A stretch of 64,000 bases of DNA. It comes from Candidatus Babeliales bacterium (lineage in GTDB: Bacteria > Babelota > Babeliae > Babelales > JANWKD01). The notes beneath the pieces were generated by a model. It did not search any database. It was not told the DNA's origin and worked only from the letters and a program-made list of their open reading frames with translations. Positions within the stretch are counted from its first letter, which is position 1; every line of letters begins with the position of its first letter. Position numbers and translations under genes: made by a program. This document shows positions 1 to 64,000 of the stretch, one piece after another. The DNA lies in contig CAVXJH010000007.1 of NCBI GenBank assembly GCA_963762115.1, positions 16,694 through 80,693 on the forward strand. Reading direction: 5' to 3'.

Positions 1-817
1 GAGAAACAAAACCTTCTTTTTTTGTAATCTCCGTTGCTTGTGCCCAAAAAAATAAACAAGATGAATACAATAATAGCTTATTCATACTATATCCTTTGAA
101 TAAATCACTATTATAAAAAATATAAATGCAAAATAATGTGGAAGAAAAAGTTATACGATAATCATAAAGGACTCCTTTGATTTAGTAATATGAGATGGTT
201 GTAAGCACTGCTTATGCTTATTGCTCATTACTAACAGAATCCTTTAATATTCAATGTATTATAACACTCATATGGCAAAAAACAACAAAAAAAATCCTCT
301 TGCAACCTGAAAACAACTAACTAACACGTATTCTAAAGGGTTTTTTTATGTAATAAAATATAAAAAATGAAAATATTTTTTATATTTTAAAAGATTTAAA
401 CAATAAAAAAAAACAACATCATGACGTATAGGCAAGCTTACCTAACGCAAAAAAAACAACTTTGCTTCCAGAACAAATAAACGATCTTAAAAAACACAAA
501 AAAATCACCTTACAACAACACAAAGCTCATATTTTAAATTTCTTTTATAAATCTCTTGCACTTGCTTAAATCTATCGATTATAAATTTTATATCTTGCTA
601 AAAAAAGCTTTGCAATTTTCGATATAGTTTTCTTTTGACCTGCCCATACTAATTCATATGCTATCAATGGTTCGAATTATTAAATCATTATCGGCATATC
701 AAAATATCAAAGGCATCGTAAAAAAAAATTTAAACATACAAGGGAGGATTCTAGAACTAAAAAATATGTATCAAAAAAAAGTTAATTTTTTAAAAATATT
801 AAAGCGGGAGAATATGT

Positions 818-1948
818 ATGAATTTTAATAAAAAATTCTTTGTAATTATGCCTATGTTTATAGTAGGAATGCAAAATTTAATCGCACAACCACAAAACAT
901 GCAACAAGAATTCAAAGATCTTGATAAAGCTCTTAACGTAAAATACCAAGATGTTGGCATTGATAATAGCAACAATCCAATAACAATTGCTTATGTCGAA
1001 AAACAAAATCATCCTGGCAAAATAACGGTGATTTGCTCAGATACTTACCTTGGCTTCGAATCTTGGAGTTGCTTAATCAAAGAATTATCAAAACATGTTA
1101 ACGTTATTGCAATCGATCCAATTGGAAGTGGCAAGTCAAGCCAAAATGCTCCAACTGATCTTGATGGCGTTGGTGGTGTAGGAATAATTGGTTATTCTTA
1201 TACGCAACAAGCTATTTTCTTACATAATTTCATAAGCGCATTAGAAATCACTACTCCAATTGTTCTTGTTGGCATGGATCCACAAGGCAACGTTGCTATA
1301 AGATATGCTGATCTTTATAAAAACGATCAATATAAACTTAATAAATTGGTTGTAGTAAACGCTCCTCCACAAAGTTCAGTTGGCGACGATCCTTGCAAAT
1401 TAAGATATTTAACCGTTGCACAAGCACAAGCAATAGCTGATTTATATAGATTAGATAAATGCACCGCTCTTTGCTTATTATTGCAATCAAGCTTTGCCGA
1501 ACCAGCATGCTCAAAAGAAGCAACTGAACTCTATAATGAAGTAGTAAATTTTTCAGCAATGCAATCAGCTGACATTTTTGAACGTTCACTTGTAGGAACA
1601 ATTTCTGAAGATATTAGCGGGCTTATGGGAGGCATCACCATTCCTGTTCTTTATTTATACAGCATAGTTAATATCGCCGATGAAATTACACGCCAATCTC
1701 AAGGAATGGCATTTACTGGTTTTTGTCCAAGCTGCAGAAATCCAGAACTTTGCTCAACATTACCCTACATTCACCCATTCCCTAATTGCCAATTCCATAC
1801 CTTTGCAGGAAAAGGCGTTTTGTGTAATCGCACTGATGCTGTAAGATTTAATAGATATGTTAAGGAATTTGTCCTTGGTGAAGATTTAGATTGTGAAATA
1901 TGTAACATTAATCCAAATGTTTCAGTAATTTGTCCAACTTGTCCATAA
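818..1948 (+). CDS. secreted alpha/beta-hydrolase-like protein with Cys-rich C-terminal tail
   Basis: 376-aa ORF; N-terminal signal peptide; GYSYT nucleophile-elbow-like motif; 11 Cys in the last ~90 aa; GGGAGAA RBS upstream of ATG. Confidence 0.5.
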   Translation: MNFNKKFFVIMPMFIVGMQNLIAQPQNMQQEFKDLDKALNVKYQDVGIDNSNNPITIAYVEKQNHPGKITVICSDTYLGFESWSCLIKELSKHVNVIAIDPIGSGKSSQNAPTDLDGVGGVGIIGYSYTQQAIFLHNFISALEITTPIVLVGMDPQGNVAIRYADLYKNDQYKLNKLVVVNAPPQSSVGDDPCKLRYLTVAQAQAIADLYRLDKCTALCLLLQSSFAEPACSKEATELYNEVVNFSAMQSADIFERSLVGTISEDISGLMGGITIPVLYLYSIVNIADEITRQSQGMAFTGFCPSCRNPELCSTLPYIHPFPNCQFHTFAGKGVLCNRTDAVRFNRYVKEFVLGEDLDCEICNINPNVSVICPTCP

Positions 1949-1963
1949 TCTAGAATAAAAAAA

Positions 1964-2010
1964 GCAAAGAGGCGATGAATCTCTATAGATTCATCGCCTC
2001 TTTGCTTTTG
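1964..2010. terminator. bidirectional rho-independent terminator hairpin between convergent genes
   Basis: perfect 18-bp inverted repeat gcaaagaggcgatgaatc / gattcatcgcctctttgc with 6-nt loop, followed by T-run. Confidence 0.7.
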
Positions 2011-2078
2011 ATTAAGTCATATAAAAAAAATCGAGTTATAATAAAATAACTCGATTTAACTACTTACTAGTAATGTAA

Positions 2079-2243
2079 TTATGATTTACAACCTTTACCA
2101 CTCTTGCATCCACTGCAAGTCTTGCAACCACTTTTTGCTGATGATGATTGTCCATTACCTTGTTTATTACCATGCGCAACAACAACACCAATTTGTGCAA
2201 TAGAAAACAAACAAAGCATAGTTAACATTAACTTATTTTTCAT
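2079..2243 (-). CDS. small secreted Cys/Gly/Lys-rich peptide (54 aa)
   Basis: ORF trimmed to MKNKLML start with AAGGA RBS; signal peptide then GCKTCSGCKSGKGCKS tail. Confidence 0.4.
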   Translation of the reverse strand: MKNKLMLTMLCLFSIAQIGVVVAHGNKQGNGQSSSAKSGCKTCSGCKSGKGCKS

Positions 2244-2289
2244 GATTTTTTCCTTATTAAAAATAATTACAACATTCCAATAATGATAA

Positions 2290-3504
2290 TTATACACTTA
2301 ATACTACTTTTAGCCAACCATCATCGCGTTTATCAAAATGCTTATACCCATTAACAATATCAGCTAATGGCAACGTATGCGATACAAAATCTCGCGAATC
2401 AAAAATATTATTTTGAACCCACAAAAGTAAGCGGGGAATATATTTTTTATGGTTACAATTTCCCATTCTTATCGTTAAATTTTTTTCCATTGCTTTACCG
2501 ATTGGAAATGTTTTTAATAATTCGCTATAAACCCCAATGATTGAAATTAAACCATTTTTTGCCACCGCATCAACTGCCCATTGCAAAACTTGTGATGGAC
2601 CATTGCCAGGAACCCAATTACCATCGTTCGGATTTGTTTTTGGCGCAATTTTTTTCAATTCTTTCTTAAACTCTCTGTGCGTTGAAAAATTCGTTATAGC
2701 ATCCAATAAAGAATATCGTGGTTGCTCTGCATCTATGCCCACAGCATCAATAATTTTTGTTGGTCCTTTACCATTAGTAAGTTTTTTTAATTCTTCTACA
2801 GGATCTGTTTCATCAAAATTAATAGTATACGCTCCTTGTTGACTCGCTCTTTTTAAACGAGATGGAATTCTATCAATCGCAATGATTTGATTAACACCTA
2901 ATTGCTTTAAACAAAAAATAGCTAATTGCCCAACTGGCCCACAACCAAAAACAGCAACCGTATCTGAAGGCTTTACGTCTGCCATTTCAACAGCCATGTA
3001 AGAAGTGGGTAAAATATCTGATAATAAAATTACTTGATCATCCATAACATCATCAGGAATTTTAACAAGTGAAGTATCTGCAAAAGGAACACGCACTTTT
3101 TCTGCCTGCATACCATTGAAAGGACCTGATTCTTTTGGCCCACCATAAAAAGGCGTTCCTGACTCAGGCCCTTTTGGATTAGCTTTATCACATTGCGAAT
3201 ATAGTTCTTGTTTGCAATAATCACAATCACCACACGCAATTGTTGATGGCACAATAACGCGATCGCCAACACGAAAGTTTTTTACTAATTTTCCTACTTT
3301 TTCAACAACACCAACACCTTCGTGACCTAAAATTGTACCTTTTTTCATATGAGAAATAGTACCACGAATCATATGCAAATCAGTTCCACAAATAGCGCTT
3401 TTTGTAAGCTTGATAATTGCATCAGTTTGTTCTTTTAAACGCGGTTCTTTTACCTCTTCTAAGGCAATATTACCTACACCATTAAATACTAATGCTTTCA
3501 TCAC
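2290..3504 (-). CDS. Zn-dependent alcohol dehydrogenase family (formaldehyde-dehydrogenase-like)
   Basis: GHEGVGVVEKVG catalytic-Zn motif, structural-Zn Cys cluster CGDCDYC...C, Rossmann GCGPVGQLAI; 404 aa. Confidence 0.8.
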   Translation of the reverse strand: MMKALVFNGVGNIALEEVKEPRLKEQTDAIIKLTKSAICGTDLHMIRGTISHMKKGTILGHEGVGVVEKVGKLVKNFRVGDRVIVPSTIACGDCDYCKQELYSQCDKANPKGPESGTPFYGGPKESGPFNGMQAEKVRVPFADTSLVKIPDDVMDDQVILLSDILPTSYMAVEMADVKPSDTVAVFGCGPVGQLAIFCLKQLGVNQIIAIDRIPSRLKRASQQGAYTINFDETDPVEELKKLTNGKGPTKIIDAVGIDAEQPRYSLLDAITNFSTHREFKKELKKIAPKTNPNDGNWVPGNGPSQVLQWAVDAVAKNGLISIIGVYSELLKTFPIGKAMEKNLTIRMGNCNHKKYIPRLLLWVQNNIFDSRDFVSHTLPLADIVNGYKHFDKRDDGWLKVVLSV

Positions 3505-3594
3505 TCATCTCCATAATAATAAGAATTCAAAAAATGATTATTTAACTATAAAAATTACTGTAAACAAAAGAGGTAGAGTAAAAAAAGAATTTAT
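3465..3594. repeat. direct repeat copy 1 (ADH first 13 codons + promoter/5'UTR); ~90% identical to 4746..4874
   Basis: by-eye alignment of aatattacctacaccattaaatactaatg...aaaagaggtagagtaaaaaaagaatttat in both places. Confidence 0.8.
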
Positions 3595-3736
3595 GATTTT
3601 TATATATAATTTTTGTTCTCATAATATAATAAGGGATTTTCACCCTCTGAACACTCACCATGCCCGGCACTCATAAAGGCGGCTTGTCTATTGTAATCAA
3701 GTCGTCTTCTTTAAAATTCATGCTATGGTAAAATTC

Positions 3737-4708
3737 TTAGTTGTTATGCAATTCAAACAAAATAGATTCCGGTGATTTATAAACAATAATTTGTTTGTTG
3801 GTACTATAAAGTGCACTTTGTGCTTTTTTTATAATACCAATAAATTTCTCTTTTTTTGATTTTTGATAGCTATTTAATGAAGCAGGCCATATAATTTCAG
3901 CACCATTTTTCAAAAGTAATTCAATAATATTAAATGCCTGTTGCGCAGATTTCCCTTTGGGCCAAATGGCAAATCGAGAAATTGCATCATATAAAGGCGT
4001 TTCATTATATCTAGCTGCATAATTTACCTCAGCTCCTAAATCAATTAATAATGAAACCATAGAATAATTAATCTCACGTATTGCAGTTCTAATTGGAGTT
4101 AGATTATCAGCACCAACTCCTTTGTTTACTTGTGCACCACGAGCAACTAAGTATTTAACAACTTCCTCAGTTCCATACCTAACTGCTGTATTTAAAGGCG
4201 TTGCATATGCATATTCACCATTAATATCTGCGCCTGCCTCAATTTCTTTTTTAATTTTTTCAATACGCGATTGCCTTTTTATAAGCTCAAACAGCTTTTG
4301 ACTTGATGGATGCACCGCACGAGAGCTTATAGGATAGCTCTTTAAAGGGCCTATTCTACTGCGAGCCAATTGACGAGACCTTTTCCCCAATTGACAAAAT
4401 TTTCTCCCAAATGAATTAATATGTTTTGGTTTATTTATAATTATTTTCGTGCCATATGATTTTTGTTTTGAAAATAAATTAGATTTGTCTTCCTTCATCG
4501 ATGAAGATACTTGATCCTCAATGTCAATAGACACACCTGCCAAAGCTGTTTCCTGTTCAGCAAATTTAAATTTCGGTCGTACATACAAAAATGATCCCGG
4601 ATTTAATTGCGCTCTTCTAACGTTTTCATCCTGCTTTTCTTGCGCCTCAATAGCCAAAGAATAAAAACCTAGACACATCTGCAGTAAAAAAATAGCTACA
4701 AATAACAT
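3737..4708 (-). CDS. ankyrin-repeat protein, secreted
   Basis: signal peptide; tandem ANK-like repeats (TPLNTAVRYGTEEVVKYLVARGAQVN, TPIRTAIREINYSMVSLLIDLGAEVN, TPLYDAIS...); AAGGA RBS 7 nt before ATG. Confidence 0.7.
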   Translation of the reverse strand: MLFVAIFLLQMCLGFYSLAIEAQEKQDENVRRAQLNPGSFLYVRPKFKFAEQETALAGVSIDIEDQVSSSMKEDKSNLFSKQKSYGTKIIINKPKHINSFGRKFCQLGKRSRQLARSRIGPLKSYPISSRAVHPSSQKLFELIKRQSRIEKIKKEIEAGADINGEYAYATPLNTAVRYGTEEVVKYLVARGAQVNKGVGADNLTPIRTAIREINYSMVSLLIDLGAEVNYAARYNETPLYDAISRFAIWPKGKSAQQAFNIIELLLKNGAEIIWPASLNSYQKSKKEKFIGIIKKAQSALYSTNKQIIVYKSPESILFELHNN

Positions 4709-4725
4709 ATATAAATCCTTATGTT

Positions 4726-4782
4726 TTAAAATCTATATGCTAAACCAATATTACCTACACCATTAAATACTAATGTTTTCAT
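4726..4782 (-). pseudogene. remnant of duplicated ADH 5' end (MKTLVFNGVGNI...) forming an 18-codon uORF just upstream of the ankyrin gene
   Basis: first 12 codons match the ADH N-terminus MKALVFNGVGNI, then diverge to a stop; ankyrin RBS follows. Confidence 0.6.
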
Positions 4783-4874
4783 TACTAATCTCCATAATAA
4801 TAAAAATTTAAAAGTAATTATTTAACTATAAAAATTATTGTAAACAAAAGAGGTAGAGTAAAAAAAGAATTTAT
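4746..4874. repeat. direct repeat copy 2 (ADH promoter + start codon region)
   Basis: see 3465..3594. Confidence 0.8.
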
Positions 4875-4877
4875 TAT

Positions 4878-5008
4878 AATCTTCCATGAAATGCCTTGAA
4901 AAACCTCGTGCAGGAATAATATGGACCAATCAAGCCAATTGAATTAAGTGATTAGGACAATAAAAACTTTTCGTTTATGGCAAAAAATGTAGTTAATAAA
5001 AATCTATT
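4878..5008. repeat. repeat block A (downstream flank of Nudix paralog 1); second, longer copy at 7465..7690
   Basis: aatcttccatgaaatgccttgaaaaacctcgtgcagg... shared; copy A' carries a ~95-bp extra segment. Confidence 0.7.
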
Positions 5009-5521
5009 TTAGTAGTTGCAATATCTATCGAATAAAAAATTAATCAATAGCGGCAAATCACTCTTAACAGATTCACCCTTTTTAATTTTTTCTTGTAATT
5101 CTTGAACAGAAATCCAACAAGCAGACTCAAAGTCTTCTTTATTATAATCAGGCATAATCGAACTTTCAATCATGTAAAAATGCATAAAAGCTGACACCCC
5201 ATGCTCATGAGGGGTTAATTTTCCAATCATTGCATAATCGCATTCAGTAAGATTAAGATTTAACTCTTCTTTTAATTCTCTTTCAAATGCTTGTTGATAC
5301 GTTTCACCTGCCATAACATGCCCACCAACACTAGCATCTAAACATAACGGGAAAAGTTTTTTGTATTTAGTACGACGTGGAATCAAAAGTTGCTGTTGAT
5401 CATTAATAAGAAAAGCATTAATAACACGAAAGCAAGATAATTGTTGTTCATAAATCTCTGAACGAAATTTCTGACTGATTACTTGATCACACTCATCTAC
5501 AATATCTAATAGCTCATCCAT
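5009..5521 (-). CDS. Nudix hydrolase (paralog 1)
   Basis: Nudix box GGHVMAGETYQQAFERELKEELNL (G-x5-E-x7-REUxEE); ~85% aa identity to ORF 12324..12839. Confidence 0.7.
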   Translation of the reverse strand: MDELLDIVDECDQVISQKFRSEIYEQQLSCFRVINAFLINDQQQLLIPRRTKYKKLFPLCLDASVGGHVMAGETYQQAFERELKEELNLNLTECDYAMIGKLTPHEHGVSAFMHFYMIESSIMPDYNKEDFESACWISVQELQEKIKKGESVKSDLPLLINFLFDRYCNY

Positions 5522-5703
5522 AAAAATACCTTTCTATTTTCTGATTTTTAAAATTTCTAATACATCAAAAAAAAATTGACCACAAAGACTAAAAAATACT
5601 ACCTTAAAAGCTGGAAGTTAGAAAAAGTCTTACCTTTAGCCTTTAAGTACTATCTTAAATAGAGATTCTTTGAGGAATTCGTGCCAAAGATGCATGCGAA
5701 TAC

Positions 5704-5828
5704 TCTATTTTATGAGATAAAATTTGTATAAAATCTTTAATATCCCAACCAACGTAATCAGAAACTTAGCCATCACCAATTTCAATCACTCTATTTTTAT
5801 CTTCTGTAGTGGTTGCGATATCTATTGA
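5704..5828. repeat. repeat block B (contains degenerate 3' end of a Nudix paralog, ...LFNRYRNHY*); second copy at 7681..7805
   Basis: ctattttatgagat(a/g)aaatttgtataaaatctttaatatcccaaccaacgtaatcagaaactt...gttgcgatatctattga in both. Confidence 0.7.
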
Positions 5829-5881
5829 ATAAATTATGATGGGCAGATCGAATTTTTAGATAAAGTAAACTAAAACAACAG

Positions 5882-7351
5882 TTATCTTTTCATTAATTGA
5901 ATCACTTTTCTAGCCATCCACTCACCAAGACACTCAAGAAGTGTTCCGCTATAATGATTTTTAGTTACATTAACCTCTAATTGTTGTCGCATTAAATCTT
6001 TGATGATATCACAAAACACTGCATCCATTTCTTGATTATATTGATCAATTTGACTTTTCGTTAAATATCCTGGAGTAAAATATCTATAAGTTTTTGTGAT
6101 AGAAGGATCAAGAAGCTTCGTTGAAAGTGCATATAATCGAGCTTGGCATAAAGTAAGGTTACAGAAAAAGCTATTACCTACTTCTTGGTATTCATATGTT
6201 TTTAATAATCCATCAAGAGCGAGCGATTCTTCTTGATACATTTTTAAAAATGGAGAAATAAGGGTATGCCGTTTTTTTGATTCATTCCAAATATCAACAA
6301 TAAGAGATTTATTAAGAGGCTTTCCTCCAGGTATTGCAAAATAAGCTAATTCATCAACCACATCTTTTCTAATAAAAATTTGAAGCATGCATCCAGCATC
6401 TTGTTGCACTGAATATTTTCTTGAAATATCAAAAATTGTATCTAAATATTTTTGATTAATCTTGTATACATTAAATATATTTCTCAACTCTTTTTCAACG
6501 TAACCAGATTCTAACGCACCAATTTTGCTAATAAAATACCAAAAACTACATCCCATACAAGTATTTGATTGAAAAAATCCAAAAAGCGAAAGGTTTACCG
6601 ATACCAAACGACAAGCTATACATTTTAAAGCATCAAACCATTCATCGCTTTCATTCTTACAATAGTTGCAATGAAATTTACGAGAGAAATCAATATTCCA
6701 AGAGTGCGTTTCATCTAAAAATTCTTCCATATTTTCAGATATTTTTGTATCAAAATTAGATGAACGCAACGGAATAGGAAAATTAAAATTAAGACAGCCC
6801 CATTCATTAAGTTTTTTTAGAACATCTTGGAAAAGTAAAATGTTATCTTGAGGAATATTTTTAACGCAATGTGCATGATAAAATACATAGTGTGAATCAT
6901 TATATTGTATTTCTCGTGAAATGATTGGTGTGATAACAGAATCAATATAATGTTGATACTCATCTTGTGGAATAATTAAATCAGGATAATATTTACCAAA
7001 AGTATCAAGCATTGTTTTAAAAACGGTTTGATCTATATACTCTCTGTTATTATAAATTCTTAAATGATTAAGCGTCGATGTTTTTACCTCAGGCCCAAGA
7101 GGAAAGATAACCTTTTGTGCATGATCATCAAGCATGACTTGATGCTTCAACAAAGAGTTTAATTCATTAACTTCTTGTGCAATGAAAGCTTCTATTTCTG
7201 ATTCGTCAGACCTAACGTGATTAAAAGCACTTTCAATTCCCTTGATAGAATAAATTTCTTGTGTATTTACGCAACAAACTTCTATTGTAAGATTTATTAA
7301 AAGAAAAAAAATAATTTTAACCCAAGCAAGCTTATGTATCATTTTAACCAA
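5882..7351 (-). CDS. hypothetical secreted protein (489 aa)
   Basis: long ORF with N-terminal hydrophobic signal; no recognisable family by eye. Confidence 0.5.
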   Translation of the reverse strand: MVKMIHKLAWVKIIFFLLINLTIEVCCVNTQEIYSIKGIESAFNHVRSDESEIEAFIAQEVNELNSLLKHQVMLDDHAQKVIFPLGPEVKTSTLNHLRIYNNREYIDQTVFKTMLDTFGKYYPDLIIPQDEYQHYIDSVITPIISREIQYNDSHYVFYHAHCVKNIPQDNILLFQDVLKKLNEWGCLNFNFPIPLRSSNFDTKISENMEEFLDETHSWNIDFSRKFHCNYCKNESDEWFDALKCIACRLVSVNLSLFGFFQSNTCMGCSFWYFISKIGALESGYVEKELRNIFNVYKINQKYLDTIFDISRKYSVQQDAGCMLQIFIRKDVVDELAYFAIPGGKPLNKSLIVDIWNESKKRHTLISPFLKMYQEESLALDGLLKTYEYQEVGNSFFCNLTLCQARLYALSTKLLDPSITKTYRYFTPGYLTKSQIDQYNQEMDAVFCDIIKDLMRQQLEVNVTKNHYSGTLLECLGEWMARKVIQLMKR

Positions 7352-7464
7352 TCGATTAATGTACTATAAAACAAAAAAATTTTGTTTACTTTATCAACAG
7401 CAAAATAAAATGTCTACTTGCAAAACCTGCTTGATCAAAAGCTCATTAAAAAAGCACTTGCTGC

Positions 7465-7690
7465 AATCTTCCATGAAATGCTTTGAAAAACCTCATGCAG
7501 GAAAATAATAATGCCTACAACTCAAACATTTGATACATTTGAAATTACTGTATCATTGGCAACCGACCTCATTGCAGAGCAATTTCCACAATAGGCCCAT
7601 TTAGAGGTCAAGCAAGTTGAATTAAGTTGCCAAAACAATAAAACTTTTCGCCTAGGACAAGAAATGTAATTAATAAGAATCTATTTTATG
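7465..7690. repeat. repeat block A' (see 4878..5008)
   Basis: alignment by eye. Confidence 0.7.
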
Positions 7691-7805
7691 AGATAGAATT
7701 TGTATAAAATCTTTAATATCCCAACCAACGTAATCAGAAACTTGGCCATCCCCAATTTCAATCACTATATTTTTATCTTCTGTAGTGGTTGCGATATCTA
7801 TTGAT
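7681..7805. repeat. repeat block B' (see 5704..5828), abutting the IS200-like element
   Basis: alignment by eye; ends at tctattga 10 nt before the IS right-end hairpin. Confidence 0.7.
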
Positions 7806-7807
7806 TA

Positions 7808-8368
7808 AACAACACACGGCTTAAAAGCCGTGGATTTAGAAGCACGAGATGAAAGCTTTTTATTGATTTCTAACATAATTGAGAATTGTCTCTTCTGAAC
7901 ATTGTCCAAATGTTTCAGAGAAATATCCATCTGCCCAAAAATCGTTACCCCACAAAAATTTCTTTATTTCAGGTAATTCAGCTCTGAGCATTTTACTTGA
8001 AATTCCCTTGAGTAATTGAACGGCCTTGCTCACACTCACACTTGGTGGTAATTGTATTACAAGATGCACATGGTCTATCTGAATATTTAGTTCTTGAATT
8101 TCCCATGCATTAATTTCCGCACATTCTCGCAAAAGTTCTTCTAACCTGCTCTTAACTTTGCCTTCTAATACTTTTTTTCTATATTTAGGTAACCAAACTA
8201 TATGATACATATGCCTATGAGTTGTATGCGCTCCGTGCCAATATTTCTTTGTCATGTCAATTAGTATGACAAAACTAACCTCACTTCGCAAAAATTTACA
8301 TTTTTGCTTCGCTCGCGCATTTGATGACATTCATCCCCAGGTTTAAAACCCTGGGGTTTTCTGTCATA
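7808..8368 (-). mobile_element. IS200/IS605-family insertion sequence (tnpA only); boundaries approximate
   Basis: Y1/HUH transposase ORF flanked by subterminal hairpins: cacggcttaaaagccgtg (7815..7832) and ccccaggtttaaaaccctgggg (8335..8356). Confidence 0.65.
7860..8255 (-). CDS. tnpA: IS200-family transposase TnpA (Y1 HUH)
   Basis: YHIVWLPKYRKKVL, HVHLVIQLPP (HuH), C-terminal ILNYVRNQ (catalytic Tyr); start chosen at MTKKYW (131 aa) rather than the upstream in-frame ATG at 8330. Confidence 0.75.
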   Translation of the reverse strand: MTKKYWHGAHTTHRHMYHIVWLPKYRKKVLEGKVKSRLEELLRECAEINAWEIQELNIQIDHVHLVIQLPPSVSVSKAVQLLKGISSKMLRAELPEIKKFLWGNDFWADGYFSETFGQCSEETILNYVRNQ

Positions 8369-9023
8369 CGAAATAAAATTTTAGATCTTTATGTTTTAAT
8401 TTTGCATATACTTCTTCTGCAATTTGATATTTATTACTATCTTTCTTCGGACTAAAAATTGTATTATGCATAACAAAAAATCTAACTTCTGAATCGGGAA
8501 TTAAATTAACAACTTCGCGCAATATAATACCGCCTTCAATATACCCACGATAATGCATCATATCTTTTAGTGCTCGGCTTATATCTTCTTCATCGTATAC
8601 CACACTACCCTTGCCAGTTTTCAGTGACTTTGCATAATCTTTTATGAATGCTTTTGAAAATTTTGTAAAATCTCGATACACATTTTCTTCATTGGTAACA
8701 ACAGATGAAATAGTTAACGAAGAAATTTCATGGTACCAATTAGGCAAATAATGAGCATTAAAATAATCTTGTTTTGATGTTATCAGTTGATCGCCAAATA
8801 TTTGTTCTAATTGAGTATATTTTGCATCATTAAGCATCCAACCCCTATAAATAATTTTAACATCTTTTGGGATTTGAAAGCTTTTATAATTTTGTAAATT
8901 ATCAATATCAATAAGATATACTGATAATCCTTTCTCTCTAACAGCAAGATATTCTTCTTTAAAATTTTCATCTATTTGATTAGCATTTAAAGGATTATTG
9001 GGATATAAAAAGATTGTTTTCAT
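8364..9023 (-). CDS. hypothetical protein (219 aa), possibly a minimal ATP-grasp-like fold
   Basis: ORF with canonical start; weak recollection of similarity to small ATP-grasp proteins; not verifiable here. Confidence 0.45.
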   Translation of the reverse strand: MKTIFLYPNNPLNANQIDENFKEEYLAVREKGLSVYLIDIDNLQNYKSFQIPKDVKIIYRGWMLNDAKYTQLEQIFGDQLITSKQDYFNAHYLPNWYHEISSLTISSVVTNEENVYRDFTKFSKAFIKDYAKSLKTGKGSVVYDEEDISRALKDMMHYRGYIEGGIILREVVNLIPDSEVRFFVMHNTIFSPKKDSNKYQIAEEVYAKLKHKDLKFYFV

Positions 9024-9075
9024 AATAATTTAAGCAATATTCATATTCAAATATATTAATATATGTAGCAAAATA

Positions 9076-9921
9076 TCAATGAACATTTTCAACAAAATCT
9101 ATTACTTCTTTGAATTCATGGTAACTTAGATCACGATTAATAAGAGAGGCACTTCGCTGTAATGCTCGCATCATTTCTTCTTTATAACCGATAATTCCAA
9201 GAGCTAAAGCATAGTGCACATAAGAATTATAATAATCATTTTTATACGAAAAATATTGAGCCCATGCAACTAATGCTTTTTGTGCATACTCACGGGCAAG
9301 TGATTTGTCACCTTGCTCTATAAGTTTTTTTGCATAATTAGCAGCACCAACTCCTTGACTATAATAACCTCTAAATCCATAAGAAACCCTTTCGTTAGTT
9401 CCCCAATAATCTGCAACTCTCACAAGTCCAAGTTCATATTGTTCTCGATACAAAGCAAATCGAAAATAATACTCATTTTTAAAAGAATAAAATGCTTTCT
9501 TGGATTGACCATCAGCTTCTTTAATGAGTTTATCAAACATTATTTTTGATTTTTTGATCATCCTCTCTTTTAGCGGTTCAGCGGTAATTTCTGAACAATC
9601 GCCAAGGAGTGCTGCAAGGTCAGACTGAAGAGTGAAATTTTGAGGAAATTTTTCTAATCCAAAAAGTGTGATCTTAATAGCCTCCTCATAATTACATTCA
9701 TGAACCTTTATGGTAGCTTCTTGGCTAAATGCATTGGCTTCTTCTGAAACAATCGTATTGACTGGTAGCAATTCGATGTTAAGCGCCTGTTCGATGATAC
9801 TATTCTTATCGCTTTGTGACATTTCGATTTTTTCATATTGAAGGGATCTTTGACAAAACATCCAAAAAGGAACTGTGTATACAAATAATGTAACTAAAAT
9901 AATTGGAAAGTATTTTTTCAT
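9076..9921 (-). CDS. hypothetical secreted protein (281 aa), helical/TPR-like
   Basis: signal peptide MKKYFPIILVTLFVYTVPF; AAGGA RBS. Confidence 0.5.
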   Translation of the reverse strand: MKKYFPIILVTLFVYTVPFWMFCQRSLQYEKIEMSQSDKNSIIEQALNIELLPVNTIVSEEANAFSQEATIKVHECNYEEAIKITLFGLEKFPQNFTLQSDLAALLGDCSEITAEPLKERMIKKSKIMFDKLIKEADGQSKKAFYSFKNEYYFRFALYREQYELGLVRVADYWGTNERVSYGFRGYYSQGVGAANYAKKLIEQGDKSLAREYAQKALVAWAQYFSYKNDYYNSYVHYALALGIIGYKEEMMRALQRSASLINRDLSYHEFKEVIDFVENVH

Positions 9922-10121
9922 ATTATTCCTTAACGTATTAGTTATTTTTAAATTCTAATTTTATTTACTATGAAGTATATTTTTGATAATACCTTCAAGA
10001 AGGCTCTCATTATAAATATCATCTACATAGTATTGAGGAATATAGGGCACATTTGCTTTCCTCATTCTATTACGATACACCTTAATTGGAAAATGTAATG
10101 TTACCAATGAACTTGGTAATT

Positions 10122-10709
10122 TTACATCGCGGCATTCTTAACGCTTTTAAATACAGCATTTTGCAAATCTACTTTTAAATATTTCAATAGTTTTATAAAA
10201 TTAGGCCATCCACCCAAATCACTCAAATGAAAATCTCGTTGGTCCAAGTTTGTGACATCTAAAATTATCCCAATCTCTTCAACAACAAATTTCATTTTAT
10301 ACTTTTTATCTTTAACATTCCAACGGATTTTAATCATTCCATCACAACCAACATGGGGATGTGCCAACGAATTTCTAATCACTTTCAAAATCATTCGAGC
10401 AGAATGCAAATCTGATTTTTTTTCTTGATTTATTTCTTCTTTGCTGAATAAGTCAAAATAACCTTCTGCACAAGCGGATATGTAAAAAACACAAGTAGCT
10501 AGAGGTAGCATTTCTGCATATTCTAAAGAATTATTCCAATTAACTTTGGGTAAAAAAGGGAAAGTATCTGATAAAGATATATGTGAAAAACTAGCAAGAT
10601 TTATATTATTGTTAAGAATATAAGTTGAAAGGTTCAAAGACCAGGAAATAGCATCGATTGCGCTTTCAAAACTAAGAATAACTGCTTCATGCTTCTTAAT
10701 TTTATCCAT
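10122..10709 (-). CDS. hypothetical protein with R-x4-H motif (RNSLAH), HEPN-like candidate
   Basis: 195-aa ORF, GGAAG RBS; motif KVIRNSLAHPH resembles the HEPN Rx4-6H signature; last gene of a TetR-headed same-strand cluster. Confidence 0.5.
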   Translation of the reverse strand: MDKIKKHEAVILSFESAIDAISWSLNLSTYILNNNINLASFSHISLSDTFPFLPKVNWNNSLEYAEMLPLATCVFYISACAEGYFDLFSKEEINQEKKSDLHSARMILKVIRNSLAHPHVGCDGMIKIRWNVKDKKYKMKFVVEEIGIILDVTNLDQRDFHLSDLGGWPNFIKLLKYLKVDLQNAVFKSVKNAAM

Positions 10710-10898
10710 TACTTCCTATCTGTTTTAAAATTAAATATAAATCGCAATGTCTTCTTTATTCATTTTTGAGTCAGCCGCTATTTCCTGATTTAATTAACAT
10801 CATTAAAGCAGCTATAGCGGGACCGCTTAAACCAACAAAAAATAAAAGAAATAAAAGATATTGCATTGATGGTTGTCATCTTTTAAAAACTAATAATA

Positions 10899-11156
10899 TT
10901 ACATTAACTTTCTAGAAATAAAATGCAAAAGACGAAACAGTACGCTCAGTTTCAAACTATTCTCGTTAACATCAATATTTACATCTTCAGGACGGGCTTC
11001 TGCGATATTTTGTAAAGCTTCATGAAGCAATTTATCAGCTTCATTTTTATCAAGGCTTTTACATTTTTCTAATACGGATGAAAAGTATAAATCTGCTTCC
11101 TTAGGATCTTTTAATTTCTTGATTAAATCTGCATGAGTTCCTTTAGCATTTACCAT
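10899..11156 (-). CDS. small hypothetical protein (85 aa)
   Basis: overlaps the TetR gene stop by 14 nt (translational coupling); N-terminal half loosely resembles the non-HTH half of HigA-like antidote proteins. Confidence 0.4.
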   Translation of the reverse strand: MVNAKGTHADLIKKLKDPKEADLYFSSVLEKCKSLDKNEADKLLHEALQNIAEARPEDVNIDVNENSLKLSVLFRLLHFISRKLM

Positions 11157-11820
11157 TTTTTACCTCGTTATTTTTATAAGAAATTCTTTTATCAACAATT
11201 TTTGTATTTTTTAACATAAACTGAAAGGATCCTTGCGGCGCTTTCAATAATTGCTCAATGAATTGAGGGAACGTTTGTGCCCTACGACTTAAATCTTCTT
11301 GCGACCAAGGATAAATTCCCATATCAGTAAGAAATTGAACACCGGCAAGAACAAATTCTGCGCATTCCAACGGATTATTTGTCTGAAAAATCCCTTCATA
11401 GCAACCTTGCTGAATAACTTTGGCATATAAAGAAGCTTGTTTCATTAAAGCAGTCGCTAGAAGACGGGTGTGCATAGAACTATTACAACTCCGATGCAAG
11501 GGATCTACAATGAAATTATTAGATGCAGTCATATTACCAACTTTGATCAACGATTTAATTTTTTCTAAGGCAGTTCCCGTTGGGCTTTCAACAATAGATT
11601 GCATCTGCTCAAAATTCTCATGCACAATATCTTCTATAACTGCTTCAAGAATAGCTTCTTTAGATTCGAAATAATGATAAATAGTTCCTTTGGCGATACC
11701 AAGGTAGTCCATCACATCTTGCATGGTTGTTTTGTCATATTCCTTGGATTGGAACAGGTAACGGGCAGCATTCACAATATCTGATCTTCGTTCCGTGGGT
11801 TTCTTTATAATTCTAGCCAT
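11143..11820 (-). CDS. TetR/AcrR-family transcriptional regulator
   Basis: N-terminal HTH RRSDIVNAARYLFQSKEYDKTTMQDVMDYLGIAKGTIYHYFESKEAIL; start trimmed to MARIIKK with GGAGA RBS. Confidence 0.8.
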   Translation of the reverse strand: MARIIKKPTERRSDIVNAARYLFQSKEYDKTTMQDVMDYLGIAKGTIYHYFESKEAILEAVIEDIVHENFEQMQSIVESPTGTALEKIKSLIKVGNMTASNNFIVDPLHRSCNSSMHTRLLATALMKQASLYAKVIQQGCYEGIFQTNNPLECAEFVLAGVQFLTDMGIYPWSQEDLSRRAQTFPQFIEQLLKAPQGSFQFMLKNTKIVDKRISYKNNEVKNGKC

Positions 11821-11868
11821 GCTTAATCTCCGATTTTTTGATTGAATATAAACATAGCTTAACATTAA

Positions 11869-11881
11869 ACCGACCGTCGGT
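11869..11881. promoter_or_regulatory. palindrome accgacCgtcggt, candidate TetR operator ~50 bp upstream of the TetR start
   Basis: 6-bp inverted arms around a central C in the TetR upstream region. Confidence 0.4.
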
Positions 11882-12139
11882 CAATGGACTTTTGATTAGG
11901 ACTATTTTACTGGAGGCAACCGGTAAAAACCATGTAAAAAACCCCAGGAATTATCCCGAGGATACTATATTTATTGTTATCATTTTAAAGGCTAGCTTTA
12001 GTATAAGGCCCCTAATAAAAAATTATGCATGCAAACAATATGACTAAAATAATTGAAAAGTGTTTTTTCATTAGTATATTCCTGAAAAGCCTGAGTTTTC
12101 TTTTGTTTAAACTGTCATTTTATACATGAGGTCTATTTT

Positions 12140-12337
12140 TTAAAATAATCTTCTTGTAAATGTTTTTGAAATATAAGATGTTTCATTTCGATGATGTTCT
12201 TTTAATGTATCATGGATGACGTTTAGATCTTTCTTGAAAACATTCTTCCAAGGACAATGGTTTTTTTGGGCAAAAAAAATAACTAAGCAAAAGCTTAGTA
12301 TGGTTATTATGAAAAATATTTTTTTAGATAATTTCAC
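12140..12337 (-). CDS. possible small membrane/secreted protein (65 aa)
   Basis: hydrophobic N-terminus; overlaps the Nudix paralog 2 stop by 14 nt; weak. Confidence 0.25.
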   Translation of the reverse strand: MKLSKKIFFIITILSFCLVIFFAQKNHCPWKNVFKKDLNVIHDTLKEHHRNETSYISKTFTRRLF

Positions 12338-12839
12338 TATAAGATCCTAATAAAAAATCAATCAATAGCGGCAAATCACCCTTAGAAGGCTCTCCGTGTT
12401 TGATTTTTTCTTGTAATTCTTGAACAGAAATCCAACAAGCAGATTCAAAATCATCTTTATTATAATCAGGCATAATCGAGCTTTTAATCACATAAAGATG
12501 CATAAAGGCTGACACCCCGTGCTCATGAGGAGTTAATTTTCCAATCATTGTGTAATCACATTCAACAAGATTAAGATTTAACTCTTCTTTCAATTCTCGC
12601 TCAAATGCTTGTTGATACGTTTCACCTGCCATGACATGCCCACCAACACTAGCATCCAAACATAAAGGAAACAATTTTTTGTATTGAGTACGACGTGGAA
12701 TCAAAAGTTTCTGTTGATCATTAATAAGAAAAGCATTAATAACGCGAAAAAATGAAAGATTTTGGTCATAAATCTCTGAACGAAGTTTCTGACTGATTAC
12801 TTGATCATACTCATTTACAATATCTAATAGCTCATCCAT
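12324..12839 (-). CDS. Nudix hydrolase (paralog 2)
   Basis: same Nudix box as 5009..5521; ~85% identical. Confidence 0.7.
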   Translation of the reverse strand: MDELLDIVNEYDQVISQKLRSEIYDQNLSFFRVINAFLINDQQKLLIPRRTQYKKLFPLCLDASVGGHVMAGETYQQAFERELKEELNLNLVECDYTMIGKLTPHEHGVSAFMHLYVIKSSIMPDYNKDDFESACWISVQELQEKIKHGEPSKGDLPLLIDFLLGSYSEII

Positions 12840-13118
12840 AAAAATAACTTTGTTTTTCTAAATTTATAATACATCCAATACATTAAAACGACATTAAATA
12901 TTATAATAATCTTTTTGCAAAAAAACTCTGCTAAGGAAACCAAAATAGTTAAGTCTAGTTCATGAAGATACACAAAACTCATAGAACGTGCTTCTTCTGT
13001 AATTACAGAAAGACTCTCAAAACAGAGTAAAGATACGAATACTTTCTTTATTTTTACCATATTATTTATAAATAATATCGCAATTTCATTCTTTTTATAA
13101 ATAATTTTTATTTTCTTC

Positions 13119-13147
13119 TTTGACTTTTCTGTGATTTTCTTTAAAAT
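13119..13147 (+). promoter_or_regulatory. candidate sigma70 promoter for the tRNA cluster (TTGACT, 17 nt, TAAAAT)
   Basis: -35/-10 hexamers with 17-nt spacer ~20 nt upstream of tRNA-Val. Confidence 0.4.
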
Positions 13148-13168
13148 TTGTTGTGTTCCAGTTTACAA

Positions 13169-13243
13169 GGGCGGTTAGCTCAGTTGGTAGAGCATCAGTC
13201 TTACAAACTGGGGGTCACTGGTTCGAGCCCAGTACCGCCCACC
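13169..13243 (+). tRNA. tRNA-Val (anticodon TAC)
   Basis: cloverleaf: acceptor gggcggt/accgccc, D-arm gctcagttggtagagc, anticodon loop cTTACAa, T-arm ggttcgagccc, CCA encoded. Confidence 0.85.
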
Positions 13244-13355
13244 ATGCTTCGCATAAAGCTTCGTATGGCAGTCCAGCTCTTCGAAGCTCGTTAGAGCGTA
13301 GTAGAGCAATTGGCAGATTTATACCTGGCGCGATTATGAAAGTTATTGAAATTTG

Positions 13356-13432
13356 TTCCTCGGTAGCTCAGTTGGTAGAGCACACGACTGTTAATCGTTA
13401 GGTCGCTGGTTCGAGTCCAGCCCGAGGAGCCA
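13356..13432 (+). tRNA. tRNA-Asn (anticodon GTT)
   Basis: acceptor tcctcgg/ccgagga, anticodon loop ctGTTaa, T-arm ggttcgagtcc, CCA encoded. Confidence 0.85.
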
Positions 13433-13528
13433 GTCATTTCCTTCAGAAATGCCTGGCAAGCCAGTTCTTTATAGCTAAAGTTATTCTTTTGTGATAACTT
13501 AATAAGCACATATCTTTTGAATTTCTTT

Positions 13529-13605
13529 GGAGCTGTAGCTCAGTTGGTTAGAGCGTCCGCCTGTCACGCGGAAGGTCGTGGGTTCGAGTCCCATCAGCTC
13601 CGCCA
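13529..13605 (+). tRNA. tRNA-Asp (anticodon GTC)
   Basis: acceptor ggagctg/cagctcc, anticodon loop ctGTCac, T-arm gggttcgagtccc, CCA encoded. Confidence 0.85.
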
Positions 13606-13672
13606 GTCTTCGCTCTTTATAGAGCTTCAGCTGGCAAGTCGTTTTTTTTAATGAGATAAATATAATATTTTT

Positions 13673-14260
13673 TTGGCCGACATTATGAAAAAGCCTTTTC
13701 TTCTACTAATATTTTTAATCTTTACTTCTTCCAATGCATTTTTTATAGAAAATACATTTTTGCAAGCTATAGAAAATTATAAAAATGCTTATAATAACCT
13801 AGAAAAAAACATAGATCAAATAAAGGTGAGCCGTTTTTATTATGGAGGTATAAGGGAACTGAGGTATATATGTAAAACAACAGAATCATATGACAGCTTA
13901 AAGGCATATAAAAATGCTAAAGAGTCTTTTCAGGGTGCTAGTTTCATAAATGCTTTAGGTGATGGTTTCATTTTGGGTATTTTAGCTGCATATTGCAACA
14001 GAACATTAAATGGTAAAATACTTAATAAAAAGATAATTTTATCTACTGTTGCATGTATAATTGGTTTGGCTTACTACAAAAACTATAAAATTGATAAAAC
14101 TCCATATTTTGATGAGGACCTAAAAAAACAACCCAATAATGAAATCCTTAGTTTAAACCTTCTTTTGCCTTTCATTTCTGCTTTTATAGGGTATCTTGGA
14201 ATGGAGTTTACTTTAATCAAAATTTCAGAAATTTTTAAAATTCAACCTTGTCCAAATTAA
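13673..14260 (+). CDS. hypothetical membrane protein
   Basis: ORF with N-terminal signal/TM and internal hydrophobic segments. Confidence 0.45.
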   Translation: MADIMKKPFLLLIFLIFTSSNAFFIENTFLQAIENYKNAYNNLEKNIDQIKVSRFYYGGIRELRYICKTTESYDSLKAYKNAKESFQGASFINALGDGFILGILAAYCNRTLNGKILNKKIILSTVACIIGLAYYKNYKIDKTPYFDEDLKKQPNNEILSLNLLLPFISAFIGYLGMEFTLIKISEIFKIQPCPN

Positions 14261-14353
14261 AGCAATTCTTTAAAATCTTTATAAAAAAAATAAATTTTAG
14301 CTATTTTCATATACACTAGACTCTATAACTCTTTTTAAAAAATTTTTTAAAGG

Positions 14354-15286
14354 ATGTCGATGGCAACGTTTTCAGATTATTTGCGTAATATTTTTTTTAT
14401 TTTACTGCTTTTGCAATTTGCTCCACCGCTGCTTAAAGGAATCAAAAAACAATACATCAATTATCTGGAGCCAAAAACAAAAGTTGGTTGCCTCACTATT
14501 AAAGGTACCATTGACGATTCATCATATTATGCCCATGTACTAAAAAAATACTTTGAAGATTCAACGATTAAAGCAATTTTACTAACCATTGATTCTCCGG
14601 GCGGATCAGCCGGCTCATCAGAAACAATCGCCCATGAAATTGAACTACTCAAAATAGAATACCCCAAACCTATCATTACGCGAACATCAGATATTTGTGC
14701 ATCAGGTGCCTATTATATTGCAGCAACAACATTCATTTTTGCTGCACCCTCAACAATCATTGGTGGCATTGGCTGTTATCTCCCTAATCAATTCAAACTT
14801 AAAGACTTTATTGAACAACACAATATTCACTATAACATGATTAAAGCTGGTGATTTTAAAGTGGTAACCGACCCTTTTGTTAACACAACACCCGAACAAA
14901 ACGCTTATTTACAAAGCGTTGTTGATGATTCCTATCAAAATTTTATTGAACATGTTGCAAAAAATCGACCTGCTTTAACATTTAATACTGAAAAAAAATG
15001 GGCTAATGGAAAAATTCACAGCGGCCGCCAAGCATTATATTTGGGACTTATTGATCGTATTGGATCACAAACAGATGTAGTGAACAAAATAAAGGAAATG
15101 GCAATGATTGAAGGCGATATTGAATGGGTACAACCAGAACGCCAAAAAGGAATTTGGGGATTGCTTAACCCACCAGATTACATGGCAGATATTGGAGAAT
15201 CATCATGGCTAAATTCAATAGTGAGTACAATTTTTACCATTATTGAAACACGTTACCAAAAAATTGGCGTGCAACAACGTTTATAA
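14354..15286 (+). CDS. sppA: signal peptide peptidase SppA (36K type)
   Basis: LTIDSPGGSAGSSETI and catalytic-Ser region DICASGAYYIAA typical of S49 peptidases. Confidence 0.75.
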   Translation: MSMATFSDYLRNIFFILLLLQFAPPLLKGIKKQYINYLEPKTKVGCLTIKGTIDDSSYYAHVLKKYFEDSTIKAILLTIDSPGGSAGSSETIAHEIELLKIEYPKPIITRTSDICASGAYYIAATTFIFAAPSTIIGGIGCYLPNQFKLKDFIEQHNIHYNMIKAGDFKVVTDPFVNTTPEQNAYLQSVVDDSYQNFIEHVAKNRPALTFNTEKKWANGKIHSGRQALYLGLIDRIGSQTDVVNKIKEMAMIEGDIEWVQPERQKGIWGLLNPPDYMADIGESSWLNSIVSTIFTIIETRYQKIGVQQRL

Positions 15287-16099
15287 CGTACCCTTTTTGA
15301 GCAAACAGCAATATTCGATTTCTTTTAAAGAAAGTAATGGTTTTACCACAACTTCATAATGCAAACTAGCAAGCTCAAAACAATGAATTTTACCAACGGC
15401 AAAGCCTTGAGGAAAGATAACGCCCTCACCACTTGATATAACTAATTCATCAAGTTCAAGAGTATCAAGATGACTCACATATTGCAAAGCTCCTGCATAC
15501 TCATTAAGCATTCCTTCATAAATGCCTTTGGCATGAGAACAATTACAATAAACGGGTATTTTGCAAAGAGGATCTGAGACACAAATCACTTTACTATAAT
15601 AAGGATATACCTGACAAACACGCCCTAATATACAATTTTTGTAAACAGCAACCATATCAACTTCTGCACCGTGAACTGCACCATAATCAATGAGAAATGA
15701 ATGTTCGCAATCCGAAAATTGCTTCATAATAATTTGCGCACAAGGCAATGAATCTGCTGCATACCGTACAGAAAAATCAATAAGCTCTTTTATATTTTCT
15801 TGATACCAAATAGTTGAGTGCAAAGCGATCACTTCAGCCAAAAGATCTTTCTTTTCAGCACGTAAACGCACAACCATTTCTTCTAACTGTGCAATCGAAT
15901 GTCGATCGGCCAAAAAACGTTGCACCGGTTTTACGATCATATTTTGTAACCGTAAAAAAGGATACATAACAAGGGATGCACCCTGCTCTAAGATACCTGG
16001 CGCAAAGAAAAAAAAGCGATGAGCCATAAAAAAGAGCAGAGCGCCTATAATAAGAATCCGCAACATAAAAGCTGTTTTGCTTTTAAACACTCCGTGCAC
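15281..16099 (-). CDS. mreC: rod shape-determining protein MreC
   Basis: N-terminal TM, coiled-coil, C-terminal GAVHGAEV...ISSGEGVIFPQGFAVGKI resembling the MreC beta-domain motif. Confidence 0.6.
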   Translation of the reverse strand: MHGVFKSKTAFMLRILIIGALLFFMAHRFFFFAPGILEQGASLVMYPFLRLQNMIVKPVQRFLADRHSIAQLEEMVVRLRAEKKDLLAEVIALHSTIWYQENIKELIDFSVRYAADSLPCAQIIMKQFSDCEHSFLIDYGAVHGAEVDMVAVYKNCILGRVCQVYPYYSKVICVSDPLCKIPVYCNCSHAKGIYEGMLNEYAGALQYVSHLDTLELDELVISSGEGVIFPQGFAVGKIHCFELASLHYEVVVKPLLSLKEIEYCCLLKKGTL

Positions 16100-17051
16100 C
16101 TATTGCTTGTAATTGTTCTTTTACATAAAGAGATGAATGAGAAAGCACCAAATCATTTCTCACCAACGTGGCATCAGGAATACCGCGCAAATAAAAAGGC
16201 AAATGTTTCCTAAAACAGTAAAACCCTTTATTGCCATAATAATTTTCAAGCATTTCTAGATGCAGCAAAGCATACTTAAAAACCATCTGCTTATCAACAC
16301 TAAAAGGCATTCCTTGTGAATGCATCTTTAATTCATGCAATTTCCATGGCTTACTCCACATGCCACGCCCAATCATATACCCATCAACACCAGTTTGCTC
16401 ATAGGCCATCTTTGCCGTTGCCCAGTTAATGACATTCCCTGATAACAAAACAGGAATTGAAAGTGATTTTTTTACTGCTGCAGCCAATGCATAATCAGGT
16501 CTTCCGGCAAACATCTCATCACGGAGTCGAGGATGAATGGTGATTGCTGCTGCGCCACAATCTTCAATAAGTTTTGCAACATCGAGGGCATTTTTTTGTT
16601 TAAACCCTGCTCGTATTTTCACGGTAAAAGGAACGGGTAAACGCTCTCGCAAACGATCAAGTACTATTTTTAATCGAGGCAAATCTGCCATGAGCGCTGA
16701 TCCCGAACCAGATTTAATAACATTTTTTGCGGGGCAACCGACATTGAGATCAACCAAATCAACCCCTTGGGCTATGATTTTCTCACAAGCCAAATCAATA
16801 TCTTTTTCTGCGCAAGCGGCAATTTGATAATTTAGCGGCCGCTCATCTTGACTAAAATGTAATGCTTTTAATCCTGATTTATCGTGCGCAACACAAGAAA
16901 CATGACGCATTTCGGTGAATAATAGTTCTTCTTTTGAAAAATGGCGCACCAATGTGCGAAATGGTGAATCGGTTATGCCATCTAATGGCCCACCGATAAA
17001 ACGAGGGTATGCATGATTGCCAATCTTTACCTTCTCTGTCCAATAACTCAT
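16083..17051 (-). CDS. dus: tRNA-dihydrouridine synthase
   Basis: GITDSPFRTLVRHF, VDLNVGCPAKNV (catalytic Cys), ITIHPR motifs of the Dus family. Confidence 0.8.
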   Translation of the reverse strand: MSYWTEKVKIGNHAYPRFIGGPLDGITDSPFRTLVRHFSKEELLFTEMRHVSCVAHDKSGLKALHFSQDERPLNYQIAACAEKDIDLACEKIIAQGVDLVDLNVGCPAKNVIKSGSGSALMADLPRLKIVLDRLRERLPVPFTVKIRAGFKQKNALDVAKLIEDCGAAAITIHPRLRDEMFAGRPDYALAAAVKKSLSIPVLLSGNVINWATAKMAYEQTGVDGYMIGRGMWSKPWKLHELKMHSQGMPFSVDKQMVFKYALLHLEMLENYYGNKGFYCFRKHLPFYLRGIPDATLVRNDLVLSHSSLYVKEQLQAIGARSV

Positions 17052-17126
17052 ACATTCCTTGATAATAATAACAAAATTTAACCTATACTCTCTAAGAGTA
17101 TATCGCAGAGTTACCTTAATAAAAAG

Positions 17127-17825
17127 CTAAATAGTTGGCAATAATTGCTGATAAAGGTTATTTAACGCATCAATTAAAGCTTCAAGTGATTTTTTAATAG
17201 TCTCTCGCGAAATTTTTTGAGATTGTTGACTTAATTCTCGTTGCTTTTCCCTGCGCATCTCTTCTTGCACAATTGGCGTTTCTCGAACAATAAATTCTTC
17301 TGCTTCATTTTTTTCTGCTGCTGTCCTTTCAACACTCTGTTTAATAACTGTTTTATAATAATGTTCTATATGTTCTGGCGAATAACCAAGCAACATTCCT
17401 GCAAGATACTCATTATAGAATGCATCTTTATATATTTTTTTTTGTTTTATTGACTGCTCTAACATGCGCAAAAATAATCGGGCATTTTTTTCTCCTCGTG
17501 GAGTATATAATAACAAAAGCGTTTGGCCAAAAGTAACCTGTGGATCAGTAAATAATTTTTTTATAGCATATTGCTCCAAAGGCAAAAATTTCTCGTCGAT
17601 CGTCTCTAGTTCACTTTCCGCGCCCCAATAAACATCCTTAAAGCCCCGAATCATACAAGCAAGAGCATGATTTATGTTATCTTTCACAGCTTCTTGCCCT
17701 TCTTGTCGTATCGCTGCACCGCATGTTTCTTTGCTCGGCACAAAATTTTCCAAGGCCAAAACATTCACAAAAAAAATCACCGAAAAGAAACAAAAACAAA
17801 TCTTATAACAATAAACACTCATCAT
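17127..17825 (-). CDS. hypothetical secreted protein (232 aa)
   Basis: signal peptide; no family recognised. Confidence 0.45.
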   Translation of the reverse strand: MMSVYCYKICFCFFSVIFFVNVLALENFVPSKETCGAAIRQEGQEAVKDNINHALACMIRGFKDVYWGAESELETIDEKFLPLEQYAIKKLFTDPQVTFGQTLLLLYTPRGEKNARLFLRMLEQSIKQKKIYKDAFYNEYLAGMLLGYSPEHIEHYYKTVIKQSVERTAAEKNEAEEFIVRETPIVQEEMRREKQRELSQQSQKISRETIKKSLEALIDALNNLYQQLLPTI

Positions 17826-17967
17826 TCACCCTCTTTTTTATAAACCCTCACCTAATAAATAGTATCATTCCACTCAACGGCAATTCAATGAAAAACTATT
17901 CCATTTATTTTCATCCACTATTTTGCTTAGTATTATCGTATATACTTTTTCCATGCGAGGGACCTCT

Positions 17968-18636
17968 ATGAACAAACCATTAAAATTTTATTATGAAAAC
18001 TATAAAAATGTTGTAAAAGCAGCCTATCAACTTATGTCTGGCATTTGGAAAATTAATAAAATGGCAGGCCCCATTGTTACTATTTTTGGCGGGGCACGAT
18101 GGCATAAAAGTCCCTATGAAAAACAAGCTCATGATTTAGCTGCCCTTTTGATTAAACACAATATTTCAGTGATTACTGGCGGCGGACCTGGCATTATGGA
18201 AGCAGCCAATTGCGGTGCTGCAGAAGCAATAAAAAAAAACCATTCTAACGCAAAATCAATTGGCATTTCCGTCATAGGATTAGAACGAGAACAAGGCATT
18301 AATTCTTGCGCACAAGAAAAATTAATTGTTGATACCTTTTTAGTACGCAAATGGCTCATGGTTGAATATTCAGTTGCTTTTGTCATTTTTCCTGGCGGTT
18401 TTGGCACCATCGATGAATTAGGTGAAGTATTAACCCTCATGCAAACAAAAAAATTAGCCGGTGTTCCCGTCATTTTATTTGGCAGTCTTTATTGGCAACC
18501 TTTTCTTGATTGGATTCGAGAAACCCTTTTGAAAAATAATATTGTTTCACAAGCAGATGTTGAATTATTCAAAGTTACTGACAGCATTGAAGAAGCTTTA
18601 ATACTCCTAAAAGAACGCTGTAAAGTCTGCGAATAA
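17968..18636 (+). CDS. LOG-family protein (TIGR00730; cytokinin riboside 5'-monophosphate phosphoribohydrolase-like)
   Basis: TGGGPGIMEAAN and PGGFGTIDELGEVLT (PGGxGTxxE) motifs; start trimmed to MNKPLKF with GAGGGA RBS. Confidence 0.75.
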   Translation: MNKPLKFYYENYKNVVKAAYQLMSGIWKINKMAGPIVTIFGGARWHKSPYEKQAHDLAALLIKHNISVITGGGPGIMEAANCGAAEAIKKNHSNAKSIGISVIGLEREQGINSCAQEKLIVDTFLVRKWLMVEYSVAFVIFPGGFGTIDELGEVLTLMQTKKLAGVPVILFGSLYWQPFLDWIRETLLKNNIVSQADVELFKVTDSIEEALILLKERCKVCE

Positions 18637-18719
18637 TTGTTTTGTTTTCTTGAACTCTCTTCATTCACTATGCTACTATAAAATCAGATTTCAAATCACA
18701 AAAAAAATAGAGGAAAAGT

Positions 18720-19118
18720 ATGGAACATATAAATAACGAACATAAAAACGCCTGTAATAATTGCGTTGAATGTTGTGAGCGTTGTATTGATGCCTGCCAA
18801 AGACTCATTGATATGTGCAGCGCAATGGATCAAGTTGCTTGCGCTAAGCAAATTGGCATATGCGTTAAAGAGTGCACAGCCTGCATTGCATCATGCCAAG
18901 AAACAATCAAACATTCGCGCAAGCATTTAGAAGAATGTCGTGACGAACAATGCATAAAACGCGCTGATTGGTGCATTAAAAAATGCCAAGATTGCATCGA
19001 TGCCTGCAAAAAATGCATAGAAAAATGCAAAGCTGGTGATTCAATATGTGTTGATCATTGTTTGGCTTGTATTGAAGCATGCAACAAATGTGCTGAGGCA
19101 TGTGCTGCTTTTATGTAA
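18720..19118 (+). CDS. Cys-rich four-helix-bundle protein (DUF326-like, putative metal-binding)
   Basis: repeated CxxCxxxCxxC spacing throughout 132 aa (27 Cys). Confidence 0.6.
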   Translation: MEHINNEHKNACNNCVECCERCIDACQRLIDMCSAMDQVACAKQIGICVKECTACIASCQETIKHSRKHLEECRDEQCIKRADWCIKKCQDCIDACKKCIEKCKAGDSICVDHCLACIEACNKCAEACAAFM

Positions 19119-19412
19119 TTAATCCAAATATTCGGTTGTTTTGGTAACTTCAGTAACACGTTTTACTGGATGCTCAGGCATTTCCATTGGTTCTTCTTGA
19201 TATTCATAAGGACCGTCATCAACAATAACCGTTCTGCGTTCATAATCAAGTGGATCAACAACATCTTGGACAATATCACCTGTTGTCACCACAGCATCCC
19301 CAGCAATGTCAACAGCACCTGAAACAGCGTCACGAGCAGCATCAAACAAACCTAATGAATATGATTGCATTGTTAATGTTAAACAAATGATAAAAAATAA
19401 TTGCTTTGTCAT
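19119..19412 (-). CDS. small secreted acidic protein (97 aa)
   Basis: signal peptide, Asp/Val-rich core. Confidence 0.4.
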   Translation of the reverse strand: MTKQLFFIICLTLTMQSYSLGLFDAARDAVSGAVDIAGDAVVTTGDIVQDVVDPLDYERRTVIVDDGPYEYQEEPMEMPEHPVKRVTEVTKTTEYLD

Positions 19413-19493
19413 TCTTTTCTCCTAAAAAAATACACTTACTTTTTTTGAAACTATAATAAAATCATTCAAAACAAGTAAAGAATTTAAATTTTT

Positions 19494-20678
19494 TCATACT
19501 TTGCATGCATCTCTTAAAGGAACATATTTTATAAAAAGAGGATTCTTTACCGCCTGCATAAAATCATCAATATTTTCATCGCAAATAGCTTGTTCAAAAG
19601 CATCACGATTTTTATTTCTTTCAACAATGCGCTTAATATACAATGGGTATTCTTCTTGTGGAATATCATTAAAACCATCAAGTTGCTGCCTAATTGATGC
19701 ATCCATTGTGCTCAATCTTTCTAGAAGAACTTGTTCATCATACATTCTGCTTGTTCCCTTAACAGGGAAATTTGACACTCTTGAAAGCGGATCAGCAAAA
19801 AAATCTAAAATCGAACGACCCAAAATCATAAACTCTTTTTGTCGCGAAGATAATGTTGCAAGCAATAAAGCGTAATCTTTATGGTTAACATTTTGATACA
19901 TTATTTTTGCACAGAGCTTTTGATACCCAGATGGCTCTAGAGAAATCTCCGTTAAAAATACAGAAAAAAAATCTTTCCCTGAATTTCCTGCAGGCAAAAA
20001 ATATTTCCTTTGTAATTTTTTAAAATGTGGCACAATAATGTGTTGATTTACTGCAACATAGTGCAACCGCCTCTGAAAAATGGCATCTATTAATGAAAGC
20101 GCTCGATTTGTTACTGGTTTTTCAGGCAATGGACTTATACTATTTTGTAAACATTCGCGCAAAGTAAATTCATAAGGACATGTCTGTTTAAAACATGTCT
20201 GCTCAATATGAGCAAAATTTCGAGCTTCAAGAGCATTTTGAAAAGCATCACGATTTTTTTTATAGCGCTTATCATGATTAAAACCTTGCAGTCTAACCCA
20301 TTGGACTAAAAGCTCTTTTTCACATAATTCCGCTTTTTCTGGCAAGGTTTTGGGCAAAATAACATTATATTTTCTAATAAAATGATTTCCAGGATTTTTT
20401 TCTACAGGAACCTGTGAAATAATCTTATAAAGTTCAAACAAATTCGTCATGTCTTGATATGATACTAAATAAAAATCATCATCATCAAATTTTTTAAATC
20501 GACACTTTTGTTCTTCCGGCTTAAAGCAAAAACAATTTCCTGCCATCATTGCTTCAACAAATGAAATAAATAGAGGATATTGTTTTTTTTCAAGAAGCAT
20601 TCGTGGCGAATCTTCCATACCAAAAAGCGATGTCATAAAAAAAATAAAAGTTGATAGAAGTGCAAGTAGCTTTATCAC
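19494..20678 (-). CDS. hypothetical secreted protein (394 aa)
   Basis: signal peptide; long ORF. Confidence 0.5.
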   Translation of the reverse strand: MIKLLALLSTFIFFMTSLFGMEDSPRMLLEKKQYPLFISFVEAMMAGNCFCFKPEEQKCRFKKFDDDDFYLVSYQDMTNLFELYKIISQVPVEKNPGNHFIRKYNVILPKTLPEKAELCEKELLVQWVRLQGFNHDKRYKKNRDAFQNALEARNFAHIEQTCFKQTCPYEFTLRECLQNSISPLPEKPVTNRALSLIDAIFQRRLHYVAVNQHIIVPHFKKLQRKYFLPAGNSGKDFFSVFLTEISLEPSGYQKLCAKIMYQNVNHKDYALLLATLSSRQKEFMILGRSILDFFADPLSRVSNFPVKGTSRMYDEQVLLERLSTMDASIRQQLDGFNDIPQEEYPLYIKRIVERNKNRDAFEQAICDENIDDFMQAVKNPLFIKYVPLRDACKV

Positions 20679-20897
20679 AAGATTCCTTTTTTAAAAATGA
20701 AAATTCTTTATAAACCATTTATAAATCTATTTTTTTTAAAAAAATTTACAAATTTTGCTTACCTATTCCATTGAAAAGCCCCATTAAAAAAATAACTTTC
20801 ATCAGAAAAAAAAATTTATAAAAGTTGAATTATTTACTATAATTTTCCACTACATTAAAAAAAAATCATCAAATTCTTAAAAAAAAGAGTTACTATT

Positions 20898-21464
20898 TTG
20901 GCGATGAAAAGACTTATATTTATTACTATTTTTTCACTATTTTCTTATATTACTTCTACCCAGGCAATGCTTAAAAAGAAAAAAGAACTTAATTCTAAAT
21001 ATACAAAGGCGGTTGCTTTAAAAAATAGTCCAAAATCTCTTGTTAATATTTGCATAACAAAGATAGAAAACGAAGAAAAAAATACACAATATAATTCATC
21101 AATACTCGATCTCTTATTACCAGACCATATGCAACACAGATTATTAAAATGTATATTGCCTCCCAAAACATCAAAGAAACAATTCGCGCAATTATGTCAA
21201 TATATTCAACCACCATTATTACTACATGCAGGGTTACACATTGCTTTCATGCCAGAAAAAATCTTACAAAAAAAAGAAAAAGCTGAAATAGTAACCGTAT
21301 TGGCATATGACACTCGAATAACTAATGATCAAACTAAAAAAATTCTATCATTCTTGAAATGTAGAATTTTTAAGGTGATTTCCGATAATAATGACTGGTG
21401 GACCAATGACACAAGTAACATGTCATTCTGGCTTGCCGAAGCTATGGCCTATTTAAAAAGATGA
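20898..21464 (+). CDS. hypothetical secreted protein (188 aa)
   Basis: signal peptide MAMKRLIFITIFSLFSYITSTQA. Confidence 0.45.
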   Translation: MAMKRLIFITIFSLFSYITSTQAMLKKKKELNSKYTKAVALKNSPKSLVNICITKIENEEKNTQYNSSILDLLLPDHMQHRLLKCILPPKTSKKQFAQLCQYIQPPLLLHAGLHIAFMPEKILQKKEKAEIVTVLAYDTRITNDQTKKILSFLKCRIFKVISDNNDWWTNDTSNMSFWLAEAMAYLKR

Positions 21465-21480
21465 TGAACCATTCAACTTA

Positions 21481-21756
21481 ATGTTAGAAATTGTACCCAA
21501 AAAACCTTCTGATCCATTTATCGAAAAATTTCTTTCCATAGCAATAAAAAAAATTGAAAAAAAAGACAATCATGCAAATTATTTAATACGACTAAATAAA
21601 ACATTAGAATCAGGATTTAAATCATGCCGATCTGATATTCTTTACTGTGCAAATGTGTTAGAAGCTGCTTCTAGGGATTATATAAGAAAAGAAAAACATA
21701 AATATACAATCCCTTTTTTAACAAGAGCACTTAAAATATTGCATGAATTTAAATAA
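21481..21756 (+). CDS. hypothetical protein (91 aa)
   Basis: ORF immediately downstream of the previous gene. Confidence 0.35.
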   Translation: MLEIVPKKPSDPFIEKFLSIAIKKIEKKDNHANYLIRLNKTLESGFKSCRSDILYCANVLEAASRDYIRKEKHKYTIPFLTRALKILHEFK

Positions 21757-21808
21757 TCAATAAAATTAATGACATCCTATATAATCATCTACTCTTGATT
21801 GGATCATC

Positions 21809-22993
21809 ATGATACATGAAACTCCGCAACAACAAACACCAAAAATAATTACTCCAGAAAAACAATCAACTTCACTCACCTGGATTGAAATTGATAAAAA
21901 TGCTTTTGATCATAATGTTACACAGTATAAAAGGACCGTTAACCCAGCACTGCTTGCCATTGTTATAAAAAGCAATGCATATGGCCACGGCATGCATCAA
22001 ATCGCGACTCTCGCAGAACACAATAATAACGTTGATTATATTTGCACCGTAAGTTTATCAGAAGCAATTTCGTTACGTAATCATGGTATCAAAAAACCAT
22101 TACTTGTATTAAGCATTATTGATGATGCGTTAGAACAAGCATTTATTCATGCTATTGATGTTGTTGTATATTCTATGCATCAAGCATTAGCGCTGCAACA
22201 ACTAGGATTTCAATTCAAACAAAAAATTAATATTCATATAAAAATTGATACTGGACTTTCTCGCTTAGGCTTTCTACACGATGACGCCACACCATATATT
22301 AAAGAAATAAAACAATTATCACACATCAACATCCAAGGAATTTTTACTCATTTTGCAGAATCAGAAAAAAAAGATTCAACATTTACTGATAGGCAAATTG
22401 AACGATTTAATCGTGTTATTGAAAAATTAGAAAAAGAAAATATTCACATTCCATTAAAGCACTCCTCATGTTCCGCTGCAATTACCGGAAATGCAAAAAG
22501 TCATTTCACCATGACACGTGCAGGCATTGGCATCTACGGCCTATGGCCGTCAGACGACAATAAAGAAATGACGCAACATCATGATAGTTTGTTTTCATTA
22601 AAACCAGTGCTGACATGGAAAACAAAAATTATTCATCTTAAAGAAATTCCCGCCCAAAGCTGTGTAGGCTATGAACGAACCTACTGCGTTGATAAACCAT
22701 CACGCATTGCAACGTTACCCGTTGGTTATTGGGATGGTTATGACAGAGCACTTTCAAACAAAGGGTTGGTCATCATTAACAATCAATTCGCACCTATAGT
22801 TGGAAGAATTGCTATGAATTTGATGATGGTTGATGTGACTAATTTAAATGTTGTTGTTGATGACGAAGTTATCTTACTCGGTAACAATGCAATGATCACT
22901 GCCGATGCTCTTGCAAAAAAATGCAATACTATTAATTATGAATTGGTGACGCGCATTAATCCGTTATTGCCAAGAGTGATAAAAAATCTTTAA
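21809..22993 (+). CDS. alr: alanine racemase
   Basis: PLP-lysine motif VIKSNAYGHG and PVGYWDGY motif. Confidence 0.85.
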   Translation: MIHETPQQQTPKIITPEKQSTSLTWIEIDKNAFDHNVTQYKRTVNPALLAIVIKSNAYGHGMHQIATLAEHNNNVDYICTVSLSEAISLRNHGIKKPLLVLSIIDDALEQAFIHAIDVVVYSMHQALALQQLGFQFKQKINIHIKIDTGLSRLGFLHDDATPYIKEIKQLSHINIQGIFTHFAESEKKDSTFTDRQIERFNRVIEKLEKENIHIPLKHSSCSAAITGNAKSHFTMTRAGIGIYGLWPSDDNKEMTQHHDSLFSLKPVLTWKTKIIHLKEIPAQSCVGYERTYCVDKPSRIATLPVGYWDGYDRALSNKGLVIINNQFAPIVGRIAMNLMMVDVTNLNVVVDDEVILLGNNAMITADALAKKCNTINYELVTRINPLLPRVIKNL

Positions 22994-23022
22994 GACCATT
23001 TTGCTTTATTCAGCCATATTAC

Positions 23023-23565
23023 TTAAACTCTTTTAACCCACTTATTAAACATACGAAGTATATTTCGTTCTTGTGTTGGCAAAGCTGATATATCTTTACT
23101 AACCCAACGCAATTCCTTTGATTCCGCATTCTGCACAACGTCCTCATCACTCGTTACGCGTAATAAAAATCTTACATCATAATGATAATGTGCTTTTTCA
23201 CGTTTATTCTCAGGAATAAGATGAATATCGATATCAAAAACATCAGATGAAACTGGTTCTATGCCACATATTCCTGATTCTTCTTGTGCTTCTTTAAGAG
23301 CAACATTCATAACATCTGAATCACCATCACAGTGCCCACCAAGTTGATACCATGCATTGAGTTTTGCATGATGCATTAACAATGCTTTTGAACAATCTTT
23401 GTTCAACAACCATGCTGAAGCAGTTATATGACCTTTTTGCAATGATCTTTCAAAACAATCTGAATGTTCCTCAATAAAGCTGATCATTTCATTTTTATAA
23501 ACAATTTCTTCTTCTAAAACGGGAAAATAATTTTGTAATTTTTCAAGCAAATTTACTCTATGCAT
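23023..23565 (-). CDS. Nudix-family hydrolase (variant Nudix box)
   Basis: GGHCDGDSDVMNVALKEAQEESGI approximates REUxEExGU with K for R. Confidence 0.5.
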   Translation of the reverse strand: MHRVNLLEKLQNYFPVLEEEIVYKNEMISFIEEHSDCFERSLQKGHITASAWLLNKDCSKALLMHHAKLNAWYQLGGHCDGDSDVMNVALKEAQEESGICGIEPVSSDVFDIDIHLIPENKREKAHYHYDVRFLLRVTSDEDVVQNAESKELRWVSKDISALPTQERNILRMFNKWVKRV

Positions 23566-23583
23566 ACAAAAACTCTCTAATTT

Positions 23584-24555
23584 TTACCTTGGATTATTAT
23601 TTTTTAATTCTTCTTCGGCTAATTTTGCCTTATATAAACGTTTTGCCCATAAAATTCTCTTATCAATGCTTGAATGAAAAACATCATCTTTTGCACATTT
23701 ATGTGCTATTTCAACAAATAATTTATCAAACGAACATGCTGTCATACAATGAGTACATGCCGCAGGAATCCTATCGGCTTCCGCTTCATTAGCTCTTACA
23801 AACTTTTGAAGAATTTTATTTTCTTTGACATTAAAATCTAATTGCCGAGAATCAAAAAATAACGCACTAATAACATCTTGTTGAAAACGATGAGCATTTT
23901 TGAAATGCTGTTCTTCATGAGATAATGTTCCATAACGTGTATCTAATGAGTAATTTTCAAACTCATCTTTTATATATAAATGATACTCTTTAATAACAAC
24001 CTTATTTGGAATCTTAACCCCATTTTTTCTATAGGTACCCGTAAAAGGTTTTATGGCAGGTTCATAGGTGCAATCAGCTGCAGCAGGGCTATTAAACTCA
24101 TTAAGATCAAGATCATAACGCATAGAAATAGTATATCCACTAAAATATCTACAAATTTCTTCCTTAATTTCCATGGAAATTTTTGATTCAGGTGAAAAAT
24201 GAAGAATAAGGGGTATTGTAGGTGATTTAGAATTTACTCTAAAATTCTGACGAAGATTAATGAGATCATTATATTGTTTATCTGAAATATCACCTTCATG
24301 CTTCATCAATTTAAAAGTTTTTTTATGTTTTTTTTCAATCAAATATTGAGTACATTCACACAACGAAAGACCATTTTCTAAAAAAGATTTCTCTAAAGAA
24401 AAATAATCGGCATATGGAGCATCAGGATTAATTTTCTTCAGTTGATTACAAAGAAAAAATGGTTTCTCTCTTTTTTCATGTTCATCTTGCACAGCATACA
24501 CAACATCAAAAATAACAAGTACCGTTAAAACAAATATAATCTTAAATTTTTTCAT
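23584..24555 (-). CDS. hypothetical secreted protein with HEXXH motif (candidate Zn-metallopeptidase)
   Basis: signal peptide; LSHEEQHFKNAH. Confidence 0.4.
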   Translation of the reverse strand: MKKFKIIFVLTVLVIFDVVYAVQDEHEKREKPFFLCNQLKKINPDAPYADYFSLEKSFLENGLSLCECTQYLIEKKHKKTFKLMKHEGDISDKQYNDLINLRQNFRVNSKSPTIPLILHFSPESKISMEIKEEICRYFSGYTISMRYDLDLNEFNSPAAADCTYEPAIKPFTGTYRKNGVKIPNKVVIKEYHLYIKDEFENYSLDTRYGTLSHEEQHFKNAHRFQQDVISALFFDSRQLDFNVKENKILQKFVRANEAEADRIPAACTHCMTACSFDKLFVEIAHKCAKDDVFHSSIDKRILWAKRLYKAKLAEEELKNNNPR

Positions 24556-24668
24556 ATATTCCCAAACATGCGCAATTAACAGATATTATAATTCTATATA
24601 GTTAATGGATATTTGTCAAAATTAACTCAATTAGAATTTTTATCAAAAAAACAAATCATTGTTATTTT

Positions 24669-25622
24669 TCAAAATCGATAACAAAGTTGTGCACAAGGCG
24701 CACCATAAGAATCAACACCACAGGAAAAAGCACATCGATCGGAAAGTTTTTTATCAACCACTTTGCTTGCCGCAACAGCAAAAATCAACCCAAGTCCTGC
24801 ACCGGCAACAAGTTGTGAAAGATAATGCCGATTACAATTCACAAAATCAGCAAAAACAAAACCGGCAAAAAGCCCAAGCGGCACTCCCCATGCAGGCCCA
24901 TGACGCATGCCAAATAATGACGCCATAAACATCACATTTGCCATATGCCCAGAAGGCAAACCGCCAGAAGATCGATGATGTCGATTAAAATTCTCATGCC
25001 AAGGTCGAAGGCATGATTTAAAGCGTAATTTTTTTATAATATCTTTTCCTGAATGCACAAACGGTAATCCTATTGCAAACATTCTCCCTGTTAAGCGCAA
25101 ATCTTCGTCATTGGCAAAAATTGCAAGACTTGAAAGAACAACCATAGGGACGCCAATGCCATAATGAGCAATTGAATGGCAATGCTTAGGAAATTGATTA
25201 ATATTTTTGTGACATGAACTATCATAAAAATGTACTTGCAATTTTTCATCATGCATACGAGAAAGAAGATAGAAAGGAACAAAACCGGTGATTACTTTTG
25301 CACTATCAACTGAAAAAAGATTTTTTAATAATAATCCGGCATCACAAAAAATTTCACCCAACCCCTCAAGCATACATGGCGCAGGTTGATTTATTATCTT
25401 TCTTCTTGAAAATGGCGTTTTATTACGTGATATAGGTGAACAATTAACTAAATATATTGGTTGTAAACAGTACCAACATAGTATGCTAAAAATAATTTTT
25501 TTTATCATGTGCATACCATTCACACCACTATACCCATTTTGACATTTACTGCATAAGTATAAAAAATATGATGCTAAAAAGGCAATAAAAAAAGGCTCGA
25601 AAAATCGAGCCTCAAAATACAA
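24669..25622 (-). CDS. PAP2-family phosphatase-like membrane protein
   Basis: KSCLRPW, PSGH, NRHYLSQLVAG approximating PAP2 motifs KxxxxxxRP / PSGH / SRxxxxxHxxxD. Confidence 0.55.
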   Translation of the reverse strand: MYFEARFFEPFFIAFLASYFLYLCSKCQNGYSGVNGMHMIKKIIFSILCWYCLQPIYLVNCSPISRNKTPFSRRKIINQPAPCMLEGLGEIFCDAGLLLKNLFSVDSAKVITGFVPFYLLSRMHDEKLQVHFYDSSCHKNINQFPKHCHSIAHYGIGVPMVVLSSLAIFANDEDLRLTGRMFAIGLPFVHSGKDIIKKLRFKSCLRPWHENFNRHHRSSGGLPSGHMANVMFMASLFGMRHGPAWGVPLGLFAGFVFADFVNCNRHYLSQLVAGAGLGLIFAVAASKVVDKKLSDRCAFSCGVDSYGAPCAQLCYRF

Positions 25623-25636
25623 AAAATGAACTATTT

Positions 25637-26455
25637 TTATCCAATAAACGTTAAAAATTCACGATTAAATTTTTCCAATTCATCATGCCATAAGCCATGA
25701 CCACTTTCTTCAAAACGAACTAATTTTGAACCTTTAATGTTCTTATGCATATATTCACCAAGCTCAAAGGGACAAATTTTATCTTTTGTACCATGTAAAA
25801 TTGCCGTTGGCACCGTAACTTTTGCAACATCTGCACGCAAGTCAGCATCACGCAAGGCAACCAAATACTCAGCAGTTGCATTAGGTGCAGCATCAGTACT
25901 CATTTGTTCAATCCAATCAGCAAACTGAGAACTTGGCTGTTTATTAAATAATATTTTGCCAAATGCCGCTGACATTGCAGGACGATCTGCATAACTATTT
26001 TTTATGAGTACATCAACTTCCTCTTTAGTGAATCCCCAAGGAAAATCTGGGCGCTTAGTAAAACAAGGAGCTGCGGCACTCAAAAAAATTGCTTTTGCAA
26101 TACGATGTTGATTATGTTTTGCCAAGTAATGCAACACCATTGCGCCACCAATTGAAAAGCCTGCAATAGTCACCTCTTGAAGATCAAGCGCATCAATGAC
26201 TTTTCTAATATCATCAGCAAACATATCATAGGTGTAAGGGCCCCAAGGCGCATCAGATCTTCCTGATCCTCGCATATCAATTGCTACACAACGATATCCT
26301 TTAGCCGGAAATTGTACTAATTGATATTCAAACATTCTATGATCAAATGGCCAACCGTGAATAAATAAAATTGTTTTACCTACACCCCAATCACGAACAT
26401 ATAATTTTACCCCTGGTGCAGTTTCTATACAATGTGAAGACAATCCTTCTTTCAC
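25637..26455 (-). CDS. alpha/beta-hydrolase (non-heme haloperoxidase/esterase-like)
   Basis: ILFIHGWPFDHRMFEYQ, AIDMRGSGRSD, GxSxG elbow GFSIGG. Confidence 0.8.
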   Translation of the reverse strand: MKEGLSSHCIETAPGVKLYVRDWGVGKTILFIHGWPFDHRMFEYQLVQFPAKGYRCVAIDMRGSGRSDAPWGPYTYDMFADDIRKVIDALDLQEVTIAGFSIGGAMVLHYLAKHNQHRIAKAIFLSAAAPCFTKRPDFPWGFTKEEVDVLIKNSYADRPAMSAAFGKILFNKQPSSQFADWIEQMSTDAAPNATAEYLVALRDADLRADVAKVTVPTAILHGTKDKICPFELGEYMHKNIKGSKLVRFEESGHGLWHDELEKFNREFLTFIG

Positions 26456-26544
26456 AATTTCCCTTTCAATACCATATTTTTACACTCTACAATGCAAAGC
26501 ATACGCAAGAGAGAAATAAGCTGTAAAGAGATATATTATTAACG

Positions 26545-28008
26545 TTATTCGGCAATATTGGTTGTAAAGTTAATTGGCGTCAATGGCGTTGGTGAAATTG
26601 CAACGTTAGAAACATTAACAAAATCACCTCCCTTATTATTGCTGGCAAAATTACTATAAATATGATTATTTACCCCAAGATTATTGATACCAATATTGTT
26701 ATTAGTAAGTGTATTCTCACGGACCTGACAGTTAGAACTTGTCGTATTAACTGATAATGCCGCGGCTAACAAAATTCCGTTAGTAACATTGCCTTGTGCT
26801 ATACAATTGAGCAGAACATTATTATTACCATTAATTTGAAAACCATTGGTATTATTATTTGCTTTGCATTCTTCAAGCGTTATATCATTGCCTGCAATTT
26901 GAAAGCCATTTGTCGTATTATCATGAGCAAAATTTTGTATAAAATTCACATTAGCACTTGTGCCATTACTTGGTGCAATAATAAAACCAGTCTGATTTTC
27001 ATGAGCAGTACATTGTTGAAAAGCACTCTCAATAAGAAAATTATTTATAAAACCGGGCCCTGTGTTACTATTTGCCGTACAATTTAAAAACTGAAAGGCG
27101 ATATTCCCTGTTGTTGAAAATCCTGTGACGTTATTATTGCTAATACACGAATCAATAATAACATTTGTGTTTTGATTAAGTATAAAACCAGTGGCTGAAC
27201 AAAAATATGCTTCATTTTTTAATAAAACAACATCGATTGCACTGGTTATCGACATACCATTTCTATTATTAAAAAAGGTAACATTTTGTACCCCGATATT
27301 TTGTGGCACCCGGCCCGTTGAAGTATTATTAGCAATTGTTATGCCATTATTTGTCATATTACGAATAGTACCATTTTTGATAAGAATATTTGGAAAACCA
27401 TTTACCACAATACCGGTCGTATTTGTTGTTCCTATACCAATAATCTCATTACCATTAAGATCGATAACCACATCATTACTATTAACGGTAATTGCTCTAA
27501 TTTGAAAATCACTTACGGTGATATTTTGGCCATTAGTTTGTTGTTGCACAACGGCTTGTTGCTGCTGAACAGTAAGATTTTGTTGTTGCTGTATAAGATG
27601 GCCGTTTACTATGGTAAACGGTGTTGTTTGTAATGATGGTTGCACAATTTGAAATGTGCTCTGTCCCGTCGTATTTATTGGATTAATCTGATTAAAGCTA
27701 ACAGAATTTTGTATTGACGAAGTAGCATTTTGACCATTTTGCAATGCATTTAATGTTGTCTGAGCAGCAATACAATAATAGCCAGGCGTTGAAATCACAA
27801 AAGGAATATTAAATTGTGTTATTTGCGTTTGAAATAAACAACCTCTTGTTTGCGGCAGTCCATCGCCTTCAACACTTTTTTGATATTCAATAATATTGTG
27901 TATAATTTTTTGTTCAAAATCATCACTATTGAGCTCATATTCAGCATATAAACCATAAGAAATAAAAAAAAGAATGTATGATAAGAAACAATAGAAAAAT
28001 TTTAACAT
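26545..28008 (-). CDS. secreted Asn/Thr/Gln-rich parallel beta-helix repeat protein
   Basis: signal peptide; repeated N-x-x-I/V-x-N-N units typical of right-handed beta-helix (pectin-lyase-like) folds. Confidence 0.5.
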   Translation of the reverse strand: MLKFFYCFLSYILFFISYGLYAEYELNSDDFEQKIIHNIIEYQKSVEGDGLPQTRGCLFQTQITQFNIPFVISTPGYYCIAAQTTLNALQNGQNATSSIQNSVSFNQINPINTTGQSTFQIVQPSLQTTPFTIVNGHLIQQQQNLTVQQQQAVVQQQTNGQNITVSDFQIRAITVNSNDVVIDLNGNEIIGIGTTNTTGIVVNGFPNILIKNGTIRNMTNNGITIANNTSTGRVPQNIGVQNVTFFNNRNGMSITSAIDVVLLKNEAYFCSATGFILNQNTNVIIDSCISNNNVTGFSTTGNIAFQFLNCTANSNTGPGFINNFLIESAFQQCTAHENQTGFIIAPSNGTSANVNFIQNFAHDNTTNGFQIAGNDITLEECKANNNTNGFQINGNNNVLLNCIAQGNVTNGILLAAALSVNTTSSNCQVRENTLTNNNIGINNLGVNNHIYSNFASNNKGGDFVNVSNVAISPTPLTPINFTTNIAE

Positions 28009-28068
28009 GATTAGGCCCTCAAAAAAAATAATTTTTTTCTTACTAAAGCTTAATCATGTCAAGACATA

Positions 28069-28962
28069 TTATACAATATTTTGTGCTTGTTCTCTTATTT
28101 TCTCAAGTTCAATCTTAATCGAAATCGCATGAGTACTGATTATGGCATCAGAACATTTTGCAGCAATAGTATTAATTTCGCGCATAAGTTCTTGCAAGGT
28201 AAAATCAATACGTCGTCCTTTTTCAATTTCTTTTGAACTAATCATAGTCTTTAATGCCAGCAAATGACTTTTAAACCGAACAATTTCTTCATGAATATCC
28301 ATGCGTTCTAATTCATAAAAAAGCTGGTTGCGCTTAAGTTCAACAACATCCGGCTGTTGTTGATCCAACTCAATCAATTTTGCTGCAATCATAGTTTTAC
28401 GTTGCTCAAACAGATTTGTTGCTGCATGTTCAATAATCATAAGTTGATCAGCAAGAATAGCACCTCTCACTTCAATATCTTTTTCTAGAGAACGACCTTC
28501 AACTTCCTGAGCATCAATCAACTCACCAATTAATTGGTGAACAATAGTTATTATTTGTTGTTTTGTTGATTCCTCAATATTTACTTCTGCTTCAGAAAAA
28601 ATATTAGGCAAACTAAGAAGTTCGGCAAGCGTGAGATTGCCCTCAACGTTAAAAGTTTCTTGTATATGCTTAATTGCAGTAAGATAACTCTGAATAATAT
28701 GCGTTGCTGGTTCAACGGGACCTTTAAATATAGTGGGATTTTGCATCGCAATATTAAAAGTGATTTTCCCGCGATACAAAAGATCCTTAAATAACTTAAT
28801 AAGCTCAACTTCCATAGATTGCATAGCATAAGGAATTTTACACGTAGCTTCAAAATAACGTGAATTTAACGATTTCAGTGTTAACGAAAGATAGGCTTTA
28901 TTACCATCATGCAGAGGCAATTCAACAACTTTATTGGAAAAACCTGTCATACTTCGTATCAC
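28069..28962 (-). CDS. yicC: YicC-family stress-induced protein
   Basis: N-terminal MIRSMTGF...LKSLNSRYFE and C-terminal DIHEEIVRFKSHL signatures. Confidence 0.8.
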   Translation of the reverse strand: MIRSMTGFSNKVVELPLHDGNKAYLSLTLKSLNSRYFEATCKIPYAMQSMEVELIKLFKDLLYRGKITFNIAMQNPTIFKGPVEPATHIIQSYLTAIKHIQETFNVEGNLTLAELLSLPNIFSEAEVNIEESTKQQIITIVHQLIGELIDAQEVEGRSLEKDIEVRGAILADQLMIIEHAATNLFEQRKTMIAAKLIELDQQQPDVVELKRNQLFYELERMDIHEEIVRFKSHLLALKTMISSKEIEKGRRIDFTLQELMREINTIAAKCSDAIISTHAISIKIELEKIREQAQNIV

Positions 28963-28965
28963 GTA

Positions 28966-29688
28966 TTATCCTTCTGTTACCAAGTTAGTATACACATTCT
29001 TAACATCTTCATGATCTTCAAGACTACTCAAAAATTCATACGCTTTTTCTTCTTGTTCAGCTGAAAGTGCTACCGTATTTTGTGCAACCCATTCAATGTC
29101 AGCTTTTTCGACCTTTAACCCATTCTCCTGCAAAAGAGTTTTTACCTTTTCCAAAGATTTTGGATCACAAGTGATACTAAAAACCTCCTCATCAAAGGAA
29201 ATATCTTTAATATCATAATCAAGCAACAGCTCAAGTAAAGCATCTTCTGAAGTTTTACCACTCACTTGAACAACACCCATACGAGCAAACATCCACCCAA
29301 CTGAACCTGTTTCGGCAAGAGATCCGCCACTACTTAAAAATATTCTTCTTAATTCAGCAACAGTTCTATTTTTATTGTCGGTCAATGCATCAATAACAAC
29401 AGCAGTGCCAAATGGCCCATAGCCTTCATACATGTGCTCTTCATATTGCATTCCTGGCATTTCACCAGTGCCACGCTTAATAGCACGCACGGTGTTATCC
29501 ATCGGCATATTAATTTCTTTTGCCTTATCAAGCAATAATCTCAAGCGAGAGTTGGCATTTGGATCACCACCGCCAAGGCGTGCCGCCACGGTGATTTCTT
29601 TAATTAATTTAGTAAATTCTTTACCGCGCTTAGAATCTAATGACGCTTTTTTTCTTTTTATGGTTGCCCATTTGGAATGTCCTGACAT
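28966..29688 (-). CDS. yebC: YebC/PmpR-family transcriptional regulator
   Basis: MSGHSKWATIKRKKA...RAIKRGTG conserved N-terminus. Confidence 0.85.
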   Translation of the reverse strand: MSGHSKWATIKRKKASLDSKRGKEFTKLIKEITVAARLGGGDPNANSRLRLLLDKAKEINMPMDNTVRAIKRGTGEMPGMQYEEHMYEGYGPFGTAVVIDALTDNKNRTVAELRRIFLSSGGSLAETGSVGWMFARMGVVQVSGKTSEDALLELLLDYDIKDISFDEEVFSITCDPKSLEKVKTLLQENGLKVEKADIEWVAQNTVALSAEQEEKAYEFLSSLEDHEDVKNVYTNLVTEG

Positions 29689-29696
29689 ATTTGCTC

Positions 29697-30722
29697 CTAG
29701 AAGTTTAACAATGTCTTTTGACCAAAAAACTTTTGCTTTAAAAAAGGTAACATTTTATGAGGAATCTGTCGACCGCGGGCAGTTTTTTCTAAATATCCCT
29801 GGCGCATTAAAAATGGCTCATATACTTCTTCAAGCGTTTCTTTATCTTCACCCAACAAGGCCGCCAACGTTTCCAAGCCAACGGGCCCACCATTAAAATT
29901 TTCAACCATTTTTCTCAAGATCATTATATCAACCGTACTTAACCCATCCTCATTAATACCTAGAAATTCCAAAGCCTGTATCACTAAAGCATCTGTTGCT
30001 TGATTAAGGTTAGTAACCTGAGCAAAATCACGTACTCTGCGTAGAATCTTTTTTGCCGTTCTTGGCGTTCCTCGTGAAGATTTGGCAATAAGCAACGCTG
30101 CTTGCGGAGAAACAATCAAATCAAGAAAAACAGCATTTTGTAAAACAATTTTTTGCAATTCATCATCAGTATAAAAATCAAGTCGCTCAACAATACCAAA
30201 ACGACTCCGCAATGGCGCCGAAAGCATACCACTTTTTGTTGTTGCGCCAATCAACGTAAAAGGATGAATGGGTAAATTGATCGATTTTGCCCCTGCACCC
30301 TGACCGATAATGACATCAACACGAAAATGTTCCATGGCACTATATAATACTTCTTCAACATTGGTGGGCATACGGTGAATTTCATCAACAAAAAAAATAT
30401 CACGCGGTTCTAAACTTGTTAACAAAGCAACCAGATCACCGGTACGCTCAAGCATAGGACCACTACAAATTTTTATACCAACACCCATCACCTGCGCCAT
30501 AATTTGGGAAAGCGTTGTTTTCCCCAAGCCTGGAGGCCCAAAAAGCAACAAATGATCAAGTGCTTCCCCGCGCATTTTGGCTGCCTGCGTATACACACTT
30601 AATTTTTTCTTTAGTTCTTCTTGTCCCAAATATTCATCAAATGATTTGGGCACAAAATTGTGCAATTGTTCTTCGGGTGTCTCTTGTTGCAACAAGAGAC
30701 TAATTGAGTTTATTTCATGCAT
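29697..30722 (-). CDS. ruvB: Holliday junction branch migration ATPase RuvB
   Basis: Walker A GPPGLGKTT, Walker B FVDEIHRM, sensor regions; 341 aa. Confidence 0.9.
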   Translation of the reverse strand: MHEINSISLLLQQETPEEQLHNFVPKSFDEYLGQEELKKKLSVYTQAAKMRGEALDHLLLFGPPGLGKTTLSQIMAQVMGVGIKICSGPMLERTGDLVALLTSLEPRDIFFVDEIHRMPTNVEEVLYSAMEHFRVDVIIGQGAGAKSINLPIHPFTLIGATTKSGMLSAPLRSRFGIVERLDFYTDDELQKIVLQNAVFLDLIVSPQAALLIAKSSRGTPRTAKKILRRVRDFAQVTNLNQATDALVIQALEFLGINEDGLSTVDIMILRKMVENFNGGPVGLETLAALLGEDKETLEEVYEPFLMRQGYLEKTARGRQIPHKMLPFLKQKFFGQKTLLNF

Positions 30723-30939
30723 TATAATAACTATTTTATGTATTGAGTAATAATAACTGGTTCGATGTTATTTTTAATATGATCAAATCTAATTTTTTTT
30801 CATAATAAAGTCTATTGATCAACATTATAAATGCGACAATCACTCTATTTTTCTCTGTTCAAAAAACTGGTATTATAAGCAAAATTAACTTATTATAAAT
30901 ATTATTTTTTTATAGTATTTCTTACAAAGGAAAATATAT

Positions 30940-31521
30940 ATGTATTTTAAAAAATCAATCTTCACCTTATTTTTAACAATTTCTATTTTCAGTACAACGT
31001 ATGCCATGGACCTAATATCAAAAGAAACTTTGCAAGATAAAATTATCACACCAGCAATTATCTTAGGAATCGGTGCAGCAAGTGGTGCTGCTCAAGCGAT
31101 AATTATGAATAAAATAAATACACATTATCATGCTAAAAACCATTGGAACATTTCTAAAAATGCCATCTTGGGAGCTTTATTTGCAATACCCGCAACAGTC
31201 ATAGCAACGGCAGAGATAGACTCTTTGCCAAAGTTAGATAATGAAGGCATCATTTGGTCCGTCGCATCTTCAACTACTTACAAAATGATAATATGCATGG
31301 GTCATTATTATTTTATAAAAAAAGCTTTCATCGAGCAGAACAACTTTTTTAATACGCCCGAAGCAAGAAAAAATCGAAAAACAACTAACGATCTTCAAGC
31401 TTCCAATTTTTTTCAAAGTAAGAGCAAGCATCACTCTGCGGCCATTTTTTTTCTCAATCCAACGATATCAATTGTATCAACCTTTTTGACGGCATCAATA
31501 CGCAATAATCTCGATCATTAA
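30940..31521 (+). CDS. hypothetical membrane protein (193 aa)
   Basis: signal/TM segments; stop codon overlaps the stop of the rodA 3' remnant (cattaaac). Confidence 0.45.
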   Translation: MYFKKSIFTLFLTISIFSTTYAMDLISKETLQDKIITPAIILGIGAASGAAQAIIMNKINTHYHAKNHWNISKNAILGALFAIPATVIATAEIDSLPKLDNEGIIWSVASSTTYKMIICMGHYYFIKKAFIEQNNFFNTPEARKNRKTTNDLQASNFFQSKSKHHSAAIFFLNPTISIVSTFLTASIRNNLDH

Positions 31522-31598
31522 ACCCCTAAGCCCATATCAAACTTTCCCATAGCAATACCATGTAACCAGCCAAAGCTGACAAGCATTAACCCAATAAG
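31518..31598 (-). repeat. rodA 3'-end remnant copy A (encodes ...LIGLMLVSFGWLHGIAMGKFDMGLGV*)
   Basis: in-frame homolog of the intact rodA C-terminus with the same TAA stop context; most diverged copy. Confidence 0.75.
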
Positions 31599-31603
31599 AT
31601 GCT

Positions 31604-32398
31604 TTATCCATTCACTGAAATAAATGGAACCATTTTCCCGGTAACGCGAGGCAAAACACCATCCCATTTTTCTATTGCCTTAAATTGCGCTTCAATTTCT
31701 TGTAGACGAATCAATTCTAACGTTACTGATTCTTTTTTGACTTGCAATGAGAACGCTTCCGCTTCAGCGCGAGCTCGCGTCTGCAATGCTTCTTCTTGCA
31801 CTTTTACGGTTAAATTTTTCGCCGTTTTTGCACTTTGTTCTGCAATTTGCTTATCTTCAACTGCTTTAATAAAATCGGGAGAAAAATCAAGATGAATAAA
31901 ATTGAAATCAATTAAATCTAAATAACGAGGCGCTAACCGTTCTTTTAATTCATTAATAACTTTCTCTTTTGCTTCGTGTCGACTTTGAATAAGATCTTCT
32001 GCCGTAAATTTGGCAATAACAGCTTTTACACTTTCCTGAGTAAATGGATCAATAATAACCCGATCAAAATGTATTCCGATTTCTTGATATAATTTTAATA
32101 CATCGCTAATTCTATAATTGATAACCATACCAACCGAAACAGTTTGTAAGTCACGTGACATACCTTTTGTTTCAATTGCCGCCTTATTAATTTGTGTGTT
32201 AATTTTAATGATAGAATCAATAAGAGGAATTTTATAATAAAATCCTGATATGTTTTCTGTACTAATTACTCTGCCCAACCGCAATTGAATGGCGGTAAAA
32301 CCAGGTTCAATGGTATAAAATGATAAAGGTAAAAGAAAAAAAACCAGAGAGATTATTGCCAACAAGATAAGAGTGAATGCAGTACGAATATAATTCAT
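31604..32398 (-). CDS. SPFH/band-7 (prohibitin/HflC-like) membrane protein
   Basis: N-terminal TM, SPFH domain features, C-terminal coiled coil. Confidence 0.7.
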   Translation of the reverse strand: MNYIRTAFTLILLAIISLVFFLLPLSFYTIEPGFTAIQLRLGRVISTENISGFYYKIPLIDSIIKINTQINKAAIETKGMSRDLQTVSVGMVINYRISDVLKLYQEIGIHFDRVIIDPFTQESVKAVIAKFTAEDLIQSRHEAKEKVINELKERLAPRYLDLIDFNFIHLDFSPDFIKAVEDKQIAEQSAKTAKNLTVKVQEEALQTRARAEAEAFSLQVKKESVTLELIRLQEIEAQFKAIEKWDGVLPRVTGKMVPFISVNG

Positions 32399-32477
32399 GT
32401 AACAATACTTTCGATGAGACTTTTAGAAATTAATTAAGATACTATAAGTATAAATATATACCTGAAATGCACAACAA

Positions 32478-32546
32478 TTAAACACCTACCCCCCTATCAA
32501 ACCTTCGCATGGCAATACCATTCAACCACCCCAAATTGCCCATTTG
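32478..32546 (-). repeat. rodA 3'-end remnant copy B (encodes ...QMGNLGWLNGIAMRRFDRGVGV*)
   Basis: ~50-nt near-identical to the rodA terminus at 33159..33210. Confidence 0.8.
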
Positions 32547-32619
32547 CACTAATTGCATAAATTCATCATACTAAATAAGTAATTATATTTTAATAAGCAC
32601 ATTCATACTAGAGAAAAAT

Positions 32620-33159
32620 TTGAATATTTATCTATCAAAAAAGCTATTATTATTGCTATTATCTTTATCCCTCAATCTATTCTGTCTTTTACCCATAGAT
32701 TCCCGTTTTTCCTTACAAACATTTAATAAAGAATCAGATAAAAATTGGATCATTAAGTTATTTAATGCAAATTATGAACACCTAGTTGATCAAAATGCTA
32801 AAGATTTTTCAATTGAATGGACATTAGACAATCTAAGGCTTTTTCCAGAGTATAAAGAAAAATTAATTATAAAAACTGCCACTATTAAAACTATTCCTGC
32901 TGGCTTTATAGCTTATTCTATAGACAATAAAAATAGAGGTAACATCGATATGCTTTGTATTGATTCCCAATGGCGTAGAAATGGATGTGGCTTCAAATTA
33001 TTAAATTACGCCGTAGAAGATTTAAAGCAAAAAGGTATTTCAAAAATAAAATTAGGGGTTACGAACATAGCTGCTCAAAAATTATATGAAAAATATGGTT
33101 TTAAAAAAAAGAAAAAATGGCCATATGGTGATTCTATTATTATGGTCTTATCTCTTTAA
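32620..33159 (+). CDS. GNAT-family N-acetyltransferase (with N-terminal signal/TM)
   Basis: acetyl-CoA motif WRRNGCGFKLL...KLGVTNIAAQKLYEKYGF; stop overlaps the rodA stop (ctttaaac). Confidence 0.65.
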   Translation: MNIYLSKKLLLLLLSLSLNLFCLLPIDSRFSLQTFNKESDKNWIIKLFNANYEHLVDQNAKDFSIEWTLDNLRLFPEYKEKLIIKTATIKTIPAGFIAYSIDNKNRGNIDMLCIDSQWRRNGCGFKLLNYAVEDLKQKGISKIKLGVTNIAAQKLYEKYGFKKKKKWPYGDSIIMVLSL

Positions 33160-34268
33160 ACACCCACCCCCATATCAAACCTCCGCATAGCAATACCATT
33201 TAACCAACCAAGACTCGCAAAATTAATCCAAAGATTGGTGATTCCATAACTAATAAAGGGAAGCGGTATACCAACAATGGGCAATAAACCAATTACCATG
33301 CCAATATTAATAAATGCCGAAAGAACAATATGCAAAAGCAATCCCACTGCCAATAATTGAGCACTAATATTTTGTATACTCATAATGACCCAACACAATC
33401 GCCAAAATAATCCTATAAATAATAATAAAAGACCGAGTGCCCCAACAAAGCCAAATTCTTCACCAATCACTGAAAAAATAAAATCAGTTCTACTTTCGGG
33501 CAAGAACATAAACTTATTCTGTGTTCCCTCAAGAAAGCCCTTACCAAATAAACCGCCTGAACCAATAGCAATTTTTGATTGTTCAATCTGATAACGCTCT
33601 TTATACATTTCACCCTGACCCAAAAATACAGCAATTCGTTTTTGTTGATACGGCTTCAAAAAATGCCACGTTATAGGTGTTGTCATCAAAACAGCAAAAA
33701 AGAGATATATAAAAAATTTTTGCGGCATTCCCACAAACCAGATCATTAAAAAACCGGAAATAAGAACAATGAGAGCAGTTCCTAAATCCGGTTGTTTTAA
33801 AATTAATAAAAAGCTTACGCCTAATATGGTTAAAATGGGTAAAAATTCTTTAAATGCCACTTTAGGGAAATTCTTCTGGGTATAAAAGTAATAGGTAATA
33901 TAAGCAGGCAAAAATAGCTTTGCCAATTCTGAAGGCTGAAATTTAATAAAAAACAGGTTTATCCAACGCTGAGCCCCCATTCCTACACTACCTTTAATTA
34001 AGGTAAACAGAAGAAGCCCAATGACCACCCAATACAAAAAATACCCCCATCGACATAAAACACGGTAATCAATACCACAAAAAGCAAAATAAATCCCCAG
34101 CCCTGATAAAATGCCAAGAGCCTGCTTTTTAAAGAATAATGAATAAGGTTGACCTGTTTTATAGGTAGCACTATAAATTAAGATAAGGCCTATTCCTGAT
34201 AAAAAACAGGTTAAAACAAAGCTAAGCCAGTCAAAATAGCGCAAATAGCGCTGATCAATCAAAAACAT
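33156..34268 (-). CDS. rodA: SEDS-family protein (RodA/FtsW)
   Basis: 10-TM profile and conserved FtsW/RodA motifs (GQPYSL..., IGEEFGFVGAL, PFISYGIT). Confidence 0.8.
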   Translation of the reverse strand: MFLIDQRYLRYFDWLSFVLTCFLSGIGLILIYSATYKTGQPYSLFFKKQALGILSGLGIYFAFCGIDYRVLCRWGYFLYWVVIGLLLFTLIKGSVGMGAQRWINLFFIKFQPSELAKLFLPAYITYYFYTQKNFPKVAFKEFLPILTILGVSFLLILKQPDLGTALIVLISGFLMIWFVGMPQKFFIYLFFAVLMTTPITWHFLKPYQQKRIAVFLGQGEMYKERYQIEQSKIAIGSGGLFGKGFLEGTQNKFMFLPESRTDFIFSVIGEEFGFVGALGLLLLFIGLFWRLCWVIMSIQNISAQLLAVGLLLHIVLSAFINIGMVIGLLPIVGIPLPFISYGITNLWINFASLGWLNGIAMRRFDMGVGV

Positions 34269-34441
34269 GGGTATTCCTCATAAAACAGCATACAAATTGT
34301 AGTTAAAAAATAGATAATTTTAAGAAATTTGTCATGTATAAAGACAAAAGCCAATTTTAATTAAATAATCTATTTGACAATATTTAAAATTAAGAATATG
34401 ATTCTTTATAGTAATACGCTTTAAAATATCGAGGAGAAGCC

Positions 34442-36166
34442 ATGTTTAAGCAAATATATATAAAAATGTTTTCAATTTGCATTATAGCAGCCTTAACAAC
34501 TCAAAGTTTTGGCATGTTCATACTTACAAAAAAATTACATAAAAAAAACTGTGCATACGTTATGTATAGACAATCACAAAATGAAGAACAAGCAACAGTA
34601 TCATCTCATGCAAATAACCAAGAAACACTCTTTTCGGAAAAAGAAACTGATGCTCCTTTGGAAGCCTTAACAAGTTCCTCTGAAGAATCTGAAGAAACGG
34701 TGCAATCGAAAAGTATTTTTTCACGATTACTCGATTATTTTACCCCCGTACCAGCAACCGTAGAAGTTAACTCACACATTTATAATGGAAACAAAATTGA
34801 AATGTCTGAAAACCGTTGCATAAAACAAATCTATGTAACGAATCAATTTGGTACTCATGGTGGTGGCGATGCAAGTTGTGGCTATCAATCATTGAAAAAT
34901 GCTATTTATCTTATAAAGGCATTACAAGAATCTAGCACAACAGAGAGTTTAAATAACGATTTGAATAATCTTACTATTATCAATACTTTATTTGGACCAG
35001 TGCACAAAAACTCTGTCGGCACTTGGCGTGCAATCATCATGCAAAAGCGTGCTTTAATAGTATTCAAAAATTATATTTATCAACGCTTAGAACTTAAAAA
35101 ATTAGATGAAATACAAGAAAATACCTGTATACAATTTGAAAGCAAAAAACGTTTTCTTCTGAATAAAAGTAAAATTCGTGAGGTCTTTGCGACCTTACTC
35201 AATAAATATGCTCAAGAAGCAGCAGAAGCATTAACAAATGGCCAAACAACACAATTATATATTAATCCTGAACTTATCATTGAATATATTCAAAATAATT
35301 TAAATCCTGAAGTTATACAAGATCCTCAGGAATTTATAGAAGAAAGCTCCATTTGCTTAGATGAGAATCCAAGCATTGAATGTCATGACCTTGATGAACT
35401 ATTTGGTTTATTATATACCTACCTCCGAGAAAACAACACCATTGACACCTATATTAACCTTTCGTCAATAAAAACATTTGAGCTCTCCCTTGATAATTCA
35501 AAAGAGGCTTTTGATCTCTATAATAATAACAACTCAAATCCATCACAATTGGATGGTGATTGGCTCCAAGAAGAAGAAATTTATGCCTTAAAAAATCTTG
35601 AAGCAGCAGACAACATTCATTGTATGAAAGAAAGCAGAAATGGCCTATTGCATGGACTTGATTACAAGTTCACCATTATTGAAGATGTTAACGATTTAAC
35701 CGGCACACATGGTGACACTATTAATCACGAAATTTTCCAAGAAATAGAACTCAAATCACAAAAAGGTATTAATAAAGCAAAAACTGCCTTAGCAGCAGAT
35801 GAAATAAAAAAATATATCCATGCTTTTATTGTAGGAACTGCTGACAGATCTCGATCAACTCATGGTCATTGGTTTGTGTTACTGCTTTATAAGCATGACA
35901 ATATGCATGAATATATTGTTATGGATTCAGCCAATAACGCAAATCGCTTATATGACGAACGGGTGAAAAAAATTATTTCGCTACTAGAAAATCAAGATTT
36001 AACGGATAAAATTGTCGCATCACCTGAAGAATTAAAAGAACTTGAAAATAAAATTAGAACTAAAGTTGCTGAACATGATTTGGAAGCACTTGATCTTATT
36101 GAAAACTATAAACAATGTGGTGGAACAATTGATTTTTCTGAAGAAACACAAGCATTATTCTCATAA
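34442..36166 (+). CDS. secreted protein with C-terminal CE-clan (Ulp1-like) cysteine-protease-like arrangement
   Basis: signal peptide; ordered His (STHGHWFVLL), Asp (IVMDSANN, +19) and Cys (NYKQCGG, +64) near the C-terminus. Confidence 0.45.
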   Translation: MFKQIYIKMFSICIIAALTTQSFGMFILTKKLHKKNCAYVMYRQSQNEEQATVSSHANNQETLFSEKETDAPLEALTSSSEESEETVQSKSIFSRLLDYFTPVPATVEVNSHIYNGNKIEMSENRCIKQIYVTNQFGTHGGGDASCGYQSLKNAIYLIKALQESSTTESLNNDLNNLTIINTLFGPVHKNSVGTWRAIIMQKRALIVFKNYIYQRLELKKLDEIQENTCIQFESKKRFLLNKSKIREVFATLLNKYAQEAAEALTNGQTTQLYINPELIIEYIQNNLNPEVIQDPQEFIEESSICLDENPSIECHDLDELFGLLYTYLRENNTIDTYINLSSIKTFELSLDNSKEAFDLYNNNNSNPSQLDGDWLQEEEIYALKNLEAADNIHCMKESRNGLLHGLDYKFTIIEDVNDLTGTHGDTINHEIFQEIELKSQKGINKAKTALAADEIKKYIHAFIVGTADRSRSTHGHWFVLLLYKHDNMHEYIVMDSANNANRLYDERVKKIISLLENQDLTDKIVASPEELKELENKIRTKVAEHDLEALDLIENYKQCGGTIDFSEETQALFS

Positions 36167-36221
36167 AAAACTACATTTGCTCGAATAAGGGGAACTGGAG
36201 GTTTCACTTAGGTGGGGTTAC

Positions 36222-36247
36222 CATGCCGCGTAATTAAGCGCGGCATG
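36222..36247. terminator. bidirectional terminator hairpin
   Basis: perfect inverted repeat catgccgcg-taattaa-cgcggcatg between convergent genes. Confidence 0.6.
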
Positions 36248-36254
36248 TGCCATT

Positions 36255-37103
36255 TTAAAAAATCTTATAATGACACACTTCTTCTAATTCTTGGATAATT
36301 TTTTCAATAACTATTAAAGGCAACCGAAACTGCTTAAGCATAGTAGGTTTTCTCAAAAGATCTCGACACAAAACATATCCTTTTTGAATAAGAATTCTCT
36401 TTTGTCGATTATTAAGCGATGTTAAAACAGTAACAGGATATAATGCATACTTATCGATAAGTTCCGCTAAATTGTTTTTTAAAGGGTATGACCATGCGAG
36501 TAACTTCATATCTACACATTGAGCATACGCAATTGCTTCAGTGGTAAAATTAGTATTGGTAATAAGCATTTTTTGAACATGTTTTTTTTCAGGAAATTGT
36601 TCAATTATTTTTTTTTGAATATCATCAAAACGAGATTTAAAATAAAGAGGAACTTTGCTATCAGATTTCAAACCCTGGCGATTATGAAATTTACATTCAC
36701 CCACCATTATAGTTACGTCTTTAGTAGCAATAAGATCAATTTCATGACTTATACAACTTCCCTGAACAAATTTTCTTGTTTGGGTTATATAACCTTGATG
36801 CAAAAATAATTGAGCAATAAAATCTTCAAATGGATATCCCGAAGGACCCAACTGAATTAAAGCATTTTTTAAACTATAACGAGCGGCAATAGAAGGTTTT
36901 TCTTGTTGCAAAGCATTAAATGCATATTTATAAATTTCATGAGTAGTCTTGAGCTCAGTATTTTTTTCAATACTCTCAATTAATGAATCAATTACTAATG
37001 GATCAGCACCAGATTTTTCTAATGATCTTCTAAATTTTTGAGCATTAAATTCTTGAAGTTCACCGGATGCTTTTTTGATAATTTTTTTCATAGGTTCAAT
37101 CAA
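36255..37103 (-). CDS. ATP-cone domain fused to PD-(D/E)xK (Mrr-cat-like) restriction-endonuclease-like domain
   Basis: N-terminal ATP-cone-like IIKKASGELQEFNAQKFRRSLEKSG; C-terminal GYPFEDFIAQLFLHQGY...EIDLIA...GECK nuclease motifs. Confidence 0.55.
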   Translation of the reverse strand: MIEPMKKIIKKASGELQEFNAQKFRRSLEKSGADPLVIDSLIESIEKNTELKTTHEIYKYAFNALQQEKPSIAARYSLKNALIQLGPSGYPFEDFIAQLFLHQGYITQTRKFVQGSCISHEIDLIATKDVTIMVGECKFHNRQGLKSDSKVPLYFKSRFDDIQKKIIEQFPEKKHVQKMLITNTNFTTEAIAYAQCVDMKLLAWSYPLKNNLAELIDKYALYPVTVLTSLNNRQKRILIQKGYVLCRDLLRKPTMLKQFRLPLIVIEKIIQELEEVCHYKIF

Positions 37104-37173
37104 AAATTTTTTAATTTTTATAACTGAACATAAGCTTCACTTGATTAGCCCTATAAAGTCAACACAATAATTC

Positions 37174-38082
37174 TTATGATAACAAATCATTATTGCAATA
37201 AGAAACAGTTGGCAGCAAAGTATTTCTTTGTTGCTCAGGAATAATTCCCTTTTGATCAAAAAGCATTACAGGATCGCTATTAAAACACCGTGTTTTAAAA
37301 AGATTATAAAATTGAGCATAATAAAGGCGATCTAAAACAATATTCATTAAAGAAACATCTTCAACATGCTGCATAATGGGGCTTATCGCAGCAATAAGCT
37401 TTGGTTGCTCAGCTTCCAGGGCAAGAACCATAGAATAAGCAGAATTTAATATCGCAAATGCACGTTCATGCTCTTCACCATCAAAAGACATTTCATCAAA
37501 TGCTTTAAACATGGATGCAATACTATGTATTCTCATGGCAGATTTTTGATTATTCTCATGCGTTTGAGCGCACGAATTAATAAGCAAATCACTATTATTA
37601 TGCAAATATTCTTCAACAATTTTCATTCTTTCAAATGCAATCGCCTCAAAAATCTTTATTGCATTATTTTGTTCTTGTGAATCAAAATACTGCGTAACCA
37701 CTTGCCAAATTTTTTGTGTTTCTTTTCTATGCATACATAAACGATTAAGCTTTTTTATCAGATGAGTAAGCTTTTGTATTAATTCTTCTGAATTATCATT
37801 TTTTGTTTTTAATTTCCAAAGAGTCATCAAAATTTTTGATACCACTTTATCATACTTTATATCTGCCTGAGCATATTGATACGAAGCAAAAAGTGCGTTA
37901 GCAACAAGTTGTATTTCATCACCAGATACATGCTCAAAATAAGTATCAACAAGACATTCCATATGAGATGAAACCATTTTTGATAATGGGCTATTTGGTG
38001 ATTCTAAAATGAGAATTTCTTCGGAATACAATGAAAAAAGCGTTGCGTTCAAAAACAATACTACTAAAAAAACATTTTTCAT
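37174..38082 (-). CDS. hypothetical secreted protein (302 aa)
   Basis: signal peptide MKNVFLVVLFLNATLFSLYS. Confidence 0.45.
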   Translation of the reverse strand: MKNVFLVVLFLNATLFSLYSEEILILESPNSPLSKMVSSHMECLVDTYFEHVSGDEIQLVANALFASYQYAQADIKYDKVVSKILMTLWKLKTKNDNSEELIQKLTHLIKKLNRLCMHRKETQKIWQVVTQYFDSQEQNNAIKIFEAIAFERMKIVEEYLHNNSDLLINSCAQTHENNQKSAMRIHSIASMFKAFDEMSFDGEEHERAFAILNSAYSMVLALEAEQPKLIAAISPIMQHVEDVSLMNIVLDRLYYAQFYNLFKTRCFNSDPVMLFDQKGIIPEQQRNTLLPTVSYCNNDLLS

Positions 38083-38140
38083 AACGAATTATCCCATAGG
38101 TGAGGAATGAATAGCATATAAAGACTTAAAGGAAAAGAAA

Positions 38141-38216
38141 TGGTCGGGGCGGCCAGACTCGAACTGGCGACCCCTCGCTCCCAAAGCGAGTGCGCTACCA
38201 ACTGCGCCACGCCCCG
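38141..38216 (-). tRNA. tRNA-Pro (anticodon TGG)
   Basis: reverse complement folds as cggggcg-acceptor, D-arm gcgcagttggtagcgc, anticodon loop tTGGg, T-arm, CCA encoded. Confidence 0.85.
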
Positions 38217-38311
38217 ACAGACGTAATCAATGTAATAAAGGTAATGTAGCCGTTTTTATTGAGAAATGCAACTTCTTTTTAATGCGTATTTTACTCTACG
38301 CCTAAAAACAA

Positions 38312-38554
38312 TTATTCTTTGTCGTCGCACGTATCATTAAAATCAATTTTGAAATTAATTTTTTTTTGTTTAATTTTTTGTACAAAACCAAATTTAGTTT
38401 CAAAAAGCATAATAAGACCGCAATAAACCAGAATACTACCCAAAACTATTTTAAAGATTGGAATATCTAGGTTAAAAATAGCTTTCAATAATACCGTAAT
38501 ACCCAAGAGTAATAACAGCACACCGGCCAAAAAATTTCCATCCAAAAAATTCAT
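38312..38554 (-). CDS. possible small membrane protein (81 aa)
   Basis: the track ORF extends over tRNA-His; only the part from MNFLDGNF onward is plausible coding; no clear RBS. Confidence 0.2.
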   Translation of the reverse strand: MNFLDGNFLAGVLLLLLGITVLLKAIFNLDIPIFKIVLGSILVYCGLIMLFETKFGFVQKIKQKKINFKIDFNDTCDDKE

Positions 38555-38571
38555 AGAAAGCCCCAAAAAAA

Positions 38572-38648
38572 TGGGGTGAGTGGTGGGGCTCGAACCCACG
38601 ACCCTCAGAGCCACAACCTGATGCTCTACCAACTGAGCTACACTCACC
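38572..38648 (-). tRNA. tRNA-His (anticodon GTG) with G-1
   Basis: reverse complement: extra 5' G pairing with C73, anticodon loop tGTGg, T-arm, CCA; followed by cccc-tttttt-gggg hairpin. Confidence 0.85.
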
Positions 38649-38813
38649 ATAAATTATTTTAATTGCTTTTAAATGTACTGTTTTTTACGTCAAATTGCAA
38701 CCACTGCTTTATTTTAATGTATACATCAGGCAACCTTGTCTGTCTGAAGCCCTCATGCTACACTAAAAGCCTTCAATAGAGGAACTTTTAATAAACAATG
38801 GTAAAAAGCTACA

Positions 38814-41534
38814 ATGATTCCCTTAAAAATACAACTTAAAAACTTCCTAAGTTACGGTCCAACACTACAAACCATTGATTTTGGACCATATCCACTCATT
38901 TGCCTTAGTGGTAAAAATGGTCATGGAAAATCGGCATTGTTGGATGCGATTACCTGGGCGGTTTGGGGACAAGCACGAAAAATTTCTGGCGTTGCTAAGG
39001 CAGATAATCACTTATTAAGACTTGGTCAAACCCAAATGATGGTTATTTTTGATTTTTTATTCAATGATAACCAATACCGGATTAGACGAGAATATGCAAA
39101 AACATATGGCAAACCTTATGCAACCTTAGATTTTGGCATAATTCAAAAGGAAACGCAGCTCTATCTTCCTCTCACCAGCAAGACCATTCGCGATACTCAG
39201 GCCATTATTGAAACAACTCTGGGGTTAGATTTTGACTCGTTCATCAATTCTGCTTTTTTACGACAAGGTCAATCAAACGAATTTTCCAAAAAATCTCCCA
39301 AAGATCGCAAAGAAATTCTCAGTTCAATTCTGGGTCTAAAACATTATGACATTATGAAAAAATTGGCTTTGAATAAGGCTAGAGATGCTACAACACAGTT
39401 ACAACAATTACATAATTTTAATGAAAAAATCGAAAGAGAACTAGAAAAAACAAGTGAAATTGCTATAAAAATCATTGAAATACAACAACAAATAGTTCTC
39501 TCTCAAGCGCAAGACAAAAAAATTATCCAAAAAAAAATTGAACTTGAAACAGTAAAACAAAATTACACTCAAGCAAAAAATGCTGAGCAAGTATTACATT
39601 TTCAAATTCAACAAAAAAATAAAGAACAAGAGACTCTTCAAATAAAGCTGATTGCTTTATATAAAGATTGGAAAAAAATACATGCTCAACAAAAAAACAT
39701 GTATGATCTCACGTCTCTAGAAACTAAGAAACAAGAAATACTCGATAAAATTTCACTATTTCAAAAACAATTACAAAAAAGTTTAGAACTTAAAACAAGC
39801 ATTTTACAGTATCAACAAGAAGAGCAGATTCTTTCAAAAAAATTTCAGGATTCCTTCCAACAACAAATTCAAGAACACCAAATACAACTTCTTTCATTGC
39901 AAACAGCTGTTATTACTAAACAAGCAGAAGAAAAAGAACTGTGCAATAAACAAAATGCTCATGTTCAATTGCTTCAAGAAATTACCAATAAAGTCACCAC
40001 ATTAGATGAAAATATAAAAAAAATCACCAATTCTGATAATGAAAAAACTCTAGAAGAGAAAAGGTTCGAAAAGCGAAAAGCATTTTATCATCAATGGATT
40101 GCACAAGGCAATATGGTTGCTCAAGAGTTATCAAATATTCAGCAAAAGCAACTCTTACAATGCAATGATCAAAATACAAGCTGCCCCGTGTGCGAACAAA
40201 ATTTATCTGCATCAAGAAAAAAATTTTTAAAAGCAAAATATACTCAAGATGAACAACTTCTCAAACATCGTTTTACTCGTTTAAGTGTTATTACCAAAAA
40301 ATTAAAAATAGTTTTAGTTAAACAACATGCACAATTAGAAACATTAAACAATCAATTGGCACTCCGTGCACAACTAAATAATAATCTTCAAGAATTCACC
40401 AAAAATAAGCTTGCTTTGGAAAATGAGCGCATAATAATTACTAAGCATCTTGCGCAACTTCAACAAGAAATTGTTCAATTTACCACTGAACTTACCGACA
40501 AAAATAAAGACATTCAGCTTTTGCAATCAACACAATCTGAACAAATAATTAATGATCCGTCATATAAAAACTTAAAAAACTCTCTTGAGCAAACACAAGA
40601 AGCTTTAGATAATACGCTTTATGATGCCCAAGAACATCAAAAAACGACCCAAGAATTACAGCTGCTTGAACAACAGCGTGTGCAAGCTCATGTATATTTT
40701 CAAGATGTAGACAAACAAAAAAACAGAAAAGAAGAAATTCAAAATCTTTGTCGCATACTCAAATCAATAAAAAAAGAAATTCGAGAATACACACAAAAAA
40801 TAAAAGAATATGCGCATTTAGAAGCAATCTTGCACACCATACAAACTGAAGAAAACATCATTAACGGTGAAATACAAACGTTACAAGAACAAAAAGAAAT
40901 CCTTTTGCTTGAAAAAGGAAGATTAGAAAATGAACGAACAAATTTACTCATTCTAGAAAAAGAACATGCACGCCAGAAAGAAGAAATTAATTCTCTCAAG
41001 CAGACAGTCGATGATTATCAAATATTAGCAACAACATTTGGCAAAGATGGTATTCAAGCGTTACTTATTGAGGAAGCATTGCCCGAAATTGAACAAGAAG
41101 CAAATGCTTTGCTCAATCAATTGACCAATAATCAATCACATATATTTATTGAATCGCTACGAGATTTACAAAAAGGTGGTACCAAAGAAACATTAGATAT
41201 TAAAATTTCTGATGCGCAAGGCATTCGACCTTATGAACTATTTTCTGGTGGAGAAGCATTTAGAATCGACTTTGCACTAAGAATTGCCATTTCAAAATTG
41301 CTTGCAAGACGTGCAGGAACTTCATTACAAACGCTCATAATCGATGAGGGATTCGGTTCACAAGATGAAGAAGGACTTGCCTATATTATGGATGCATTAC
41401 ATAAGATTCAAGATAATTTTTCTAAAATTATTATCGTTTCTCATCTCACCTCAATGAAAGATCAATTTCCCGTGCATTTTTATATTGAAAAAGGTGCTCA
41501 AGGCAGTACGGTTAATGTTGTTGAACAAGGTTAA
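38814..41534 (+). CDS. sbcC: SbcC/Rad50-like SMC-family ATPase with zinc hook
   Basis: Walker A LSGKNGHGKSALLDAITWAVWGQ, long coiled coils, central CPVC zinc-hook, C-terminal signature/Walker B ...LIIDEGFGSQDEEG; no sbcD adjacent. Confidence 0.7.
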   Translation: MIPLKIQLKNFLSYGPTLQTIDFGPYPLICLSGKNGHGKSALLDAITWAVWGQARKISGVAKADNHLLRLGQTQMMVIFDFLFNDNQYRIRREYAKTYGKPYATLDFGIIQKETQLYLPLTSKTIRDTQAIIETTLGLDFDSFINSAFLRQGQSNEFSKKSPKDRKEILSSILGLKHYDIMKKLALNKARDATTQLQQLHNFNEKIERELEKTSEIAIKIIEIQQQIVLSQAQDKKIIQKKIELETVKQNYTQAKNAEQVLHFQIQQKNKEQETLQIKLIALYKDWKKIHAQQKNMYDLTSLETKKQEILDKISLFQKQLQKSLELKTSILQYQQEEQILSKKFQDSFQQQIQEHQIQLLSLQTAVITKQAEEKELCNKQNAHVQLLQEITNKVTTLDENIKKITNSDNEKTLEEKRFEKRKAFYHQWIAQGNMVAQELSNIQQKQLLQCNDQNTSCPVCEQNLSASRKKFLKAKYTQDEQLLKHRFTRLSVITKKLKIVLVKQHAQLETLNNQLALRAQLNNNLQEFTKNKLALENERIIITKHLAQLQQEIVQFTTELTDKNKDIQLLQSTQSEQIINDPSYKNLKNSLEQTQEALDNTLYDAQEHQKTTQELQLLEQQRVQAHVYFQDVDKQKNRKEEIQNLCRILKSIKKEIREYTQKIKEYAHLEAILHTIQTEENIINGEIQTLQEQKEILLLEKGRLENERTNLLILEKEHARQKEEINSLKQTVDDYQILATTFGKDGIQALLIEEALPEIEQEANALLNQLTNNQSHIFIESLRDLQKGGTKETLDIKISDAQGIRPYELFSGGEAFRIDFALRIAISKLLARRAGTSLQTLIIDEGFGSQDEEGLAYIMDALHKIQDNFSKIIIVSHLTSMKDQFPVHFYIEKGAQGSTVNVVEQG

Positions 41535-41558
41535 TATCAAACAATAATTATCTCACTA

Positions 41559-41798
41559 TCAAGGCACAACGACAACGTTTCCAATCAAAGGAATTTGTTT
41601 TTTTAATGATTCTTCAACACCAAAACGTATCGTCATTAATGAAAAAGGGCACCTTTTACAGGCACCCTTTAAAGATACATAAACAATATTGTTTTCAAAC
41701 TTAATAAATTCAATATCGCCACCATCTTTTTGAAGCATTGGTCGAATTTCATCCAATGCTTCATGAATTTTTTGAATAAGCTGTTCGCTTACACCCAT
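41559..41798 (-). CDS. NifU-like (Nfu C-terminal domain) Fe-S assembly protein
   Basis: KDGGDIEF...VSLKGACKRCPFSLMT motif. Confidence 0.6.
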   Translation of the reverse strand: MGVSEQLIQKIHEALDEIRPMLQKDGGDIEFIKFENNIVYVSLKGACKRCPFSLMTIRFGVEESLKKQIPLIGNVVVVP

Positions 41799-42145
41799 GT
41801 TAGTTGTGCAACAGGTGCAGTATCACTTAGACGTTGGCCAAGTGATCTAAGACGCGTATAACCGCCTGGGCGATTAGCATACGTTGGTGCTATTTCTTTT
41901 ACAAGCTTAACAACAGCTTCTTTTTTATAAGGCAACAATGCATGAATACGTCGATATGTATTAAACGTATCGCCAGTTCTTGCAATAGTAACCACTTTTT
42001 CAGCCAATCGTTGCACTTCTTTGGCATTCGCTCTTGTTGTGACCAATTTCCCATAAGTAATTAAATGGATCACTTGGTTTCGCAACATTGATCGGCGATG
42101 TGGAGCTTTTAAATTTAATTTTTTTTTGCCATTTTGATGATTCAT
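41789..42145 (-). CDS. rplQ: 50S ribosomal protein L17
   Basis: family match, position after rpoA. Confidence 0.85.
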   Translation of the reverse strand: MNHQNGKKKLNLKAPHRRSMLRNQVIHLITYGKLVTTRANAKEVQRLAEKVVTIARTGDTFNTYRRIHALLPYKKEAVVKLVKEIAPTYANRPGGYTRLRSLGQRLSDTAPVAQLTWV

Positions 42146-42170
42146 GGTATGTATTACCTTTAGTTACAAG

Positions 42171-43223
42171 TTATTCTTCATCAGCAACTTTTGCTAATTT
42201 TTTCAAATCAGATTCTTTAATATTCATGCCGAACGAAAGACCAAATGCTTTAAGGCTCTCTTTAACTTCATCTAATGATTTGCGACCAAAGTTCTTAATT
42301 TTAAGCGCTTCATCATCTGAATAATTAACAAGATCAACAACACGTTTGATACCAGCATTAATTAAACAATTATGCGCACGAACTGAAAGTTCTAACTCAT
42401 TAATTGGTTTCAAGAGTAAATCTACCGGAATGCCCTTAAGACCTTGTTCACTGTTACCTTTAGGCTGAATAAATTTCGTAGCTTCTTCAGGAACTGAAGA
42501 AATGTCATTAAATGGTATTTCAGTACTTAACAAGAAATGCTCTAATTGAGTTCTTAATACCGAAACAGCGTAGTGTAATACTTGTAATGGAGTTTCAGCA
42601 CCATCTGTATCAATTCGTATAATTAATTTATCATAATCAATATCACGACCTACACGAGTTTTTTCTACGTCAAAAGTAACTTTACGTACCGGTGAAAACA
42701 TTGCATCAAGATAAATGCGACCATCTTCTTGTAATTGTTTTCCAGCAGGCCATTGAGCTGGTTGATAACCTCTTCCAGATTCAACAAAAAACTCTATATC
42801 AAGAATACCACCAGGAGCAACATGCGCTAAAATATGATCTTTGTTAATAAGCTCTAAATGATCATCAGTTTTAATATCAGCAACACGTGCAACCGATTCA
42901 CCTTTGACTATTAGATGCATTTTACCTGATTTGCCCTCTTTATTACGGACAACAATTTCTTTAAGATTCAGAATAATTTGCATCGCATCTTCTAAAACAC
43001 CCGGCAGAGGCGAAAATTCATTATTAACGCCTTTAATAATTACGGATGTAACCGCAGAACCTTCTACTCCCCCTAGCAAAACTCTTCGTAACGCATTGCC
43101 CAAAGTAATCCCAAAACCTGGCTCCAATGGTTGTGCAACAAGTTCACCAAAAGTATCATTTAAGGTTTTCTTATTCCAACCAAGCAGTGGAATTGTTAAA
43201 GGTTTATACTCCTTCTTATCCAT
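42171..43223 (-). CDS. rpoA: DNA-directed RNA polymerase alpha subunit
   Basis: GFGITLGNALRRVLL motif, alpha-CTD; operon position. Confidence 0.9.
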   Translation of the reverse strand: MDKKEYKPLTIPLLGWNKKTLNDTFGELVAQPLEPGFGITLGNALRRVLLGGVEGSAVTSVIIKGVNNEFSPLPGVLEDAMQIILNLKEIVVRNKEGKSGKMHLIVKGESVARVADIKTDDHLELINKDHILAHVAPGGILDIEFFVESGRGYQPAQWPAGKQLQEDGRIYLDAMFSPVRKVTFDVEKTRVGRDIDYDKLIIRIDTDGAETPLQVLHYAVSVLRTQLEHFLLSTEIPFNDISSVPEEATKFIQPKGNSEQGLKGIPVDLLLKPINELELSVRAHNCLINAGIKRVVDLVNYSDDEALKIKNFGRKSLDEVKESLKAFGLSFGMNIKESDLKKLAKVADEE

Positions 43224-43282
43224 ATGTTCTCCTGAAAAGTCGACTCAACACCTGTTGAATGACGTGCAAGTAATGACTTGCG

Positions 43283-43840
43283 TTATTTGGAATATAACTC
43301 AACAATTAAATGCTCTTCAATTGGCACTTGAATATCAGAACGAACAGGAAGACGCAAAACACGACCTTTACGATCTTTCTTGTTTAACTCCAACCATTCT
43401 GGCACTTTAACACCAATATTGAGCCTTTTATCAATTACTCTCTCCAAAAATTCTGGTTTTTGCGTAACATTTTGAGCTAACGAAACTTCATCATTAACAG
43501 AAACGAGATATGAAGGAGAATATACCTTCTGCCCATTTACTAAAATATGTCCGTGTACAATTATTTGACGAGCTTGCGCACGAGATGTTGCAAGTTTAAG
43601 TCGATATAATGTATTATCAAGTCTTCTCTCCAATAAGCTCAATAAACGCTCACCAGCTGCTTCCTGACTTTTTGCGGCCATCTTAAAAAATCTTTTGAAT
43701 TGCTTTTCAAGCATGCCATACATGCTTTTAACTTTTTGTTTTTCTTCAAGCTGCTTACCATATTCGGACAATTTTTTCATACGCTTTGGCGCAGCCGTTT
43801 TTTGTTCTTGAGATCCAACTGGAGTAGACTTTTTTTTCAT
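43283..43840 (-). CDS. rpsD: 30S ribosomal protein S4 (short N-terminus, no Zn-finger region)
   Basis: LSEYGKQLEEKQKVKSMYGMLEKQF and S4 domain; start placed at MKKKSTPVG (AGGA RBS) because the longer track ORF would overlap rpsK. Confidence 0.8.
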   Translation of the reverse strand: MKKKSTPVGSQEQKTAAPKRMKKLSEYGKQLEEKQKVKSMYGMLEKQFKRFFKMAAKSQEAAGERLLSLLERRLDNTLYRLKLATSRAQARQIIVHGHILVNGQKVYSPSYLVSVNDEVSLAQNVTQKPEFLERVIDKRLNIGVKVPEWLELNKKDRKGRVLRLPVRSDIQVPIEEHLIVELYSK

Positions 43841-43871
43841 AACAATCTTAAATCCTACAAAAATATTATAC

Positions 43872-44258
43872 TTATACTCTACGTTTTTTTGCTGGACGGC
43901 ATCCATTATGAGGCAAAGGCGTCACATCTTGCAAAACGGTAATATTAAGACCTGATGCTTGTAATGCACGCACAACCGCATCTCTTCCTGATCCAGGACC
44001 TTGTAATTTAACTTCAACATTTTTTGTACCATGTAATGCTGAAAGTTCTTTTGCAAGCTTTAATCCAATTTGTGTAGCTGCAAAAGGGGTCCCTTTACGC
44101 GCGCCTTTGAAATTTTCACGGCCCGCACTTCCTGTTAATAATACATCGCCACTTTCAGTTGTAATCGAAACAAGCGTATTATTAAAAGTTGACTTAACAT
44201 GCGCAACAACTGAGTCAACATGTCTTTTAGTTTTTTTTGTTTTTTTCTTATAAGCCAT
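43872..44258 (-). CDS. rpsK: 30S ribosomal protein S11
   Basis: family match ...PHNGCRPAKKRRV. Confidence 0.9.
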   Translation of the reverse strand: MAYKKKTKKTKRHVDSVVAHVKSTFNNTLVSITTESGDVLLTGSAGRENFKGARKGTPFAATQIGLKLAKELSALHGTKNVEVKLQGPGSGRDAVVRALQASGLNITVLQDVTPLPHNGCRPAKKRRV

Positions 44259-44291
44259 TCTTTAAATATCCTCAACAGTCTGTTGATGTTA

Positions 44292-44681
44292 TTATTTTTT
44301 AGTTACTTTACGCTTTAGAGCAACTGCGCCACCAGCTTTTCTAGGGCCTTTACGAGTTCTTGCATTTGTTTTGGTACGTTGACCACGAACAGGCAATCCT
44401 CTTTTATGCCTTAACCCTCTATAAGATCCTATTTCCTGTAAACGCTTAATATTATTTCTAATATCTTTGCGCAATTCACCTTCAGTTGTATAATGAGAGG
44501 TTATTTCTTTTTGAATAGAAGCAACTTCTTCATCACTCAACTCTTTAACGCGCTTATCAAAATTAATTTTGAGCTTATTAAGAATATCTTGAGCCGATTT
44601 TAATCCAATGCCAAAAATATACGTTAAGCCAAATTCAACTCTTTTATTGCTCGGAAGATTTACACCTTCGATTCTTGCCAT
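44292..44681 (-). CDS. rpsM: 30S ribosomal protein S13
   Basis: [10 protein letters not shown]... family match. Confidence 0.9.
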
Positions 44682-44711
44682 AAAAATCCCTTGTTAAATC
44701 CAATAATTTTT

Positions 44712-44828
44712 TTATCCTTGACGCTGCTTGTGTCTTGGATTTCTATCACAAATAATACGAACGACTCCTTCGCGTTTCACAACACGACAGTTTTCGCACA
44801 TTTTTTTTACCGATGTCCTTACTTTCAT
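44712..44828 (-). CDS. rpmJ: 50S ribosomal protein L36 (not in the ORF track)
   Basis: reverse complement encodes [38 protein letters not shown]. Confidence 0.85.
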
Positions 44829-44847
44829 TTTTTCCCCGTGACGTTAG

Positions 44848-45084
44848 TTATATTCGATCACTTTTATAACGCAATACAATTCTTCCTCGTGTCAAATCAT
44901 AGGGTGAAAGTTCTAACGCAACTTTATCCCCTGGCAAAATTCTGATGTAATTCATACGCATTTTCCCAGAAACATGGCCAAGCACAACATGTCCACCTTC
45001 GATTTCAACACGAAACATAGCATTTGGTAGAGTTTCTTTAACAATACCATCAACTTTTATAACTTCTTCTTTTTTATTGCTCAT
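44848..45084 (-). CDS. infA: translation initiation factor IF-1
   Basis: S1-like fold sequence [46 protein letters not shown]. Confidence 0.9.
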
Positions 45085-45845
45085 TGCACACCTTGGTTTT
45101 TTCTCGTCAGCACAAGTGGCTCCTGTTCAGTAATCACAATAGTATCTTCAACATGTGCGGCCAAACTTTTGTCTTTAGTTTTTACCGTCCATCCATCATG
45201 AGTGACATATACATCAAATTTACCCATAGTTATCATCGGCTCAATAGCAAAAGCCATCCCCGGTCGCAAAACAGGCCCTTTGCCTGCTTTACCATAATTC
45301 AGAATTTCGGGAGCTTCGTGCATACTTTTCCCAATGCCATGACCAGCAAAATCACGCACAACACCGTACCCATGGCTTTCAACTTCTTGTTGAATTGCTG
45401 CAGAAATATCAGAAAGGCGATTACCCGACCTTGCCATTTCTATACCTTTATCGAGTGCACCATGCGCAACAGCTACAAGTTTTTTTGCATTAGAATCACC
45501 TTCTCCAACAAAATAACACCGAGCCATATCCGCACAATAACCCTGCCAAGACGCACAAACATCAACCTTAACCAGATCGCCTTCTTTTAAAATAATATCT
45601 AAGCGAGGAATTCCATGCACTACAACGTCATTCAAAGAAATACAACTAACATGCTTATAGCCACAATACCCTTTAGATTGCGAAACCATTTCTTTTTTCA
45701 AAAGCTGCTCTTCAATCCAACTATCAAGATATAAGGTATTAGTACCAACCTGAATCAAAGGTTGAATATCATTTAAAATCTCAGCAAGGAACACTCCCGC
45801 CGTTTTCATTTTTTGTATTGACTGTTTATCTTTAATAGTAATCAT
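45081..45845 (-). CDS. map: type I methionine aminopeptidase
   Basis: metal-binding D/D/H/E/E context (KVDV, GHGIG, EPM). Confidence 0.85.
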
Positions 45846-45847
45846 AA

Positions 45848-46537
45848 TTATATTTTATTTTTTAACAAAAATTGAAAATCATCAAAAACATTTTTCAAAG
45901 GCTTTTCTACATTAACTTCACTTATAGGCAAACCATATGCCCGATAATAATCTAATAAAACTTGCTCATGACTATGATATATTTTCAATCTTTCTTTAAC
46001 TGAATTTATTTCATCGTCAGATCTACGCACCAAATCATTTTGACAATTATCACACGTCATTACCCGTTCTGGCATTAAAGCAGACGAAGGTAAAAAAGAA
46101 TAAATAGATTGACAGTCATTATTACTGCATATCAATCGAGCTGCCAATCTCTGAATAATTGCATCATCAGAAATAAATAATCGAACAACTTTTAAAACAC
46201 AATCCTTAATTTTATTATTAAGAATGAGATTTAAAGCCTCAGCTTGTTTAACCGTTCGAGGAAATCCATCGAGAACCGTCGTTTCAAACTCAGAACCATT
46301 GTTCATTAACCATTCTTCAACCATGCTAATGATCAGCCCATCTGATATTAGTTTACCAGATTTTATAGCAAAATCTATTTGTTTGCCAATTTCTGTATTT
46401 TCATTAATGTTTTTTCTGCATAAAAAACCTGTTGAAAGCTGTTTCCAACCTAATTTAGTTGTACAATAACTCGACAGTGAACCTTTACCTGAACCTGGTG
46501 GCCCAATAAAAACAAAAACTTCTTTTTTCCTATTCAA
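45848..46537 (-). CDS. adk: adenylate kinase
   Basis: P-loop GPPGSGKGS, LID with Cys pairs. Confidence 0.85.
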   Translation of the reverse strand: MNRKKEVFVFIGPPGSGKGSLSSYCTTKLGWKQLSTGFLCRKNINENTEIGKQIDFAIKSGKLISDGLIISMVEEWLMNNGSEFETTVLDGFPRTVKQAEALNLILNNKIKDCVLKVVRLFISDDAIIQRLAARLICSNNDCQSIYSFLPSSALMPERVMTCDNCQNDLVRRSDDEINSVKERLKIYHSHEQVLLDYYRAYGLPISEVNVEKPLKNVFDDFQFLLKNKI

Positions 46538-47847
46538 CGCGCAGTCCTACTTTTCAATCGACCAGATGTTAAAAAACCTTCATAACGATGTTCAATTAAA
46601 TATGACTCAATTTGTGCCGATGTTTCCAAAGCAACACCAACGACAATAAGCAACGAAGTACCACTTAAATTAAATGGCATACGCATAAAAGCATGTAAAA
46701 TGTTTGGGGCAAGCGCTAAACATGCTAAATAAATTGCACCAACCAAACCAATACGAGTTAATATATAATTGAAAAAAAGTGCTGTCTTTTTTCCAGGTCT
46801 AATACCAGGAATAAAACCACCACTTTTTTTGATATTTTCAGCAAGTTCTTCAGGATTGAATATAAGAGCTGTATAAAAGAACGAAAAAGCAATAATCAAA
46901 AAGAACTGTAGTACATTATATACAATTCCCATTTGACCAAACCAATCAACAAATCCTTTTATAAATTCAAACCGCTGAGACAATAAACCCGCCAATGCTA
47001 AAGGAGCATTAATTACAGCAGAGGTAAAAATAATTGGCATTATACTTGCATTATTAATCCTAAAAGGTATGTAGGTACTTTGACCCCCATATACTCTTTG
47101 CCCAACAACACGTCGTGCATACTGCACGGGAATTTTACGTTCGCCTTTTTCAAGAAAAACAATACAAGCAGTAATAATAAGAAAAATAACAAAAATAAGT
47201 AATGCTTGAAATATATTAATACTCCCAGCATCAACCATTGCTTTTGTTTTAATAATATATTCTGGAAATTTTGAAACAATACCAGAAAATATTATCATAG
47301 AACTACCATTACCAATACCAAAAAGGGAAATCTGTTCACCTAACCACATAACAAACATGGCACCGATAGTTAAAGAGAGAACAAATATAATTCGAAAACT
47401 CCACCCTGGCGTTAAAGCTAAATTATGGCTCTCCAAGTATAATGCATACGGAAAACTATACATAATACTTAAACCAAAGGTTAAATACCTTGTATATTGA
47501 TTAATTATCTTTCTACCATAATCACCTTCCTTAATTAGTTGTTCTAAATAAGGAACAGTCATGCCCAACATTTGCATCATTATTGAAGCAGTAATATAAG
47601 GCGAAATACCCAAAGCAAACAAGGTGGAACTTGCAAGAGATCCACCTGAAAAAATATCAAGATAACTAAGCAACCCACCTAAACTGGTTGCTTGCTTCAT
47701 ATATTCACCAAGAAGAGGAATATTAACTCCGATAACAGGAATATAACAACCCAATCTGGTGATAATTAAAACACCTAACGTAAAAAATAATTTTTTCCGT
47801 AGCTCGGGTATGAGTAAAATGTTTTTAAAATTTTTTAAAAGTACCAC
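46534..47847 (-). CDS. secY: preprotein translocase SecY
   Basis: 10-TM SecY family; operon position. Confidence 0.9.
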   Translation of the reverse strand: MVLLKNFKNILLIPELRKKLFFTLGVLIITRLGCYIPVIGVNIPLLGEYMKQATSLGGLLSYLDIFSGGSLASSTLFALGISPYITASIMMQMLGMTVPYLEQLIKEGDYGRKIINQYTRYLTFGLSIMYSFPYALYLESHNLALTPGWSFRIIFVLSLTIGAMFVMWLGEQISLFGIGNGSSMIIFSGIVSKFPEYIIKTKAMVDAGSINIFQALLIFVIFLIITACIVFLEKGERKIPVQYARRVVGQRVYGGQSTYIPFRINNASIMPIIFTSAVINAPLALAGLLSQRFEFIKGFVDWFGQMGIVYNVLQFFLIIAFSFFYTALIFNPEELAENIKKSGGFIPGIRPGKKTALFFNYILTRIGLVGAIYLACLALAPNILHAFMRMPFNLSGTSLLIVVGVALETSAQIESYLIEHRYEGFLTSGRLKSRTAR

Positions 47848-47849
47848 CC

Positions 47850-48299
47850 TTAGCTCTCCTTAGTTATGTGTACTTCTCCACCGCATCGTTTAATTTCTTC
47901 AATAGCATTCTTACTAAAAGCATCTGCATGAACAACAAATTTTTTCGTAAGAGTTCCGTTTCCTAAAATTTTAATGGCAACATTACGTGGGCCCTTTATA
48001 AGACCTTGTTCAAAGAAAGAATTTTTCGTGATTTGAGAACCAGCTTCAAAGGTTTTTTCTAAATCAGACAAATTTTTTATTACAAAGACAGTGCCAAATT
48101 CTTTATTGTTGAAACCTCGTTTAGGCAAACGACGAATAAGAGTAGTTTGTCCACCCTCGAAACCAACGCGAACCCTTGAGTGTCCGCTTCTTGCCTTTTG
48201 GCCCTTATGGCCTCTGCCAGAAGTTCCGCCACGACTACCACCACGTCCAATTCTCTTCCTCTTTTTAACAAGTGATGTTAAATTACTTAGCTGCAACAT
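47850..48299 (-). CDS. rplO: 50S ribosomal protein L15
   Basis: family match; directly after S5 (no L30 gene between). Confidence 0.9.
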   Translation of the reverse strand: MLQLSNLTSLVKKRKRIGRGGSRGGTSGRGHKGQKARSGHSRVRVGFEGGQTTLIRRLPKRGFNNKEFGTVFVIKNLSDLEKTFEAGSQITKNSFFEQGLIKGPRNVAIKILGNGTLTKKFVVHADAFSKNAIEEIKRCGGEVHITKES

Positions 48300-48801
48300 G
48301 GCTTCCCTTTATAATTTGCTCAATAGTTTTTCCTCTGAATCTTGCAATATCTTGAATTGTTCGCAATTTAGCCAAAGCATTTAATGTTGCTTTAACAACA
48401 TTCAATTGATTTGAAGAACCAAGAGATTTTGCTAAAACATCTTTGACGCCCAAAACTTCCATAACAGAGCGAACAGGTCCACCAGCAATAACGCCTGTAC
48501 CTTGATATGCAGAACGAATAATCACTGTGCTTGAACCATGCTTACCAACAACATTATAAGGAATCGTTGTATTACGTAATGGTACAGTAATCAAGCTTTT
48601 GCGTGCTTTAACGGTTGCTTTTGCAATTGCCGATGACACTTCTTTACTTTTTCCTAATGCTAAACCAATGTTGCCCTTTTGATCACCAGAAATGACAAAA
48701 GCAGAAAAAGAAAATCTTTTACCACCTTTGGTAACTTTAGTAACCCTTCTAACACTGACAACTGCATCTAAAAAATCTTTTTCTTTATGACCTTCAGCCA
48801 T
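48283..48801 (-). CDS. rpsE: 30S ribosomal protein S5
   Basis: family match. Confidence 0.9.
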   Translation of the reverse strand: MAEGHKEKDFLDAVVSVRRVTKVTKGGKRFSFSAFVISGDQKGNIGLALGKSKEVSSAIAKATVKARKSLITVPLRNTTIPYNVVGKHGSSTVIIRSAYQGTGVIAGGPVRSVMEVLGVKDVLAKSLGSSNQLNVVKATLNALAKLRTIQDIARFRGKTIEQIIKGSHVAAK

Positions 48802-48824
48802 TATTTCAATTCCTACCTTATAGA

Positions 48825-49178
48825 TTAGACTTGCAAACCACCATCTCTTAATCCATCAGCTAGGCATTTAACCCTACCATGGAAAAGATAACTTCCTCGA
48901 TCAAAAACAACAGCTTTAATACCTTTGTCTAAAGCTCTTTTTGCAAGCTCTAACCCTACAGCTTTTGCTTGTTCTTTTTTATCACCAGAAAGTGTTTTTA
49001 ATTCAACTGTTGAGCAACTTACAACAGTATTATGATTAGTATCGTCAATAATCTGTGCATAAATATTATTTATACTACGAAAAACAGATATTCTTGGTAA
49101 CAGTTGCGTATTTAAACGGCTACGTACTCGACGTTTTCTTCGCACTGTTCTTTGTTTAATTTTTCTTTCTAAAGACAC
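48825..49178 (-). CDS. rplR: 50S ribosomal protein L18
   Basis: family match. Confidence 0.9.
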
Positions 49179-49193
49179 GGCTATTTCCCATTA

Positions 49194-49733
49194 TTAAGAT
49201 GATTTAGTTTTGCCAGCTTTACGGATTAACACTTCATGTTCTAATTTAATGCCAGTACCCTTGTAAGGCTCTGGTGGTCTTAATCCACGAATATGGCTAC
49301 AAACTTGACCTACCATCATTTTATCTGAACCTTTTACAATCAAAATCTGTCCAGTTTTATCAATATCAACAGTAATTCCAGCAGGTAATTCAAAGTCTAT
49401 TTTATGACTATACCCTAATGAAAAAACAAGTTTGTTGCCCGTTAATACCGCTTTAAAACCTAATCCAGTAATTATTAGTTTTTGTTCAAAACCAATATTA
49501 GCACCGATGATTTTATTAGCTAACAAAGCTCGATTTAAACCCCAAATTCTATTGCCATCAGACGAACGAAGATCGGTTGTTAAAACAATCGTGTCGTCAG
49601 CTAGTTCAGCTTTTATCTCAGATGGTAAAACATGAACACCAGATGATTTTTTACCCTTAAAGTGCACTTCTTGCCCCTTAATATCAATCTGGACATCTTT
49701 TGAATTTATTGGTCTTCTTCCAATTTTTGACAT
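49194..49733 (-). CDS. rplF: 50S ribosomal protein L6
   Basis: family match; start trimmed to MSKIGRRPI. Confidence 0.85.
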   Translation of the reverse strand: MSKIGRRPINSKDVQIDIKGQEVHFKGKKSSGVHVLPSEIKAELADDTIVLTTDLRSSDGNRIWGLNRALLANKIIGANIGFEQKLIITGLGFKAVLTGNKLVFSLGYSHKIDFELPAGITVDIDKTGQILIVKGSDKMMVGQVCSHIRGLRPPEPYKGTGIKLEHEVLIRKAGKTKSS

Positions 49734-49743
49734 AATTTTATCC

Positions 49744-64000: not shown

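Follow-up and report, generated by a model that had tools for sequence, protein, structure and literature searches.

Why should the 3′ end of rodA occur three times in direct orientation at one locus, with a single unrelated gene between successive copies, and does such an array call for a dedicated integrase? The DNA is from an amoeba-associated bacterium (Dependentiae/Babeliales), and rodA is a cell-wall gene. In the window (the whole 64-kb stretch of DNA that was analysed), the copies C, B and A are found between rodA and ruvB, among the following features.

29697..30722, minus strand: ruvB, conserved far boundary of the variable slot
30768..30832, no strand: conserved ruvB upstream region, which in L001 begins 6 nt after the rodA stop
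30940..31521, plus strand: hypervariable membrane-protein gene, 193 aa, its stop overlapping the relic A stop
31518..31606, minus strand: relic A, a rodA 3′ end, older or more decayed, ending in LIGLMLVSFGWLHGIAMGKFDMGLGV and stop
31604..32398, minus strand: SPFH/prohibitin (Band_7) gene, 264 aa, in rodA orientation (Pfam PF01145)
32399..32477, no strand: spacer between relic B and SPFH, 79 nt
32478..32545, minus strand: relic B, a displaced rodA 3′ end, GNLGWLNGIAMRRFDRGVGV and stop
32546..32619, no strand: GNAT upstream spacer, ending at the relic B inner edge (from the alignment of copies)
32620..33159, plus strand: GNAT acetyltransferase gene, convergent with rodA (Pfam PF00583)
33156..33231, minus strand: copy C, the working rodA 3′ end, ending in NFASLGWLNGIAMRRFDMGVGV and stop
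33156..34268, minus strand: rodA, 370 aa, FtsW/RodA/SpoVE family, intact, with copy C as its last ~75 nt (Pfam PF01098, E = 3.6e-87)

An earlier note on this DNA had described the triple terminus, and three direct-orientation rodA 3′ ends, functional C and relics B and A, are indeed present at the positions it gave. A repeat search returned a single family of three copies (31515-31582, 32475-32542 and 33153-33220; 75-79% identity to the reference copy), and a degenerate 28-nt core has exactly three matches in 64 kb, with 0 expected from 100 shuffles. Self-BLAST aligned C with B at 89% over 54 nt, C with A at 79% over 80 nt, and B with A at 81% over 58 nt (E-values for the three pairs, 1e-8 to 1e-11). 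On minus-strand translation, C ends in SLGWLNGIAMRRFDMGVGV, B reads GNLGWLNGIAMRRFDRGVGV and A ends in VSFGWLHGIAMGKFDMGLGV, each followed by a stop; the frame and a TAA stop are retained in all three, as had been claimed, and the stop codon is the downstream limit of similarity between copies. Also correct were the descriptions of one gene between successive copies (GNAT, then SPFH), with the membrane-protein gene below copy A, and of overlapping stops: that of GNAT overlaps the rodA stop, and both the GNAT and membrane-protein stops share TTAA with the rodA-type stop. Copy A is longer and more diverged, as described, but its extent required revision, as it runs to ~31606 with two small indels, and the likeness at 31607-31637 is the C-terminus of the SPFH gene itself. 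The relics are therefore unequal in length (B ~66 nt vs A ~89 nt). The array also occurs in a separately assembled Logan contig, L093, which has 2 differences in the 2093 nt of 31531-33623 (99.9% identity). This span starts within relic A, takes in SPFH, relic B and GNAT, and ends in rodA; the array is thus not an assembly artefact.

With respect to related genomes, whose rodA downstream regions the earlier note had proposed comparing, the closest ones have an empty or simpler site. Across Dependentiae, RodA proteins are 99-62% identical to that of the window. In L001 (RodA 89% identical), rodA is followed by a 99-nt gap and then ruvB, and the counterpart of the ruvB upstream block at window 30772-30831 begins just 6 nt beyond the rodA stop. 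In L005 (79%) and L002 (81%), a convergent membrane-protein homologue stands between rodA and ruvB, and in L004 (84%) such a homologue also follows rodA, with the contig ending inside that gene. The window order of relic A, membrane-protein gene and ruvB is collinear with this rodA arrangement in L005, L002 and L004. Other arrangements are also found: L003 and L096 have rodA, one gene and then SPFH, with no repeats at the inserts, and L085 has SPFH, 24 nt and the membrane-protein gene, without a relic between them. L085 also carries a ~80-nt spacer of weak similarity in the same position as the 32399..32477 spacer, and a possible rodA-like end 80 nt upstream of SPFH, just 15 nt of which is on the contig. 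The empty or simpler sites of the relatives support the proposal that DNA was inserted at the rodA 3′ end with a replacement end supplied by the incoming molecule, and these comparisons show the rodA–ruvB interval as a whole to be a variable slot in this Babeliales lineage.

Each interval between repeats holds one gene only, GNAT or SPFH; the inserts are intact and 0.6-0.9 kb in size, and neither phage, conjugation or mobilisation genes nor element debris were found between the repeats. The GNAT gene has a GC content of 27% vs 34% for the window and is nearly an orphan, as the database contains just two relatives (99% and 31% identical). The SPFH gene adjoins rplU in L091 and L098 and is found within phage contigs (L086-L090 and L099) that encode Erf, RusA and tail proteins. 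The window SPFH is sister to these phage-borne genes in 246 of 300 bootstraps, and the range of its settings shows that the gene is mobile.

One explanation for the array is site-specific integration, in which a tyrosine or serine recombinase (encoded elsewhere or lost) would recognize an attB within the last ~60 nt of rodA and small elements with a rodA-like attP would have entered serially, as at tRNA genes, before decaying to single genes. Direct repeats of the target terminus that bound each insert, an incoming copy that restores the gene, and a site that is unoccupied in relatives are all accommodated by this scheme; accretion at one att site would yield the tandem arrangement, and variable genes stand right after rodA in L003 and L096 too. 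It also has a precedent in E. coli K-12, where insertion of e14 into the protein-coding 3′ end of icd leaves the displaced C-terminal pseudogene icdC (PMC13626634). Integration at a 3′ end with a displaced C-terminal pseudogene is already known, and the rodA locus is a variant of the icd/icdC footprint: in both, the 3′ end of a housekeeping gene is hit, the incoming DNA provides a slightly different replacement end, and the original C-terminal fragment is retained beyond the insert, as a pseudogene in direct repeat. However, e14 is a prophage of 15 kb that brings a site-specific recombination system of its own, whereas the rodA inserts are single genes, the copies are three in tandem with unequal relics, and the ORFs scanned contain no recombinase. 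A similar comparison applies to the composite SCC/SCCmec arrays of staphylococci, for which the target is the orfX (rlmH) 3′ end. These likewise accrete in tandem at a conserved protein-coding 3′ end, with a direct copy of the attachment sequence delimiting each unit. Unlike the rodA array, they need Ccr serine recombinases, and they have short repeats (~15-18 bp) and multi-kilobase units.

Our searches give this scheme little to work with. No integrase, recombinase or transposase family was detected by Pfam in the three inserted genes or in 20 further ORFs nearby (14354-28962 and 36255-43223), a search within the 64-kb window that covers ~15 kb around the array. The inserts are single intact genes, as noted, and the relics differ in length and contain no inverted repeat. 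Copy C does not fold (minimum free energy 0 to -0.1 kcal/mol), B and A reach -3.8 to -7.4 kcal/mol as single-stranded DNA, and no hairpin was found in the repeats, with no strand giving a z below -2.0. Compared by eye with the E. coli and Acinetobacter dif consensus, which may not fit Dependentiae, the core showed no convincing XerD arm. Furthermore, the rodA-end pattern was not found on any viral contig, the phage contigs that carry the closest SPFH genes contain no RodA-like sequence, the L099 ORFs scanned gave no integrase match, and the L003 and L096 inserts lack repeats.

Separately, a REP- or MITE-like dispersed repeat was rejected (the earlier note had named a REP-like element as an alternative identity for the copies): the 64 kb contain just the three copies, confined to this one locus and without a hairpin, and no second rodA end was found in six related loci.

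The repeats could instead be functional elements kept by selection. They might act as a shared terminator or regulatory RNA, encode a small membrane peptide (a 49-codon ORF spans 31518-31667) or be targets of antisense control of the convergent genes. An open frame and stop are kept in both relics, and relic A has diverged less than one might expect of a sequence older than the separation of the L085 and window lineages. Against this, the copies have no Rfam match and no stable predicted fold, no terminator-like site was found at the relics, and promoter-like sites there are at chance level. Relic A also has replacements (N>H, R>G and R>K) where 120 RodA homologues hardly vary, and these, together with its indels, mark it as a decaying pseudogene end. 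Finally, L085 dispenses with a relic between SPFH and the membrane-protein gene, and the relic end in L093 is frameshifted. Selected function is accordingly a very improbable account of the repeats.

The joints and the differences between copies are more informative about origin. The inner edge of relic A abuts the SPFH stop at a microhomology, TTCCnTTTATT..ATGGA, that is common to the SPFH 3′ end and rodA. The native SPFH 3′ end, TTCCATTTATTTCAGTGAATGGA, encodes VPFISVNG and stop and is conserved in L085; its rodA counterpart, TTCCCTTTATTAGTTATGGA, encodes LPFISYG. For the relic B joint, microhomology is assessable only against donor sequence. A joint of this type would add to the case against a site-specific reaction, and it is expected if the duplications arose in situ, that is, if foreign DNA was copied in by replication template switching or staggered-break repair, so that 66-90 nt of the target were doubled around the insert as a very long target-site duplication, with copies identical at birth and the downstream one decaying. 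Such an origin would give the observed duplication–insert–duplication structure, would account for the TAA stop common to the three window copies (TGA in four relatives), and needs no rodA-adjacent donor, which suits an orphan GNAT and a phage-related SPFH. The B and C sequences, however, differ at 6 positions in 18 codons, of which 5 are third-position and synonymous, and the variant states TTG, GCC and CGA match the functional rodA of L001 and L004. B and C thus appear to differ as two coding alleles would, in a small sample (n=6 differences), a pattern that would be unexpected under neutral drift of a dead copy; our own estimate is p ~0.04 against in-situ duplication, a synonymous excess that rests on these 6 differences.

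The L093 assembly bears on this point as well. Within the last ~15 nt of relic A (breakpoint 31531-31534, near the relic A stop codon), L093 switches to a membrane-protein allele with 40% protein identity, and it becomes near-identical again at the 5′ end of the membrane-protein gene. The membrane-protein gene has been exchanged at strain level, and the position of the switch points to homologous exchange with a crossover in relic A. The L093 relic A end is B-like rather than A-like and has an ATG>AGG change in common with B; B-type ends therefore appear to circulate as alleles, which is contrary to expectation for copies born and decaying in place. Given this observation and the synonymous excess, we consider in-situ duplication unlikely. 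The breakpoint is also close to the terminus of relic A and not in the shared core, which, with few events to compare, weakens the site-specific scheme. The earlier note had taken the graded divergence of the copies as a serial order of insertion; that reading is insecure, since relic A may have come later with its membrane-protein allele.

The same architecture is present at a different gene terminus in the window, the 5′ end of an ADH-like gene.

3459..3597, minus strand: ADH-like gene (2290-3504), its working promoter and 5′ end, matched by the relic at 4740-4877
3737-4708: ankyrin gene, flanked by direct copies of the ADH 5′ end
4740..4877, minus strand: relic of the ADH-like promoter and first ~15 codons, 91% identical, upstream of the ankyrin gene

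A site specific to rodA is therefore not required. In-situ duplication would also accommodate this second locus; the locus counts against an attachment site in rodA. In light of the second locus, the microhomology joint, the L093 breakpoint, the unequal relics, and the lack of hairpins and of recombinase genes within ~15 kb, the site-specific integrase or new cassette mechanism put forward in the earlier note is not supported, and we consider site-specific integration unlikely here.

We lean instead towards the view that the extra rodA ends are not recombination sites but scars, left when recombination anchored by homology was completed through an illegitimate joint. Accessory genes would arrive in the rodA–ruvB slot on DNA of related genomes; for SPFH, the carrier was probably phage-related DNA. 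On one side, ordinary homology in or next to rodA would recombine with the chromosome, and on the other, closure would occur by an illegitimate joint at microhomology. This process would be homology-facilitated illegitimate recombination; a Campbell-type single crossover at the short rodA-end homology is an equivalent description. As the illegitimate joint would have fallen within the final 66-90 nt of a rodA copy, one end (C) would stay attached and working and the other (B, then A) would be stranded, or might have hitch-hiked with a neighbour gene, and would have been decaying since. The relics would then serve as extra homology patches for exchange of neighbour genes between strains, above all the hypervariable membrane-protein gene. 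Under this recombination-scar reading there is no need for a dedicated integrase. The sequences themselves show the insertion, the collinearity, the exchange between strains and, in what was scanned, the lack of recombinase genes and hairpins; we infer which enzymes acted (RecA or a phage single-strand-annealing protein), where the DNA came from and in which sequence the events took place.

Several points stand against the scar reading. No donor was found with a C-type rodA end followed by a convergent GNAT, and GNAT relatives outside the species are at most 31% identical, so that an unsampled sister lineage or another route for the first step is needed. Two joints within the last 90 nt of one gene would be a coincidence, one that could reflect selection against loss of neighbouring genes together with ascertainment, as scars are visible only inside the anchor. 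The TAA in all three copies would also fit an origin within the lineage. As to the collinearity of relic A and the membrane-protein gene with relatives, it fits recombination scars and in-situ duplication alike.

The term and concept of homology-facilitated illegitimate recombination are in use (PMC6382021). On the scar reading, the rodA locus would share with it one crossover in a homologous anchor and another joint at a few bases of microhomology, the lack of a site-specific enzyme, partial duplication of the anchor if the illegitimate joint falls inside it, and the gain of foreign single genes beside a conserved gene. The process was first described in natural transformation of Acinetobacter and Streptococcus pneumoniae. 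It was demonstrated experimentally in competent free-living bacteria, whereas for the rodA locus the donors were not found; we know of nothing reported on DNA uptake or recombination in Dependentiae.

An extension of these ideas, which we hold to be improbable, is that the relics are working homology handles, in which core-gene termini (rodA 3′, ADH 5′) would let single genes loop out, swap between co-infecting strains and reinsert. The catalyst might be phage Erf-type single-strand-annealing recombinases, as on the SPFH-carrying phage, and the locus would, if this were true, be a hotspot of gene exchange that resembles an integron but works without an integrase, in a bacterium with an obligate intracellular life. 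The likeness to integrons consists in single-gene units, each bounded by a repeat copy, beside a fixed anchor. Unlike an integron, the rodA array has no IntI gene or attI, its repeats are not attC-like imperfect palindromes, and its genes are in mixed orientation with their own upstream regions; no integron integrase family was found in the scanned neighbourhood ORFs.

The locus also resembles chromosomal integration hotspots between core genes (Touchon et al. 2009, PMC2617782). The rodA–ruvB interval likewise holds different accessory genes in different relatives; it differs in that the events at rodA left duplicated gene-terminus relics that expose individual joints.

On present evidence, the rodA locus does not reveal a new recombination enzyme or cassette system. 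Its interest lies in the biology of Dependentiae, which are obligate intracellular bacteria of protists and in which, to our knowledge, little is known of gene gain. The locus keeps individual gene-gain events with their joints still readable. Between two core genes lies a slot of variable content, and displaced gene-terminus relics mark the crossovers. The slot holds an accessory prohibitin/SPFH gene with its closest relatives on phages, as well as a hypervariable membrane protein that is swapped between strains otherwise 99.9% identical. If such relics are common in these genomes, they would provide a simple computational marker of recent horizontal gene gain and would show that the lineage actively takes part in homologous recombination with DNA that has diverged from its own.

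The 3′ terminus of rodA occurs three times in direct orientation, as the earlier note had claimed, and a repeat search of the window groups these ends as one family of three members. The features of this locus are the following.

33156-34268, minus strand: rodA
33156-33231, minus strand: functional rodA 3′ end (copy C)
32620-33159, plus strand: GNAT gene
32478-32545, minus strand: relic B
31604-32398, minus strand: SPFH/Band_7 gene
31518-31606, minus strand: relic A
30940-31521, plus strand: membrane-protein gene, 193 aa
29697-30722, minus strand: ruvB

Read along the minus strand, the order is rodA with end C, the convergent GNAT gene, relic B, 79 nt, the SPFH gene in the same sense, relic A, the convergent membrane-protein gene, ruvB, yebC and yicC. 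A 28-nt core has exactly three matches in the window and 0 in 100 shuffles, which rules out a chance origin, and self-BLAST gives pairwise identities of 89% (C/B), 79% (C/A) and 81% (B/A). The three copies translate as ..GWLNGIAMRRFDMGVGV\*, ..GWLNGIAMRRFDRGVGV\* and ..GWLHGIAMGKFDMGLGV\*. Downstream, the similarity stops at the stop codon; upstream, similarity to the rodA end reaches approximately -66 nt for B and -89 nt for A. Also in agreement with the earlier note, the stops of the GNAT and membrane-protein genes overlap the rodA-type stops within TTAA. Over 31531-33623, a span that reaches from within relic A across relic B and into copy C, the independent Logan assembly L093 shows 99.9% identity, and the array is therefore not an assembly artefact. 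A dispersed REP-like repeat unrelated to rodA is likewise ruled out, as every copy lies at the rodA locus.

The window is part of a Dependentiae (Babeliales) genome: RodA has hundreds of relatives in the Dependentiae (62-99% identity), the best genome match being a Candidatus Babeliales chromosome. Among the matches of a genome-contig scan, only L005 and L006 were Dependentiae loci, and all others came from unrelated phyla. Comparison downstream of rodA revealed simpler sites without relics in the four loci L001, L005, L002 and L004. Specifically, in L001 (RodA 89%) rodA is followed after 99 nt by ruvB, whose conserved upstream block starts 6 nt past the rodA stop. In L005 (79%), L002 (81%) and L004 (84%), the next gene after rodA is a convergent membrane-protein homologue; ruvB comes after it in L005 and L002, and the L004 contig stops within the homologue. 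The window order of relic A, membrane-protein gene and ruvB is therefore collinear with that of rodA end, membrane-protein gene and ruvB in these relatives, and approximately 1.6 kb (end C, GNAT, relic B and SPFH), an insertion relative to them, separates the rodA body from a former rodA end. More distant loci contain other genes, namely a convergent 419-aa gene, SPFH and a 269-aa gene before ruvB in L003 (RodA 72%), and a 224-aa gene, SPFH and further genes in L096 (RodA 67%). The rodA–ruvB interval is a variable slot. A second rodA end was found in 0 of 6 related loci, and the relics seem peculiar to the window's species. The FDMGxGV* ending is limited to the closest RodA proteins (at least 79% identity), and both relics therefore derive from that narrow clade. 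No switch of nearest relative was visible along rodA, where relatives only 71-82% identical in nucleotides give a mosaic signal little power.

Every close relative has, divergently upstream of rodA, a homologue of a window gene for a 574-aa protein without a Pfam family; the positions are as follows.

34442-36166: window
L001:6096-7835: homologue in the first of the close rodA loci
L004:1629-3371: homologue in L004
L005:5788-7842: homologue in L005

Its motifs (..GGGDASCGYQSLKNA.. and ..HGHWFVLLLYKH..) suggest, as our guess, a papain-like or deubiquitinase-type cysteine protease effector. An ORF at 36255-37103 has weak Pfam matches to an ATP-cone domain and to an Mrr-type restriction endonuclease catalytic domain.

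The membrane-protein gene is hypervariable, with only 23-40% identity among lineages that share 79-89% RodA identity with the window. The L093 assembly captures this variation between near-identical strains. Its membrane-protein allele (L093:3-566) is 40% identical to that at 30940-31521, with conservation limited to the signal-peptide end. The switch to the divergent allele falls in the final ~15 nt of relic A, and the two sequences are near-identical again over the first ~35 nt of the membrane-protein gene. Strains therefore swap the neighboring gene by homologous recombination, with the crossover in the relic. Moreover, the L093 relic end (GATAGGGG--TAGATGTTTAG) is closer to relic B than to relic A, which together with the allele switch indicates that the membrane-protein gene brings rodA-end sequence along when it moves.

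In terms of how the relics arose, copies B and C differ at six positions. Five of the differences are synonymous and at third codon positions, and B has TTG, GCC and CGA where the functional rodA of L001 and L004 has the same states. B and C thus resemble a pair of alleles, each with a history as coding sequence. Against in-situ duplication, the synonymous pattern gives p ~0.04 by our own estimate, a weak value drawn from six sites, as all statistical arguments on the relics are based on very short sequences. Long target duplication in situ by template switching would suit the common TAA stop as well as the orphan character of the GNAT gene, but it accounts poorly for the allelic pattern of B and the B-like L093 relic end, and we consider it unlikely. 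No donor was found for the GNAT gene, whose only relatives are a 99% match from the same species and a 31% match at an unrelated locus; a phage search gave no match. The gene is almost an orphan, and its GC content is 27%, versus 34% for the window.

Relic A has a different character. It carries N>H and RR>GK replacements at residues near-invariant in 120 homologues, plus two indels, and is a decaying pseudogene end. Its inner edge adjoins the SPFH stop codon. The native SPFH 3′ end, VPFISVNG*, resembles the rodA motif LPFISYG (TTCCATTTATTTCAGTGAATGGA versus TTCCCTTTATTAGTTATGGA), and the same SPFH ending is found in L085, a short contig in which SPFH is followed by 24 nt and a membrane-protein homologue, with no relic A. 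The inner edge therefore has the appearance expected of a microhomology joint. The earlier note had relic A as the oldest copy on the basis of graded divergence. Relic A is, however, 77-80% identical to functional rodA ends with its frame open as a 49-codon ORF, while the L085 and window SPFH genes share only 81% nucleotide identity; on this basis, relic A may postdate the insertion of SPFH. It may have arrived with the membrane-protein allele from a donor in which rodA and the membrane-protein gene were adjacent. Given this possible late arrival, the proposed ordering is not secure. In L085, positions 1-15 (AGGCTTAGGGCGTGA) resemble the rodA end (GGCTTAGGGGTTTAA), a likeness covering only 15 nt of a 1146-nt contig; this candidate end, perhaps a real rodA end or a relic, sits 80 nt upstream of SPFH (88% identical to that of the window), the same spacing as for relic B.

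SPFH/prohibitin genes are common across the Dependentiae at positions that are not fixed, following rplU in L091, L092 and L098, and rodA plus one gene in L003 and L096. They are also present in 64 deposited phage genomes. Phage-type contigs L086-L090 hold SPFH, RusA and a weak tape-measure match, and the IMG/VR contig L099 (IMGVR_UViG_3300021478_000104) contains SPFH, an Erf-like annealing protein (L099:2953-3729), a replication initiator, RusA and tail fiber genes. In a neighbor-joining tree, the window and L085 SPFH sequences were sister to the phage copies in 246/300 bootstraps and grouped with the rodA-adjacent L003 and L096 copies in only 51/300. This weakens the view that SPFH is ancestral here by conserved synteny with L003 and L096, as does its position beside rplU in other lineages; the tree and the varied positions argue instead that the window SPFH is probably a separate, phage-related acquisition. 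A pattern scan for a rodA-end attP on viral contigs gave 0 matches, and no RodA-like sequence was found on L099 or L100, or at E < 0.05 on L086-L090. The L099 and L086-L090 contigs have a GC content near the Dependentiae level and SPFH genes 75-81% identical to the chromosomal one, and they may represent Babeliales phages bearing a host-like SPFH.

An integrase att site at the rodA end would match the geometry of the locus and has good precedents. In line with the earlier note, however, no integrase, recombinase or transposase family was detected in the inserts and 20 ORFs, which extend ~15 kb to one side and 7 kb to the other within the 64 kb of the source genome that was inspected. There are no remnants of an element, the relics are unequal, and we regard this explanation as improbable. 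The copies lack single-strand folds (~0 kcal/mol for C, no z-score below -2), which rules out attC-like or hairpin sites, and an Rfam search gave no match to a known RNA family. The relics have no terminator-like sites, and sites resembling promoters occur at chance level; that the copies serve as a functional repeat is very hard to credit. The sole transposase found in the window is an IS200-like Y1 gene (7860-8330; PF01797, E = 4e-42), with a GC-rich hairpin immediately downstream (~7810-7835). It was set aside as a cause, being 23 kb from the locus, where the rodA repeats lack hairpins. The IS200-type family is not known to make long target duplications.

The same layout is found at a second locus 27 kb away, formed by two genes.

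2290-3504: ADH-like gene
3737-4708: ankyrin-repeat gene

Here a 139-nt direct repeat (91% identical; 3459-3597 / 4740-4877) comprises the promoter and first ~15 codons of the ADH-like gene. The relic is the upstream copy (MKTLVFNGVGNIGLAYRF*), immediately before the ankyrin gene, so that the ADH 5′ terminus is found in direct repeat on both sides of that gene. With gene-terminus relics at two unrelated targets, a rodA-specific att system appears unlikely to be the process responsible.

Further direct repeats cluster at 5699-5833 / 7675-7809, 4861-5033 / 7448-7710 and 5031-5577 / 12349-12895. On either side of a 489-aa orphan gene (5882-7351) are 135-nt repeats that are 95% identical, the upstream copy running on into a match to the 3′ end and downstream flank of a NUDIX gene (5009-5521), as if a duplicate of the NUDIX unit had lost the NUDIX gene. 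Another NUDIX paralogue, with 88% identity, is present at 12324-12839. Genes for tRNA-Val, -Asn and -Asp (13169-13605) and tRNA-Pro and -His (38141-38647) explain the other short repeats of the self-comparison.

Composite SCC arrays at orfX have the same footprint as the rodA locus. So does icd/icdC at prophage e14, where icd receives its 3′ end from the prophage and the original C-terminal fragment survives as a pseudogene on the far side (PMC13626634). Protein-coding targets are thus already known. In contrast to both systems, the rodA locus has no element or recombinase, its inserts are single genes, its tandem relics are of unequal length, and evidence points to their use by general recombination. 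It differs from an integron in lacking intI and attC hairpins and in the mixed orientation of its genes. The locus fits the concept of integration hotspots at sites between core genes (PMC2617782), and homology-facilitated illegitimate recombination, a term used in PMC6382021. Overall, the earlier interpretation stands insofar as it described insertion with a replacement gene end, while a site-specific cassette mechanism probably does not exist at rodA.

Taken together, these observations lead us to lean, with some reserve, toward the relics being scars of homology-anchored recombination with an illegitimate joint. Incoming DNA, derived from related genomes or, for SPFH, from a phage, would recombine by ordinary homology in or beside rodA, and the opposite side would be closed through an illegitimate joint at microhomology. 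This would amount to homology-facilitated illegitimate recombination or, equivalently, to a single crossover of a circularized fragment via short rodA-end homology. The enzyme could be RecA, or an annealing protein of phage origin like the L099 Erf homologue; the donors and the sequence of events are likewise put forward as our proposal. Where the illegitimate joint falls close to the terminus of the anchor gene, within it, one end would work and the other would be stranded as a relic, and such relics would afterwards supply additional homology for further exchanges.

Follow-up and report, generated by a model that had tools for sequence, protein, structure and literature searches.

The gene at positions 34442-36166 (forward strand) of the 64,000-nt stretch of DNA analysed here (the window) is reasonably likely to encode an exported papain-fold cysteine isopeptidase, a member of an undescribed family centred on the Dependentiae/Babeliales and built on a circular permutation of the Ulp1/SENP (clan CE, Peptidase_C48) domain. 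The source lineage, the Babeliales (Dependentiae), consists of bacteria that infect protists, and a host-directed protease for ubiquitin (Ub) or ubiquitin-like modifiers (Ubl) is the best functional reading of the protein. The enzyme is probably a Ub/Ubl deconjugase aimed at the host.

Domain organization

The open reading frame starts with ATG and comprises 574 codons plus stop, reproducing the boundaries given by an earlier sequence-only reading. Residues 1-24 (34442-34513, forward strand, as are all coding features below) form a predicted N-terminal signal or anchor, with K3, K8, a hydrophobic core and the putative site SFG|M, assigned from hydropathy and from the small -3/-1 residues of homologues; the hydrophobic segment reported earlier was recovered at residues 9-28. 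There follow a basic amphipathic stretch and a low-confidence linker (residues 25-104; 34514-34753), where orthologue lengths differ and the AlphaFold2 (AF2) pLDDT falls below 50 at residues 20-33, 62-91 and 93-99. The Gln/Cys module (residues 105-215; 34754-35086), delimited by conservation, an AF2 helix and the un-permuted alignment described below, contains beta-strands, Q129, V132, Q135, an ASC146GY...KN helix and an LFG...G-W195-R196 helix. Its Cys146 codon (34877-34879) is predicted from conservation to specify the catalytic nucleophile.

Next comes an alpha/beta insertion domain (residues ~216-365; 35087-35536) that is modelled at pLDDT >90 and returned no family or fold match in Pfam or in Foldseek searches of the PDB. 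The insertion is missing in short-form relatives, in whose alignment (A4) the WR..I..R motif runs straight into G[DE]WL, and the Cys-to-His spacing across the family is bimodal, at either 110-190 or 250-360 residues. The Ulp1-like Trp/His/Asp module (residues 366-520; 35537-36001), defined by profile matches to the PDB, by PF02902 matches in relatives and by hhalign, comprises G372-D-W374-L...EI, a strand, a helix, YIHAFIVGT, GH476W477, MD495S496 and an R..D...LLE helix. Conservation marks the codons for His476, the predicted general base, and Trp477, an aromatic gatekeeper (35867-35872), as well as those for Asp495, the predicted third triad residue, and Ser496 (35924-35929). The helical tail (residues 521-574; 36002-36163; pLDDT 91-96) varies by clade and carries Y-K-Q-C559-G-G, in which Cys559 occupies a hydrophobic position. 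An autoprocessing or pseudo-substrate role for this C-terminal C-G-G was considered and set aside, as it sits in a predicted helix-loop-helix.

Catalytic residues

Conservation was computed over 70 diverse homologues sharing 16-61% identity, among which Q135, C146, H476 and S496 are invariant, and Q129, V132, S145, G147, Y148, W195, R196, G372, W477 and D495 are at least 90% conserved (Asn replaces Asp495 in a few relatives). The conserved Cys box reads Q135-x10-ASCGY and places Cys146 330 residues upstream of His476. An aromatic residue directly after the catalytic His, conserved in over 90% of members, has been put forward as a gatekeeper mark of Ub/Ubl cysteine proteases (PMC7391069); in the present family, W, Y or F occupies this position in 126 of 127 representatives (W 117, Y 5, F 4, C 1). 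A confident, papain-like AF2 model built on the 70-homologue alignment reached a mean pLDDT of 87.4 and a pTM of 0.84, relative to a pLDDT of only 62 for an earlier model on 5 sequences, and it places C146 at the N-terminus of helix 146-162, H476 just before strand 477-485 and D495 just after the adjacent strand 488-494.

These data bear directly on the sequence-only reading, in which a His476-Asp495-Cys559 triad in Ulp1 order was proposed. The positions of its motifs (HGHW at 474-477, MDSANN at 494-499 and KQCGG at 557-561) and their spacing (Asp495 19 residues after His476, Cys559 64 after Asp495) are exact, and the HW and DS motifs are indeed conserved. The proposed nucleophile is not: P0004, an orthologue, has Met in place of Cys559, P0005 lacks the entire tail, most of the 70 relatives stop 0-20 residues past the helix that follows the DS box and thus short of Cys559, and the site itself is C, M, W, L, F or A within a clade-variable tail motif, Y-x-x-hydrophobic-G-G. 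Conservation of the triad among orthologues had been named as the test of that proposal, and the proposal fails it because Cys559 is not conserved. With 9 Cys in the protein, it is no surprise that one lies 40-80 residues past the Asp. The N-terminal region, described earlier as having no recognisable homology, holds the overlooked conserved Gln/Cys box (residues 129-153), and the conserved nucleophile is predicted to be Cys146, not Cys559. The assignment to clan CE therefore stands for the His/Asp part and falls for the nucleophile and the residue order, and the case shows that choosing a triad from motif order alone can name the wrong nucleophile.

Relationship to clan CE

The C-terminal half provides the clearest link to known proteases. 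A profile of residues 366-520 (A5), built from 42 sequences, was compared with PDB sequences, and all 12 of its matches belong to clan CE, led by RickCE (E 2.7e-5) and a ULP_PROTEASE chain (3e-4), followed by SENP8 and SENP1. Likewise, PF02902 scores two distant relatives above its gathering cutoff of 20.7, P0094 at 26.1 bits and P0149 at 28.6 bits, with alignments that cover the Trp/His/Asp part only, up to about position 157 of the 217 in the profile. Together, the profile matches and these two relatives bear out the earlier view that the HW...DS segment is CE-like. All of the CE-type motifs, namely the W-L-x-D/E helix, His-Trp, Asp-Ser and Gln...Cys-Gly, are present and conserved in the family.

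By itself, the protein retrieved nothing in single-sequence Pfam, NCBIfam or PDB phmmer searches, and PF02902, the profile suggested by the sequence-only reading, gave no match to it even at E <= 10. The clan CE order (His, Asp/Asn, Gln, Cys) was likewise absent when sought, the only Cys after Asp495 being the non-conserved Cys559. A profile of the Cys box alone retrieved no protease from the PDB, and box profiles run with hmmsearch against four hand-entered sequences scored ~0 bits, which was uninformative. Foldseek comparison of the model with the PDB gave no match at E < 0.5, the only match of appreciable probability (0.47) being LupA (5dgg). Two marginal Foldseek matches to Klosneuvirus proteins (E 4e-3 and 9e-3) were not corroborated by a pattern scan of viral contigs, and these candidate relatives were rejected. 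The family as a whole has no Pfam, NCBIfam or PDB entry; domain searches miss it because 330 residues separate the predicted catalytic Cys from the His and because their order differs from that of the family which its motifs resemble.

Evidence for circular permutation

The canonical CE order is Trp(WLxD)...His-Trp...Asp...Gln...Cys. The family was un-permuted in silico by placing the Cys module after the His/Asp module (C+N order), and the hhalign probability against C48 rose from about 35-46% to 77-82%. With 71 family sequences aligned to the C48 alignment, the C+N order gave 82% (E 1e-5, 183 columns), compared with 35% for the native order, 40% for the C-half alone and 25% for the C-half followed by a reversed N-half. 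The SENP1, SENP2 and Ulp1 sequences of the C48 template were entered by hand rather than drawn from databases; the gain persists against SENP8 orthologues taken from databases only, at 43% versus 13-19% probability.

A similar gain is seen with Pfam. On un-permutation, P0094 moved from 27-28 to 34.4 bits and P0149 from 30.5-31.6 to 34.0 bits, with alignments now reaching profile positions 192 and 185, respectively; the native order, the C-half alone and the C-half with a reversed N-half did not extend the alignment, and a third relative, P0133, gained no Pfam bits. With a trimmed template, the C+N order scored 39.8 in hhalign, and 39 of 40 column shuffles scored 37.7 or less; the lone outlier is a software artefact: hhalign mishandles alignments whose last columns contain only gaps, which occasionally gave shuffles scores of 134-147 that disappear after trimming or realignment. 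The gain is nonetheless modest, at +6 hhalign units, and shrinks to +1.5 when context pseudocounts are switched off. In the PDB search, an un-permuted profile of 24 sequences lost the CE matches and performed worse than the 42-sequence C-half profile.

In the C+N alignment with SENP8, W374/L375 pair with W26/L27, H476/W477 with H102/W103, D495 with D119, and the Gln/Cys module with Q156/157-C163, so that all five key residues fall in order; this in-order motif alignment is obtained only after un-permutation. We hold it moderately probable, on these alignments, that the protein is a circularly permuted Ulp1-like protease with the papain (CA) order Gln-Cys...His-Asp and an insertion of ~150 residues.

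Alternative readings

The best-surviving alternative, which we regard as unlikely, is a non-permuted CA-clan deubiquitinase (DUB), for instance a highly divergent relative of the Josephin, OTU/Lot or USP enzymes, in which the HW...DS likeness to clan CE would be convergent. Against such an origin, native-order hhalign with the Josephins reaches a probability of only 2.6% over 33 columns around the Cys, the C-half profile retrieves CE-clan chains exclusively and no CA-clan chain, two members pass the C48 cutoff, and un-permutation pairs the five key residues with those of SENP8 in sequence order. A specific Josephin (C86, PF02099) assignment, suggested by motif resemblance, was rejected in the light of that 2.6% and of the absence of any whole-domain profile match.

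Slightly less likely again is a papain-fold hydrolase with no host target, whose substrates would lie in the envelope or periplasm of the bacterium itself (for example peptidoglycan, lipoproteins or Gly-Gly leader peptides). The Sec-type N-terminus and the divergently adjacent rodA/ftsW would suit such an enzyme, and no periplasm-to-host route is known. C39-type peptidases, which cleave after Gly-Gly and have an aromatic residue after the His, also count in favour of this reading.

An acetyltransferase (YopJ/LegCE-like) or a dual enzyme with the same permuted fold and triad appears improbable. The triad does occur in CE-clan acetyltransferases, and the post-His aromatic fails to tell these from CE-clan proteases, as exemplified by lpg1949 (PMC7391069). 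The best sequence matches, however, are proteases and DUBs (RickCE, SENP8, SENP1, C48, ElaD/SseL_C and C57) rather than the YopJ family C55, both tunnel tryptophans are conserved, and paralogues are fused to NZF ubiquitin-binding fingers. Finally, the canonical Ulp1/adenain-type protease with the triad His476-Asp495-Cys559 in order, for which the correct HW and DS motifs and the CE-like segment might speak, is already refuted by conservation and has practically no chance of being right, the more so as its Gln directly precedes the Cys (Q156/157 of SENP8 lies several residues before C163), PF02902 does not match the protein, and an invariant Cys146 with an invariant upstream Gln exists instead.

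Family, paralogues and export

The family comprises about 380 clusters (50% identity) at E <= 1e-3, across which the His476-Trp477 and Asp495-Ser496 pairs are conserved, and the named genomes that carry it are those of Babeliales, Dependentiae or Babelota. A word-indexed search yielded five close homologues, and a query with the 70-sequence profile gave the same five; the loci of relatives were located with a 14-sequence alignment. Among paralogues, the domain occurs fused to NZF ubiquitin-binding fingers, to ankyrin repeats or to AAA+ ATPases. In P0128, for example, PF00641 (E 5e-11) detects three RanBP2/NZF fingers bearing the TF signature; the gene is one of three family members arranged in tandem, next to genes for ankyrin and pentapeptide proteins. 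The neighbouring ankyrin-repeat proteins of the sequence-only reading are a loose description, the nearest ankyrin protein being encoded at 3737-4708, 30 kb away.

An N-terminal hydrophobic segment is found in 107 of 132 family representatives (81%). The n-region (K3, K8), the hydrophobic core and small -3/-1 residues are common to the five close homologues, with the basic stretch following the putative cleavage site; the KKLHKK after the hydrophobic core is atypical for a cleaved signal peptide. Cleavage and export of the protein are predicted; a Sec signal by itself would carry it no further than the periplasm. Signal peptides are typical of the presumed effectors of Dependentiae (PMC6561590).

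Proposed mechanism

In the permuted Ulp1-like protease proposed here, the strand-Gln-Cys-helix module (residues 105-215) would have been shifted to the front, giving the order Gln135-Cys146...Trp374...His476-Trp477...Asp495, with the ~150-residue insertion located at the junction of the former termini. Cys146 and His476 would form the thiolate-imidazolium pair, Asp495 would orient His476, and Gln135 would form the oxyanion hole. In the SENPs, a Trp pair forms a narrow tunnel for the Gly-Gly tail; Trp374 and Trp477 may line an equivalent tunnel that would admit a Gly-Gly tail only, so that ubiquitin or a ubiquitin-like modifier is what the enzyme is predicted to cleave off. Once exported through the Sec pathway, it may strip these modifiers from protist-host proteins, or else from the surface of the bacterium or the vacuole. 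The data show residue conservation, a confident papain-like model, significant similarity between the C-terminal half and CE proteases, and NZF fusions in paralogues; which modifier is the substrate (Ub, NEDD8, SUMO or some other Ubl), that the protein reaches the host, and which way the domain was permuted are inferred.

Comparison with known systems and significance

Ulp1/SENP and the CE effectors (RickCE, ChlaDUB, SseL/ElaD, XopD, NopD and CidB) share with the protein the WL-x-[DE]-E-I helix bearing the first tunnel Trp, the His-Trp and Asp-Ser motifs, and the Gln...[S/D]-Cys-Gly-aromatic box. Similarity to Ulp1/SENP is significant over residues 366-520 and spans the full length once the protein is un-permuted, and Gly-Gly specificity is predicted. 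Unlike in Ulp1/SENP, the Gln/Cys module comes first, ahead of the Trp/His/Asp module, with the insertion at the old termini, and a predicted Sec-type signal takes the place of the T3SS or T4SS delivery signals of the CE effectors.

A parallel is seen in EmcB/CoxDUB of Coxiella and the Legionellales, a family of bacterial effector DUBs whose relation to a eukaryotic protease family is one of circular permutation at the helix bearing the catalytic Cys, and which stays active when its segments are re-ordered (PMC12501173). EmcB, however, is OTU-derived, with the Cys moved C-terminal, whereas the Babeliales family would be CE/Ulp1-derived, with the Cys moved N-terminal; the two have no sequence relationship, and the EmcB proteins are much smaller and are Dot/Icm substrates. 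The bacterial Josephin-like DUBs and clippases (SnJOS1/2, BpJOS and PaJOS; bioRxiv 10.1101/2024.07.24.604956) have no profile similarity to the family beyond the Cys helix and are unmatched by its C-terminal half, which matches CE enzymes. The Legionella Lot OTUs also carry a large Cys-His insertion, and LupA and LotA have been described as mutual circular permutants (PMC10318531). Finally, the NZF plus DUB architecture of TRABID is mirrored by P0128 and its neighbour, with two to three T-F-signature RanBP2/NZF fingers N-terminal of the protease domain; by comparison, NZF fingers are lacking in the window protein, the catalytic domain bears no relation to OTU, and ubiquitin binding by the paralogues' fingers is predicted.

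To our knowledge, bacterial deubiquitinases have so far been almost entirely OTU and CE enzymes, with a few of the USP, Josephin, VTD and EmcB types, and we know of no characterised effectors in the Dependentiae. If active, the protein would represent a new DUB/ULP architecture and, as a complement to EmcB, a natural test case for circular permutation in the papain/CE fold. In that event it would also be a candidate source of tools with novel linkage or Ubl preferences, and would open a first way into the study of how protist hosts are manipulated by Babeliales. We advance only tentatively, at somewhat under even confidence, the broader proposal of a new class of Ub/Ubl proteases with the window protein as its founding example, CE-derived, with the Cys module permuted to a Cys-first order, extending over the ~380 Dependentiae clusters, diversified by insertions and by NZF, ankyrin and AAA+ fusions, and forming a sequence bridge between clans CE and CA. 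Were it true, these little-studied parasites of protists would possess a large set of Sec-exported proteins directed at the ubiquitin system of their hosts.

Genomic locus

The immediate neighbours of the protease gene encode RuvB, an SPFH protein, a GNAT protein, RodA/FtsW and SbcC, with rodA/ftsW being the divergent neighbour. A promoter-like site, TTGACA-17 nt-TATGAT (34374-34402, forward strand), agrees with the consensus at 11 of 12 positions, a consensus match only; 13 TTGACA/TATGAT-type sites were found in the region versus 10.2 expected from shuffles. Met1 is favoured over Met9 as the start because a GAGGAG Shine-Dalgarno sequence (34431-34436, forward strand) lies 5 nt before its ATG. 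Between the convergent gene ends, a GC-rich hairpin with a 9-bp stem, CATGCCGCG ... CGCGGCATG (36222-36247), read straight from the sequence and absent from the output of a simple terminator scan, is probably a bidirectional terminator. In the Babeliales MAG OY969622.1, the interval from rodA to sbcC contains a syntenic orthologue of the protease that is only 46% identical, versus 91% for the flanking RuvB and 79% for RodA. As a separate observation, the start of the homologue P0001 was taken at Met9 by another gene caller.

A conserved putative active site in a family of Babeliales proteins

The 574-aa protein encoded at 34442..36166 (+) matches nothing in Pfam, NCBIfam or the PDB sequences, including PF02902 (Peptidase_C48, Ulp1/SENP), and has five close homologues. 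Searching 1.84 billion cluster representatives with a profile extended the family to 380 relatives at E <= 1e-3 (193 at E <= 1e-10), which mostly align over residues ~125-220 and ~445-520 of the query. Short-form relatives, in which Cys and His lie 110-190 aa apart, have no counterpart of residues ~216-365, and the core therefore comprises two modules: a Gln/Cys module (aa 105-215) and a second (aa 366-520) bearing G-[DE]-W-L-x3-E-I, His-Trp and Asp-Ser. When conservation was scored on 70 relatives (16-61% identity), Q135, C146, H476 and S496 were invariant, and Q129, V132, S145, G147, Y148, W195, R196, G372, W477 and D495 were conserved in at least 90%; the Cys-box consensus is Q-x2-V-x2-Q-x(5-10)-GG-x-A-S-C-G-Y-[HQ]-x-L-K-N.

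An AF2 model of the query (70-sequence alignment; mean pLDDT 87.4, pTM 0.84; residues 20-33 and 62-99 disordered) places C146 at the start of helix 146-162, H476 directly before strand 477-485, and D495 after the adjacent strand 488-494, a predicted arrangement that is standard for papain-like enzymes. The protein is very probably a papain-fold enzyme with Cys146/His476/Asp495 as its active site. Within the otherwise disordered N-terminal linker, the model also contains a short helix (aa 38-56, window 34550-34610; YVMYRQSQNEEQ...; pLDDT up to 93) whose pattern, K-N-x-Y-x-Y-V-x2-R-Q, is kept among close orthologues only, and which may be a pro-segment or regulator that packs against the catalytic domain. 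Foldseek searches of BFVD gave marginal matches to two uncharacterised proteins from giant viruses of amoebae, A0A3G4ZWX5 of Edafosvirus (E 4e-3, probability 0.97) and A0A1V0SFN0 of Hokovirus (E 9e-3, probability 0.72), making distant viral homologues possible; scanning viral contigs for the motif turned up no relatives.

Every named genome in which the family occurs belongs to Babeliales, Dependentiae or Babelota, bar one 12.7-kb, 35% GC contig (JBLICC010000025.1) binned as Alteromonas naphthalenivorans. This assignment is most likely a binning error rather than evidence of the family outside Dependentiae.

Kinship to the CE clan and a probable circular permutation

When a 42-sequence profile of aa 366-520 was run against every PDB sequence, the 12 matches obtained were all CE clan: RickCE was best (E 2.7e-5, 27.6 bits), the others including the ULP_PROTEASE chain 7fiu (3e-4), 6gzu, SENP8 and SENP1. 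Two relatives fused to AAA+ ATPases, P0094 (26.1 bits) and P0149 (28.6), exceed the PF02902 cutoff of 20.7 bits, covering only the Trp/His/Asp part of that model (to position ~157 of 217). Weaker Pfam matches of other members fall on C48, ElaD/SseL_C and C57, all CE clan, with one on Josephin; hhalign of the native order against Josephins aligned 33 columns at 2.6% probability. That the C-terminal module is homologous to CE proteases is well supported. The Cys-box profile alone retrieved no protease from the PDB.

Circular permutation was tested in silico with un-permuted constructs, in which the His/Asp module precedes the Gln/Cys module, as in CE proteases, and the insertion is deleted. For P0094, PF02902 scored 34.4 bits un-permuted (profile 79-192), against 28.2 in native order (79-127), 27.7 for the C-half alone (78-127) and 26.8 for the C-half with a reversed N-half (79-140). 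P0149 gave 34.0 bits un-permuted (1-185) and 30.5-31.6 in controls (up to 140-143), while P0133 gained no bits (19.3 un-permuted, 19.6 native) and had its alignment reach extended from 115 to 179.

Local hhalign comparisons used 71 family sequences and a C48 template of eight SENP8 (human and seven orthologues) plus manually entered SENP1, SENP2 and Ulp1 sequences. The un-permuted order reached 82% probability (E 1e-5, score 42.5, 183 columns); native order gave 35% (3.9e-4, 32.4, 116), the C-half alone 40% (3e-4, 31.3, 116), the C-half with reversed N-half 25% (7.8e-4, 30.9, 103), and the N-half alone 0.9% (0.063, 16.3), its 52 columns falling on the C48 Cys region. After the template was trimmed, the un-permuted order scored 39.8, and 39 of 40 column shuffles scored 37.7 or less; shuffle outliers reflected an hhalign error on alignments with gap-only end columns and vanished after trimming or realignment. 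The gain was kept with database-derived SENP8 orthologues alone (43% versus 13-19%) and was small with context pseudocounts off (34.4 versus 32.9). In the un-permuted alignment, W374-L375 pairs with SENP8 W26-L27, H476-W477 with H102-W103, D495 with D119, Q135 with Q156/157, C146 with C163, and W195 with W202.

These sequence comparisons lend moderate support to the N-terminal module being the equivalent of the CE Gln/Cys helix, which would imply a circular permutation. Permutation is the simplest account of the nucleophile's origin, and the protein is probably a permuted CE relative. Its nearest known families are Ulp1/SENP and the bacterial CE effectors; it is not filed among them because it has neither their defining residue order nor a Pfam score above threshold. 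The nearest conceptual precedent is EmcB/CoxDUB, which is OTU-derived, with its Cys helix permuted the opposite way, and whose activity survived the re-ordering of segments (PMC12501173). Papain-fold helix permutations are also known in other families (PMC10318531). Searches of the literature on CE-clan permutants and on Dependentiae/Babeliales DUBs found no description of the family.

The C-terminal tail and Cys559

The sequence-only reading had proposed a Ulp1-like triad ending in Cys559. Its motifs are exactly placed (HGHW 474-477, MDSANN 494-499, KQCGG 557-561; spacings of 19 and 64 residues), and both the CE/Ulp1 kinship and the His/Asp assignment stand; the cysteine and the residue order do not, so that the observation is confirmed, and its interpretation supported, in part. 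In an alignment of the five close homologues, Cys559 is Met in P0004, and P0005 lacks the entire tail. Since relatives mostly stop 0-20 residues beyond the helix after the DS box, the family active site cannot include a downstream Cys. Position 559 is just a hydrophobic one, within a tail motif, Y-[KES]-x-[C/M/W/L/F/A]-G-G-x3-F (aa 554-566, window 36101-36139), that occurs 58-80 residues past the DS box in 21 of the 66 relatives with long tails (including P0010, P0014, P0030, P0042, P0065 and P0084), with 23 hits per 10,567 tail residues versus 9 per 27,585 elsewhere. As the protease is predicted to be specific for Gly-Gly, this tail Gly-Gly could serve in autoprocessing or as a pseudo-substrate, or it may be a mere helix-loop-helix turn.

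Predicted function, fusions and export

An aromatic residue directly follows the catalytic His in 126 of 127 representatives. This feature shows a 477-fold enrichment among DUBs and Ubl proteases, and the residue touches the penultimate Gly of ubiquitin (PMC7391069). Three RanBP2/NZF fingers (PF00641, E 5e-11; W-x-C-x2-C-T-F-x-N) are present in the paralogue P0128, and two in its upstream neighbour. The T-F signature marks NZF fingers that bind ubiquitin. At locus L016 (4248-9265; also L017 and L018), three family genes stand in tandem, the first two encoding a signal peptide and then 2-3 NZF fingers; next come pentapeptide and ankyrin-pentapeptide genes, in an otherwise bacterial context (ftsH, exbBD-tonB), an apparent effector island.

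Other relatives are fused to ankyrin and pentapeptide repeats or to classical AAA+ ATPases. The AAA+ fusions (700-1500 aa; P0091, P0094, P0098, P0133, P0144 and P0149; loci L009 3552-8078, L011 4767-8297 and L014 4773-8027) have one or two classical domains (PF00004 with AAA_lid_3), usually preceded by a signal peptide, and are the members closest to Peptidase_C48. Two paralogues of one Babeliales MAG, P0005 and P0009, adjoin ankyrin proteins. N-terminal hydrophobic segments occur in 81% of 132 members. In the cultured Dependentiae member Chromulinavorax, signal peptides are found on 44% of all proteins and on 78% of those with ankyrin repeats, with exit from the cell presumed to be via Sec, perhaps in vesicles (PMC6561590). 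We therefore slightly favour a Sec-exported Ub/Ubl deconjugase that would be delivered to, and act on, a protist host; we infer both substrate and delivery route.

Gene and neighbourhood

The window is AT-rich (31-40% GC). GAGGAG lies 5 nt 5' of the ATG, and a promoter-like, consensus-like TTGACA-17-TATGAT lies at 34374-34402 (+); at its N-terminus the encoded protein bears two lysines, a hydrophobic core and SFG|M. The ankyrin neighbourhood claimed earlier is a loose one: adjoining genes are housekeeping (RuvB, an SPFH protein, GNAT, RodA/FtsW, an ATP-cone/Mrr protein, SbcC and RpoA), and the closest ankyrin protein is 30 kb distant. The gene is vertically inherited and fast-evolving, since synteny is kept in the Babeliales MAG OY969622.1, whose orthologue is 46% identical, versus 91% for RuvB and 79% for RodA.

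Two flanking ORFs, 30940-31521 (+; 193 aa) and 37174-38082 (-; 302 aa), each encode an N-terminal hydrophobic segment and match no Pfam family; their syntenic orthologues show 37% and 52% identity, versus 79-91% for housekeeping proteins, and their products may be additional exported proteins that evolve fast. The gene at 36255-37103 (-), which is convergent with that of the protease, joins an ATP-cone to an Mrr-like restriction-endonuclease domain (both weak Pfam matches); the syntenic locus L003 lacks it, as well as the genes for the SPFH and GNAT proteins (31604-33159). The GNAT acetyltransferase gene (32620-33159, +) starts with TTG and encodes a signal-peptide-like N-terminus (MNIYLSKKLLLLLLSLSLNLFCLL) unusual for a GNAT; its 3' end shares 4 nt with that of the convergent rodA/ftsW gene. 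Finally, tRNA-Pro(TGG) and tRNA-His(GTG) genes lie at 38141-38216 (-) and 38572-38647 (-), and a 112-aa ORF (38312-38650) that crosses the latter is probably spurious.
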